From a virus (taxonomy: Duplodnaviria; Caudoviricetes), in the IMG/VR virus record IMGVR_UViG_3300017971_000082, positions 1 to 50,081 of that record: a stretch of DNA of 50,081 nt; one strand, given 5' to 3'. The position numbers and the translations under genes are program-made. This document shows, one piece after another, positions 1-50,081 of this stretch. The notes under the pieces were generated by a model. The model saw nothing but the letters and a program-made list of their open reading frames with translations, did no database searches and was not told the DNA's origin. Numbering within the stretch: the first letter of the stretch is position 1; each line of letters begins with the position of its first letter.

Positions 1-119
1 CGAACGATACGGGTCAATACAACAGCGCCTTTGGGTATGCTGCCCTCCGCTCAAACACTACGGCCTCGTCCAACAGCGCATTCGGTCATTTGGCGCTCTA
101 CTCGAACACCACGGGCGCG
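1..119. repeat. Terminal direct repeat (circular-assembly overlap), identical to 49963-50081
   Basis: The first 119 nt match the last 119 nt exactly, including the AAC GAT (Asn-Asp) variant found in no other repeat unit. The reading frame is continuous across the join. Confidence 0.93.
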
Positions 120-900
120 TCCAACAGCGCATTCGGGCATGCTGCCCTCCGCTCGAACACCACGGGCGAGTACAACAACGCCTTCGGGTATTACGCCCTC
201 TTCTCGAACACTACGGCATCCTACAATAACGCCTTCGGGCATTACGCCCTCCGCTCGAACACGACGGCATCCTACAACAATGCCTTCGGGTATTACGCCC
301 TCTACTCAAACACTACGGGTCAATACAACAGCGCCTTTGGGTATGCTGCCCTCCGCTCAAACACTACGGCCTCGTCCAACAGCGCATTCGGTCATTTGGC
401 GCTCTACTCGAACACCACGGGCGCGTCCAACAATGCCTTCGGGTATCAGGCCCTCTACTCGAACACCACGGCCTCGTACAACAACGCCTTCGGGCATGCT
501 GCCCTCTTCTCGAACACGGGCGAGTACAATAACGCCTTCGGGTATTACGCCCTCTACTCGAACACCACGGGCGAGTCCAACAATGCCTTTGGGCATACTG
601 CCCTCAACTCGAACACGGGTCAGCGCAACAACGCCTTCGGGTATCAGGCCCTCTACTTCAACACGACGGCATCCTACAACAACGCCTTCGGGTATAAGGC
701 CCTCTTCTCGAACACCACGGGCGAGTACAACAGCGCCTTCGGGTATAAGGCCCTCAACTCGAACACTACGGGCCAATATAACAGCGCATTCGGGCACCAG
801 GCCCTCTACCTGTCTACCGGAAATCGCAACCACGCCTTCGGTTACCTGGCTGGTGACTCTATTACGACCGGCTCGGACAACCTCTGCATCGGCTACGACG
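1..900 (+). repeat. Coding tandem repeat with 51-bp (sometimes 48-bp) units, continuing from about 49710-50081; about 22 units in total
   Basis: Direct reading of the units. 8-126 is identical to 314-432 (offset 306 = 6 x 51). Confidence 0.95.
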
Positions 901-1181
901 TTGACGTATCGGCCGCCGCCGTGACCGATGAGTTCCGCCTTGGCAACACGAACTCCAACGCCACCACGCTCTTGTGGGGCGACATGGCGAACAACCGGCT
1001 CGGCATCGGCGTCTCTTCGATCCCGGCATACAAGCTCGTGCTTGGCGGGCTTGCAAATATGGACTTCGGGGTAGAGGATTGCGATACGGCCGGGGCGACC
1101 GAGGCTGCGTGGATCAAGGTGGTTTACGATCTCGGTGGGACGCCAACGACCGGGTACATAAGGATCTACGCAACGACATGA
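1..1181 (+). CDS. 3' part of a tail fibre/adhesin-like protein with 17-aa repeats (full gene 49350 through the junction to 1181, about 597 aa)
   Basis: SNTT(G/A)xxN(N/S)AFG(Y/H)xAL repeats in frame with the ATG at 49350. It lies after the tail genes and before the ejection genes. Confidence 0.75.
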   Translation, partial: NDTGQYNSAFGYAALRSNTTASSNSAFGHLALYSNTTGASNSAFGHAALRSNTTGEYNNAFGYYALFSNTTASYNNAFGHYALRSNTTASYNNAFGYYALYSNTTGQYNSAFGYAALRSNTTASSNSAFGHLALYSNTTGASNNAFGYQALYSNTTASYNNAFGHAALFSNTGEYNNAFGYYALYSNTTGESNNAFGHTALNSNTGQRNNAFGYQALYFNTTASYNNAFGYKALFSNTTGEYNSAFGYKALNSNTTGQYNSAFGHQALYLSTGNRNHAFGYLAGDSITTGSDNLCIGYDVDVSAAAVTDEFRLGNTNSNATTLLWGDMANNRLGIGVSSIPAYKLVLGGLANMDFGVEDCDTAGATEAAWIKVVYDLGGTPTTGYIRIYATT

Positions 1182-1363
1182 GACTCACTGAAGAAGAGAA
1201 GCGTTTCCTGGTGGCGGTCCTGAGTCAGAGTAACTGGAACGTCCAGCAGAAACGCGAGTTCCAGCTCGCTGGATCCATCGTCGAGAAGCTCTCGGCTCAA
1301 CTGGAGGCCCCGCGACCAACGGTCGCCGAGCTGAAGAAGATCACCGAAGAGGAGTGCGACTGA
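1178..1363 (+). CDS. Small helical protein, possible fibre chaperone
   Basis: ATGA overlap with the fibre stop codon; 61 aa, MRLTEEEKRF... Confidence 0.65.
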   Translation: MRLTEEEKRFLVAVLSQSNWNVQQKREFQLAGSIVEKLSAQLEAPRPTVAELKKITEEECD

Positions 1364-1746
1364 TGTACTACATGCGCATTCACATGTGGGTCCGCCAGGA
1401 GATCACGCCGGCCCTGAGGGCTCAGGCGACGACCCTGCTTCGCGGAGTTCTCGACGATGTGTACGCCAACAGTGCAGCGTTCGGAGACTTCTGGTGCATT
1501 CGCCAGGGGTTCGAGCTGGAGGGCCGGGGCCGGGTCGAGGCCGAGTTCGAGTTCGACACCTACACGCACGCCGACATGAAGCAGTACCTCAGGGATCTGG
1601 TCTCCGGGAAGCCCTTGGACGCTCAGGTGCGCGTCTGGAGCAAAGACCCCGATGGAGAGGTCTTGTCGGCATCGCGCACTGGATCCACAATCGAGTGGAC
1701 CGAGTACGAGATTCCACAGCCTCCAACGGTGAGCCAGGAGGAATAG
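1363..1746 (+). CDS. Hypothetical protein
   Basis: TGATG coupling, GAGGAG upstream, typical codon usage. Confidence 0.7.
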   Translation: MYYMRIHMWVRQEITPALRAQATTLLRGVLDDVYANSAAFGDFWCIRQGFELEGRGRVEAEFEFDTYTHADMKQYLRDLVSGKPLDAQVRVWSKDPDGEVLSASRTGSTIEWTEYEIPQPPTVSQEE

Positions 1747-1749
1747 ATC

Positions 1750-2526
1750 ATGGCGTTCCCACAGCAGATGCGCGGCTTCAAGGTCCCGGGTGGCGGCGGC
1801 CGGACGGCTGATCTCCAGCAGATGGGTGCCAACTGGAACATGGGCGACAAGGCGTATCGCCGCAGCATGTGGGCTCCTGCATACACGCTCTCGGCTCTGT
1901 ACCAGAGCCCGGAGGCTCAGTCCTGGCTGAACCCTGCGGATCTTGCTTCGACGATGGGTGTCGAGTCGGCTCTAGCCGGGAGAGAGGCTCTCGGGCGCCA
2001 GGCCGGGACGGCGGCTGGCCAGCAGGGGCTCGGCCCTGGGTTCGCGGCCGGGATGGAGCAGGAGGCGATGCGGGCCTCCTTCTCGGATATCGCTTCGGCG
2101 CTGCAGGAGGCTCAGATGCTCCAGCAGGATCGCCAGTTCATGGGGGCTCGCGATCTGGCTGGGGCTGTGATGGAGGGGCAGCGTGCAGCGTTCATGCGCA
2201 ACCAGGCCAAGCGGGCGAAGAAGGGCGGCAGTGGCGGGCTGATCGGCAGTGGGGCGGGAGCCCTGATCGGCGGCGCCCTCGGCATGGTAGGTGGCCCGGT
2301 AGGAATGGCAGTCGGGGCCGGGATCGGTGGCTCGTTGGGCGGGTCCATCGGTCAGAGCGTTGACCAGATGAACGGGAGATTCTCGCCGGCTCCGAACTTC
2401 TCATCGCTCATGATGCTGCCGTTCATGATGGGCGGCATGGGTGGCGCCCCGGAGAGCACTCAGCAGGACCCGACGATGCATGGGCAGACTGGTCGGCCGG
2501 GCGGCGGGCCGGACATGCCCTGGTAG
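1750..2526 (+). CDS. Putative DNA ejection/pilot protein with a glycine zipper
   Basis: Rich in G, A, Q and M. Contains GLIGSGAGALIGGALGMVGGPVGMAVGAGIGG. It is the first of three genes in the position usual for podovirus ejection proteins. Confidence 0.65.
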   Translation: MAFPQQMRGFKVPGGGGRTADLQQMGANWNMGDKAYRRSMWAPAYTLSALYQSPEAQSWLNPADLASTMGVESALAGREALGRQAGTAAGQQGLGPGFAAGMEQEAMRASFSDIASALQEAQMLQQDRQFMGARDLAGAVMEGQRAAFMRNQAKRAKKGGSGGLIGSGAGALIGGALGMVGGPVGMAVGAGIGGSLGGSIGQSVDQMNGRFSPAPNFSSLMMLPFMMGGMGGAPESTQQDPTMHGQTGRPGGGPDMPW

Positions 2527-2535
2527 GAGACGATC

Positions 2536-5196
2536 ATGCCCAGCCCGTACAAGCAGCGCAGGCAGCAGGAGTCAGTGATCCCGGAGCGTAGCGGGCCTTC
2601 GCTCGGGGAGATGGTCTCGCAGGCGTATGCCCAGCGCGGGCAGCAGCAGATGCGCCAGGACCAGTCGGCGACGGACATGATGCAGATGGCCATGCGGATG
2701 CGCCAGATGCAGCAGGACCAGTCTCGGCAGGACTTCTACCAGGCCCTGGCCAAGGCTCAGGAGGGACGCGCCCAGGCGGGCGAGCAGCGAGCCGTCGAGC
2801 GTGAGGGGCGCGCGGCGCAGTCTCACCAACTCTCTCAGCAGCTGAGCATGGGCCAGCTGGAGATGCAGCAGCAGAGCCTGAAGCGGTCCGAGTCTGCCGA
2901 TGCGTCTCGCGAAGCCCTTGCGAACATCTTCTCGCTGACCAGCCCGCTCAAAGAGGGGCTCGCGAATCGGCGCCAGATGACGGATGCGTCTCGGATCGGG
3001 ATCTCCGAGATGGCGCAGGGCCGGCCGGAGACGATGCGCTTGCTGCAGCAGACTCACGGAGAACTGGTCGAGAAGCGGTTCGGCGAGGCTCGCAAGAAGA
3101 TCGCTCCGTTCCTCGCCAAGATGGACCCGGAGATGCGGGCCAAGGCTGAGCCGGCGATCCTGGAGTCTCTGGCGAAGCAGGAGGAGATGGAGCGCAACGC
3201 CTTCCTGCAGATCTCTCAGGAGGAGATCGATGCCATCGCTCGGCCGAACGCACTGGCGGATGCGATCGCGGCGGCGACGGCACAGCGGAAAGAGACCAAG
3301 GCTCACACGATCCAACTGGACCGAAGAATCGCGGAAGGCGAGCAGTCGTCTCCTCTTGGCGTGCAGACCCGCTGGAGATCGTTCCAGAGCGGCCCGGGAG
3401 CGTACCTTCTCGGGTCTTCTCTCAACGTCGGGGAGATAAAGAAGTATTCGGTCGGGCTGGACGGGCAGCTGAACGGCCAGATCGTTTCCAGCTTCAACGG
3501 GATAGATGTGATCAACTCGATAATGGGCCGCCACCACCTGGTGGCAGACCGGATGCTCGGTTCCAGCATGGGGAACTGGAGCGTTTCTCCGACGACGCAG
3601 ACCGATCCGCTGGTGAGCCTCTTCGCGTTCCCGATCGAGGCGAAGGAGGACGGCAGCTATGCCGGGGCGTCCCGGACCGTCACGATCGACGGCAAGACGT
3701 TCAAGTTCGAGGCCGACCCCGAGACGCTGAAGAGGTACGGCGACAAGCTCCAGGGCCTGAAAGCTCAGTTCGTCCAGATCTCGAACAAGGGGCCTCAGGG
3801 CGACATGAGCGGGAAGCGGTTCGAGGAGATGCTTGCTGCTGGAGACAAGCAGCCGAGCAAGTCGGTCATCGGCACGCTGGTCTACAACAACCTGCTCGCG
3901 TCCGGACCGAAGGGGAACAGGGATCTTCCTGCATCTGTGACGCAAGAGGATGTCATCCGAGGGCGGGACTACATCCAGGCGCTGCGCGATGTATGGGATG
4001 GCGGTCGCCTGACCGTGACGGGGCGCGACGGCAAGCCGATCAGCTACGCGAAGCCTTGGAGCCAGCGGTCGAACTGGCTGCACGAGCAGGGCATCATGAG
4101 CCAGAGCACCGCCGAGGGGCGAGCAACCTCCGAGGGTGCCCTTGCTCAGCAGGGGTTTCCTGGGATCAGCCGGGACAAGGTGATCAGCATCTCGAAGATG
4201 GTGGCTCTGGATCTTCGGAAGAACCCGGTCGTCTCGAAGATCCAGGCGTCGATCAACGATGTTCGCAAGGGGTACAAGGACAGCGGGATCACACTCAGCC
4301 CGGACCAGGAAGCGACTCTGATTTCGGAGACCTTCGATCAGGCTCTTGAGGCTCTGCTCGCTTCGGAGACCGAGGGTGGCGACTCGGAGCTTCTGCGCCG
4401 GTTCGAGGAGAGCGGCGGGGATCTCATGAGCGGGCTCGACACCTTCATCGAGGACGTGGTGAAGCCGCATGCCTACACGCAGTTCAACCGGGACCCGGCA
4501 TTGAACCAGCGGAACTACGAGCGCAGGGAACAGCTACGCAGGACGATGCTCGGGCAGACGCCTTCGAGCGTTCCGGGGCAGCAGCGGGACGTGTACCGCC
4601 GCTTCGACGAGAAGAAGTTCAGCGACGACATCGAGAAGCAGGTGATGACTCTCCTGATGGATGACCGGCGCTGGCTGGAGACGGTGCCGCACCCAGCCGG
4701 GAAGATCCCGAGCAGCGTGTTCATGGCCAGGCCGGACATCACGAACACCTGGAACACCTGGGGCACGGCGGTGCCGGGCTGGTTCGAGGGCCGGATGACC
4801 AGCAACCCGGACATGATGGATCTGGTCCACACGATCTCGATGGTCCAGCAGGATCTCTTCCGCAACCCGGGTGGGATGAACCCATCCACGCTGTCCAAGG
4901 CGATGAACGTGCTCGGCCAGCCTGGCCCGTTCACGCAGGAGGACGCTCTGGATGGGGGCGAGTACCTGGATCGCAGGTCGAGAGCCCTGAAGACACTGCT
5001 GGAGACGAACGGCAAGGCGATGCAGGACCCGCTGGTGCGGACGATCGCGGCCTGGATCAACGCGATCCCGAACCCGCAGCAGAGCATGCCGCTACCGAAC
5101 CTCGGGCAGCCGGACATCCAGGATGCCGGGCCATTCAACCCTCAGTCTGGGCTGGGGGGTGGCCAGGCCCTGCAGGGCTTGACGGGTGGACGATGA
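2536..5196 (+). CDS. Putative internal virion/ejection protein (886 aa)
   Basis: AGGAG RBS, Q/R/E-rich helical N-terminus, and position in the gene order. Confidence 0.6.
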   Translation: MPSPYKQRRQQESVIPERSGPSLGEMVSQAYAQRGQQQMRQDQSATDMMQMAMRMRQMQQDQSRQDFYQALAKAQEGRAQAGEQRAVEREGRAAQSHQLSQQLSMGQLEMQQQSLKRSESADASREALANIFSLTSPLKEGLANRRQMTDASRIGISEMAQGRPETMRLLQQTHGELVEKRFGEARKKIAPFLAKMDPEMRAKAEPAILESLAKQEEMERNAFLQISQEEIDAIARPNALADAIAAATAQRKETKAHTIQLDRRIAEGEQSSPLGVQTRWRSFQSGPGAYLLGSSLNVGEIKKYSVGLDGQLNGQIVSSFNGIDVINSIMGRHHLVADRMLGSSMGNWSVSPTTQTDPLVSLFAFPIEAKEDGSYAGASRTVTIDGKTFKFEADPETLKRYGDKLQGLKAQFVQISNKGPQGDMSGKRFEEMLAAGDKQPSKSVIGTLVYNNLLASGPKGNRDLPASVTQEDVIRGRDYIQALRDVWDGGRLTVTGRDGKPISYAKPWSQRSNWLHEQGIMSQSTAEGRATSEGALAQQGFPGISRDKVISISKMVALDLRKNPVVSKIQASINDVRKGYKDSGITLSPDQEATLISETFDQALEALLASETEGGDSELLRRFEESGGDLMSGLDTFIEDVVKPHAYTQFNRDPALNQRNYERREQLRRTMLGQTPSSVPGQQRDVYRRFDEKKFSDDIEKQVMTLLMDDRRWLETVPHPAGKIPSSVFMARPDITNTWNTWGTAVPGWFEGRMTSNPDMMDLVHTISMVQQDLFRNPGGMNPSTLSKAMNVLGQPGPFTQEDALDGGEYLDRRSRALKTLLETNGKAMQDPLVRTIAAWINAIPNPQQSMPLPNLGQPDIQDAGPFNPQSGLGGGQALQGLTGGR

Positions 5197-5199
5197 TCG

Positions 5200-8100
5200 A
5201 TGCCAGACCAGACGCCTTGGAGTCCAAGAGGGTACGACCCGAACCGCATCCGGCATAGCTGGAGTGGCGGGCGGGAGGAGATCGTCGGGGGCTACCGGCG
5301 CCTGATCTATGGGCTCTCTGACCAGGAGATCTTCGGCAGCCCGGAGCAGGCCCAGCAGTACGAGAACCAACTCTGGCAGCGGCTGAGCCTTCCGGAACAG
5401 CAGGCGCTGCGCAACGAGCGGTACGGGTTCTTCGAGCGGCTGAAGTACCTGCGCAACCTGCACACGACCCGGGGCGAGCGCCTGGCGACGGGTGCCGAGC
5501 AGGACAAGGGGCTCTTCGGGAGCCTGCGGGCTGCGGCTGGGGAGGTGGTCGGAGGAGTCGGCGCGCTGCCGGCGATCGCGGGCGGTCTCGCTTCGGCGGT
5601 CGGGCTGGAGAGCGTCGGCCGGGGGATCAAGTCCCTGATGTACGACGACCCGGGGATCAGCGCGGGCCAGGCGGCCAGGCGCACCCGGGACATCTTCCAG
5701 GGGGCCTTCGATCCTCGGTACCTGGAGATGGGGCTTGAGGGGCAGCGCGACTCCTCGGAGCTGCTGGCGACGGCGGTGCGCAAGAACCAGGAGCGCAAGC
5801 GGCTCGGGCTCCCCACCGAGATGGGCTCCGAGCTGATGGAGCGCGACATCGAGATTGGCCAGCGGGGCCAGGAGGTTGCGGCCAGGGGCGGGATCGAGTC
5901 AGTCGGTCGGACGGTCGGGGACATCGGAGCCCTGGTCCTGGGTACGAAGGGTCTGGGCATGGCGGCCGGGGCGGCCACGAAGGTCCCGATGGCTGGTGGC
6001 GTCTTGCGGGGCGCTGGAAATGCGGCACAGGCTCTGGGCAGGGGTGCCGTGGGGCGCGGCGCGGCGGGCGCGGCTTCCACAGGGGCGGCATTCGGTCTGC
6101 TCGGGGTTGGCCGGGAGGAGTCCTGGGGTGCTTTCCCACGGGAGTTCGCTTTCGGTGCGGGCATGCACGGGGCGGGGTCGCTTCTGGGAGGGTTCGGCGG
6201 CCTGATGCGTGGCCGTGCTCTTGGTGGGCAGAAGACCTTGGGGCTTTCTCCCGGCGTTTCCACCCAGGTCGGGACGGGGATGCAGCAGCTGAGCGGGCGT
6301 GCGCTGGCTCCGGCTGTTCGTGGCGGGCGGGGAGCTTCGGCCATTCGCGCGGCGGCGCGCGGCGGCGCGGAGACTGCCAAGCTGACGGCCGGCTCGGTGG
6401 CGGCGAACGTCTACGAGGCGGTGACGGATGAGGATCTGACGCTGGGCGATGCGCTCACCCGGACGCTCCATGAGATCCCGGCGCATGCGGTCTTTGGCGC
6501 GCTCTCGGCGGCGCGCGGAAGGAGCGGAGCCCTGCGGCCCGAGTCTGGAGGCAAGGCTTCCGAAGCCGAGAAGTACCGCCAGATGACAGAGGAGCCGCTT
6601 CCGAGAGCCCTACCGCAAAAGAGGGCTTTCGAGAGCATGAGTGCGTACCGCGAGCGGGTACGGCGCGAGGTTCCTGCGGTGCGCCAGCGTCAGATGTGGG
6701 CCGAGCGTGGGCGTGGTGGCGCCCAGGTGCAGGAGGGCGTGGTGCGCCGCACCGTTCCGGGGAGCATCCGCGCTGCGCGCCGGGGAATGGAGCCGCGCAC
6801 GAAGGACGAGTGGATGCGGGCGAGCGCCGAGCGTGTGAGCAAGGTGGAGCGCCAGGTCGGCGAGATGCGCAAGGCCGAGGACGCCCGCATGGCGCTGGCC
6901 GGCGAGCGGGGCCAGGAGTTCCGCAAGCAGGTGGATGCTCGGGTGGAGTTCGACCGCAAGCAGCGGGCTCAGGAGATCGCGGAGCGCCAGGGCTTCAAGG
7001 ATCCCGAGGCGATGGTCGAGGCCACCCGCCAGCAGGTGGTCGAGGTGTCTCGCCGGGCTGAGAGCCTGCTCGCAAACGAGATCCGCAACGTGACGGGTCC
7101 TCAGGTCGATGAATTCCGGCGCGAGATGGCGACGATGCTCTCGGAGCTGCGCCGGGACCTGCGCAAGCGGGGCGGGATCCACCAGGGTGTGATCACCAAG
7201 ATGTGGAACCGCACGCTGAAGAAGATCGAGGCGATCGATCCCACGCTTGCGGTCCGAGCCCAGGCCCAGATGGTGCGTGCGCGGGAGAAGAAGCAGCCCG
7301 AGCAGTGGAAGGCGTTCGAGCCGCCCAAGCCCAAGCCCGAGTTCATGCCCGAGACAGAGCTGCCCTACGAGGGGATGGAGAAGAAGCCCTCGGCTGAGAG
7401 CAAGCTCCCGGAGCCCGGGCGTCCCACCAGGGGCGCGGAAACGGCCCTTCCTCGGCCGCAAGATCTCGTCGGCTCAGAACCCGTGCCCGGGGAGATCGTG
7501 CGAGAGGGGCTGAAGCTGGCCTATCCGCAGAGCGCCAAGGGGCGCCGCTTCCTGACGAGGGAATCTGCTGCGTCCGCAGAGGGGCACGCGCGCTTCGTCG
7601 AGCAGTTCAAGGGCTCTCCGAAGGAGGTGGCCGGCCAGGCGCTGCTGCACGCCAGGCTGCAGGGGGAGGGGCTGCCGAGGAACACGAATGCGGTCCGGGG
7701 CGAGGAGACGTTCTGGGGCAAGGTGACCGAGAAGGCGGGCGTCGATGCCGGGACCTACTCGGATGCGCTGAAGCAGTACCGCAAGGCGGCCAACAAGGAG
7801 TACGGCAAGGCGGCGGGCGAGGCGACCAAGAAGGCGAAGGCCACCGGGGCGGCGGCGGATCACCTGAAGGGGTACCTGGCCGAGGCAGCCTACGGATCCA
7901 AGATCGGGGTCGATCACCAGGCCAGCCGCGAGAAGGCGATCAACGCGATTGCCCACCCGGCCGGCATGCTGAAGGACGAGTCGAACGCAGCCCACCGGGT
8001 GGCGAAGGCCCGGGAGATGGTGCGCGAGGCCGAGCTGGCGATGGGATTCCACGAGGGCCAGCTGTGGACCAACATCTCGTTCGCGATGGACGCTCGGGCG

Positions 8101-11100
8101 CGCAAGCTGGGCGTGTGGGAGGAAGGCACTCGCCAGCCCAGCGAGAAGCTCTACGAGGAGATGGTCAAGGGAGTCCAGGCCAAGGACACCTACGGCGTTT
8201 ACCCCTGGGAAACGATCCTGAACGAGAGGATCCGAGGCGAGTTCGAGGAGCGCATCCGGGACCGGGGCGATGCCGGTGAGGTTGGCGAGGGGCGCCGGCA
8301 GTTGGCCGGCGAGGCTGGCCGAGAGGTACCGCTGGAGCTGCGGCTGGGGATGGACACGCTCACCGGGTACTACCTCGGCGGCGGGATCAAGAGCGGCCTG
8401 GCCAAGGAGCTGGGGGTCACAGGGGATCTGCTGCGGTTCCAGAAGGCGGTCGCCGACAAACTGGTCGAGACCGGCCTGGCTACGAAGGGCGCCGGGGAGC
8501 ACGACTACCGCTGGACCGATCGCGGGATCGCGATGGTGAACGATCTCAGCAACTGGCTGAATTCAAACAAGCGGTACCGCAAGAACTTCCCCGAGTTCAG
8601 CCCACCGTGGAACGAGGCGGTCGAGCGGCCCTGGGACGTGCGCTGCCTGAGCCCGTGCGGGGCCTTCGATGGCAGCCAGCGCACCGTCGAGGCGACGGCG
8701 AAGCACGGGCTCTCGGAGGGCGAGGCGGATCGTCTCGTGGATCACGAGCCCCTGATGCGCGATCGCCTCATGGAGTGGGCGAAGGGTTCATGGCGCCGGA
8801 TCAAGGCCGGTGTCATGACGGACCCCACCGAGCTGAACGTCTACGAGCTGACCAAGACGCTCAAGGCCGACCCGAAGAACCGGGGCTGGATCCGGAAGAT
8901 GGTCCGCCACCAGTTCACCCCGCTGTGGCAGATCGCGCCTGGCCTGGTCCAGATCGGGGAGAAGGAGGGCACGCACTGGATTCTGCGCAGCAAGCAGCTG
9001 GAGAGCCTGGCGACCGAAGGGCTCGGGAAGGAGTGGGTCGAGGACAAGTCCTTCATCGATGGGAAGACTCAGCCGCGCTTCGAGCGGGTGATCGATATCG
9101 TCGAGGAGTACGGCAAGCTCAGCCACAAGGATCGCCTCGCTCGCATGGCCGAGATCGGCGAGGAGGATTGGGGCCGGGTCCAGGTGATCCGCACCGTCTT
9201 GAGGGAGATGCGCAAGGATATCGTCCAGCATCTCTACGATCCGATCCGGGTTGCGATCAAGCGGGCCAAGGCGACCGGCCAGAACGTGGACGAGGCAGTG
9301 GGCATCGACCTGCACTCGCTGGCTCCGCATCTCGGAGTACCGTTCGATCCGGTGAGCGGGTCGCGCATGGCCTGGGACAACAAGCTGCATCGGGAGTTCT
9401 TCCGGAACAAGAACATCCGCGTGATCGAGGAGGTGATGCAGGCGAAGGAGCTGCTGGAGCCCGGGGCGACCACCTTTGTGAAGCTCCCGAACGGGCAGAT
9501 GCTGGAGGTGACGGGCTACGGTGTGAGGGATTACTTCCCGCACGTCTGGATGAAGTACGACCTGAATCCCTTCCTCGCCCAGCAGTACAAGACGGACATC
9601 TCGGACACGACACCCGAGATCTTCGACGGGATGCCGACGATCAAGGGGCACCTGAGGGTCGCGAACGGGTACGCGAAAGATCCGCTCGTTCCCCAGGCCA
9701 AGCGGCGCAAGTTCGTTGCGAACTGGCTCCAGCGGCGGCTCGACCGGGACGGCTACGTGAAGCACCCGGCCGTGCTGATGATGTACCTGCGTGAGAGCTA
9801 CCGCAAGATCAAGCACGAGCGCGTGATGCAGCAGGGCGAGGACCACCTCCTCGGCGAGTACGCCCCGCTCGACATCTCGACCCCGGCTGCTGCGGGGAAG
9901 ATGCTCTACGAGTCCACGTCAGCGACCACCGAGCAGAGCTACAGTTCGATGGCCGGCCACGAGGTGGGCGGGAACCTGATGATGGAGGTGCGAGGCGTCT
10001 TCCCGCCGCGCTACGGCAAGCGGTTCCAGGCCAAGGGGCCTTGGAAGATGTACATCGTGCGCAACCAGACCAAGCTCGGGATGCGCGAGGAGGGATCCGA
10101 CAAATGGGGAGCCGACGACGTGATCGTGCTCCACCAGCCAGGCCCGATCAACCAGGCCAGCAACTACATCAAGCTGAAGGGGCGAGAGGAGATCCAGCGA
10201 GCGAGGCTCTTCGTGCGCAGCCGGGGCCTGATCCAGGGCATCACGGGCGTGGTGGAGAACAGCTTCCTGTGGGATCGGCTCGAAGAGATCGCCCGAGGCG
10301 GCGGCCCGAAGGACTGGAACGCGCGCAGGGGATTCCTCTGGCGCGCATGGGAGTCGATCGAGACGACGCTCGGCGCACTCGGGCACCACGCTGCGCTCGG
10401 TGGCGTGATCAACTCGCCCGCTGCGCAGATGAACCTGATCGAGGGGAACCTGGTCCTCAACGCAGCGACCAACGGGTTCCAGTCCGTCTCGGCTGGGTGG
10501 AAGACGATGCGTGGCTTCCTTCCGGCGGCGACCAAGCGGGTCCCGATGTACTGGAAGATGGCATCGGAGGGTAAGAGCCACCGGGAGATCTGGGATGCGA
10601 TCGCCAAGGACACGCTCGCCTCGGATCCGAACAACGCCTGGGCGAAGCACTACGAGCGCATCCTGAAGAAGAGCCCATATGATCTCGGCGGGATGCACGA
10701 GAAGAACATGTGGGCTGTCGATGTCGTCGAGGGGCAGGTCGGCAAGGAGGAATCCGCAGTCACCCAGGCGATGGTCGAGGCTCGCGACACAGCGGGGCGC
10801 TGGATCGTCAAGCACATCGACCCCAAGATGTTCACGTCCTTCGAGCTGAGCGAGCAGCACACCCGCCAGATGCTGTACATGACAGCATACGACCACTACC
10901 TCAAGCGATTCGGCAACGGGGCGGGCAAGGGCAAGGCTCCGTTCGTGAACCCGGAGACGGGCGAGCACTTCCGGGTGATCGAGGGCGAGGCGATGCGCCG
11001 TGACGGGACAGCCGAGAACCCGCACCTGCTGAGCGCGCACGATCTGGCCTTCGGCCAGGTGATGCGGACGCACTTCGTGTACAGGCTGGCGTACCACCCG

Positions 11101-12228
11101 GGCATCATGCGCTACCGGCCCTGGCGGATCTTCGGCCATCTCGGCTCGTTCGGCATGCTGCAGGCGATGGAGCGTGCGCGGGACGTGAAGGCGCTCTACA
11201 CGGTGCCGACCGGGCACGGGTTCCAGCAGCCGGACCTGGCTCGGTTCTCCCGAGGCGTGCGCCACATCGTCGCATCGTGGGCGCTCTACACGTTCATGGA
11301 TCAGGTTCTGGGCATGGACACCGGGAACTTCATCGGTGCTCACCCGAGCGATATCCCGGGGCTCTCGGAGATGCCCTGGGTCTATGGGATCCCGAATTCG
11401 ATCCGCTTCATCCCGGGCGGCATCCCCGCTGGCGTGTCCACGATGCCTGCGAAGATGGGTCTCGGCACGGTGCTCGGGGCGGGCCGCCTGTTCCAGGAGG
11501 TGGCGGCGGGTCGGAGCCCTTCGGATGCGATGAGCAACCAGGTGCGGATCTTCAAGGATCAGAACCGCACGTTCTTCCTGCCCTTCGACAACGGGTGGGC
11601 GATCCCGGGCGGGTTCCTCACGATCCCGTTCTCGCGCTCGATCATCGGCAGGATGGGCCAGATGCTCGAAGCGGACGTGCATCCGACCGATCGGGAGAAG
11701 CCTCTCCGGTTCGGCCCCTCATCCAGGCCGGTCTCGACCACCTACGCTGAGATGCTCAAGCGGGCGATCTTCCCCGGCTCCCCAAGCTCATGGTCTGAGG
11801 GCTATCGGACTTCTCGCTACCGTGAGGGCGGGCGGATGACTCGGCAGTACATCCGTGATGACCTGAGCCAGCGGTTCTTCCGTGCTGAGAACCAGCAGGA
11901 GATGCAGGAGATCTTCGAGGAGGCGAGCAACCTGGGGCTCGGTGACTTCGCAAACACGCTGAAGTCGAAGGCCAGGCTCTGGAGCTGGAGCCCGAAGGTG
12001 AGATCCTACTCGATCAGTGACCCGCTCCCGGTCAAGATCAAGAACGCGATCGAGGATGCGGACTCGCTCACGACACTGGAGCGGGCGAAGGTTCACGAGC
12101 TGATCTGGGGCAAGGGCACGCCGCTGATGAGCTTGCGCCCGTCGAAGCTGCGCGCCTTCGCCCAGATGCCTGGTCTACTTGATCTGATCAATCGCTACCG
12201 CAGGGAGTTCATGCTGCGAGAGCGATGA
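5200..12228 (+). CDS. Large internal virion/ejection protein (2342 aa)
   Basis: Gly/Ala-rich hydrophobic N-terminal region, charged helical middle, DYFPH motif; last gene of the late arm. Confidence 0.65.
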   Translation: MPDQTPWSPRGYDPNRIRHSWSGGREEIVGGYRRLIYGLSDQEIFGSPEQAQQYENQLWQRLSLPEQQALRNERYGFFERLKYLRNLHTTRGERLATGAEQDKGLFGSLRAAAGEVVGGVGALPAIAGGLASAVGLESVGRGIKSLMYDDPGISAGQAARRTRDIFQGAFDPRYLEMGLEGQRDSSELLATAVRKNQERKRLGLPTEMGSELMERDIEIGQRGQEVAARGGIESVGRTVGDIGALVLGTKGLGMAAGAATKVPMAGGVLRGAGNAAQALGRGAVGRGAAGAASTGAAFGLLGVGREESWGAFPREFAFGAGMHGAGSLLGGFGGLMRGRALGGQKTLGLSPGVSTQVGTGMQQLSGRALAPAVRGGRGASAIRAAARGGAETAKLTAGSVAANVYEAVTDEDLTLGDALTRTLHEIPAHAVFGALSAARGRSGALRPESGGKASEAEKYRQMTEEPLPRALPQKRAFESMSAYRERVRREVPAVRQRQMWAERGRGGAQVQEGVVRRTVPGSIRAARRGMEPRTKDEWMRASAERVSKVERQVGEMRKAEDARMALAGERGQEFRKQVDARVEFDRKQRAQEIAERQGFKDPEAMVEATRQQVVEVSRRAESLLANEIRNVTGPQVDEFRREMATMLSELRRDLRKRGGIHQGVITKMWNRTLKKIEAIDPTLAVRAQAQMVRAREKKQPEQWKAFEPPKPKPEFMPETELPYEGMEKKPSAESKLPEPGRPTRGAETALPRPQDLVGSEPVPGEIVREGLKLAYPQSAKGRRFLTRESAASAEGHARFVEQFKGSPKEVAGQALLHARLQGEGLPRNTNAVRGEETFWGKVTEKAGVDAGTYSDALKQYRKAANKEYGKAAGEATKKAKATGAAADHLKGYLAEAAYGSKIGVDHQASREKAINAIAHPAGMLKDESNAAHRVAKAREMVREAELAMGFHEGQLWTNISFAMDARARKLGVWEEGTRQPSEKLYEEMVKGVQAKDTYGVYPWETILNERIRGEFEERIRDRGDAGEVGEGRRQLAGEAGREVPLELRLGMDTLTGYYLGGGIKSGLAKELGVTGDLLRFQKAVADKLVETGLATKGAGEHDYRWTDRGIAMVNDLSNWLNSNKRYRKNFPEFSPPWNEAVERPWDVRCLSPCGAFDGSQRTVEATAKHGLSEGEADRLVDHEPLMRDRLMEWAKGSWRRIKAGVMTDPTELNVYELTKTLKADPKNRGWIRKMVRHQFTPLWQIAPGLVQIGEKEGTHWILRSKQLESLATEGLGKEWVEDKSFIDGKTQPRFERVIDIVEEYGKLSHKDRLARMAEIGEEDWGRVQVIRTVLREMRKDIVQHLYDPIRVAIKRAKATGQNVDEAVGIDLHSLAPHLGVPFDPVSGSRMAWDNKLHREFFRNKNIRVIEEVMQAKELLEPGATTFVKLPNGQMLEVTGYGVRDYFPHVWMKYDLNPFLAQQYKTDISDTTPEIFDGMPTIKGHLRVANGYAKDPLVPQAKRRKFVANWLQRRLDRDGYVKHPAVLMMYLRESYRKIKHERVMQQGEDHLLGEYAPLDISTPAAAGKMLYESTSATTEQSYSSMAGHEVGGNLMMEVRGVFPPRYGKRFQAKGPWKMYIVRNQTKLGMREEGSDKWGADDVIVLHQPGPINQASNYIKLKGREEIQRARLFVRSRGLIQGITGVVENSFLWDRLEEIARGGGPKDWNARRGFLWRAWESIETTLGALGHHAALGGVINSPAAQMNLIEGNLVLNAATNGFQSVSAGWKTMRGFLPAATKRVPMYWKMASEGKSHREIWDAIAKDTLASDPNNAWAKHYERILKKSPYDLGGMHEKNMWAVDVVEGQVGKEESAVTQAMVEARDTAGRWIVKHIDPKMFTSFELSEQHTRQMLYMTAYDHYLKRFGNGAGKGKAPFVNPETGEHFRVIEGEAMRRDGTAENPHLLSAHDLAFGQVMRTHFVYRLAYHPGIMRYRPWRIFGHLGSFGMLQAMERARDVKALYTVPTGHGFQQPDLARFSRGVRHIVASWALYTFMDQVLGMDTGNFIGAHPSDIPGLSEMPWVYGIPNSIRFIPGGIPAGVSTMPAKMGLGTVLGAGRLFQEVAAGRSPSDAMSNQVRIFKDQNRTFFLPFDNGWAIPGGFLTIPFSRSIIGRMGQMLEADVHPTDREKPLRFGPSSRPVSTTYAEMLKRAIFPGSPSSWSEGYRTSRYREGGRMTRQYIRDDLSQRFFRAENQQEMQEIFEEASNLGLGDFANTLKSKARLWSWSPKVRSYSISDPLPVKIKNAIEDADSLTTLERAKVHELIWGKGTPLMSLRPSKLRAFAQMPGLLDLINRYRREFMLRER

Positions 12229-12610
12229 TCGCATTCCCGATGAGCAGGTCGAGGGCTTCGAGCCCGATCTGGGTGAGGACCGACACCATGTCGTGGAGGA
12301 TGGCGGCTTCGCGGAAGTGCCTGTTCTTCACCTGGCGCATCTGATCGGTGTTCATCTTGTAGAAGTCGATCAGCTCGCGGTCGGAGAAGGTGAGCAGCAG
12401 GTCGTGCTGGACGGAGGCGAAGGTCTCGCCGGCAACGAGGCGTTCGAGGTAGTCCTTGAGCGTCTCGACTGCGATCCCGACCATCGCATCCTTGTTGCGC
12501 TTGAGGAAGTTGCGGATCTCTCTGCGGGCTACGGCCGGGATCTCGTCGAGCCCGCCAGAGGAGAGCATGGCATCGAGGACGGCATCGGTCAGGGGAGTTT
12601 CGGATTCCAC
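12209..12610 (-). CDS. Hypothetical protein
   Basis: AAGGAG RBS before the GTG at 12610; convergent overlap with the large late gene. Confidence 0.7.
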   Translation of the reverse strand: MESETPLTDAVLDAMLSSGGLDEIPAVARREIRNFLKRNKDAMVGIAVETLKDYLERLVAGETFASVQHDLLLTFSDRELIDFYKMNTDQMRQVKNRHFREAAILHDMVSVLTQIGLEALDLLIGNAIIALAA

Positions 12611-12711
12611 TTTGGTTCTCCTTGTGTTGAGTGTGAGGGTGATTTCTCTGCCCCGTGGGTGATATGCAGGGTCCAGCATCTTCCTCCACAGGGGCTCGCT
12701 TCGTGGCCAGA

Positions 12712-13068
12712 TCACTCCTTGGTGTTCTTGCCCTGGACGATCTGGTGCAGCTGATCCCACCACTTATGGTTCTCCTGCAGGAAGACCTGGAGACGCTCGG
12801 AGATGGGCTCTCCGACGACCGCCCGATCGGCTTCGAGCTTCGAGCCAGCCCAGGCGTTGACGACGACGGGAGCCAGGTCATCTTTCGAGACGGTTCCCTT
12901 GCAGCCCGTGAGCAGCGCGCCCAGGAGCGCCAGGATCAGAACGGCACAGCATCCACACAGGATCTGGTTGGCTCTGCGGTACCGCTCGGAGCGTGCTTCG
13001 AGGACTTCTTGGGTGCTGGTGTAGTAGTTATTCTCCAGGGAGCGATCCGATGGATTCCTATAAGCCAT
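12712..13068 (-). CDS. Putative lipoprotein/membrane protein
   Basis: Hydrophobic stretch VLILALLGALLTG followed by Cys (lipobox-like LTGC). The start is uncertain. Confidence 0.6.
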   Translation of the reverse strand: MAYRNPSDRSLENNYYTSTQEVLEARSERYRRANQILCGCCAVLILALLGALLTGCKGTVSKDDLAPVVVNAWAGSKLEADRAVVGEPISERLQVFLQENHKWWDQLHQIVQGKNTKE

Positions 13069-13274
13069 AGTAGGAGGTACTCCTTATTGGGATCTTCGAT
13101 CCGGTCGATGAATGTTACGAGTGTGCTAAGCAGGGGCTCTCGGCTACCTGTCCTCCATCTGCTAAGGGTGGACGAAGCATAGCCCGTCCGCTGTTCCAGG
13201 TCCTTGAGCGATAGGCCGCGAAAGGCCATCCACTTCTTGAGCCTCGATGCGAACGGACAATGCTTTCGTTTCAT
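12936..13274 (-). CDS. XRE/Cro-family HTH regulator
   Basis: RLKKWMAFRGLSLKDLEQRTGYASSTLSRWRTGSREP fits the HTH_3 pattern. Confidence 0.85.
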   Translation of the reverse strand: MKRKHCPFASRLKKWMAFRGLSLKDLEQRTGYASSTLSRWRTGSREPLLSTLVTFIDRIEDPNKEYLLLWLIGIHRIAPWRITTTPAPKKSSKHAPSGTAEPTRSCVDAVPF

Positions 13275-13660
13275 GTGAAGTCTTCGATGTCTTCTCGGGT
13301 GAAGTGATGCGACCTGTGCGCCAGGTACCTCTCACCCTTGCGAGTGCGAAAGCCCCAGGCTTCAAGCCGAACGTCCCATCCGCTGCTGAGAAGGAACTGG
13401 ATCACATGCAGGGACTGGCCTCTCCACGGGACCGTCCGGGACAGCATCTTGCGGAAGTGTGCCGCGAAGTGTCCTCCGGCTGCGCCTGTCACCTGGATGG
13501 CGACGGGAGGGGCTCCGGGCTTCACGGCGATCAGGTCGAAGATGCCCCACAGGTCGCGTGACACCGTGGCTCTGACGCTTGCGAAGCCTTCGACCCTCCC
13601 GACGAGGTATCCTTGGCTCTCGTAGTCGGAGATGGTCTTCTTGGTCTGGTCCAGTTTCAT
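13271..13660 (-). CDS. PD-(D/E)XK-fold nuclease, Holliday-junction-resolvase-like
   Basis: GYLVGRVE...DLWGIFDLIAV...AIQVT; GAGGAG RBS; ATGA coupling. Confidence 0.65.
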   Translation of the reverse strand: MKLDQTKKTISDYESQGYLVGRVEGFASVRATVSRDLWGIFDLIAVKPGAPPVAIQVTGAAGGHFAAHFRKMLSRTVPWRGQSLHVIQFLLSSGWDVRLEAWGFRTRKGERYLAHRSHHFTREDIEDFT

Positions 13661-14271
13661 TGAGGGGCTCCTCGGTTGGCTCGCTGCTGGCGCGAGTCGA
13701 AGACGTGCTCTCGCTTGTCGGGCTTCTGGTAGAGCGCGAGCCCGAAGGACCAGCCCAGGTTCGAGGCTGCCCGCTTGAAGGCGTCCGACTCTGCCCCCTT
13801 GCAGGCCATGTCGATGGGGCTCTCGCGATCCGTGAAGTGAATCGCCCTGGCTCCCTCGGGTGCATCCTGCGGTACGTGGGGGTTCGCCGTGCCGGTGCAG
13901 AAGCCTGTTCCGGTGTGGCAGGTCTCGCGGCCATCGGCCCACCGGATGATGAGCTTCACCTTGCAGATCCAGCCGCACCGATACACGGGCATGCACCGCT
14001 TGGTCTGGTAGTCCTGCTTGAGCCCGATCTCGCCGAACACCTCGGTGGGTCCATCGACGGTCTCGCTCGACCAGCCATGCGGCCCGAAGATCTCATTCAG
14101 GCGGGCTCGGACGTAGACGTGCTCCACGTAGTCCATCTGCTGGCCCGCTCGGCCCTTCTGCTCGCAGACGGCCATGTCCAGGCTCTCCTGGCACTTCTTG
14201 CGTTGCCAGAGAACCATCTGCTCGGGAGTCCATTCGGGACTCTTGGTCTCGGTCTTCTGTTCTTCGCTCAT
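13657..14271 (-). CDS. Rad52/Rad22 (Sak-like) single-strand annealing protein
   Basis: YVEHVYVRARLNEIFGPHGWS and KGAESDAFKRAASNLG..GLALY are Rad52-family signatures. Confidence 0.88.
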   Translation of the reverse strand: MSEEQKTETKSPEWTPEQMVLWQRKKCQESLDMAVCEQKGRAGQQMDYVEHVYVRARLNEIFGPHGWSSETVDGPTEVFGEIGLKQDYQTKRCMPVYRCGWICKVKLIIRWADGRETCHTGTGFCTGTANPHVPQDAPEGARAIHFTDRESPIDMACKGAESDAFKRAASNLGWSFGLALYQKPDKREHVFDSRQQRANRGAPQ

Positions 14272-15335
14272 CACTCGGCCTCGGGGATGGGCGCATCGGG
14301 CCGCTGGATGCGGATGAGGCGCTCTTCCTTGGTGGGGGTGTACATCCCGGCGTTCTCCCAGCACCAGGCACGAGAGGGGCAGAAAGCGCAGCCGCCATTC
14401 GGGCTCTTGGGAAGCTCCGGGTCGGTGGTCTTGGTCTTCTGCTCGGGCTGGAATCCACGGGGAAGGGTGTTCTTCCCGCTCTTCCATGCCCAGAAGGCGC
14501 TCTCGAAGCCTCTGTAGCACTCTCGGGCCAGGTTGGCCTGGTACTCGAAGGCAAGCCCTCGGCGCACCTGGGACTCCTTGGCGAGGCCAATCAGGCAGGC
14601 TGTGTCGAGCGGCCCGTCGATCGTGCCGTCTGAGATCAGCCGGGTGAGAGCCTTCTCTCCTGTGCAGTTCTCCTCGTGAGGCAGCTCTTCGAGGAGCACG
14701 GCACCGTTGGAGACGGCCTTGTACTCCTCAGGCGTTTCAGGGGCTCTCTGCCTGGAGCGGACGAGGTAGCCGTGGTTGAGCAGGTGGATGCCCATGTTCG
14801 CCTGGCAGACGGCTCCCGGGTTGGGCTCAGGAGAGCGCCTGTTGCCCTTGCGGTCGTTGCGGTACATCCACTTGTCGATCTCGTACTTCGTGCCGGTCTT
14901 GTACTCCAGCACGGCCTGCGTGTCGGGGCAGATGCGGATGATCCCGTCCAGCTTGCCGGTGACGTAGATGGTGACCGCGTTGGCGCTGAGAATCGGGAAA
15001 ACCAGTTTTAGCTGGGTGCCGCGAACTTCCACACCGGATCCGACCAGATCCCCGTAGAGCGCGGCCTCCTCCATGTCACCTGTGCGGAAGACGGCCTGAG
15101 AGCGCCAGTCGTTCACCTCGAAGAGGCCCATGAGCTGATACGTGATGCGCCTTGGGCAGAGCAGCGCCCAATGCGAGCTTGAGGCCCAGAGCCCATGTGG
15201 GAGCCCGTCTTCGAGCCTCTTGATGGCCTTCTCCCACTTGGACAGGGCGATGCCTGCCAGGTGGTCTTCCATCTTGGCGATGGGGTTGTTCTCCATCTCG
15301 ATGAGCGGGAGGAAGTTGATGTTCGCTAGGTCCAT
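14271..15335 (-). CDS. Cas4-like PD-(D/E)XK exonuclease with Fe-S cysteines
   Basis: CPRR, GKLDG, LEYKT, Q motif and C-terminal CAFCPSRAWC; AGGAG RBS before 15335. Confidence 0.8.
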   Translation of the reverse strand: MDLANINFLPLIEMENNPIAKMEDHLAGIALSKWEKAIKRLEDGLPHGLWASSSHWALLCPRRITYQLMGLFEVNDWRSQAVFRTGDMEEAALYGDLVGSGVEVRGTQLKLVFPILSANAVTIYVTGKLDGIIRICPDTQAVLEYKTGTKYEIDKWMYRNDRKGNRRSPEPNPGAVCQANMGIHLLNHGYLVRSRQRAPETPEEYKAVSNGAVLLEELPHEENCTGEKALTRLISDGTIDGPLDTACLIGLAKESQVRRGLAFEYQANLARECYRGFESAFWAWKSGKNTLPRGFQPEQKTKTTDPELPKSPNGGCAFCPSRAWCWENAGMYTPTKEERLIRIQRPDAPIPEAE

Positions 15336-15350
15336 TTCATCTCCTGTAGG

Positions 15351-15390
15351 GCCTTGCCAGTATGCCAAAGCGTTAGCCACCTGGCAAGGC
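15351..15390 (-). promoter_or_regulatory. Sigma70-like promoter TTGCCA-N17-CATACT (extended TG) bracketed by a 10-bp inverted repeat
   Basis: -35 at 15387-15382 and -10 at 15364-15359. Inverted repeat GCCTTGCCAG (15351-60) / CTGGCAAGGC (15381-90). Confidence 0.55.
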
Positions 15391-15479
15391 TCGGTTGCTC
15401 CTTGGGAGGGCTTGACAGCCTTCCCGGTGAAGTGTAGGGGTCGGGGGCAGGGGGCGCCAATGGGAGGTAGTGTCCCCGC

Positions 15480-15977
15480 TCAAGCCTCGCAGACGAAGCG
15501 GTACCCGGTGGTGATGGACTGAGGCGGCCTGGGCTCGAAGCGGCAGTTGCCCTTGCCTTCCCCGTACTTCAGCTGCAGCCAGACGGTGACGGTGCACCAG
15601 TCCCACGGGGTACGGTACACATGAGTCACGGCCCCATCGTATGGGATCGACACGCCATCTTCGATAGCGTGCTGGATGGATCGTCTGCAGCTGTATCGAG
15701 AGTTGTGGCGCCGCCACCCAAGCTCGGCCAGCTCTCGGACGATCTGCTTGCCGATCAGGGTGAACTCTTCACCCGGGATCTCGAAGCGGACAGCGATGCT
15801 GATCCCACCTCCCCATGATGCGGTGATGTGGGTCTTCTCGAACCACTTGGGGAACTCGCGCCTCATCTGCGGTTCGAGCTTCTCCCAGAAGCCCCGGCAG
15901 ACGTTCAGGCGTGAGAGCTGCTTGTTCAGCTTGATGATCTCTTCGGTAAGCTCATCGAACTTCTGACGCTTGATCAT
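15480..15977 (-). CDS. Hypothetical protein
   Basis: Start context AAGGAGATGAGCC-ATG. Confidence 0.75.
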   Translation of the reverse strand: MIKRQKFDELTEEIIKLNKQLSRLNVCRGFWEKLEPQMRREFPKWFEKTHITASWGGGISIAVRFEIPGEEFTLIGKQIVRELAELGWRRHNSRYSCRRSIQHAIEDGVSIPYDGAVTHVYRTPWDWCTVTVWLQLKYGEGKGNCRFEPRPPQSITTGYRFVCEA

Positions 15978-15996
15978 GGCTCATCTCCTTGAAGGG

Positions 15997-16020
15997 GGAG
16001 CCTGGCAGGCGCCAGGCTCC
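15997..16020 (-). terminator. Intergenic hairpin, possible terminator or processing stem
   Basis: GGAGCCTGG-CAGGCG-CCAGGCTCC, 9-bp stem, weak U tract. Confidence 0.4.
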
Positions 16021-16036
16021 AGGGTTCGCTTGGTTG

Positions 16037-17191
16037 CTAGGCTTCGACCAGTTCAAGCTCTTTCTTGTCACGGATGCCGAGCATGATCCCGGAGAGCTGC
16101 TCCAGGTCGGCTCGGCGATCCTCGCTGATCTCGCTGGACTGTCCCAGGAAGCTCAGCGCGTTGGCCAGGCGCCACTTGGTCGCCTTGCCTGAGGGGATCT
16201 CGTTCTCGTCGTTGCGGCTGAGCACGGCGTTCACCTGCTCTGCCTCGGCCTTGCTGATGCGCTTGGCCTTCACCAGACCCTTGATCTCGGCCTCGGGCTC
16301 GATCTCCTCCTGAGCGGCGATTGCGAGGGGAGCCAGGCGGTTCTGAAGGGCTTGCGGCTGCAGCACGGACTGGACAGCATCCCGGATCATGCCGGCGCTG
16401 CGCAGCGTGTCGTGGCGGAAGGTGTCCTCTGCGATGGTGATGTCATCGGGCAGCCGCATGCCCAGATGCACCTCACGCAGCATCTTCTCACCGACCATGC
16501 CGTTGATGCAGGCGAGGCGAACGACCTTGAAGGCAAGCTCCTGGCCGCTCGCACCGAAGTCGGAGCTTCTCAGCGCCATGCCGACCCCGAGGTAGTCCAC
16601 GCCACCTGGCGTCTGCAGGGGGATGGGGTGGGGCAGGATCATCTCCATGCTCCACTTGATCTCGTCGTAGCTCGCCCGGTAGGGCTTCATCTGGAGCCTT
16701 CTGGCGGCTTCGAGGAACGAGGCGATGATGTCCACGCTATTCAGGCGCCGATACTGATCGCTGAGCACGCCTCGGATCTGGTTGTCCACGCTGCGGATCA
16801 GCATCCGCTCCCTGGTCTTCGTGTTCGCCAGGGTGGTCGAGATGGCATCTGCGACGACCATGCGTTGCCAGGGCTCTCCGTCGATCCAGTTCTTGAGGTT
16901 GCTGCCCCGTCCGAGCAGGTCGAGCTTTTCGGCGAACTGCCTCAGGGCGTGGCTGTGGAAGTGATTGGGCTCGGTGTCTCCGTTGAACAGCAGGCCGACC
17001 CGGTTCTTGCCGTCCACGGTCACCTCGATGGGCGTGGAGCTGCCGTTCTGGCCGACCTTGACGATGCGATCCTTCACGGGCTCTTGCTCAAGCCTCTCGA
17101 TGGTCGCTGTGGCTCTCTGGCGGCCCGTCTCGACCATCTGGTCGATCCTCTGGGTCACCTTCTCTTTCGAGACGATTTCTCGCTGGTTCAT
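16037..17191 (-). CDS. DUF932-like phage/plasmid protein
   Basis: IRGVLSDQYRRLNS, SDFG, RLACINGMV and HLG motifs. Confidence 0.75.
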   Translation of the reverse strand: MNQREIVSKEKVTQRIDQMVETGRQRATATIERLEQEPVKDRIVKVGQNGSSTPIEVTVDGKNRVGLLFNGDTEPNHFHSHALRQFAEKLDLLGRGSNLKNWIDGEPWQRMVVADAISTTLANTKTRERMLIRSVDNQIRGVLSDQYRRLNSVDIIASFLEAARRLQMKPYRASYDEIKWSMEMILPHPIPLQTPGGVDYLGVGMALRSSDFGASGQELAFKVVRLACINGMVGEKMLREVHLGMRLPDDITIAEDTFRHDTLRSAGMIRDAVQSVLQPQALQNRLAPLAIAAQEEIEPEAEIKGLVKAKRISKAEAEQVNAVLSRNDENEIPSGKATKWRLANALSFLGQSSEISEDRRADLEQLSGIMLGIRDKKELELVEA

Positions 17192-17333
17192 GGCTCATCT
17201 CCTTGGGTGTGGCGCTGAGGAGCCGCCAGATCTCGGCGGCAGCCTCAAGCTCTTCTGGGGTTACGTTCTCAAGCTCAAAGCACCTGTCGCAGTAGCCATG
17301 CTCGTCAGGCGCTCCACATATGGGACACGGCAC
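17088..17333 (-). CDS. Small Zn-finger protein
   Basis: CPICG...CDRC; its 3' end overlaps the next gene. Confidence 0.5.
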   Translation of the reverse strand: MPCPICGAPDEHGYCDRCFELENVTPEELEAAAEIWRLLSATPKEMSHEPARNRLEREGDPEDRPDGRDGPPESHSDHREA

Positions 17334-17337
17334 GAGC

Positions 17338-17679
17338 CTAGTTCTCAGCCAGGCTCTGGGCCTCCTCGCTCGCCCGATCGATGATCCTTCCGATGGGCCG
17401 AGTGAAGATCAGGACGCCATCCGACGATCGGGGTGCAACCATCTGGATCATCAGGAGGGTAGCGACCCTCTCGGGGCCTATGTTCAGCTTCGCGTTGTCC
17501 TCGGGCGAAATGGTCTGGACCTGGATGCAGACGTTCAGCTCGTCCTCGATCAGGTGGATTTCTCGGGTGAGCCCCTCCAGGTCGTGGAACAGGATCTGGC
17601 GCCGAGGCATAGTCAGTTCCATGCGGTAGCGGCACTCTCGTGCCTCGTCGTAAGCCTTCTCTTTGATGTCTTCGCTCAT
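17338..17679 (-). CDS. Hypothetical protein
   Basis: ATGA coupling, GAGGA RBS. Confidence 0.65.
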   Translation of the reverse strand: MSEDIKEKAYDEARECRYRMELTMPRRQILFHDLEGLTREIHLIEDELNVCIQVQTISPEDNAKLNIGPERVATLLMIQMVAPRSSDGVLIFTRPIGRIIDRASEEAQSLAEN

Positions 17680-17924
17680 TCGTCCTCGTCTCCGTAAAGC
17701 TCGTCCCAGCAGCGGTGGCAGGTCTGGCTGATCTTCCACTCGCTGATGTCGTCCTCGGTGGGGAAGCCACCGAACTCTTGCGGGGTCTTCCCGCACATGG
17801 CGCATCGTCCTGGCTGGACTGATGGCAGCCCGAGTGCCCTCGATGCGATGTCTTTCCGTTCAGGGGATCCGATCGGGTGCTGCATGGAATCCCCAAGCGT
17901 TGGCTTCTCGCTCATTCTCTTCAC
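17676..17924 (-). CDS. Small Zn-binding phage protein
   Basis: CAMCG...EWKISQTCHRCWD. Confidence 0.7.
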   Translation of the reverse strand: MKRMSEKPTLGDSMQHPIGSPERKDIASRALGLPSVQPGRCAMCGKTPQEFGGFPTEDDISEWKISQTCHRCWDELYGDEDE

Positions 17925-18325
17925 TCCCAGGGAAATCGCTCGATCTCTTCGAGCGTGACGATGTAGTAGCCGACCTTGATGCAGGCTCCCTCCTTGAGGT
18001 CCTCGCCGTTAGCCCGGACGAAGGGCGGCCTGCCGATGGTCACGTAGTCGCCGTAGGGCTTGAGCCTGTTGATCGGCTGAAGCTTTGTGCAGCATCTACA
18101 GCCGTTGTCCACGACCATCATGTTCGCATCGAGGATCGAGTGATTCGGCCTCGGCGGCTCGGCCGTGATCTTGAGCTTCGCCTCGCCATAGTCATCGTCA
18201 CAAGAATCGATGTCGAAGATCGTATCGAATTCATCCGGGCAGAATTCCGTCTCGCGGACCCCCTTCTCCGAGTACACCCTGTATGCGTCATAGAAGCGCT
18301 CAACGTAGATCACTGTCTCGCTCAT
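17921..18325 (-). CDS. Hypothetical protein
   Basis: Start context AAGGAGATGAGCC-ATG. Confidence 0.7.
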   Translation of the reverse strand: MSETVIYVERFYDAYRVYSEKGVRETEFCPDEFDTIFDIDSCDDDYGEAKLKITAEPPRPNHSILDANMMVVDNGCRCCTKLQPINRLKPYGDYVTIGRPPFVRANGEDLKEGACIKVGYYIVTLEEIERFPWE

Positions 18326-18351
18326 GGCTCATCTCCTTGATGGTGAAAGGT

Positions 18352-18533
18352 CGGGCTCTCGGCTTCGCCTCGTGCGAAGGGCTCGGGTGGTAAGCCTCAG
18401 CCCCTCGTGTCCCGGCTCAGCTCCCATTCGCATGGCTGCCACCTATCGGCGGCGGGTCAAGCGTATCTGCCGCGCCAGGCTATCGACCGCTCGTGCCACA
18501 GGCTGATGAGCGATCGATCCAGCCGAGAGCCCG
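18352..18533 (-). ncRNA. Candidate structured leader/ncRNA
   Basis: Perfect 13-bp terminal inverted repeat enclosing additional hairpins, filling an intergenic gap. Confidence 0.4.
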
Positions 18534-18542
18534 TGTTCGCTA

Positions 18543-18728
18543 CTAGCCGACCCGCTGAGTTGGCACCTTGGACGAGATCACCTTGAGGGCTCGCTGGATG
18601 ATGTCGCTCATCGCCTTCTCAGTGACTCGATCCTTGTACTTCCTGGCGATCTCCTGGACGCTCTGGGCCTCGGAGACGACCTTGGTAAGCTGATCTCGTG
18701 TCAAGCTCCACATGGGCTTAGCCTCCAT
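18543..18728 (-). CDS. Hypothetical protein
   Basis: GAGAGG RBS, TGATG coupling. Confidence 0.6.
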   Translation of the reverse strand: MEAKPMWSLTRDQLTKVVSEAQSVQEIARKYKDRVTEKAMSDIIQRALKVISSKVPTQRVG

Positions 18729-18964
18729 CACCTCTCCGACACCGAAAGCTCGCCGGTGATCCGCTCCAAGCCGATCGACTTCGCCCATTCTTCCAGGCTC
18801 AGCAGACGGCACTTCTCGGCGATGTTCAGACGGCCTCGAAGCGCTCCACGCCGAAGGTGGAGAAGCTCGTTCGTCAGGCTACGCTGCAGGAGGAAGTTCC
18901 AAGCGGCGCTGTAGCGCCGCTCGAACTCGATCCAGTCCTCCTCGTGAATGAACCGGATATCCAT
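18728..18964 (-). CDS. Hypothetical protein
   Basis: GAGGAGG RBS; tiles with its neighbours. Confidence 0.6.
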   Translation of the reverse strand: MDIRFIHEEDWIEFERRYSAAWNFLLQRSLTNELLHLRRGALRGRLNIAEKCRLLSLEEWAKSIGLERITGELSVSER

Positions 18965-18965
18965 C

Positions 18966-19178
18966 TCATTGCCTCCTCGGCGGCGGATCGACATACAGGT
19001 TGTGGCGAATGTCGCTCTGTATCAGGCTCAGCCTGCAATCGTGGCAGCTGGCCGTCTCCCTGGCGACCCTCAGGGTCTTCACCCTTGTGACTGGCCGCTT
19101 GGTCCGTCGCCGCCCCGCCGCACAGTGGCGGCAGAGCGACTCCCCGTTGAGCGTTGAGTCGATGACGACCCACCGCAC
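18966..19178 (-). CDS. Small Zn-finger protein
   Basis: CRHC...CHDC; tiles with its neighbours. Confidence 0.55.
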   Translation of the reverse strand: MRWVVIDSTLNGESLCRHCAAGRRRTKRPVTRVKTLRVARETASCHDCRLSLIQSDIRHNLYVDPPPRRQ

Positions 19179-19179
19179 C

Positions 19180-19485
19180 TCAGCGACCCTCCAGCCTCGC
19201 TACCGTGGCAAACTCGGTGGTCTCGTCGGCTCGCCAGCCCTCGTTGTCCTCCGGACGCTCGATCCAGTACCAGAGCAGGCTGCCAGCATCGAAGGGCGGT
19301 TTGGCGTTGGCGTCCCGGCAGAACCAGCGAACCAGATCGTTCTCGTCGCCGATCGCCGTCGCCCTCGTCTCTCCACCGTTGTCTCGGACCGTCTGAATGC
19401 CACGAACGCTCATCCCGTGGCGTCGAGCGTTGCGGATCAGGGCGTCGCTATCGCCCTTCACCAGCACCATTGCTGTGATCTTCAT
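19180..19485 (-). CDS. Hypothetical protein
   Basis: Start context GGAGATGTGAGCC-ATG. Confidence 0.65.
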   Translation of the reverse strand: MKITAMVLVKGDSDALIRNARRHGMSVRGIQTVRDNGGETRATAIGDENDLVRWFCRDANAKPPFDAGSLLWYWIERPEDNEGWRADETTEFATVARLEGR

Positions 19486-19501
19486 GGCTCACATCTCCAG
19501 G

Positions 19502-19521
19502 AAAAGGGGGCTCTCGCCCCC
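19502..19521 (-). terminator. Possible intrinsic terminator
   Basis: Minus strand GGGGG-CGAGAG-CCCCC-TTTT just after the upstream stop codon. Confidence 0.45.
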
Positions 19522-19537
19522 GGTTGACGGGGCCAGC

Positions 19538-19915
19538 CTACTTGGGCTGGAGGGCTGCCATCGCTTCTGCAACGGCCTTGGCAATCATCGATCCCAGATC
19601 GGCAGGCTCTTCGACCTTCGCAGTCCTCGCCGCCTTGGGAGCTACCTTCTTCGCCGACTTCGGCTTGGTCGCCTTGGGCTTGGACTCCTCCACCTCGGGA
19701 TACTTCGCCGACTGCTTCTCCAGGAAGCAGCTGATGTGCCAGCACATCGCTCGGCCATATCCTCCGCTGAAGAGATGCCCGTCTCCCGCTTCGACCACCT
19801 CACCACACTCCCTGCAGACATCCCGTCTGCTGTTCGGACGGTGGACGATCTCCACGTCGGACTTGCCCTGACGCTCCCAAGACCATACGGTGAAGGTACG
19901 CTTCTCGGTACGCAT
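19538..19915 (-). CDS. Zn-finger protein with a Lys/Ala-rich tail; probably the first early gene
   Basis: CRECG...WHISC; start context GGAGATGAGCCG-ATG. Confidence 0.7.
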   Translation of the reverse strand: MRTEKRTFTVWSWERQGKSDVEIVHRPNSRRDVCRECGEVVEAGDGHLFSGGYGRAMCWHISCFLEKQSAKYPEVEESKPKATKPKSAKKVAPKAARTAKVEEPADLGSMIAKAVAEAMAALQPK

Positions 19916-19959
19916 CGGCTCATCTCCGGATCGCTCTATTCCCTCAGACTCCACGATCC

Positions 19960-20660
19960 ATCAGAGCACCCTGAGGGTCGAACCAGCCCGTAGCTACCGG
20001 GATCTGGTCCGGTGAACCCCGGTCTGTCTCAGCCCCGGCGGCTCACCCCCAGCTGCCCCCCAGACTCCAGCCTCGGCCCTTCGGGCCGCCGCCGACAGCC
20101 TCGCGAACAGAGACCGCGCGAGCTAAGCTCCGGGCGCGTATACCCAGGATGAGCCGGCAGAACAGCCCCGTCCCCTTCCGTCATCCGGTAGACCCCCCAC
20201 AGGGGGGTACCGTCTGACCCCGCGCGTGGGCTGCACTGAAAGGGCTGTCCCCTCACTTGTTTGCAGGGGTTGGGTCCCATCCGGGGGTCCCATCGTGTGG
20301 GTCCCATCGTGTGGAGGGATCTCCTGGTACCGGGAGGTACGAGCGAGGGACTGTACGGTGAGCCCGTGGATAACAGGGCTATCGAGTGGGATCTTAGCCA
20401 GCGAGGATAACAGGGCTTACGAGAGCAGCCCCTGACAGGAGGTGCCAGAGGCTGCAGGAGGAGGAGGATCGCGAACGAATCGGAGAATGCGTCTGCCGAA
20501 CGCATGTTGGCGTCTTCTTCGACCGAATCCTCGGCAACCTCGGATCCGCTCTTGAAGAAAAAAAGACTCCGCCCGGGATGCTGCCTAGAATCCGCTCAGA
20601 AATCCACGGCTTTTACGTTTGTGACACAAATGTGACATCTTCTTGACATTTTGTGAGGGC
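19960..20660. other. Largest non-coding region; candidate packaging terminus and/or origin
   Basis: No credible ORF. Contains palindromes, short direct repeats, a local C-to-G skew flip and an AT-rich patch. Confidence 0.45.
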
Positions 20661-20664
20661 TTTG

Positions 20665-21000
20665 TCAGGGCGGATCATCTTGTAGGATTCCCAGGTCTTT
20701 GAGCCAGGGGTCGGAGGCCCAGTCGTTTGCGATCGCCCATTGCTCGTACTGGGAGAGTCGGCCACCCGAGCACCAGAGGGGTCTACGCGAGTAGGGACGA
20801 TGCGGGATGCGTCGGACGGGCGCGGGGATGTCGTCCAGCAGCGCGGGGTCGTCCCAGTCCTCGCATGTCCGGCATCTCTCGGAGCCCCAGTCGTCCAGGG
20901 GCTTCCAGCACTGGCACCCGGGGCAGTAGCGAGACTCCCTACCCAGGCTCATCGCGTCCGTCCAGGTAGTCCTCGCCGTCCAGGTGGTCCGGCTTGTCAC
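20665..21000 (-). CDS. Small Zn-finger protein (start possibly at 20952)
   Basis: CPGC..WKPLDDW...CRTC. Confidence 0.55.
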   Translation of the reverse strand: MTSRTTWTARTTWTDAMSLGRESRYCPGCQCWKPLDDWGSERCRTCEDWDDPALLDDIPAPVRRIPHRPYSRRPLWCSGGRLSQYEQWAIANDWASDPWLKDLGILQDDPP

Positions 21001-21227
21001 TCATCGTCGTCGGCCTCCACCTCCTGGAAGACGATCGCCTCTCTGTCCAGCTCGTAGCCCTTGAACACGCACCGGCTGATCCGCTCACACTTCGCCTCGT
21101 GAGGCTCGCCTGGGCGCTCCCGGGTAAAGAGGCGTACCTCCTTCGCTTCCAGGTACTCCTCGTCGAAGGGGATCACCAGCGCGCACCCGGTGCGGAAGAT
21201 CGCCACAACGGTCGGCGTGCTACTCAT
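20997..21227 (-). CDS. Hypothetical protein
   Basis: Overlaps both neighbours; typical codon usage. Confidence 0.55.
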   Translation of the reverse strand: MSSTPTVVAIFRTGCALVIPFDEEYLEAKEVRLFTRERPGEPHEAKCERISRCVFKGYELDREAIVFQEVEADDDE

Positions 21228-22965
21228 AATCCCCACACCCCCACTCCGAGATGTTCTCGACCCAGCCAGGACCATCAAGGCCCTGGAACCGCTGCCGAAG
21301 ATCCATGCAGATCGCCTTCGCCTTCGCCTGCTGCGGACCCGTGAAGCCCAGCATCGAGCCCTTCTGCCAGATCAGCTTCAGCGAGCTGTACGGCCACACG
21401 ATCAGAGCATCCAGGCTCGGGTGAGGCTCCCAGCCCACGTTGTGCTGCGCCGCGAGGATGATCTTGCGCATCCACCACTCGCCGCTCGGCTTCCACACGT
21501 AGGCATCCAGCAGCGCCGCTCCCAGATCCTGAGCCACCTCCCTGGCATACTGGCTCCCGAGATCCTTCCAGGCGTACAGCGCGCTGTAGAGATGGATGAT
21601 CTGCCACGCAGGAATGATGGGCTCCCCCTCGTGACCCGGCACCTGCTCGTCTTGGCGGCGAGGAACCAGCCCGTAGAGCTTCGGCTTCCAGAAGGTCGCT
21701 ACCCAACTCCAGACCTTCTGAAGATGCGTGCGGAAGGCTGCCTCGTGCCGCGACCATCCCTCACGCTTCACAACCCGGTGGCACTCAGTGAGCAGCTTCG
21801 CGCCACGCAAGAGCGATCGCATGATGTACAGATACGGGGTGTCGTATCCGCCACGCTCGATCGAGTAGTTCGGATCGTGCATCGTGTTCATCTGCTTGTA
21901 GCCAAGCTCGATGCACTGCAGCTTCGCCCACCAATCATGACCGTACCAGGCAAGCTCGGGCACCGTCGAGCCCACCCACTCGCTGCGGGGCGCCTTCATC
22001 CCCAGCACGCCCTCGCGGAAGCGGTGCCGCTCAACCTCGCTCGCGTACCTGTCCGGGCGCCCAAGGCGGTTGCGGCTGTGCCAGCTCAGAGGGCCATCGA
22101 AGTAGATCGCCCGAGGATCAGGGACCTCCAGGTAGCCCTCAGGAAGTTCCACGTGGAACGGGTAGCGGCTGTGAACCCGCAGCAACTCCGCGCGCACGCA
22201 CGCAACGCCCGTCCCGTTGATGTTGTAGATCAGCCTGGGCTCAGCATGACATCCGAAACGCTCGTCCGGACCAGATTCGTTCGGATCCTTGCGGTAGCCG
22301 AAGGTGTCGTACTCGTCGCGCGGCTCGCTCATCAGCGCGAAGTAGTCGCGCTCCACGTTCGGAGCCCAGGACAGCCGGTCCACGATCGGCTCAAGTAGAG
22401 GCTCGGTCTCGTACTCGTCGGTCAAACCGTTAGGCATCAGGATCTCGTCATAGAGTATCTGGCTGCTGTGGATGCCGAACGCGACGATGAAGTCGATCGC
22501 AAGCTCCTGCTGATCGCCAAGCAAGGTCTCTGCCGCCACGTAGGCATCGCTGAGCGGGCCATCGCCGAACGTCACGCCGTGCGCCACCTGGGTCGCAGGG
22601 CGTGAATCCACGAAGGGCTCGGGACCCTCGATGATCGCGCCGAATCGGCCCTGAATCACGCCAGGCGGCGCCACGTTGTCCGAGTTGCGGAACAACACCT
22701 GGAAGCGGCAGATAGGCGCCTGGTCCTCGCAGGTGCCAAGCAGGTCGATCTCGAAGAACTTCTCGGAGCCCACAGGGGTGCCCGGGAGGTTGACGCGCTT
22801 CTTCACGAGCAGGCACGCCTTGCCGTCGCTGTCGATCGTCCACTCGCCCACGCTCGGGAACAGTTGCTCGTCCACCAGTACCGGGGAGTACGGGCTCTGG
22901 TACAGCGCGCGGATCTTCAGCTTCGCCAGATGCTGCGCTACGTCTTCATGCCACTCGAATGTCAT
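21220..22965 (-). CDS. Large unknown protein (581 aa)
   Basis: ATG at 22965 coupled to the upstream stop codon; aromatic-rich C-terminal half; no family recognised. Confidence 0.75.
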   Translation of the reverse strand: MTFEWHEDVAQHLAKLKIRALYQSPYSPVLVDEQLFPSVGEWTIDSDGKACLLVKKRVNLPGTPVGSEKFFEIDLLGTCEDQAPICRFQVLFRNSDNVAPPGVIQGRFGAIIEGPEPFVDSRPATQVAHGVTFGDGPLSDAYVAAETLLGDQQELAIDFIVAFGIHSSQILYDEILMPNGLTDEYETEPLLEPIVDRLSWAPNVERDYFALMSEPRDEYDTFGYRKDPNESGPDERFGCHAEPRLIYNINGTGVACVRAELLRVHSRYPFHVELPEGYLEVPDPRAIYFDGPLSWHSRNRLGRPDRYASEVERHRFREGVLGMKAPRSEWVGSTVPELAWYGHDWWAKLQCIELGYKQMNTMHDPNYSIERGGYDTPYLYIMRSLLRGAKLLTECHRVVKREGWSRHEAAFRTHLQKVWSWVATFWKPKLYGLVPRRQDEQVPGHEGEPIIPAWQIIHLYSALYAWKDLGSQYAREVAQDLGAALLDAYVWKPSGEWWMRKIILAAQHNVGWEPHPSLDALIVWPYSSLKLIWQKGSMLGFTGPQQAKAKAICMDLRQRFQGLDGPGWVENISEWGCGDYE

Positions 22966-23255
22966 AGCAGCCCTTCCTTGTCGGGGGTCCAGATGCCGGG
23001 CTTCTTCTCTTCCTTGGGCTCGTCCCAGAGGATGTCCAGCGGGATCTTGTCGTGAATGTAGAAGGCGATCGGATGCTTGAGGCCCGAGAAGCCGAACTTC
23101 GCCAGGTACTCCAGCCGCACAGGAGGACCCAGGGGCTGGCGGATCTCGATCGCGTCGGGCAGCCGGCCGTCTTTCGTCTGCACCTTGGATGGTGCCCAGC
23201 GGCCGTTGTCCGTGAGGAGGATGCACTCCAACATGGGAGGTGCTTTCGCTACCAT
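22962..23255 (-). CDS. Hypothetical protein
   Basis: Start context GGAGATGAGCTG-ATG. Confidence 0.65.
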   Translation of the reverse strand: MVAKAPPMLECILLTDNGRWAPSKVQTKDGRLPDAIEIRQPLGPPVRLEYLAKFGFSGLKHPIAFYIHDKIPLDILWDEPKEEKKPGIWTPDKEGLL

Positions 23256-23282
23256 CAGCTCATCTCCGTTTGGGGGTAGGGT

Positions 23283-23765
23283 TCAGGCAGTCCTGGGGCA
23301 CCGCGCGCCCCGGATGAAGTCCAGTCTACGCTGCTCGATCCGCTTGCGATGCTCGCGATCCATCTTGCGAAGGTCCCCGAGCTTCGGAACGAACTCGTCT
23401 AGCTCCTCGATGTCCTCGGTCGCTACCTCACCCTCGCGGGTCAGGACATCGATGATCCACGGGCGACCGCCCGTGCGCCGCAGCACGTTGTGAAAGCACA
23501 GGTGGATCGCCAGGGCTTCGAGGCATCCGCAGGTCTCGCACTGCCTCGCCATCTCCAGGGTCTCGGACATCGCCGTGAGCACCCGGGAGACGAAGAATGC
23601 CTCGTTACGGGTCACCGTGAGAACCAACTCCTTCCAGAGCCCGTTCGCGTGCTTGTAGATGGCATCGCCGAAAACGAGGCGGTTGCCAGGCACGGGCTGC
23701 AGTCGAGCCCACGACCGGATCACTTCCTTCGCTTCCATCGAGAGGTTGTTCTTTGCAGCCATCAT
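23283..23765 (-). CDS. Hypothetical protein, possibly leaderless
   Basis: The ORF has a CETCGC motif. The ATG lies 7 nt after a putative -10 element. Alternative starts at 23774 and 23762. Confidence 0.6.
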   Translation of the reverse strand: MMAAKNNLSMEAKEVIRSWARLQPVPGNRLVFGDAIYKHANGLWKELVLTVTRNEAFFVSRVLTAMSETLEMARQCETCGCLEALAIHLCFHNVLRRTGGRPWIIDVLTREGEVATEDIEELDEFVPKLGDLRKMDREHRKRIEQRRLDFIRGARCPRTA

Positions 23766-23772
23766 GCCTACC

Positions 23773-23801
23773 ATATTGCCAAACCATTGACGGAGTGGCA
23801 A
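23773..23801 (-). promoter_or_regulatory. Promoter TTGCCA-N17-CAATAT at the strand divergence point
   Basis: Shares TTGCCA-N12-TTTGGCA with the 15359-15387 site. Confidence 0.5.
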
Positions 23802-23804
23802 CCC

Positions 23805-24071
23805 ATGCCGGACCTGAAATTCGATGGAGAACAAGAGCACTTCGCCTGTTCTCACGACGACCCAGAGTTTGAATTAAAGATCCGCACCTACTGGATGAAC
23901 GGACGCCCGCAGCTGGACATCCGCTGGTTCCAGAGGTTCCATACGGTCTCGGGAGGCAGATTCTGGCAGCCCACCCGCAAGGGTCTGCGGGTACCCTTCG
24001 ACATGCTCACCCTGGTCGAGAAAGGGCTCTCGATGGTCCCCAAGGATCTGGAGGAACCAGATGATCGGTAG
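23805..24071 (+). CDS. PC4/YdbC-family ssDNA-binding protein
   Basis: LDIRWF...WQPTRKGLRVP matches the PC4 signature; GGAG RBS. Confidence 0.8.
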   Translation: MPDLKFDGEQEHFACSHDDPEFELKIRTYWMNGRPQLDIRWFQRFHTVSGGRFWQPTRKGLRVPFDMLTLVEKGLSMVPKDLEEPDDR

Positions 24072-24390
24072 GAACAAGAACCCAGAACCGAAACCCTCAG
24101 AGGCGAACGAGCGCATCCGCCAGGCCCGCGCCGAGCTGCTCCTGAGCCTCAAGCCACAGGTCGAGAAGATGCAGTCCGGAGGGCTCTCGTCCGTCCAGGT
24201 GCTTCACCTGCTCCAGAACGTCCTGGCCGCCAACATGTTCGATGCCCGAGCTTCGGCCTCCAACCAGGCGGTCGCTGGCCTCCTGAGGGTCACGACCGAG
24301 GGGGCGCACTTCATGGCCGACGTGAAGGCCCTGCAGGAAGCCGTCGATGACGCGCTGAACCAGGCGACCGGCGGGGCGGCAACCAGATGA
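24061..24390 (+). CDS. Putative terminase small subunit
   Basis: Helical 109-aa protein coupled directly to TerL; called on position only. Confidence 0.5.
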   Translation: MIGRNKNPEPKPSEANERIRQARAELLLSLKPQVEKMQSGGLSSVQVLHLLQNVLAANMFDARASASNQAVAGLLRVTTEGAHFMADVKALQEAVDDALNQATGGAATR

Positions 24391-25496
24391 GGATCGAACC
24401 CGACGACCTGATCACGTTCGGCCCGTTCATGGGGTTCGGCCACGACGAGGCTCGCGAGTTCGTCGAGCGCGTCGAGTTCCGCATCCGCCGGGAGCACGAC
24501 CCGGCCCTGATCCGCAACGAAGCCTTCATCGACCTGTCGAAAAACCGCCCCCTCGAAGATCTCATCCAGCGGTGGATCTGGGTCAACTCGAAGTTCACCG
24601 GCCACACCGCGCTGCGCATGGACATGCCCCACGCTTGGGCGCAGCTCGAAGTCGTCCGCTACATCGACAAGTGCTGGAAGGACGGGCGACCGTGCCGCAT
24701 CGTGATCCTCAAGGCCCGCCGCCTGGGCATGACCACCATCTTCGTCTGCGTCTTCTTCCTCATGGCCTCGGTCATGGAGCGCATGGACTCCCTGATCATC
24801 TCGGACATCGACGAGCACGCCCGCAAGGCGAAGGACATGGCCGTCTACGCCCTCGATCACATGGTCTACGGGCCGCGATGCAAGGCCACCAAGGAAGGGA
24901 TCAAGTGGCCCAAGCCGCAGTACGGCAACCTGGACATCGAGTCCTCCGAGGGGCGCAACCCCGGGCGCGGCCTGGGTTACAACATGGTGCTCTTCGACGA
25001 GGTGGCCCACTACGTCCGGGACGCCAACAAGATCGTCTCCGACGTGATCGCCGCCGTGCCCAAGTCCGGGTTCAGCCTCATCGCCCAGAATTCCACGCCC
25101 AAGGGGGCCGGCGGGCACTTCTATCGCCTGTACCGGCGCGCGAAGAAGGAGGAGTCCGAATACAAGCACTTCTTCTTCTCCTGGCTCCGGCATCCGGCTT
25201 ACGCGATCCCGCTGCGCGATGAGGACTACCCGCGCTTCGAGAAGCTCTCCGAGCGCGAGACCTCGCTCATGGAGCACCACGGGATGAACCTGGAGCAGGC
25301 GAAATTCCGTCGCTTCGTCGTGGATACCGAGTACAACGGGCAGGAGGAGATCTTCGATCAGGAGTACCCGGTGGACGATATCTCCTGCTTTCTCCGGGCT
25401 GGCCGGCCGGTTTTCGACCCGGATACCATGTTGCTGGTTGACCAGCGCGTGTCTAAGATCGAGCCCGTCTTGCAAGGCGATTTAGTCGAGATCTGA
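24387..25496 (+). CDS. terL: Terminase large subunit, ATPase domain only
   Basis: AQ motif, Walker A ILKARRLGMTT, Walker B VLFDEVAH, coupling motif NSTPKG, FDQEYP; TGA stop before any nuclease domain. Confidence 0.9.
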   Translation: MRIEPDDLITFGPFMGFGHDEAREFVERVEFRIRREHDPALIRNEAFIDLSKNRPLEDLIQRWIWVNSKFTGHTALRMDMPHAWAQLEVVRYIDKCWKDGRPCRIVILKARRLGMTTIFVCVFFLMASVMERMDSLIISDIDEHARKAKDMAVYALDHMVYGPRCKATKEGIKWPKPQYGNLDIESSEGRNPGRGLGYNMVLFDEVAHYVRDANKIVSDVIAAVPKSGFSLIAQNSTPKGAGGHFYRLYRRAKKEESEYKHFFFSWLRHPAYAIPLRDEDYPRFEKLSERETSLMEHHGMNLEQAKFRRFVVDTEYNGQEEIFDQEYPVDDISCFLRAGRPVFDPDTMLLVDQRVSKIEPVLQGDLVEI

Positions 25497-25513
25497 CTCA
25501 GAGAGGTACCATC

Positions 25514-25729
25514 ATGAAAGGCTCAGGCGCCGCAACCCATCGCTCCGGGGCGCACTTCGACGATCGGGGCTACACCGCCCACAACTCGAAGTGTTCTCCC
25601 CCCACCTCGGGCAAGGAGAGCCACTCCTTCCCCACCCCCTCGCCGAGCGATCACTGCAACCCGAGGCTCGGGCAGTTCAAGGACGTGGCGTCCTCGGGCC
25701 AGCCGGCCGGGAAGACCAAGACGTTCTAG
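25514..25729 (+). CDS. Small Ser/Gly/Pro-rich protein between the two TerL halves
   Basis: GAGAGG RBS, genome-typical codons, 71 aa. Confidence 0.55.
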   Translation: MKGSGAATHRSGAHFDDRGYTAHNSKCSPPTSGKESHSFPTPSPSDHCNPRLGQFKDVASSGQPAGKTKTF

Positions 25730-25762
25730 GCTCGCCGGACTTCGCTACTCCGGCTCATCTCC

Positions 25763-25797
25763 AGAGCCCTACCGGAGATTCGGGCCGGTAGGGCTCT
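25763..25797 (+). terminator. Strong hairpin, terminator-like
   Basis: AGAGCCCTACCGG / CCGGTAGGGCTCT, 13-bp stem, followed by TCTT and then the ATG at 25802. Confidence 0.6.
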
Positions 25798-25801
25798 TCT
25801 T

Positions 25802-26656
25802 ATGGCATTCAAGGTCGTACCCCACCCAGACAGCCCGCTTCAGGTCTGGTTCCCACCAGACAACAAGCGGCTCTACTCGATCGGCGTCGATGTCAGCGAC
25901 GGGGGCGGGCACGGCAGCCGGTGGGGAGCCGACGCCTTCGGATCACGGCCAGCCGCTTCGACCGTCGTGGTCACCGATGCCGCCACCCGGATCCAGTGCG
26001 CGGAGTATCAGACCTGGAGCCTGCTGCCGCGCGATCTCGGGATCCTCGTCGCCCGCATGGGCCGCTGGTACAAGGGGCGCGAGACCGAAGCCTTCTGCGT
26101 GATCGAGGCCAACAAGAGCGGCATCTCGACCATCGACGCGATGCGCTACGAGGAGGGCTACTCGAACCTCTACACCCGCAGGACGTTCGATTTCGTGGCC
26201 CAGAAGTTCTCGAACAAGATCGGCTGGGAGACCACCCAGAAGACCCGGCCGGTCCTGGTGAACATCGCGAGAACCGCATACAAGGAGCTTCCGGAGATCG
26301 TCATGTCCCAGAGGCTGCAGGAGGAGATCCGATCCTTCCTGTTCCAGGAGACATCCCCAGGCTCCGGAGACTTCCGCCCCATGCACGCTCCGGGCGAGCT
26401 GGATGATCTGGTCATCGCCTGGGGACTCTCGCTGTTCGGCTGCGACTACGCCCTCGCGTCACAGCCCGAAGATCGCCCCAAGCTGGACGAGCCCCCCGAT
26501 GCCTGGGCCTGGAAGGCCACAGACCGGATACTAGACGGGCAGCGCCAGCAACGGCAGTATGGCCACCTGTACTCAGAAGACGAGCAGCCGATGGCTGCGG
26601 ACACCGAGATCATCGAGCCCGGCCAGATGCAGGTCCCGGCTTGGATGTGGGAGTAG
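25802..26656 (+). CDS. terL: Terminase large subunit, RNase H-like nuclease domain
   Basis: YSIGVDVSDG, VIEANKSG, KIGWETTQKTRP, DDLVIAWGL. Confidence 0.88.
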   Translation: MAFKVVPHPDSPLQVWFPPDNKRLYSIGVDVSDGGGHGSRWGADAFGSRPAASTVVVTDAATRIQCAEYQTWSLLPRDLGILVARMGRWYKGRETEAFCVIEANKSGISTIDAMRYEEGYSNLYTRRTFDFVAQKFSNKIGWETTQKTRPVLVNIARTAYKELPEIVMSQRLQEEIRSFLFQETSPGSGDFRPMHAPGELDDLVIAWGLSLFGCDYALASQPEDRPKLDEPPDAWAWKATDRILDGQRQQRQYGHLYSEDEQPMAADTEIIEPGQMQVPAWMWE

Positions 26657-26660
26657 CGAA

Positions 26661-26981
26661 ATGATCGAATGGGTCGCCCTGATTGCCCTGGTCATCATGG
26701 CCCTGGTCTGCGCCGCTGTGCTCTTCGGCGCCTTCGTCGTCGTCCGAACCCTGGCTCACGCTCTGCAGGAAGCTCACAAGAAGGTCATGGCCCGCGACCT
26801 GACCGACCTGATGAACGCAGAAGCCAGCTCGCACTATCTCTCCGCAACCCCTGGCGGAAATAACAACATCGACTGGAATGCCGTCCGAAAGAGCCCCGAG
26901 TTCCAGAGGATGGTCAACCAGACACTGAACGAGTACGAGAGCCGGTCTTCACCGTTCCCGTACCCAGGCCAGGAGGGATAA
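26661..26981 (+). CDS. Small membrane protein
   Basis: N-terminal hydrophobic helix; located just before the portal gene. Confidence 0.65.
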   Translation: MIEWVALIALVIMALVCAAVLFGAFVVVRTLAHALQEAHKKVMARDLTDLMNAEASSHYLSATPGGNNNIDWNAVRKSPEFQRMVNQTLNEYESRSSPFPYPGQEG

Positions 26982-26984
26982 GCC

Positions 26985-29039
26985 ATGCTCGGTGGGCTCA
27001 TGGACACCGTGGGGTTCGGCAACAGCTCGAAGTCCTACCACCCGAAGTACATCCCCAAGCCCTCGGAAGAGCGCGTCCTCAACCTGGTGAAGGAACGCTG
27101 GGAAGGCGACATGGACGCCTCGCGCCAGCAGTTCGAGCGGATCTGGTTCAACGCCGCTCAGATCTACCAGGGGGACTTCTCGGGCTTCTGGAACACCGCC
27201 ATGCGGCATGTGGAGAAGACTCCGGTGCCGTCGTGGCGCAAGCGGTACATCGCGAACAAGATCCTGCCAGCGGTCAAGCGTGCCGTCTCGATGACGGTAG
27301 GCACGGGCGCCAGGCCCTCGGTCGTCCCAGGCGGCCCAGGCAAGCTCCACCGGGACCGCGCCAAGCTCGCCGAGAAGATCTGGGAGTCCTACGCCCGCAA
27401 GAAGAAGTTCGTCACCAAGCAGCAGTACGGGGCTCTCGTCGCCTGCTGCTCGGGCACCGTCCTGTTCAAGCCCTTCTGGGATCCGGCCAAGGGCAAGATC
27501 GTCGGGATGAAGGGCAACCGCATCGTCACCGAGGGAGACGTGGACTGGAAGGTCGTGAGCCCGCTGAACTTCTACCCCGAGCCACAGGCCAAGAACATCG
27601 AGGAGTGCCAGTACGCCTTCCACACCTACATGATGTCGATCGATGCGATGCGGCAGCGGTGGAAGAACGCCGAGTACGTGCGGCCGGACTCTGGCGACAC
27701 GGGCACGCGCGGATGGATCGAGAGGCGCATGCGCTCGATCTCCTCGGCCGGCTCGATCATCACCGAGCCCGCCACGCGCCGGGGCCGCCAGTACGCCACC
27801 GTCGTCGAGATGTGGATCCGCCCGAGCCCGGACGTTCCCAGGGGCATGTTCGCGGCCGTCTCGAACAACGTGGTCCTGGAGCACGGGCCGAACCCTGGCC
27901 TCGGACTCGACGAGGAGCGGGTTCTGGAGATCCCCTTCATCAAGTACGACTGGTTCGAGGGGTACGAGCGGTTCTGGGGCGTGGGCCTGGTCGAGCTGCT
28001 GGATCGGATCAGCCGGGAGGAGAATTCGACCAAGAGCCGGATCATCGAGGCCGCCATCCTCATGGCGCATCCGATGTGGCGCGCTCCCAAGCAGAGCGGC
28101 CTCGGGGATGTCGTCGGCTTCCCGGGCCAGATCCTGAAGTACAACCCGGCCTTCCCGCCGCCCGAGGTCGTCCAGCCGCCCGAGATTCCAGCCTACGTCA
28201 TGAACATGCCCGCGATGTTCGACCAGGACTTCAAGGACGTTTCGGCGCAGCACGACGTGACCCAGGGCCAGGCGTCGAATGCACGCACCGGCACGGCCAT
28301 CCAGCTGCTCCAGCAGCCAGACGAACTGGTTCACTCGACCGGGCGCATGCGCTTCTGGGAGGCAAGCTCGGACATCGCGCGCAGCTTGCTGGTCCTGATG
28401 AAGGAGAACTACACCGAGCAGCGGATCGCCGAAGTCGCCGGCCCCAACGACTCCTGGCAGATCATCGCCTTCCGAGGGGGCGACCTGGACAAGTCCACCA
28501 ACATCCGGTTCGTCATGGACACGAGCCTCGGGCTCACGAGAGCCTCTCGTCTCGGGATCCTCTCGGACCTGATCAACCTCCAGGCGATCAACATGGGCGA
28601 CCCCTTCGAGCGGCGCCATGCGGTTCGCATGCTGGAGTCCAACGATCTCGACCAACTCTTCAGCTCGCTCACGATCGCCGAGCGCGAGGCCGAGGAGGAG
28701 ATCGCCATCATGTCCCAGGTGAGCGAGGGGCTCCCGCCCAGGATCCCGACCTTCCCCTGGCAGGATCACGTCGTCCACGTCCGGCTCAAGAACGAGTTCC
28801 GGATGACCCCCGAGTACAAGATGCTGCCAACGGTCGTGCGGCAGCTGTTCGATGCGAACGTGATGGAGCATGAGATGCTCATGCTGCAGCAGCAGCAAGT
28901 CATGCAGCAGCAGCAGATGGCCACGCGCGGGATGCCCGGCGAAGTCGGGACCCCCTCCCCCCCGAAGAACAGCAGCAAGCCGCCGGGCGGATCCCAGCAG
29001 AGCGGGTCTGAGGCCCGGCCGCAGGCAGGAGTGGCATGA
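26985..29039 (+). CDS. Portal protein
   Basis: 684 aa after the terminase; NKILP, G...FKPFWDP, VSPLNFYPEP, FWGVGLVELL, TGTAIQLL motifs; Q-rich tail. Confidence 0.85.
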   Translation: MLGGLMDTVGFGNSSKSYHPKYIPKPSEERVLNLVKERWEGDMDASRQQFERIWFNAAQIYQGDFSGFWNTAMRHVEKTPVPSWRKRYIANKILPAVKRAVSMTVGTGARPSVVPGGPGKLHRDRAKLAEKIWESYARKKKFVTKQQYGALVACCSGTVLFKPFWDPAKGKIVGMKGNRIVTEGDVDWKVVSPLNFYPEPQAKNIEECQYAFHTYMMSIDAMRQRWKNAEYVRPDSGDTGTRGWIERRMRSISSAGSIITEPATRRGRQYATVVEMWIRPSPDVPRGMFAAVSNNVVLEHGPNPGLGLDEERVLEIPFIKYDWFEGYERFWGVGLVELLDRISREENSTKSRIIEAAILMAHPMWRAPKQSGLGDVVGFPGQILKYNPAFPPPEVVQPPEIPAYVMNMPAMFDQDFKDVSAQHDVTQGQASNARTGTAIQLLQQPDELVHSTGRMRFWEASSDIARSLLVLMKENYTEQRIAEVAGPNDSWQIIAFRGGDLDKSTNIRFVMDTSLGLTRASRLGILSDLINLQAINMGDPFERRHAVRMLESNDLDQLFSSLTIAEREAEEEIAIMSQVSEGLPPRIPTFPWQDHVVHVRLKNEFRMTPEYKMLPTVVRQLFDANVMEHEMLMLQQQQVMQQQQMATRGMPGEVGTPSPPKNSSKPPGGSQQSGSEARPQAGVA

Positions 29040-29488
29040 ACCGATCCGATCTCTTCGACGCGAACCGATTCTCGCGTCAGCTCCTCCAGAGGGCTCGCGG
29101 TCGCCGCCTGAGCCCTGAGTACCTCGATGCCGAGCGCGAGGAGCAGTGGAACAATGAGATGCGCCGCAACCCGGTCCCTCACTACGTTCCCGAAGTGGAG
29201 CCTGGCGTTCCGCTGCGGTGCTTCGGGGTCGGCGGGATGACGCACCAGGAACTGGTCGGCCAGCAGATGGAAGCCCTCATGCAGGCAGACCGGGCGACGG
29301 ATGCCATCGAGAGGGCGATGGAGTCCGCATCCCCAGAATCAATGGAAGCCCTTGCTCAGATCCGAGACCTGATCCAGCCGAACCAGAGGGCGCGACTGGA
29401 CATCTTGGCTGTCCACGAGGGTGGTCGGGCGAAGCCGGAGGATATCCGATCCTTCGCCGAATCACTGTCCAGAAGCGATCCGAGGTAA
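29036..29488 (+). CDS. Hypothetical protein
   Basis: ATGA coupling, AGGAG RBS. Confidence 0.65.
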   Translation: MNRSDLFDANRFSRQLLQRARGRRLSPEYLDAEREEQWNNEMRRNPVPHYVPEVEPGVPLRCFGVGGMTHQELVGQQMEALMQADRATDAIERAMESASPESMEALAQIRDLIQPNQRARLDILAVHEGGRAKPEDIRSFAESLSRSDPR

Positions 29489-29490
29489 TC

Positions 29491-30012
29491 ATGGCAGTCC
29501 GAAAGAAGGCCAGCACGAAGGCGTCCTCCAGCCCCGAGCCGCCCGTCGAAGAGGTTCCTGTCGATACGGAACAAGAGGCTCTCGATGCCAAGGAGGCCGA
29601 GGCCCCCTTCCGGCCCGGGGAGTACGAGGGGCGCGCCGTCATGGTCCACCGAAACGGTGGCCAGATGTACGACGTGGAGACGGGAGAGCAGATCTTCCGC
29701 CCCGACGAGCCCGAGCCCGCCCGATCGGCGAAGCGCGCCGGGCGCCCGTCCAAGGCCACCCAGGAAGTCCTCGCTCAGGGCGATGCCGATGTCGCCAAGA
29801 TGCAGGAGGACGAGTGGGAGGCGTACCGCCAGGGACGCTACAAGGCGTTCAAGAAGACCCAGATGGCCCTCGGCAATCTGGAGAACTGTCCCGAGCAGAT
29901 GCCCGATGACTTCGTTCCCCCGGAGATCGCCGAGCATCCGGTCATGCGCATGCATGTGGGCTCGATGCCCCCCTTCCTCCGCAAGCTGTTCCAGAAGAAG
30001 CAGCCCCACTAG
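29491..30012 (+). CDS. Hypothetical protein
   Basis: GAGG RBS, MAVRKKAST start. Confidence 0.65.
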   Translation: MAVRKKASTKASSSPEPPVEEVPVDTEQEALDAKEAEAPFRPGEYEGRAVMVHRNGGQMYDVETGEQIFRPDEPEPARSAKRAGRPSKATQEVLAQGDADVAKMQEDEWEAYRQGRYKAFKKTQMALGNLENCPEQMPDDFVPPEIAEHPVMRMHVGSMPPFLRKLFQKKQPH

Positions 30013-30034
30013 CCCCAAAAAGGAGCGTTGACAC

Positions 30035-31120
30035 ATGCCGCCTGAAGCCAATAACCTGCAGACACCGCAGGGGACACCGAATGCGGCGGATCCAAACCAG
30101 GATCCCACCCCGCAGGACACCCCGCTGGAGCCGCAGGGACAACCGGCCGGCGATGGGATCACACTCATCAGCGCGAACGGTGAAGAGTTCCAGCTCCCCC
30201 CCGATACGCGGATCCGCCTCAAGTACAAGAAGAGCCCCTTGGATCTGCCCCTCAACGAAGCACGCGATCGCTTCCAGGAGGGCTACCACAACCAGACCAA
30301 GGCCGAGCAGATCGCAGCGGAACGCAAGACGTGGGAAGAGCAAGCCACCGAATACCAGAACTACATGCACTTCAAGGGGTGGCTGGACAACGACCCTGAG
30401 GCGTACCAGGTCATCCAGCTGATGGCCACTGGCCAGGTGCGACCCCAACAGCTCCTCCAGCGACAAAGCGGCCCTCCTCAACATCAACAGCCCCCGAGCC
30501 AACCGTACCCGGGGACTCCTCCGGTCCAGGACGACATGGATTCCTGGTTCGAGGGACCTGGGGCGCAACAGAACGCTCCGTACCCTGGGGCACCCGGCAC
30601 ACCGCAGCCAGTCCAGCAGCAACCCATGCCTCCGGCATACCTGGACCCGATCATGCGCGGAATGAATCACCTGCTCGACAAGGTGAACGCGCTGGAGACG
30701 GCCAAAGAGCAAGAGACAAGAGAGGCTCGCGAGCGCGCTGCGGCCGAACAAATGAACCGGCAGGCGGAAGCCACGGTTTCGGCGATCGAGAAGTCGAAGC
30801 TCCCCACCTACTTCGGGGGCCTGGACAACGCGGTTGACCAAGTGGGCAACCTTCTCAAGTCGAACCCGGAAATGGATCCCCTGCTTGCGGTGAGAACGCT
30901 TGAGTCACAGCTGGAACAGGGCACGGCGGCGAGGTACCAGGAGTACCTCAACAGCAAGGCGCAGCAAGCCCAGCGCCAGAGCTACGCCCCCGGGTTCATC
31001 CAGCAACCGCACCAGGTTCCGGATCTCAGTCAGCTGCCCCAGCCTAAGCCTGGGGACCTGCTGGGAGGCCAGACCAGGCGCAACGTGGCCACGTTCTTGA
31101 GGAAGTTCCGAGGGGGCTAG
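30035..31120 (+). CDS. Capsid scaffolding protein
   Basis: P/Q-rich N-terminus, GYHNQTKAEQIAAERK coiled coil, directly before the major capsid gene. Confidence 0.75.
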   Translation: MPPEANNLQTPQGTPNAADPNQDPTPQDTPLEPQGQPAGDGITLISANGEEFQLPPDTRIRLKYKKSPLDLPLNEARDRFQEGYHNQTKAEQIAAERKTWEEQATEYQNYMHFKGWLDNDPEAYQVIQLMATGQVRPQQLLQRQSGPPQHQQPPSQPYPGTPPVQDDMDSWFEGPGAQQNAPYPGAPGTPQPVQQQPMPPAYLDPIMRGMNHLLDKVNALETAKEQETREARERAAAEQMNRQAEATVSAIEKSKLPTYFGGLDNAVDQVGNLLKSNPEMDPLLAVRTLESQLEQGTAARYQEYLNSKAQQAQRQSYAPGFIQQPHQVPDLSQLPQPKPGDLLGGQTRRNVATFLRKFRGG

Positions 31121-31159
31121 GCGCGGCGGGGAGAGCCCGCTGCAGAGGAAATCTAACTC

Positions 31160-32599
31160 ATGGCGGGCATCGACGAAGCATACGTCGGAGCAACCAGAGC
31201 CGCGTACCAGGCGGCCCTGAAGGATTACTACCTCCCGTCCATCATCGTCACGTTCAACTCTTCGACGGTGCTCTACTACCGCGCGGAGAAGTCGAGCGAG
31301 CCGGTGGTCGGCGGGACAATCCAGCTCCTCCTCAACACCAAGCGGTCCGAGGGCTACGGCTCCATCCGCTACGGTGGACGCATCCCGGATCCCGATCGCC
31401 AGGGATACACCCGGATGCAGTTCCCGATCCGCTACCACTACGCGCGGATCAAGGTCCCGGGGCCGCTCATGGCCGAGACCCGCGATCCGGCGGGTGCGTG
31501 GGGCGAGGTTGTCGATCTCGAAGTCACGGGTGTTTCCCGCGACGAGAAGAACGACATCAACCGCCAGCTCTTCAACGACGGCTCAGGCCGCCTCGCGATC
31601 GTCACCGACGCCACCCAGCAGGCGGCCGGCATCCTGCAGCTGCGCGAGGTCTTCGACCTGGCCGACCAGGCGCCGGACGTGATGACCGTTCGCGACGGCA
31701 TGATGGTTGCAATCGTGGATGCCTCGGTTTCCACGACCAGCCCGGTCGCCGCGAACATGTTCGACGACATGAGCGGTACCGGCATTCGCCAGGCGATCGT
31801 TGGCAACACCGACCCGCAGGCGAAGACCATCACGCTCTTCCCCATCGACACCTCGACGGGCGGCCCCCAGGGCACCCCGTACACCCTCGCAGGCGTGGCG
31901 GCCGGTGATGCGATCGTGCGCGTCCACGTGCGCGACAACAACATCCGGACTTCCAGCGCCCTGTTGGACGAGTGCGCGTACCGCCACTCGACCGCTCCGG
32001 CGACCGACGAGGGCGCCTCGGGTCGCGAGATGATGGGGCTCGCCGGGATGGTCAGCGCGCAGGACGTGTTCTGCGGCTACAACCTCGGCGCGGTCACCAC
32101 CACGGGTCTCCAGAACATCTCGGTTGCCTCGGGCAACCCGTTCTGGAAGGCGTTCACGATCGACTACGGCGCAGCGCCGCAGCCGCTCGACCTGAACGAC
32201 ATGCAGACCTGCGTGGACCAGATGGAGCGCCTGGGCCAGGCGTTCTGCACCCTGATCGTCACCTCCTACGGTGGCCGCCGCGCGTACCTGCGGACCTTCG
32301 CAGCCGAGCGCCGCTACCCCGACGTGATGGATCTCGACGGCGGCTTCAAGGCTCTCAGCTTCAACGGGCTCCCGCTGGTGCCCGAGAAGGACTGCACGGC
32401 CGGCCGCTTCTACTTCCTGGACGAGACCACGCTTCTGATCGCTCGCATGAGCGAGTGGTTCTGGCTCGCCCGCGACAACGCCATCCTGCACCGGCTCGAC
32501 GACTACGATGCCTGGCAGGCGACCCTCGCGTACTACGCAGACTACTGCCTCCGCAAGCGCAACGCGCTCGCGGGCCTCTTCGGTGTACAGGAGAGCTAG
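31160..32599 (+). CDS. Major capsid protein (HK97 fold inferred)
   Basis: ALKDYY, DINRQLFNDGSG, EMMGLAGMV, LDGGFKALSFNGLPLVPEKDC..GRFYFLD motifs; position in gene order. Confidence 0.85.
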   Translation: MAGIDEAYVGATRAAYQAALKDYYLPSIIVTFNSSTVLYYRAEKSSEPVVGGTIQLLLNTKRSEGYGSIRYGGRIPDPDRQGYTRMQFPIRYHYARIKVPGPLMAETRDPAGAWGEVVDLEVTGVSRDEKNDINRQLFNDGSGRLAIVTDATQQAAGILQLREVFDLADQAPDVMTVRDGMMVAIVDASVSTTSPVAANMFDDMSGTGIRQAIVGNTDPQAKTITLFPIDTSTGGPQGTPYTLAGVAAGDAIVRVHVRDNNIRTSSALLDECAYRHSTAPATDEGASGREMMGLAGMVSAQDVFCGYNLGAVTTTGLQNISVASGNPFWKAFTIDYGAAPQPLDLNDMQTCVDQMERLGQAFCTLIVTSYGGRRAYLRTFAAERRYPDVMDLDGGFKALSFNGLPLVPEKDCTAGRFYFLDETTLLIARMSEWFWLARDNAILHRLDDYDAWQATLAYYADYCLRKRNALAGLFGVQES

Positions 32600-32602
32600 A
32601 CA

Positions 32603-33697
32603 ATGGCACTGACCAACACGGTGCGGTGGAGAGTCGTCGGGAGCGCAGACACCCGTGGCTTGACCATCGAGAATCTCCGCGAATCCGACGAGCTACGCCG
32701 CATCAGTTGGTTGGTGGCTCCGGTACACAATCCAGGGTGGTACGTTGCAGATACCTCCTTCCACCTCCGCAGCGCCGGGCACGTCTACACGTTGCCCGGC
32801 CCGGAGCGTGGGTCCGGCTTCGACTCGGCCGCCTGGGCTGCGCCCGGGGTCGATAACCTCCAGAACATCAAGCCGCCCTCGGGCTTCCCGAATATCTGCC
32901 TCTCGATCCGGACGATCCCGGCAACCAACGTCGGCCCGACATCGCGCATCTACAGGTTCCGCGTCACCGGCCTGGACTGCATGCTGCGCAAGGTCGAAGA
33001 GACGATCCAGATCGAGAGCATCAACAACGCAGCGGCTGCGATCCAGAGGGCCTGGGGCCGGGTGGGCTGGCGCCAGGTCGAGAAGATCGAGGTCATCGAG
33101 CTGACCGAGCTTTCGGGCGTCGGCTACGGAACTCGGGCCGACATGACACTCGTGGCCGAGGATCTCTACATCGGCTGGGACTTCGTGAACACTCAGGTGG
33201 TCGCGACCTGGTACGACACGCCAGAGCGCGACGACGACGGCGCCGGCAACCCGAACTGGCTCACCGGGCTCCCGTTCAAGATGAAGCGTGACGCCACGCT
33301 CGGCGCCACGACCCACGTTCACAACGTGGATGGGGTGGTCGAGATGGACTTCGACTCCTTCCCCTACGGCTCCAACGCGAACGTGAAGACGAGGGCGAAT
33401 GCCGTCAGAGCCGCAGGCTTCTACACCGGAGGCTGGTTCGGCTCGGATGGATGGACGACATCCCTGGCCTTCAACGGGGGATCGTTCGTCACGGACCAGC
33501 AAGAGCCCGCTCCTGCGGCGGCTCGCCTGACCTGGCGGGATCTGAACGTCTGGGCTCCCGCTGCAGCGCACCGTCCGAACTTCTCCTCGGGCAAGGACGC
33601 CACGCCGGACCCGATCAACACGGTGACCCTGAACGCTTACGCCTTCTTCCTGCATGAGTGGCGGGACGTGCCCGCGCTCCAGGACTTCGAGGATTAG
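32603..33697 (+). CDS. Virion protein, paralog 1 (decoration-like)
   Basis: RVTGLDC...VEETIQI...WRQVEKIEV...DLYIG core shared with the next two genes. Confidence 0.6.
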   Translation: MALTNTVRWRVVGSADTRGLTIENLRESDELRRISWLVAPVHNPGWYVADTSFHLRSAGHVYTLPGPERGSGFDSAAWAAPGVDNLQNIKPPSGFPNICLSIRTIPATNVGPTSRIYRFRVTGLDCMLRKVEETIQIESINNAAAAIQRAWGRVGWRQVEKIEVIELTELSGVGYGTRADMTLVAEDLYIGWDFVNTQVVATWYDTPERDDDGAGNPNWLTGLPFKMKRDATLGATTHVHNVDGVVEMDFDSFPYGSNANVKTRANAVRAAGFYTGGWFGSDGWTTSLAFNGGSFVTDQQEPAPAAARLTWRDLNVWAPAAAHRPNFSSGKDATPDPINTVTLNAYAFFLHEWRDVPALQDFED

Positions 33698-33699
33698 CC

Positions 33700-35850
33700 A
33701 TGCAAGATCAGATCTACGACGTTCGCTCCGGCCTGAGGCATCACCTGATGATGGTGCTGCCCGTGAACGACCGGGACTGGTTCTGGAGCACGGCGAACCT
33801 CGCGGCGGTCGCAGACCCCACCGAGATCACCCCGGCGAGCTTCAACAACTGGTCGATGCCTGGGTACCAGCCCGTTGGCGCCAGGCTGCATATCGCGGCC
33901 GGCAACCAGGGGACGCTGGCATCCTGCACGATCGACTTCGTTGGCGTCGATGCCTGGGGCATCCGGGTCGAGGACTCGATCGAGCTGCGCACCGATCAGC
34001 AGGACCGATTCAACGGCTGCGTCCAGTTCACGCGGTTCAGCTTCGCGCGGGTGGACAGGATCCGGATCAAGAGCATCACGGCGGCGGCGAACGACGAGCT
34101 GCACATCGGCTTCCCGCTCCCGATGCACTTCCCATTCACAGCTCCGAACCTGCCGACGCTGAACTACTCGGCTCCAGGGCTCGGCCGCAACCATGTCTTC
34201 CAGTTCCCGCACGGGGGCGAGTGGACGTTCATCGATCACATGGCCCGCGCCGAGCTGATCCTGGACACGACGAACGCGAACGCGCTGCACGTCGCAGATG
34301 GCGATCGCCTGATCGTGACCGACGAGCAGAAGACCGTCCGCTGGGAGATCACCGCTGGCGCTGCGGCTGCAGGCTACGAGAAGCTAGACTTGACCGCATG
34401 GGTCACGGCCAGGGACGCGAGGACCGACATCATCGCTGCGGTGCAGTCCCACCACGCGGACTGGTGCCAGCTGCTCACGGTCGGAGCCTCGGGCCATGCC
34501 ATCACGGTGGATGACAAGGCGGGCAAGACGAAGACCTTCATGCTCGGCACGGCGGCGAGCGAGGAGTACATCGCAGTCACCATCGGCGGATCGGCCGCTG
34601 CCACGGCAACCAACCTCGGGGCAGCGATCACCGCAGCGGTTGCAGCTGGCCACCTGGGAGCCCACATCTCGGCGAAGGTGGTGGGCGATACCGTGCGCGT
34701 CTTCTCGAATCGCTACGATCTGAAGGACTCCTTCGGGATCTCGATCTACGCGAACGACGAGGACGTAGCGGCTCCGCTGACTCCGGCGCCTTCGTTCGCG
34801 ATCACCCGGCCCCGCTGGGGCGTGACTCCGATCATCAAGGAAGGCATCGCGCGGCAGTGGACTGCGAACGCGACGGCGGACCGGGCAGCCATCTGGTTCG
34901 TCGGCGGGACGCAGAAGACCTTCGTGGAGCTTGTGCGAGAGGCGGCTGGCGTCTGGTCGATCATCAAGACGGGCGGCGCCGGTACAGCGATCGCTGTGGA
35001 CTTCACCCCAAAGCGCGCGATCGACTTCGATCCGTTGTTCTATCTGGTTCTCAATTCACAGATCCCGCAGCGACACGGGGATGCCTTCTGGCTGCAGGAG
35101 GGGGCACTGGAGGACGATTTCGAGTTCGACGATACGGTTCAGGCGACCTTCTGCACGCCTGGCAACGAGATCGACATCGCGACGGCAGCCCCGACTCCGG
35201 CCACGGTGGCAAGCCGGACGGCGACCGCGATCAACGGTGGCTCTGGCAACACGACATGGAAGGCTGCCTACGACGATTCAGTCTATGCAGCCGCTGGTGG
35301 CGATCGCGTCTTGCTACTCAACGCTCCGGCGATCGCAACCGTCCTGATCCCAGAGTCGAACTGCGCGATCCAGTACGGCGACCCGACGATGGCCGGCTAT
35401 GCCATCCGCGCGCCGCACTGGTACTCGCTCGCCTTGAACTTCGAGATTCAGGGGTTCGGGGCTCATAGCCTTGGGGTGAACAGCATCCCGGGGTCCTTCC
35501 AGTACGCGATCTGGGATCTCTGGAGGATGGCTGCCGCGCCGCAGCCGGGCCTCAAGTTCATCGGTGACGCAGGGGCCTACTCCCTCGGGAGCCCGCGTGC
35601 GATGGTCTGGGACAACTCAGGTGTCGGCGAGACAGCCCTCGTGACAGGCGGGCTCTCGGGGCTGTTCATCATGCAGACTGTGCGGACGCCCGAAGAGACC
35701 AGGCGCACGCATCACAATCCGTTCGGGGTCTCCAAGTTCGGCAAGAACCGGATCATCGAGGCGGAAGCCCAGATGCTCGGTAACCGCATGGGTGGTGCTG
35801 GGACGATGGATCGCAAGTTCATCGGCGCCGGCCGCAAGGTGAAGAGGTAA
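33700..35850 (+). CDS. Virion protein, paralog 2, with three inserted modules
   Basis: FVGVDAWGIRVEDSIEL...FARVDRIRI...ELHIG. Confidence 0.6.
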   Translation: MQDQIYDVRSGLRHHLMMVLPVNDRDWFWSTANLAAVADPTEITPASFNNWSMPGYQPVGARLHIAAGNQGTLASCTIDFVGVDAWGIRVEDSIELRTDQQDRFNGCVQFTRFSFARVDRIRIKSITAAANDELHIGFPLPMHFPFTAPNLPTLNYSAPGLGRNHVFQFPHGGEWTFIDHMARAELILDTTNANALHVADGDRLIVTDEQKTVRWEITAGAAAAGYEKLDLTAWVTARDARTDIIAAVQSHHADWCQLLTVGASGHAITVDDKAGKTKTFMLGTAASEEYIAVTIGGSAAATATNLGAAITAAVAAGHLGAHISAKVVGDTVRVFSNRYDLKDSFGISIYANDEDVAAPLTPAPSFAITRPRWGVTPIIKEGIARQWTANATADRAAIWFVGGTQKTFVELVREAAGVWSIIKTGGAGTAIAVDFTPKRAIDFDPLFYLVLNSQIPQRHGDAFWLQEGALEDDFEFDDTVQATFCTPGNEIDIATAAPTPATVASRTATAINGGSGNTTWKAAYDDSVYAAAGGDRVLLLNAPAIATVLIPESNCAIQYGDPTMAGYAIRAPHWYSLALNFEIQGFGAHSLGVNSIPGSFQYAIWDLWRMAAAPQPGLKFIGDAGAYSLGSPRAMVWDNSGVGETALVTGGLSGLFIMQTVRTPEETRRTHHNPFGVSKFGKNRIIEAEAQMLGNRMGGAGTMDRKFIGAGRKVKR

Positions 35851-35852
35851 TC

Positions 35853-37883
35853 ATGAAGGGCATCACGGAACGCAGCTTCAGCCGCTCCTCTCTGATCCGC
35901 TCGGGGATCTACGCCCAGGGGCTGCTGGCCGGTGACGTGGCTCGCGGCTTCCTTCTCAGCGATGCGGGCAGCGCGGTCCCGGCCGCCGTCCTGGACGACG
36001 GGGACAAATACTTCGAGCAGCGTCCCACCCCGTGGTTCTACGAGTGGATGAAATGGGGCGAGTCTGGGGATGCCCGCATCGCCGAGCTGACGGGCTCCAC
36101 GCTGAAGAAGGCCGGCCAGATCGACGGGCGCGTTCTGTGGGCTGGCGACGTGGTGGCGCAGCTGCACGACAACAGCGGCAACGCCGGCTACGCTCGCGCG
36201 ACGGTCGAGAACACGGCAGCCGCTGGCGACCGGCTCCAGATCGCAGACGGCACCCACACTCGCCTCTACGAGGGCGAGGATACCCTCGGCATCTTCGACT
36301 TCCTGGCGACCCAAGCCTACGGGGACCAGATCAGGGTCGCCGATGGTGTGCTCACCTACACCCTGACGCTCACCCACAACACGGACATCGCCCTCGGGCG
36401 CGTTGAGATGGGCTCGACGGCTGCGCAGACGGCAGCGAACGTCTACTACGCCTTGAACGAGGCGATCCGGGCTGGCCTCCTCTCCTCGGACATCGTGGTC
36501 TACCAGGACTCGGCGGCGAACATCACGCTCAGCCGCTACAGCGTGGCCGGTGTGCTCACGCTCACGGCGCCGACGAATGCCGGGCCGACGATCAACGCCG
36601 CTACGCTACAGAGCCTCGCAGCCACCGCAGGCAACGTGCGCTTCGCGATCCGCACAGCGACGGTCGGCACGACCGAGGATCTGATTCGGGCGATCATCTA
36701 CGACCAGGGCCTCGGCAACCTGGACTCCGACATCACGATCTACCAGGAGAACGACAACCTGGGCGCCGGGACGACCGTGCTTCGGCTCCGTCGCGAGACG
36801 GGGGTGATCACGCTCACCACCCCGGTGAACGCTGGCCCGACGTTCTCGGGTGTCGTCTCGGTGACGGCAGCCAGGCCGGCGAGGGTGAAGCTGCGCATCG
36901 AGGGCTTCGACACCTGCGGGACCCCGCACGAAGAGGAGGTACTCCTGGAGTGCGACGGTGACGGCACGGCGGGGGCCGATGTCTTCTACCGCAGCCAGTA
37001 CGCCTATCAGTGGTGCCACGCCCAGATCCTGGAGAAGGAGAACATCGCGACCGCCGATTACCTGAACATCGGGAACGAGTTTCGGCATCACTCGCTGCGC
37101 TGCACGCTGCTGGACGCTGGGACGGCTCTCGACACCTACGTGATCAACGACGGGGTGAATCCGGCGGTCACGTTCACGTTCAAGGCGGTAGCCCCTGGTG
37201 CGCTCGATGTCCTGATCGGGGCGAGCGCTGGGGCGACGGCGACGAACCTCAAGGCCAAGGTGGACGCGCAGATCGGCGTCTCGCTGGCCGCCACGATGCT
37301 CACCACGCTGGACGACGGCGGCGGGAACGCCGGCAACAACTCGCTCCTGATCTGGGACACCCAGGCCACGAACCGACCCGGCTACAAGCACACCGAGACC
37401 GGGACCACCTGCTGGCTGGAAGATGGCCCTGGCAAGACGGGCTTCTCCCTGCTCTCGGGCAACCGGCAGCCGATGAGCGAGGCGAACATCAAGATCGGCC
37501 TCTTCTGGCGCGTGCGCGACATCCGGGACATCACCTGCGTGAAGTTCGATCGCCAGCACGTCGGCGACGGCGCAGCGATCATCGAGGCCAACAACAACGT
37601 GCGGGGCTTCTACCCGCTGAACCTCGTGCGCGGCAACGGAACGGTAGCCCCGTACATCGATCGGCGGGACAACTCGCTGGTCGTGAACAACTACACCGAA
37701 CTCACCCGCTCTGCGGTTTACAACCCGAGCGGTGCTGTCCATGAGCTGAAGACGTATCCCGAGGGCGGGATGCACTTCCTGATGTTCCAGTTCGATCCGC
37801 TAGAGCCGCAAGACCTTCCCCAGGGTCAAGTGAATGCGAACATCGCGGATCCGAGACCCTCCAACGAGATCCTGAGCACATGA
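35853..37883 (+). CDS. Virion protein, paralog 3, with nested modules
   Basis: RIEGFDTCGTPHEEEVLL...YLNIG. Confidence 0.6.
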   Translation: MKGITERSFSRSSLIRSGIYAQGLLAGDVARGFLLSDAGSAVPAAVLDDGDKYFEQRPTPWFYEWMKWGESGDARIAELTGSTLKKAGQIDGRVLWAGDVVAQLHDNSGNAGYARATVENTAAAGDRLQIADGTHTRLYEGEDTLGIFDFLATQAYGDQIRVADGVLTYTLTLTHNTDIALGRVEMGSTAAQTAANVYYALNEAIRAGLLSSDIVVYQDSAANITLSRYSVAGVLTLTAPTNAGPTINAATLQSLAATAGNVRFAIRTATVGTTEDLIRAIIYDQGLGNLDSDITIYQENDNLGAGTTVLRLRRETGVITLTTPVNAGPTFSGVVSVTAARPARVKLRIEGFDTCGTPHEEEVLLECDGDGTAGADVFYRSQYAYQWCHAQILEKENIATADYLNIGNEFRHHSLRCTLLDAGTALDTYVINDGVNPAVTFTFKAVAPGALDVLIGASAGATATNLKAKVDAQIGVSLAATMLTTLDDGGGNAGNNSLLIWDTQATNRPGYKHTETGTTCWLEDGPGKTGFSLLSGNRQPMSEANIKIGLFWRVRDIRDITCVKFDRQHVGDGAAIIEANNNVRGFYPLNLVRGNGTVAPYIDRRDNSLVVNNYTELTRSAVYNPSGAVHELKTYPEGGMHFLMFQFDPLEPQDLPQGQVNANIADPRPSNEILST

Positions 37884-38386
37884 ACCTAGACTCTTTCAAC
37901 CGAAAGCTGAAGAGTATCGACAAGACGCTGTTCGCCAAGCGGGATGCCCCTCCACGCAACGAGCGCGAGCAGCTCGACCGCATCTCATACCAAGCTCGTG
38001 AGACCCGGTTCCTGATCTGCCAGAAGTCTCCCAAGACGGGCGAAGAGAGCGTCGTCAAGGTCATCGAGACCGAGGATGGAGGCTTCCGCGCTCCCAGCGA
38101 CCGTGACCTTCAGTGGGTCCGAGAGATGAACCATCTCATGCAGAAGGTGTGGGCGAACCCCGACAACCGCCTTGTTCTTGAAACGTGGTGCATGGAGAAC
38201 CTCGATAAGCAGCACATCCAGAATCAGGAGAAGCTGCTGGAGGTTCAGAGGGAACTCTTCATCGGTCCGATGTACGAGGAGATCCGCTCGATCTACCAGC
38301 ACCAGTATCGCTCCCTCTTCGCCGGCAAGACGTATCACATGCTGCACCGCAAGGGGAGACACAACGTCCAAGACTGGAGGCGGTAG
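37880..38386 (+). CDS. Hypothetical phage protein
   Basis: ATGA coupling; DGGFRAPSDRDL. Confidence 0.7.
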   Translation: MNLDSFNRKLKSIDKTLFAKRDAPPRNEREQLDRISYQARETRFLICQKSPKTGEESVVKVIETEDGGFRAPSDRDLQWVREMNHLMQKVWANPDNRLVLETWCMENLDKQHIQNQEKLLEVQRELFIGPMYEEIRSIYQHQYRSLFAGKTYHMLHRKGRHNVQDWRR

Positions 38387-38754
38387 TGGAAGACCAGATC
38401 GTGATGATCGTTCGGGAGCTGGGCTCGCTCGGCATCATCGGGATGTCCGCTTGGTATCTGTTCAGGTTCTACCTTCCGAGGAGAGACCAAGAGCACCAGG
38501 AGGCTCTTGAGCGAACGCAGATCAGCTTCGAGAAGCTGCTGCTCGCTCAAGGGGAGACGTTTCGATCGGGAATGCAGAGCCTGTCTGCTCGCGTCAAGAA
38601 GTCCAGCGAGAACATCGGACGAGTCATCGAGGCCCAAGAACGGCTTACCAATCAACTCCGAGACCACGAGCAGCGAGAAGAGGTGCAGCTCGAACAGCAC
38701 ACTGGATATCTCACGAAGATTGAGTCCCACCTAGAGAAGATGGCGGCGAAATGA
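38386..38754 (+). CDS. Holin-like membrane protein
   Basis: One N-terminal transmembrane segment followed by a coiled coil; GGAGG RBS, GTG start. Confidence 0.5.
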   Translation: MEDQIVMIVRELGSLGIIGMSAWYLFRFYLPRRDQEHQEALERTQISFEKLLLAQGETFRSGMQSLSARVKKSSENIGRVIEAQERLTNQLRDHEQREEVQLEQHTGYLTKIESHLEKMAAK

Positions 38755-39689
38755 ACCTCGGGGAGCTTCTAGATCGGCTGCGATTCCTGATGGAGACGAA
38801 TCGCGTCCAGAGGCGCTGGACCGACTCGGAGCTTGTGATCTACCTGAACGATGCCCAGGAGTACATGCGGGCTCTCAAGATCGAGGCGGATCCCGATTAC
38901 TACCTCGATATGGAGATGACCAGCGATATCGGGCTCACCCTCACGGCAGAGGGGACCGGGATGTACTCGCTCGTGCTGCCCGAGTACATGGAGTACGTGC
39001 GCCGGATCGAAGCCTTCGGGACATCGGGGACGGGTTTCGGCACGCCGGTTGAGCAGGCGAAGCTGAGGGATCACCAGCGATCTAGCACCTGGAGCTACTT
39101 CGAGGGCGTCTACGGGATCCAGACCTGGATGTACGGCGGCCCGCGCAAGCTGTTCTTCGCGACGGCAGACGCCGCAGACAACATGCGGATCTGGTTCGTG
39201 CGCCGGGCGCCGAAGATGGTGCGGTTCACGGCGCAGCAGCCGGTCGCATCCCCCACGCTCATCCATGCTCTCGCGACGGCGGGTTCGCTGGTCGGCAAGC
39301 TCGACAAGACGGATGATTACTACGTCGGCGCGACGATGGAGATCAGCACAAAGACGGCCGGGCCTGGCGATCCGGAGGGCGAGACCCGCAGGGTCACAGC
39401 CTACGCGCGGGACACGTACCCGTCGATGCAGTTCACGACGGAAGCCTTCAGCGCAAACGTGAGCACGGGCGACATCTGCGACATCCTCCCGTCCGTCGAG
39501 GAGATGCACCAGGAGCTGCTCGTGTACCTGGCTGCACAGAGAGCCCTTGCGAAAGCGGGGAACAGAGATCAGATCGATGCCCTTCAGGTGACGAAGGGCG
39601 AGCTTCTTTCACAGTACCTGACCACGGCAAACGATCGATTCGATTCGACCCCGGACCACGTGTCCTGGCCTGGAGATGACATGCGATGA
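38751..39689 (+). CDS. Head-tail adaptor / tail tubular protein A-like
   Basis: MNLGELLDRLR...WTDSELVIYLNDAQ N-terminus and HQELLVYLAAQRAL C-terminus. Confidence 0.7.
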   Translation: MNLGELLDRLRFLMETNRVQRRWTDSELVIYLNDAQEYMRALKIEADPDYYLDMEMTSDIGLTLTAEGTGMYSLVLPEYMEYVRRIEAFGTSGTGFGTPVEQAKLRDHQRSSTWSYFEGVYGIQTWMYGGPRKLFFATADAADNMRIWFVRRAPKMVRFTAQQPVASPTLIHALATAGSLVGKLDKTDDYYVGATMEISTKTAGPGDPEGETRRVTAYARDTYPSMQFTTEAFSANVSTGDICDILPSVEEMHQELLVYLAAQRALAKAGNRDQIDALQVTKGELLSQYLTTANDRFDSTPDHVSWPGDDMR

Positions 39690-40732
39690 GTACAGCAGTA
39701 ACCCTTCGAGAGCTTGTAATCGACCAGGCCAGCGGGTCCTACACGGGACTCGCAGGCGAACTGTGGCTGTTGCCCGAGACGGGGGACTCGCGGGACAAGG
39801 CGATCCTCAAGGGGCTGGAACTCGTCGAGCCGGTTGCTGGACTCGGGCCTGTCATCCTCCGACTGTTCGACGTGAACGCTCTGGCGAGGGAGGCAGCAAC
39901 GATCACGTTCTCTGCCCAGCCGGCGGACACGAACCTTCTCACCTACACGGATCCATACCACACGGCTGTCATCTTCGAGTATGACAGCACGGGAGCCTTC
40001 ACTGCTGGGCGCCAGCCGGTCTTGATCGGATCGACGTTCTACGAGACGGCCAGGAACACCTATCTGGCCATCCTTCGGAACATCGAAGATGGGGTGATGC
40101 CTGGTATCGCTGCGATCGTTCCGGAGAGCATCACGCTCGGGGCTGCTGGAGTGGACACCCATACCCTGACGGTGACGGATGGGACCACGACCTACATCTT
40201 CGAGCTGGACAACAACGGAGCCTGGACGGCTGGGAACATCCCGGTGCCGATCGGAGGGACGGCAGCCGCGACGACCGCGAACCTCCTCGAACTTCTGAAG
40301 TCGTGCTTCCCGAACAACGAACTCGTCACCCATTCGATCGACCCTGCCGCGCCCGGGAAGATCTGGATCCACGGTGTCCAATGTACGGTTGGCGGTGCGA
40401 CGTTCACCGTGACCAGGCCGATTGTCACATTCCGGACGCTGCTTCCTGGATCCACTGCGCAGCATGGTGGGGGCACAGGTCTTTTCGTTGCGGGCGCGGC
40501 ATCGCCCGTTGTCGCGACCGCAGGCGGCGCCGCTCTCCCTGGCGCGGTCATCGCTGCCGAGTATGGTCTCTATCATCCTGGAGACATCCTCGAAGTGAAT
40601 CGTCAGTTCGACGGAGGGATCTTCGCCCAGGTCACGACCGGAGCGAACGCGCGAGTGAAGCTCCTCTTCGAGTACATGGGACAGGGCCGCCTCAGTGGCC
40701 GGACCTACGGCAAGTCCACAGCGCAGTATTGA
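39686..40732 (+). CDS. Virion protein with two copies of the shared module
   Basis: IFEYDSTGAFTAG..VLIG and IFELDNNGAWTAGNIPVPIG. Confidence 0.6.
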   Translation: MSTAVTLRELVIDQASGSYTGLAGELWLLPETGDSRDKAILKGLELVEPVAGLGPVILRLFDVNALAREAATITFSAQPADTNLLTYTDPYHTAVIFEYDSTGAFTAGRQPVLIGSTFYETARNTYLAILRNIEDGVMPGIAAIVPESITLGAAGVDTHTLTVTDGTTTYIFELDNNGAWTAGNIPVPIGGTAAATTANLLELLKSCFPNNELVTHSIDPAAPGKIWIHGVQCTVGGATFTVTRPIVTFRTLLPGSTAQHGGGTGLFVAGAASPVVATAGGAALPGAVIAAEYGLYHPGDILEVNRQFDGGIFAQVTTGANARVKLLFEYMGQGRLSGRTYGKSTAQY

Positions 40733-40733
40733 G

Positions 40734-43700
40734 ATGACGCATGAGCCCCCCTACCAGGACCACCCGATCCTTCCAGGTCGGGGAGGACTCGACACGGAGA
40801 CCGATGCGGCACTGATCGACGCAACGCGGTCTCCCGACCTGGAGAACATTCACTTCTCCAAGCAGGCCATCGAGGGGGCTTTCGGCAGCCGCAAGCTGCA
40901 CCGTTACCTGCCACGCCTGGCGGGCGTGCGCTCTCTCCCGAGACCCATCGTGCGGGTCGCCGCCCAGGCCAGGATCGATCAGGTCCCGCACAGCGTGATC
41001 CCGTATGTGGCCGAGCAGCAGCTGGCTGCGACGGATGACATGCAGATCGACGTGTCCTTCCGCCTGAACGGGAGCTACCCGTACACCCTCACCGGCCGGG
41101 ACCAGACCGAAGATTCTGTCTCGACGCCTCCTAAGAGCGGGAAGATCAATGCTCCGGCCGGTGGGGAATTTCAATTCCAGCCTCTCGCTCAGCGTGGTGG
41201 GACCGACATCGAGGAGCTGATCTGGGTTCTTGGGCTCGCGATCATCCGGCCCGAGGGTTACAAGACCGCCAGCGGCACGCCAGACACGGCGGTCGATGCT
41301 TCTCAGAAGGATGTGATCTTCCCGGTCTTCTACTGGTGGAGCGAGGCCGACCGGCGGATGAAGTTCGCGGCAGCGAACACCTACCTGGTCCCGGGCTTCG
41401 ATTACCACCTGAGCCTGCAGATCGGAAAGCAGACGACCGGAACCTCGGCCTGGTACCTGACCGGGCCTGGCGGCGAGACGGTGGCTCTCGGGGAAGTGCC
41501 GGTCGGAGATGGCGCCACGTTGCTCCCCCTGATGGACGACATCTCGCGCGACCGCAAGAACGCGATCTACCTGTGCCGTCCGATGATGCGCGACACGGGG
41601 GTGTGGCCGGACGCGCCGCTGTTCCGTGGGCACTACGGGGTGACGGCCCAGGCGTACACGTCGAATGCGCTGGCCGAGGATGACGTGCAGATCAACGATC
41701 TCGCGCTTCCGGGTGTCGGGGCTAACTCTTACGTCCACTACTACCTGCGCGTGAACGACCCGGGGAACGCGAACGATGGGGAGATCCGGCGCATCACGAC
41801 CTACAACGGGTCGAACTCGGTCAAGATCGGCGCAGACATGCCGAACCCTGCGGCGATGGTGGGGGCAACGGTGGATGTCATCCCGCCGATGGAGTGTTGC
41901 CCGCAGGATGTGGTCCTTTCGGAGCTTCGGCTGTGGAACACCCATCTCACCCAGGCTCAGATTCAGTCGCTCGCGGGGTGGAGGTTCGGTACTGACCTGA
42001 CTTCCGCTGAGCCCTTCAAGAATCTGGGGGGCTCTGTGCTGGGGGATGACGCGAAGTACCTGATCGGGTACTGGCCGCTCTCGGAGGACGGCGGGACGCT
42101 GCTGGAGGATCTGGGGCCGCGCAAGAACAACGGCTGGATGAGCGGCTCGGTGAAGCACCGCTCGGCGCGAGACGGCACGGTGAGCCTGGACGGGGATCGG
42201 GTCTCGATCCAGATGGACCTGGGCGAGGACATCGAGCGTCACCCCGCGCTGAGCTTCAATCTGGGCGAGGACGGCTACCGGCTGCACTACCGGCTCACGT
42301 ACCAACTGTGCCGGGACATCGTGAACCGGGCGGTCTGGGCGATCCAGGTGCTGAACGCTGGCACGGACACGGACACGGTGACGGTCCAGGACGGGGCGGG
42401 CGGCTCGGAGACCTTCGAGATCGACGACACGGGGGCGGTGACACCTGGCAACGTCGCGGTAGACATCCTGGGGCCGCCGGCCTCGCTGAACGCCGAGGAG
42501 ACCGCGAGCCGGCTGAAGACAGCGATCGACTCTGCGATCGGCGGCACGCTGGGATCTCATCTCTCGACGGAGGTTTCGGGCTCGGTGGTCTACGTCTACT
42601 CGAACGACGTGGACTTCCCCTTCCCGGCGATCGCCTTCAGCGAGACAGGCTCGACCTTCTCGGTGCGTGAGGCGCCCGAGCGGGGCTACTACGAGACGAT
42701 CCACGACTTCGACAACCCCAAGGGCACGACGCCCGAGCCGATCCTGAGCCTGCGCTGGACGAAGGTGAACGGGAACCGCTGGCTCTACTTCCTCTGGCAC
42801 AACGGGGTCGCGACCTACATCGTGCCCGTGGATCGGACCTTCGCCTTCCCGGTGATCGGTCAGCGTGTGAACGCGCTGTTCGGGATCCACAAGGGGACGG
42901 GCTCTGCGAACGATCACCGCTTCTACTACTTCGTGAGCAACGGGGCGGATGCGGTCCAGGGCTGGTCCGAGACCGTGAACCTGGCGACGGACGTGCTGCC
43001 TGGGACATTTGCTGTCCCGGACTCCGACAAGAGCCGCCTCAGCATCGGGGCTTCGATCGTCGGCGAGCCCACGATGGGGAGTGGCCAGAAGAACGCCTGC
43101 CTAATGCGGGTCTGGGAATTCTGGGTGGGCTTCCGTCCATTTATGAACCTGGTCGGGAGCCCGACACTGATCCGGTTCCCAGCAATCGACCCCTGGACGA
43201 CGCTGGACCGCGTTCTCGCTCCGGCCGACGTGATGCCCGTGATCGCCGCCGATGCGTCCACGGTGGCCCTGGAACAGGGCTCGACGGTCTTCTCACCGAC
43301 ATCGGGCCAGAACTTCAGCACGAGGCTCGACTCGTACCCCACGAAGTACCTGCTGCTCTTCCCGGGCGTGCCGACTCTGCACCTGGAAGAGGATCGCTCT
43401 CAGCGAACCGAGGTGCGCCTGGCTGCGGTCGATGCCATGACACTCGCGGTAGGGACTTTCGCATCCCCCTGGGACCGGGGGACTCTTGCCAGCGCGGAAG
43501 CCCGGGTGGCCGCTTACCTCTGGGGGACGGACTTCGAGGCGGCCACCCCCTTCTTCCGGATCCAGACCGCGCTCGGCCAGGACGTGATCGATCCCGAGAC
43601 GCCGGAGCCCGGGTACGGCTACGAGCCCGAGGAGATCAACCTGTCCTCGATCCCGCCGGACGGGGAGGATTGGGCGCTGACCGAGCTGTACCAGGACAAG

Positions 43701-44708
43701 GGAGCCCTGGCGTACACGTCCTCGGAGCCTGGGCGCTGGATGGTGGCGATCGTGCCGTCCTCGGTGGGCGTGCCTCAGGAGCTGTTCCAGCCGGCCTGGG
43801 CGGATGGCCTGGTGGTGGGCGTCGAGCGCGTGCGGGGCCTGGGCCAGCTGGAGCTTCCGAGCGGCCAGCGGGACATCGTGGCCGGGGTCGGCGGCGGTCT
43901 CTACCTGATTGACGATCGCTGGGTGCGCGACCACCCTGTACCGAGCGCGACCGATCGGTACTCGGTGAGGCTTCGGAACAGGTCTCCGCACGAGGCTGAG
44001 CTGCTCGAAGAGCTGCTCGAAGAGCGGCTACGTGAGAGCTGGCGCAACCGGCCCCATTACGGAGAGGGGATCCAGCTGCCCGACAGCGGATCCATCCGGG
44101 TGGCGCTACCGCGCACGGGCGCCGGCACCGAATTTTACCTCTTTAAGATCCGGGTCAAGCTGAACGACGTGGCTGGCAAGCGGACGCTCGGCTCGCGAGT
44201 CGGGATGAAGCTCCGCACGCCCGGGCGAGACCTGGTGGAACTTCAGAACTGGTGGTGGTACCTCGAAGACGGCTGCCCGGTGTTTCGCATCGACAACTTC
44301 GATGACTTCTACCAGGTGAAGCTGGGCTCCTCGGAGCTGGACCTGGTGAGGGACAACCTGGTGCTCGGGAAGTGGGTCGAGATCTGGTGCGAGATCGAGA
44401 TCGATTGGGGCGCGGTGGCCTTCGGCACGCCGGCCTTCTACTTCGAGGGGCGCCGCTTCGAGAACACGCTCATCACGGGGACGCTCACGCCGGACGAGAT
44501 CCCGACCCACGATCAGCCGACCGGGGACTGGCTTCTGAGATCCTCTTCATCCTGGCTCGGGGTCTACGGGAACGATGATCCCTACGTGACGGGAAGCTGG
44601 GCGAACCCGAACATGGTCTCGTTCCGATACGGCATCGGGGGCCAGCTCTCGAAGTTCCGCATGGAGTCCAACACAAACTCAGAGCCGCCGGTTCCACCTC
44701 ACATCTGA
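40734..44708 (+). CDS. Tail nozzle/stabilisation protein, N-terminal part, with LamG-like inserts
   Basis: GGLDT...SPDLENIHF N-terminus; LamG-like SELRLWNTHLTQAQI...LIGYWPLSEDGG. Confidence 0.6.
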   Translation: MTHEPPYQDHPILPGRGGLDTETDAALIDATRSPDLENIHFSKQAIEGAFGSRKLHRYLPRLAGVRSLPRPIVRVAAQARIDQVPHSVIPYVAEQQLAATDDMQIDVSFRLNGSYPYTLTGRDQTEDSVSTPPKSGKINAPAGGEFQFQPLAQRGGTDIEELIWVLGLAIIRPEGYKTASGTPDTAVDASQKDVIFPVFYWWSEADRRMKFAAANTYLVPGFDYHLSLQIGKQTTGTSAWYLTGPGGETVALGEVPVGDGATLLPLMDDISRDRKNAIYLCRPMMRDTGVWPDAPLFRGHYGVTAQAYTSNALAEDDVQINDLALPGVGANSYVHYYLRVNDPGNANDGEIRRITTYNGSNSVKIGADMPNPAAMVGATVDVIPPMECCPQDVVLSELRLWNTHLTQAQIQSLAGWRFGTDLTSAEPFKNLGGSVLGDDAKYLIGYWPLSEDGGTLLEDLGPRKNNGWMSGSVKHRSARDGTVSLDGDRVSIQMDLGEDIERHPALSFNLGEDGYRLHYRLTYQLCRDIVNRAVWAIQVLNAGTDTDTVTVQDGAGGSETFEIDDTGAVTPGNVAVDILGPPASLNAEETASRLKTAIDSAIGGTLGSHLSTEVSGSVVYVYSNDVDFPFPAIAFSETGSTFSVREAPERGYYETIHDFDNPKGTTPEPILSLRWTKVNGNRWLYFLWHNGVATYIVPVDRTFAFPVIGQRVNALFGIHKGTGSANDHRFYYFVSNGADAVQGWSETVNLATDVLPGTFAVPDSDKSRLSIGASIVGEPTMGSGQKNACLMRVWEFWVGFRPFMNLVGSPTLIRFPAIDPWTTLDRVLAPADVMPVIAADASTVALEQGSTVFSPTSGQNFSTRLDSYPTKYLLLFPGVPTLHLEEDRSQRTEVRLAAVDAMTLAVGTFASPWDRGTLASAEARVAAYLWGTDFEAATPFFRIQTALGQDVIDPETPEPGYGYEPEEINLSSIPPDGEDWALTELYQDKGALAYTSSEPGRWMVAIVPSSVGVPQELFQPAWADGLVVGVERVRGLGQLELPSGQRDIVAGVGGGLYLIDDRWVRDHPVPSATDRYSVRLRNRSPHEAELLEELLEERLRESWRNRPHYGEGIQLPDSGSIRVALPRTGAGTEFYLFKIRVKLNDVAGKRTLGSRVGMKLRTPGRDLVELQNWWWYLEDGCPVFRIDNFDDFYQVKLGSSELDLVRDNLVLGKWVEIWCEIEIDWGAVAFGTPAFYFEGRRFENTLITGTLTPDEIPTHDQPTGDWLLRSSSSWLGVYGNDDPYVTGSWANPNMVSFRYGIGGQLSKFRMESNTNSEPPVPPHI

Positions 44709-44710
44709 TC

Positions 44711-47700
44711 ATGGCGACCACGATCATCATCGACGTTCCGCTGGACGAGGGCAAAGACGCCCTGCTCAGCGCGACATCCGACCTGGGGACTCCGGGCTCC
44801 CCGGTGCTGCGGGCGTCTCGTCCGATCTCCATCCACCACGGCATGGGGAAGGGCGAGCGGAACTGGCAGTTCGCGAATTTCCGCAATCGACTCTACGTCA
44901 CCAACAACGAGAGTCGGCCCAGGGTGTGGGACGGGGACGTAGCCTCCAAGTCGTCCCTGTCTCCACCTAGCGGTACGATGCGCACCAGCGTCGAGCGGAA
45001 GAAGGTGCGGGTCAGTGACGAGGGAGCGGCATACCCGGATGTGATCTTCGGACCCGTCGCTCCAGCCGGCAGCGGAGTATGCCGTCTGACATCTGCCGGG
45101 GCACCGTTCGAGCAGATAACGGTCCTCGATTCGTGCTGGACGCCCACAGCATCGGATGTTGGCAAGATCATCGTCATCCCGACATGCCGCGTCTTTGGAG
45201 ACCTTGGGGCTCCAGTGACAGATGGTCCTAGCTACATCGGACAGATCAAGGACGTGCAGTCGGCAACGGTCTTCACGGTGGATCCGCCCTATGATGGGAC
45301 CGTGCAGTCTCCTCCCGTTGCGACCGATGTGGTCTTCATGGTCTTCGATGCCGAAGACATCGACGATATCGCAGAGAGTACGCCATACGGCGATCGGAGG
45401 CTTATACCATCCGGCGCGAATGAGCCCTGGGATACCGCGTCAGATGGAGACTGGAATTGCTCTCCAGGAAAGTCGAACAAGTACAGCCTGGGCTTCGCTG
45501 GATCACACGGGCTTGTCGTCGATGGCATCCAGTTCAAGGATCTATCGGACGAAGAGCTGAAGATCGGCCCGGACACGGTGATCGATTTCAAGTGCTACCT
45601 GCGCGCCGAGCGTCTTGAGACGGGGCTCGGTGGCAGGATCACACTCTGGGAGCGGCGGAACGATCCGGACACTGGCTCATGGGAGCTTGCGATCGTCGAG
45701 AACGGGAAGGTCCGCTTCCGGTTCTACGACACGAAGAAGGAGGACTGGCGGTCGATCCAGACCTGCGGTCGCGTGCTCACGACGGGCGAATGGTACTACT
45801 TCCGCTTTCGCTACAAGTACAAGCGCAGCGGCGGGTGGGAGCCGGACGATCGCTGGATGCAGCGGCAATCAACGTCGCCACCGATCCTTGGGCGCTACCG
45901 AGACAGTCTTGCTGCGTGGGCTTGCGAGGGGAAAAACCCTGCAGATCCGCTCCTCGTCGTTCCAGGGTGCCACAACTCGTTCGACCTGAACCAGGGGCTG
46001 AGCGATGCGAACATGCGCGTCAACAAGTCGCACAACCCAGAAGGAACAGCATATCTGAAGTCGAGCCCGTGGATCGGTCCAAGGTACGGGTCGAATAGGT
46101 TCTACTGGCCAGTCGGCTGGCAAGACCAGCCGTCCGTTGCGTACAACCTCCGGTTCGACTCGACTGCAGCAGGGAACGCAGCCGGGCCTGATGTCGGACA
46201 TCAGATCTTCGCCTGCACGATGCGGCTTGCTGGGAACAACGGACCGAATATCACGCTTCCGAGATGGTTCTCGCGCAATCGTGACATCGGGATCCCGACC
46301 CAGGCGGTCGATGGGGAGATCTGCGATAACGACATCGGCGGAACAGGTACGAACTACTACCCCGCTGCCGATCGTGCCGCTGGCCACCTTGCTGCAGGTA
46401 TTCAGAGAGGCGCCGAGCGCGCTGTCCTCTGCTACGTCTATGGAAGGGATGGCCAGGCAGAAAGGTTCGCGAGCCAAAGGATCCTCGCTGTTCGCGACAT
46501 CGACAACTACGACATCGGGAACTCTGACAATGCAGACGTTGGATCGGAAAGCTGCCAGCTGTACCTGACGGATGACCCTGCGCTTGGAGCGGATGGCCTG
46601 GGCACGATCAATATCACGACCTTCCCGGCCGATTACGTCGTGGCATTCTGCCTACCGAATGGAGAGAACCACTCGGAAAACGCGACCGGGAACAAGACAC
46701 CTCTGCCGACCCTGATGGTGCAGGGAGAGAACCCTGTCGGGTCCGATGATAGCCCGGACGATGCCGATGCTCCGATCCGGATGTTCGGCTCCGCTGGATC
46801 CGACAAGCCCGAGAACGCAGCCCTGGGCTTCGATGGTCAGTTCGACGATGTGGGCTTCAAGGTGTCCGAGGTTTCCGCGATCTCGAATACCGACGAGTAC
46901 ACCCCGGACATGATGATGCCGGACCCGCTATTCTCCGGTCCGGTGGACACGCGCATTTTCTCGCTGCCTCCCCTGCAGTTCGATACGAGCGCCACATCCC
47001 AGCCGTTCCCGCAGGACGACTACGACATCATCCCCGCAGGATCAGGAGCCGGTGATCCGGACTGGTGCTCCAGGCTGGACGAGCCGACGACAGGACCGGA
47101 CATCGACGCAGAGATCGGAGACATGGCGGCCTCTGTCGTGCAAGACGGCTACAAGGTCCCGAGGCGCGGAAAGCATCTGATGGCTGTGACCTTCTACGAT
47201 CCGGATCAGGACGTGGAGAGCCCGCCGAGCGAGATCGCCGAGCTGCTGGTCGAGGCCGAGGAGGGCGCAGACGGGACCCCGGACCCGATGGACGCCTCCT
47301 TTCGACTGGTGGCAGACATCGTTCCTCTGTGCGGCGACCGGGACCGGCCGAGGCTCTGGCGAAGGATCTACCAGTCTCTCGCCGGCGGGAGCGTGCTCTT
47401 CCTCTCGGCTGAGCTGAAGGACAACCGAACATCCCAGGTGGACGTGAACCCCTCTCTGACCTGGTTGCCGTTCCAGCCGACGCTGGACTGGCTCCGGGCG
47501 GAACCCCCGGTGTGCCGATCGATGATCGCGACCGAGGGCCGGATGATCTACGGGGGCTTGCGCGAGGCTCCCCAGGCGATCGCGTGGTCAGATGGGTTCA
47601 AGCCCTGGAGTGTGCTGCGGACGAGCCGGGAGGTGTGCGAGAGTCGCGATGGCTCCCCGGTGACCGCGCTAGGCTACCTGCTGGGGCGCACGTTCGTCTT

Positions 47701-48823
47701 CCAGCGGGATGCGACGTTCTCCCTGGACTTCGCCCTGGTGGGCGTCCGGGAAGCCGCCAGGCTGCGTAGGATCCAGAGCAACACCGGAGCGGTCGGCCCG
47801 ACTGCGGTGGTGGAGTTCGACGATGCCCTCTTCTTCCGTGCGGAGAAGGGGATCTACATGGTGGACACTTCGCTCCGGTCGGTCTACGTGAGCCCGATGA
47901 TGGAGGGGGCCTTCCGCGACCTGGATGCGGAGGCCCTCTCCTCCATCGCTGGGTGCTACGACCGCAGCCGAAACCAGGTGCTCTTCACGTCGCAGGAGTC
48001 GGCTCTCAGCTTCCCGAAGAGGATCTACACCTTCGAGGTGACGGACACGCCGTACTCCCGCCAGCAGATCCCGGTGGGCTCCCTGCTCTCGCACCAGGAG
48101 GGGATCACGGCCCTGCTCTCCGGGGACGACCCGGGAACGGAGCAGCAGCAGGTCTATGCCGGGACGATGCAGGGCTTCGTGACCAAGCTGGACCAGGAGG
48201 GAGCGATCCGATGCGGGGAGAGCGGGTTCGGGGATCAGACGGCCTCTGTGATCGGTGTTTCTGGGGCTCAGGTGGTGATCCAGAAGACCGGCAGCCTCTC
48301 TCTCGATCCAACCGGGGATGGCATCGTCGGAATGCCGGTGCTGTTCACGCGGGACACGACGCTCACCCTGGCGGACGGGACGACGGAGACGGTGGAGCGC
48401 CCGGTTGCCGAGGGAACAGTGGTCCGTGTGGAGACGGTCTCGGGGACGCAGGCCCGCCTGTACCTGGCGGAAGCGGCCAGCGGACTGGTTGCGACCGATG
48501 GGGTCTACCTGGGGGGCTGGGTTCGTAGGTGGCAGTCGAAGATCTTCGGGATGGAGAAGTTCGTTCGCACGCAGCGATCGCATCTCCTGGATCTGTTCTT
48601 CGACGAGGAGATCGGCGGCTACATCCAGCTGGCGATCTACCTGGACCGGGCCAGCACGCCGAACGACATCTCGCTGGTCGAGATGGACGACGGCGAGCGC
48701 CTGATGAGCACGCCGTACCGCTCGGTCTTCTTCCAGTTCGAGGTGTCCAGACACGGGCACCTGGTTCCGCTCCACATCCACCTGCTCGGTTACCGGGCTC
48801 TGCTGGAGACTCAGCATGGTTGA
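44711..48823 (+). CDS. Tail nozzle/stabilisation protein, C-terminal part (beta-propeller-like)
   Basis: FANFRNRLYVTN, FYDP..ESPPS, RRIYQS, IAWSD..P, VTAL...FVFQRD, GAVGP..VVEFDDALFF..KGIY; LamG-like insert. Confidence 0.65.
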   Translation: MATTIIIDVPLDEGKDALLSATSDLGTPGSPVLRASRPISIHHGMGKGERNWQFANFRNRLYVTNNESRPRVWDGDVASKSSLSPPSGTMRTSVERKKVRVSDEGAAYPDVIFGPVAPAGSGVCRLTSAGAPFEQITVLDSCWTPTASDVGKIIVIPTCRVFGDLGAPVTDGPSYIGQIKDVQSATVFTVDPPYDGTVQSPPVATDVVFMVFDAEDIDDIAESTPYGDRRLIPSGANEPWDTASDGDWNCSPGKSNKYSLGFAGSHGLVVDGIQFKDLSDEELKIGPDTVIDFKCYLRAERLETGLGGRITLWERRNDPDTGSWELAIVENGKVRFRFYDTKKEDWRSIQTCGRVLTTGEWYYFRFRYKYKRSGGWEPDDRWMQRQSTSPPILGRYRDSLAAWACEGKNPADPLLVVPGCHNSFDLNQGLSDANMRVNKSHNPEGTAYLKSSPWIGPRYGSNRFYWPVGWQDQPSVAYNLRFDSTAAGNAAGPDVGHQIFACTMRLAGNNGPNITLPRWFSRNRDIGIPTQAVDGEICDNDIGGTGTNYYPAADRAAGHLAAGIQRGAERAVLCYVYGRDGQAERFASQRILAVRDIDNYDIGNSDNADVGSESCQLYLTDDPALGADGLGTINITTFPADYVVAFCLPNGENHSENATGNKTPLPTLMVQGENPVGSDDSPDDADAPIRMFGSAGSDKPENAALGFDGQFDDVGFKVSEVSAISNTDEYTPDMMMPDPLFSGPVDTRIFSLPPLQFDTSATSQPFPQDDYDIIPAGSGAGDPDWCSRLDEPTTGPDIDAEIGDMAASVVQDGYKVPRRGKHLMAVTFYDPDQDVESPPSEIAELLVEAEEGADGTPDPMDASFRLVADIVPLCGDRDRPRLWRRIYQSLAGGSVLFLSAELKDNRTSQVDVNPSLTWLPFQPTLDWLRAEPPVCRSMIATEGRMIYGGLREAPQAIAWSDGFKPWSVLRTSREVCESRDGSPVTALGYLLGRTFVFQRDATFSLDFALVGVREAARLRRIQSNTGAVGPTAVVEFDDALFFRAEKGIYMVDTSLRSVYVSPMMEGAFRDLDAEALSSIAGCYDRSRNQVLFTSQESALSFPKRIYTFEVTDTPYSRQQIPVGSLLSHQEGITALLSGDDPGTEQQQVYAGTMQGFVTKLDQEGAIRCGESGFGDQTASVIGVSGAQVVIQKTGSLSLDPTGDGIVGMPVLFTRDTTLTLADGTTETVERPVAEGTVVRVETVSGTQARLYLAEAASGLVATDGVYLGGWVRRWQSKIFGMEKFVRTQRSHLLDLFFDEEIGGYIQLAIYLDRASTPNDISLVEMDDGERLMSTPYRSVFFQFEVSRHGHLVPLHIHLLGYRALLETQHG

Positions 48824-49007
48824 TGATGTGGGTGGCGGCAGAGCACCGATCTACAACCCTGGCGTGGAATCGGATCGGCAGCGAGAGGCGATTGAAGCCC
48901 TGGACGCAAAGATTCAGGGTGAGATTGATGATCTGCGAAAGAGCCTTTCTACCGATTCGACCCAAGACGAGATCGACTGGCTCCTGTGGATGAGGCGATT
49001 CGCATGA
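48816..49007 (+). CDS. Small hypothetical tail-region protein
   Basis: GGAG RBS; overlaps both neighbours. Confidence 0.6.
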   Translation: MVDDVGGGRAPIYNPGVESDRQREAIEALDAKIQGEIDDLRKSLSTDSTQDEIDWLLWMRRFA

Positions 49008-49348
49008 GACGCATGGTCATCGCTCAGCTGAGCCGCCTGAAGAACGAGAACCCGATGACGGTACCCGACACATGGGAGAAGGTCCATCTCGTCCCAAGCG
49101 ACTCAAGAGTTCTATGGGATGAGGTGGAGCTGCTCGTCGGGAGTTCCAGCTCGACTACCAACTACTACGTCGAGCTGAGGATCAACAGCTCCACGACCCC
49201 TATGCGAATGGAGGTGATCAGGAACGAGGGGTATCACCGCGTCCTGGCACAAGCTGTGTTCTTCCCAGGAGACACGATCGAGATCAAGGCCGATGTGGCT
49301 GGGCATCTCGTCGCGCATGGTCACGTCCAGAGAGCACTGAGAGAGTAG
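49004..49348 (+). CDS. Small beta-rich tail-region protein
   Basis: ATGA coupling; FFPGDTIEIKAD. Confidence 0.65.
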   Translation: MRRMVIAQLSRLKNENPMTVPDTWEKVHLVPSDSRVLWDEVELLVGSSSSTTNYYVELRINSSTTPMRMEVIRNEGYHRVLAQAVFFPGDTIEIKADVAGHLVAHGHVQRALRE

Positions 49349-49349
49349 T

Positions 49350-50081
49350 ATGTGGAAGCGCCAACCAGGGCCATTGCAGCTCAGGCGGGCCGTTCCTGGC
49401 ATGGATCTTCCGCCAGGCGGTTCGGCATACTCGGTTTTGAGAAAGGCTTCCGATGCGGACTACGATGCCGAGTGGAAAGATCTCCACCTGAACACTGACG
49501 GGACGAACCTGCTCGTTCATTCTGGCATCTCGCTCGGCGACACCCCCGAGTTCCGTGTCTACGGCTGGGAGGTAACCGATGCCAAGCGCTACTTCTCCAT
49601 CGCGGTAGGCAGCGCCGGCCCGGAGACGGTCGAGTTCACGCTGGACGGGGTGCGGGCGGGGCTGATTGACTATGCAACGTATTCGTATTCCTTTGGCGAA
49701 AACGCCCTCAACTCGAACACGGGTCAGCGCAACAACGCCTTCGGGTATCAGGCCCTCTACTCGAACACGACGGCATTCTACAACAGCGCATTTGGGTATC
49801 AGGCCCTCTACTTCAACACGGGCGCGTCCAACAGCGCATTCGGGCATGCTGCCCTCCGCTCGAACACCACGGGCGAGTACAACAACGCCTTCGGTCATTA
49901 CGCCCTCTACTCGAACACTACGGCATCCTACAATAACGCCTTCGGGTATTACGCCCTCTTCTCGAACGATACGGGTCAATACAACAGCGCCTTTGGGTAT
50001 GCTGCCCTCCGCTCAAACACTACGGCCTCGTCCAACAGCGCATTCGGTCATTTGGCGCTCTACTCGAACACCACGGGCGCG
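49350..50081 (+). CDS. 5' part of the repeat tail fibre gene, running through the junction (missed by the ORF track)
   Basis: ATG at 49350 (MWKRQPGPLQLRRAVPG...PPGGSAYSVLRKASDADYDAEW), open to the window end and in frame with 3-1181. Confidence 0.8.
   Translation, partial: MWKRQPGPLQLRRAVPGMDLPPGGSAYSVLRKASDADYDAEWKDLHLNTDGTNLLVHSGISLGDTPEFRVYGWEVTDAKRYFSIAVGSAGPETVEFTLDGVRAGLIDYATYSYSFGENALNSNTGQRNNAFGYQALYSNTTAFYNSAFGYQALYFNTGASNSAFGHAALRSNTTGEYNNAFGHYALYSNTTASYNNAFGYYALFSNDTGQYNSAFGYAALRSNTTASSNSAFGHLALYSNTTGA
49963..50081. repeat. Terminal direct repeat copy
   Basis: Identical to 1-119. Confidence 0.93.

Follow-up and report, generated by a model that had tools for sequence, protein, structure and literature searches.

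Introduction

The large terminase subunit (TerL), the standard marker gene of tailed phages, is assumed to be a single chain, as in T4 gp17, where ATPase and nuclease form a single polypeptide. The closest described departures from this organization come from cultured phages. In the plaque-forming cluster AY Arthrobacter phages the two TerL domains are encoded by two consecutive genes (PMC11920828); in BillyTP (GenBank PP978841) these are genes 2 and 3. In the isolated Parabacteroides phage phiPDS1, the large terminase is annotated as two coding sequences, one per domain; its authors did not study the split, suspecting either a different genetic code or a faulty assembly (PMC10773633). Group I introns or inteins interrupt terL in the Jug phages (PMC12880540) and in Staphylococcus phage Twort (PMC13729910), and inteins do so in cyanophage Mic1 (PMC7156551). 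In the latter cases terL likewise occupies several genomic ORFs; however, the pieces are rejoined at the level of RNA or protein, whereas the locus described here matches no intron family and an intein is excluded. A further parallel is nrdA of Aeromonas phage Aeh1, the gene of an essential enzyme, which was reportedly split by a free-standing homing endonuclease; its two translated chains are said still to assemble, and the gap contains foreign genes. Here, by contrast, there is no endonuclease gene, and most relatives lack a gap altogether.

We analyzed a window comprising the whole 50,081-nt IMG/VR virus record IMGVR_UViG_3300017971_000082, which represents an uncultured phage and in which the ATPase and nuclease genes follow one another and adjoin the portal gene, as in the cluster AY phages, where they are adjacent or overlapping like those of most relatives of the window. 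The reading that we favor, with a probability of about 0.8, is that the two parts of the large terminase are translated separately and reassemble non-covalently, that this arrangement is conserved, and that the intergenic gap serves as a cargo slot.

Results

Two ORFs on the plus strand carry the two terminase domains: terL-N, the 369-residue ATPase chain (24387–25496), which ends in GDLVEI followed by TGA (25494–25496), and terL-C, the 284-residue nuclease chain (25802–26656). They lie in different frames, 305 nt apart. The intervening sequence holds one ORF of 71 residues (25514–25729) with its own ribosome-binding site, an SD-like AGAGG (25502–25506) 7 nt 5′ of its ATG, and a hairpin with a perfect, GC-rich 13-bp stem and a 9-nt loop (25763–25797). 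Every element described in the first-pass annotation is present, and all coordinates given there hold. On the same strand, the ATPase gene is preceded by a 109-residue ORF without assigned function (24061–24390), the stop codon of which overlaps the ATPase start (ATGA) and for which no PHROG or Pfam match was obtained. The nuclease gene is followed on the plus strand by a small ORF (26661–26981; the ATG after GGGAG was chosen as start) with no family in PHROG or Pfam at the thresholds used, and then by the portal protein gene (26985–29039, plus strand; phrog_156, E = 1.6e-29); the major head protein is encoded at 31160–32599 (phrog_14242, E = 1.7e-43). The position of the portal gene places the split terminase inside a normal packaging module.

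The two domains are thus not on one chain, as in a canonical TerL, but in consecutive ORFs, each with its own start and stop codon, with one extra small ORF between them. That small ORF shares its frame with the nuclease, the sole stop codon between them being the TAG at 25727–25729, just as had been pointed out from the sequence at the outset. The ATPase frame is the +1 neighbor of this shared frame, and the nuclease therefore lies at −1 relative to the ATPase. It is also correct that a GAG ATT (25775–25780) lies in the nuclease frame and that removal of 287 nt (25488–25774) would give a single reading, ...DLVEIRAGRALLMAFKVV.

The ATPase ORF matches phrog_2, terminase large subunit, with E = 5.8e-12, and a profile of 12 relatives matches the T4 gp17 structures 3ezk, 2o0h and 3cpe with E values of 6e-17 to 2e-15, with the same order of domains and a gene near that of the portal; a tblastn search with the ATPase matched 354 phage records, most of them annotated as TerL. 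K109, R111, G114, T117, E205 and T237 are invariant in the 12-row alignment, and the P-loop stretch aligns with the SRQLGKT region of gp17. We take K109, R111, G114 and T117 to be the P-loop and E205 the catalytic glutamate of the ATPase. The C-terminal strand of this chain, PVLQGDLVEI, corresponds to the strand that opens the nuclease domain in unsplit relatives; compared with gp17, the chain is cut inside the first β-hairpin of the nuclease. The second ORF probably encodes the RNase H-like nuclease: it matches phrog_24361, terminase (E = 1.2e-4), its tblastn matches are the C-terminal halves of annotated TerL genes, and D30, E102, D201 and D202 are invariant in a 15-row alignment. The catalytic motifs are hence retained in both halves, in line with what had first been noticed. 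Pfam returned no match for the ATPase, the nuclease or the 71-residue ORF. Both halves show genic codon usage, with a codon score of 1.02 and a GC3 of 0.91 for the ATPase.

The arms of the hairpin (25763–25775 and 25785–25797) are perfectly complementary, and 4 nt (TCTT) separate it from the nuclease ATG at 25802. The 101-nt region around it folds with −39.9 kcal/mol (z = −2.78), a value equaled by 3 of 200 shuffled sequences, and the hairpin is more than a chance structure, which bears out its initial description as strong. Among 25 of the 29 inverted pairs with arms at most 15 nt apart, there is one other perfect looped stem, of 10 bp (15997–16020). The possibility that the arm is a repeated genome element was rejected: allowing up to two mismatches, it has four matches in the genome, two of which are the arms themselves, compared with 1.9 expected. 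A terminator scan gave one site against 1.6 expected, covering only part of the stem, and lends no support to a role as terminator. By a count made by eye, 12 of 19 gene starts have a GGAG/GAGG-type site 6–15 nt upstream. The nuclease ATG has none, confirming that no Shine–Dalgarno sequence is evident there; the only SD-like bases in its vicinity are buried in the hairpin, and the nuclease is the sole gene of the module to lack both an SD and stop–start coupling. An SD-less ATG 4 nt past a structured region could mean poor or no independent initiation, and throttling of nuclease translation by the hairpin appears plausible.

The 71-residue ORF looks coding. Its codon score is 0.44 per codon with a GC3 of 0.89, a score reached by none of 1790 out-of-frame windows of 71 codons, while 9% of 895 in-frame windows score lower. 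The protein looks disordered (pLDDT 0.23 in the Atlas model), and the Atlas gave no usable lead. It has no PHROG match either, and in a search of 5.8 billion proteins, a set in which proteins of a sister phage are present, its only match was itself. The spacer is present once in the genome. A strain 98–99% identical to the window has no differences over 25800–26050 and diverges directly upstream, 25800 being a loose contig end; no contig from sequencing runs X3–X5 spans 25476–25727. Seven strain differences could be translated, three synonymous and four not, too few to be used.

The arrangement was compared with that in relatives obtained from a scan of 1.84 billion protein representatives, which yielded 3548 relatives. 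The best seven of these 3548 (368–400 residues) share the end point of the query, with tails such as GDLAEF, GQLLEVIS, GDIVEALAG and GDILD immediately before the stop codon. ORFs with the ATPase and no nuclease match account for 33 of the best 150 representatives, some of which sit on short contigs, and all 33 terminate 0–79 residues past the common strand G-[DNH]-[IL]; for one cluster member the source record gives both start and stop codon. In the sister phage, the ATPase is 75% identical (368 residues, against 369 here) with the same ORF end, and the nuclease is 76% identical, has 284 residues as in the window and starts at the same site, with MSFKVV. The clade of the window comprises nine rows of a FastTree tree, all of them split. 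In another clade, represented by 19 IMG/VR loci (L035–L053), 18 are split at the same site and one, L052, is unsplit with a single open frame of 545 residues. With nuclease start codons that are the analyst's choices in these relatives, 13 of the split loci have a stop/start overlap of 1 or 4 nt; the others comprise one with a 13–16-nt gap, one with a 26–53-nt overlap, two with spacers of about 230 nt and one with a spacer of 868 nt. The split is consequently not a one-off break: it is kept in the sister phage, in the nine-row clade and in 18 of the 19 loci. How often fission occurred independently is uncertain, as the tree is a FastTree reconstruction of deep divergences.

The same split, for which the first-pass annotation had recommended a search, is found among relatives (the 33 of the best 150 representatives and the 18 loci). 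The annotation had treated the small gene and the hairpin as what splits terL, a view that the relatives contradict, the split being older than both. It had also conceded that many homologs split alike would remove the novelty; most of the novelty indeed goes, while the split itself is real.

In the 17 loci where ATPase and nuclease share one frame, the two parts abut. In L023 seven codons separate the positions equivalent to ATPase residue 369 and nuclease residue 7, and in L008 three codons separate ATPase residue 366 from nuclease residue 4; placed end to end, the two halves fit the unsplit relatives within −3 to +1 residues. Nothing is missing at the cut. Where a spacer is present, its content varies: L045 and L046 have a different ORF of 72–84 residues and the spacer of L053 has three ORFs. 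In L019, a contig from a Vicinamibacteria MAG, the ATPase lies at 470–1759, an ORF of 62 residues at 1756–1944 and the nuclease at 1951–2772, followed by the portal gene. Its small ORF is also in frame with the nuclease and also ends in TAG, a feature absent from the other spacer-bearing loci examined, and BLASTP gave no alignment between the small ORFs of the window and of L019. If two chains are made, this shared frame and TAG are left to chance, which for the frame alone amounts to about 1 in 9. The gap contains unrelated small ORFs in different lineages and is best read as a changeable slot, with the 71-residue ORF as its cargo; small gene and hairpin are later additions to an older, shared split.

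Additional searches gave no close relatives: viral contigs with the window ATPase, with its sister-phage counterpart, and with a pattern over the hairpin arm and ATG; a protein search limited to longer proteins; metagenome contigs with a two-row alignment and a 26-nt pattern; and genome contigs with one of the relatives (P0040).

Co-modeling of the two chains, a check proposed at the outset, gave a complex score of 0.80, against 0.00 for the best of three controls; of 157 solved complexes 116 attain this mark, as do 2 of 215 mismatched pairs. At least 85% of contacts are common to the runs, and the pLDDT of the partner is 72 or higher. Contacts in the model connect ATPase residues 360–369 with nuclease residues 1–8 and 11–18, including the pairs 362:15, 364:13 and 360:16. 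The split halves resemble solved unsplit TerL, and the pass may stem from the model's memory, so the score speaks for likeness to an unsplit TerL and not for binding.

Discussion

A terL that appears in pieces may still yield a single protein. An intein is ruled out by the different frames of the halves and by the TGA and TAG between them. For a self-splicing or otherwise excised intron in the 305-nt spacer, the restoration of one TerL frame demands a length of 2 mod 3, which the 308 nt from 25494 to 25801 satisfy, and a 361-nt region folds somewhat better than its shuffles (z = −2.45); however, the covariance models of group I and group II introns have no match in 25300–26000, and cmscan of this interval with E values up to 10 returned no Rfam family, only a lone chance miRNA match of 15 bits. 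Moreover, the ORF within the spacer has genic codon usage and a ribosome-binding site of its own, in relatives cut at this position the stop and start codons overlap and a spacer is absent, and the sister phage retains the same ORF ends. We consider an intron very unlikely, and neither group I or II intron nor intein had been discerned in the initial inspection. Recoding could fuse the chains in two ways, by a hop from GAG ATC (25488–25493) to GAG ATT (25775–25780), or by a −1 shift near the ATPase stop followed by read-through of the TAG. The putative take-off codon directly precedes the stop (ATC-TGA, 25491–25496), a matching Ile codon after GAG (ATT, 25778–25780) lies in the nuclease frame inside the hairpin loop, no stop interrupts the −1 frame between 25457 and the TAG at 25727, with the nuclease next in the same frame, and L019 too has an in-frame small ORF ending in TAG. 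The bypass gap of T4 gene 60 is 50 nt. The 287-nt hop would be about six times as long, and its product would gain eight residues where abutment already fits. Matched codons with a stop after take-off are thus present, if weakly, but the short gap and conserved signals of a bypass are not: relatives have unrelated spacers or overlaps, and those with a 1–4-nt overlap lack a landing site as well as any sequence conservation ahead of the stop. The GAGAT[CT] match among 24 codons was recognized post hoc, and a synonymous codon is likely to occur by chance. As to a −1 shift, there are no X XXY YYZ heptamers in the 369 codons of the ATPase frame, and the −1 frame is closed by the TAG (25727–25729) before the nuclease is reached. 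TAG ends the nuclease gene and several others and is a working stop; its use as a sense codon was rejected, read-through merely running genes into their neighbors. Recoding is accordingly regarded as extremely unlikely, and the suggestion of a non-canonical splicing or recoding event finds no support in the missing Rfam match and heptamer, the ordinary TAG stop and the fit of the abutted halves. In most relatives there is no room for splicing or hopping, because stop and start codons overlap.

The locus could also be a terL broken by a recent insertion, in a defective phage or a decaying prophage, given that a stop codon and 305 nt that look foreign interrupt what is normally a single gene and that the nuclease start has no SD. 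Yet the 50,081-bp record has terminal repeats and represents a complete genome, every catalytic residue is retained, and both halves keep genic codon usage; the ORF boundaries are the same in the sister phage at 75–76% protein identity and the nine-row clade is split throughout, and the phage or near-identical strains were found in runs of several studies. Such decay is highly improbable. A chimeric or misjoined spacer might be suspected in a metagenome-derived genome, one strain variant of which differs just upstream of 25800, and confirmation with raw reads had been advised at the outset. The assembly holds: runs X1 and X2, from two studies, contain 100% of 88 sampled words, and a 26,812-nt contig of X2, a run that may itself be the source of the record, spans 24300–26800 with no differences and no reported joints. 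The 71-residue and the nuclease proteins are each found on three contigs, and the same architecture recurs in unrelated assemblies, which leaves a negligible chance for an artefact.

A terminase of two separately translated chains thus remains the preferred reading, and the earlier proposal of a two-subunit terminase is strengthened by a fission that the sister phage and many more distant relatives share. The ATPase chain (24387–25496) would keep the linker and the first nuclease β-strand, PVLQGDLVEI, and the nuclease chain (25802–26656) would begin at the next strand. We infer that both chains are produced and that they assemble by strand donation, the donated strand running antiparallel to nuclease residues 13–17; no covalent link would be involved, and the reassembled pair would work like an ordinary TerL. 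The fission is inherited, being present in the whole nine-member clade of the window, and the same loop appears to have been cut or rejoined repeatedly within this gp17-like TerL family. The gap would then be permissive, with genes overlapping by 1–4 nt in most relatives and unrelated small genes taken up in some lineages. The most likely effect of the hairpin would be lower translation of the nuclease than of the ATPase, or else partial termination or stabilization of the upstream transcript; it and the 71-residue protein are assigned their roles by inference.

More speculatively, and in our estimation rather unlikely, the fission is functional and not neutral, setting the dose of nuclease apart from that of the motor ATPase. 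The hairpin-masked, SD-less start would keep the nuclease below the ATPase and give a packaging ring with fewer nuclease than ATPase modules, and the gap, re-used repeatedly, would provide a protected place for the late expression of small accessory proteins, e.g., the 71-residue protein, which might tune or guard the terminase. The bolder and far less likely variant, in which the 287-nt ribosomal hop fuses the chains, is scarcely credible.

For the window alone, the analysis mostly clarifies the picture: the split is an old one shared with relatives, and nothing indicates unusual splicing or recoding. Within this gp17-like family, however, roughly one in five of the best environmental relatives is a two-gene form, and the cut always falls in one loop; such phages will be mis-scored by gene callers, marker-gene phylogenies and completeness tools expecting a protein of about 600 residues. 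The presence of one nuclease strand on the ATPase chain offers a natural test of whether a packaging motor can work as a non-covalent pair and whether nuclease and ATPase can be dosed independently. Small late-expressed accessory genes may also be worth seeking in the gap.

A two-gene terminase is already in print for cluster AY, and the window is a further case, in which the split is real but shared. It also resembles phiPDS1 in having one coding sequence per TerL domain. BLASTP (best E = 12) and hhalign (probability 0.5%) detect no similarity between the window and the cluster AY terminase, and because there is no detectable kinship, the latter represents an independent fission in another TerL lineage. 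In BillyTP the two genes overlap by 17 nt, without spacer, small ORF or hairpin, and the cut falls about 10 residues before the strand of the first catalytic Asp, whereas the nuclease chain of the window retains about 29 such residues and two strands.

Organization of the terL locus

The window record is a complete 50,081-bp virus with terminal repeats, and the sequence bears out the layout that the first-pass annotation had described for its large terminase gene, terL. The ATPase ORF (24387..25496, 369 aa) ends ...PVLQGDLVEI-TGA and is followed by a 71-aa ORF (25514..25729) that starts 7 nt past AGAGG; a perfect 13-bp hairpin with a 9-nt loop (25763-75 and 25785-97) comes next, and the nuclease ORF (25802..26656, 284 aa) begins 4 bases 3' of it. 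The 71-aa ORF and the nuclease share one frame with a single TAG between them, and the nuclease is at -1 relative to the ATPase frame. The layout also holds in sequencing runs: all 88 sampled words of 25200-26100 are present in two of them, from two studies. A 26,812-nt contig, whose run may be the source of the window, covers 24300-26800 with no difference and no joint, and the 71-aa protein and the nuclease protein are each recorded on 3 contigs.

In PHROGs, phrog_2 (terminase large subunit, 5.8e-12) matches the ATPase half and phrog_24361 (terminase, 1.2e-4) the nuclease half, and successive parts of one profile of unknown function, phrog_38407, match the ATPase half and then the nuclease half; Pfam returned zero matches for the ATPase, 71-aa and nuclease ORFs. 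A profile built from the window ATPase and 11 relatives matches T4 gp17 structures with E 6e-17 to 2e-15, and in neither half do the catalytic residues vary. The packaging module is considered normal, since genes for a portal (phrog_156, 1.6e-29) and a major head protein lie downstream of terL. The 50-kb genome also holds three very long ORFs, at 5200-12228 (2342 aa), 40695-44708 (1337 aa) and 44711-48823 (1370 aa).

The same split in relatives

A phmmer scan of 1.84 billion protein representatives yielded 3548 relatives of the window ATPase, the best seven of which (368–400 aa) align up to the query C-terminus and extend no further; tails of the best relatives read GDLAEF*, GQLLEVIS*, GDIADLQEAP*, GDIVEALAG* and GDILD*. 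When the best 150 of the 3548 were sorted with profiles of the ATPase and nuclease halves, 33 proved to be ATPase-only, i.e., without a nuclease match and ending 0–79 residues past the G-[DNH]-[IL] strand, 7 were ambiguous, and 110 continue into the nuclease, 7 of them truncated by a contig end past nuclease onset. The search for the same split that the first-pass annotation had suggested thus finds it to be common and not private to the window. Several ATPase-only forms are on 30–50 kb contigs and one has its start and stop codon recorded by the source; others lie on short contigs, and for this reason not every such call is certain. In the sister phage, the ATPase (P0001) has 368 aa and 75% identity to that of the window, and the nuclease (P0165; N-terminus MSFKVV) has exactly 284 aa and 76% identity; one residue in four has thus changed without a shift in the ORF ends. 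Two ATPase-only proteins with the usual end strand, P0127 (644 aa) and P0131 (709 aa), carry N-terminal extensions of ~300–360 residues ahead of the ATPase domain.

DNA was compared for a subset of the relatives. Among 19 IMG/VR loci of a clade around the representative P0128, with which they share 39–59% identity (about 27% with the window), 18 are split, all at the same strand as in the window, and one, L052, is unsplit with a single 545-aa open frame. With the nuclease start taken by us as the start codon closest to the ATPase stop, the two genes overlap by 1 or 4 nt (TGATG, ATGA, GTGA) in 13 loci and by 26–53 nt in one; they are separated by 13–16 nt in one, by spacers of about 230 nt with a 72–84-aa ORF in two, and by an 868-nt spacer with three ORFs in L053. 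The first of these three (L053:1910-2209) has a weak, below-threshold match to DUF6496 (E 0.01; 16.7 bits, where the cut-off is 24). Another locus, L019, comes from a Vicinamibacteria MAG contig; its ATPase ORF (470..1759) shares the overlap ATGA with a 62-aa ORF (1756..1944, stop TAG), and the nuclease (1951..2772, start TTG) begins 6 nt after the latter, with the portal next. The gap ORF here (L019:1756-1951) is in the nuclease frame and ends in TAG, the same as in the window, which could be coincidence or a common mode of translational coupling. Seventeen other loci have the ATPase and nuclease halves in a single continuous frame. In one of these relatives (L023), ATPase residue 369 and nuclease residue 7 have seven codons between them, and in another (L008) there are three between residues 366 and 4; therefore the window halves abut, with nothing lost and a few residues spare at most.

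In a FastTree phylogeny built from 286 columns of the ATPase core, without the strand at the cut, the window belongs to a clade of nine rows that are all split (support 96). Of 144 labelled rows, 34 are split, namely the window and 33 representatives; their distribution requires 11 state changes, at least 7 of them forced by well-supported branches, whereas label shuffles need 30.5 on average and never fewer than 26. We read this as one loop that has been cut repeatedly, or cut and re-fused, the count of events not being firm given such deep divergences and a fast method. P0112 (645 aa) and P0031 (625 aa) are unsplit, yet lie inside otherwise split clades, which suggests re-fusion, or several fissions within those clades.

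One chain or two

The first-pass annotation had left two readings, a two-subunit terminase or halves rejoined by splicing or recoding. The latter is not supported in the window phage. Rfam gives no family match in the split region even at E 10, and an intein is ruled out by the frame change and the stops. There is no X XXY YYZ heptamer in the ATPase frame, and the -1 frame is open from 25457 only and is closed by TAG before the nuclease; genome-wide recoding of TAG is rejected because the nuclease gene and others end in it. The 287-nt arithmetic of the first-pass annotation is correct, but a ribosome hop of that length fusing ATPase and nuclease would rest on a GAGAT[CT] match among 24 codons, and its product would contain 8 extra residues where zero are needed. 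Moreover, neither splicing, intein, frameshift nor hop would be able to work in relatives whose genes overlap; for the window phage alone, splicing or recoding is improbable.

The two-subunit reading, by contrast, is supported by the conserved ORF ends in the sister phage and by the split in those overlapping-gene relatives. The nuclease fold is cut after its first strand, so that the ATPase chain would keep this strand, the nuclease chain would begin after it, and the two would be held together through strand donation. In a predicted two-chain complex, ATPase 360-369 packs antiparallel against nuclease 1-8 and 11-18 (pairs 362:15, 364:13 and 360:16), with at least 85% contact agreement between runs and partner pLDDT of at least 72. 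The model scores 0.80, and the highest of its 3 controls 0.00; 116 of 157 solved complexes attain the former mark, as do 2 of 215 mismatched pairs. Modeling of the two halves, as proposed in the first-pass annotation, shows that the pieces still fit the family fold; it is no demonstration of binding, because the split halves resemble solved unsplit TerL structures. We infer that terL probably encodes two chains joined by strand donation. In one split clade (P0010, P0026, P0131) an acidic tail of 64–79 residues extends past the putatively donated strand, replacing the nuclease.

Comparison with known two-gene terminases

Cluster AY Arthrobacter phages are described as having ATPase and nuclease terminase domains in two consecutive genes (PMC11920828), and genes 2 and 3 of GenBank PP978841 are annotated accordingly. 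Their proteins show no similarity to those of the window, so the two arrangements arose independently. For phage phiPDS1, two terminase CDS are reported, for which its authors suspected a code or assembly issue (PMC10773633); terL split by group I introns and inteins is well documented (PMC12880540, PMC7156551, PMC13729910). A word-match search of open-access text found no study of two-gene terminases within the gp17-like family, nor one of repeated cuts at the same terL loop. The initial observation is confirmed, and the terminase of the window is one more of the two-gene kind, in a lineage where this state is old and common.

The gap and the hairpin

Codon usage of the 71-aa ORF is genic (0.44 per codon, GC3 0.89), its score being reached by 0 of 1790 out-of-frame windows, with 9% of 895 in-frame windows lower, and its RBS is normal; on these grounds we take it to be a real gene. 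It has no family in Pfam or PHROG, no similarity to the small ORF of L019, and no homologue but itself at 39–125 aa among 5.8 billion proteins, a collection that contains the flanking terL proteins of the sister phage; its structure model is of very low confidence. A strain in sequencing run X3, 98–99% identical elsewhere in terL, has 0 differences in 25800-26050, and the 30 letters shown upstream of 25800 differ save for GTAGGGCTCTTCT, so that in 25750-25800 only part of the hairpin 3' arm is retained. Since spacer contents differ among loci and in this strain, the gap changes quickly, both between lineages and between strains, and, for the loci compared here, fits a slot for small accessory genes. 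That of the window carries a lineage-specific small gene and a hairpin.

The hairpin region folds with -39.9 kcal/mol (z = -2.78), equaled by 3 of 200 shuffles. The spacer occurs once in the window genome, where the hairpin arm likewise is no repeated motif. A clear SD precedes 12 of 19 gene starts inspected, and most of the 7 others overlap the stop before them or lie directly against it. Neither holds for the nuclease start, whose nearest SD-like bases sit within the hairpin stem. A ribosome halting at TAG 25727 would be 33 nt short of the stem, and a simple terminator scan of the window did not single out the hairpin. The hairpin most likely lowers nuclease translation, and could instead terminate or stabilize the upstream transcript. 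If terL is indeed two chains, a translational throttle is the leading, still tentative, role for it; a transcript end or stabilizer is only a little less likely, as is a passive leftover from the event that inserted the 71-aa ORF. Among the 25 listed of 29 short-range inverted repeats, the sole other perfect stem-loop (15997-16020, 10 bp, 4-nt loop) lies between the minus-strand ORFs 15480..15977 and 16037..17191.
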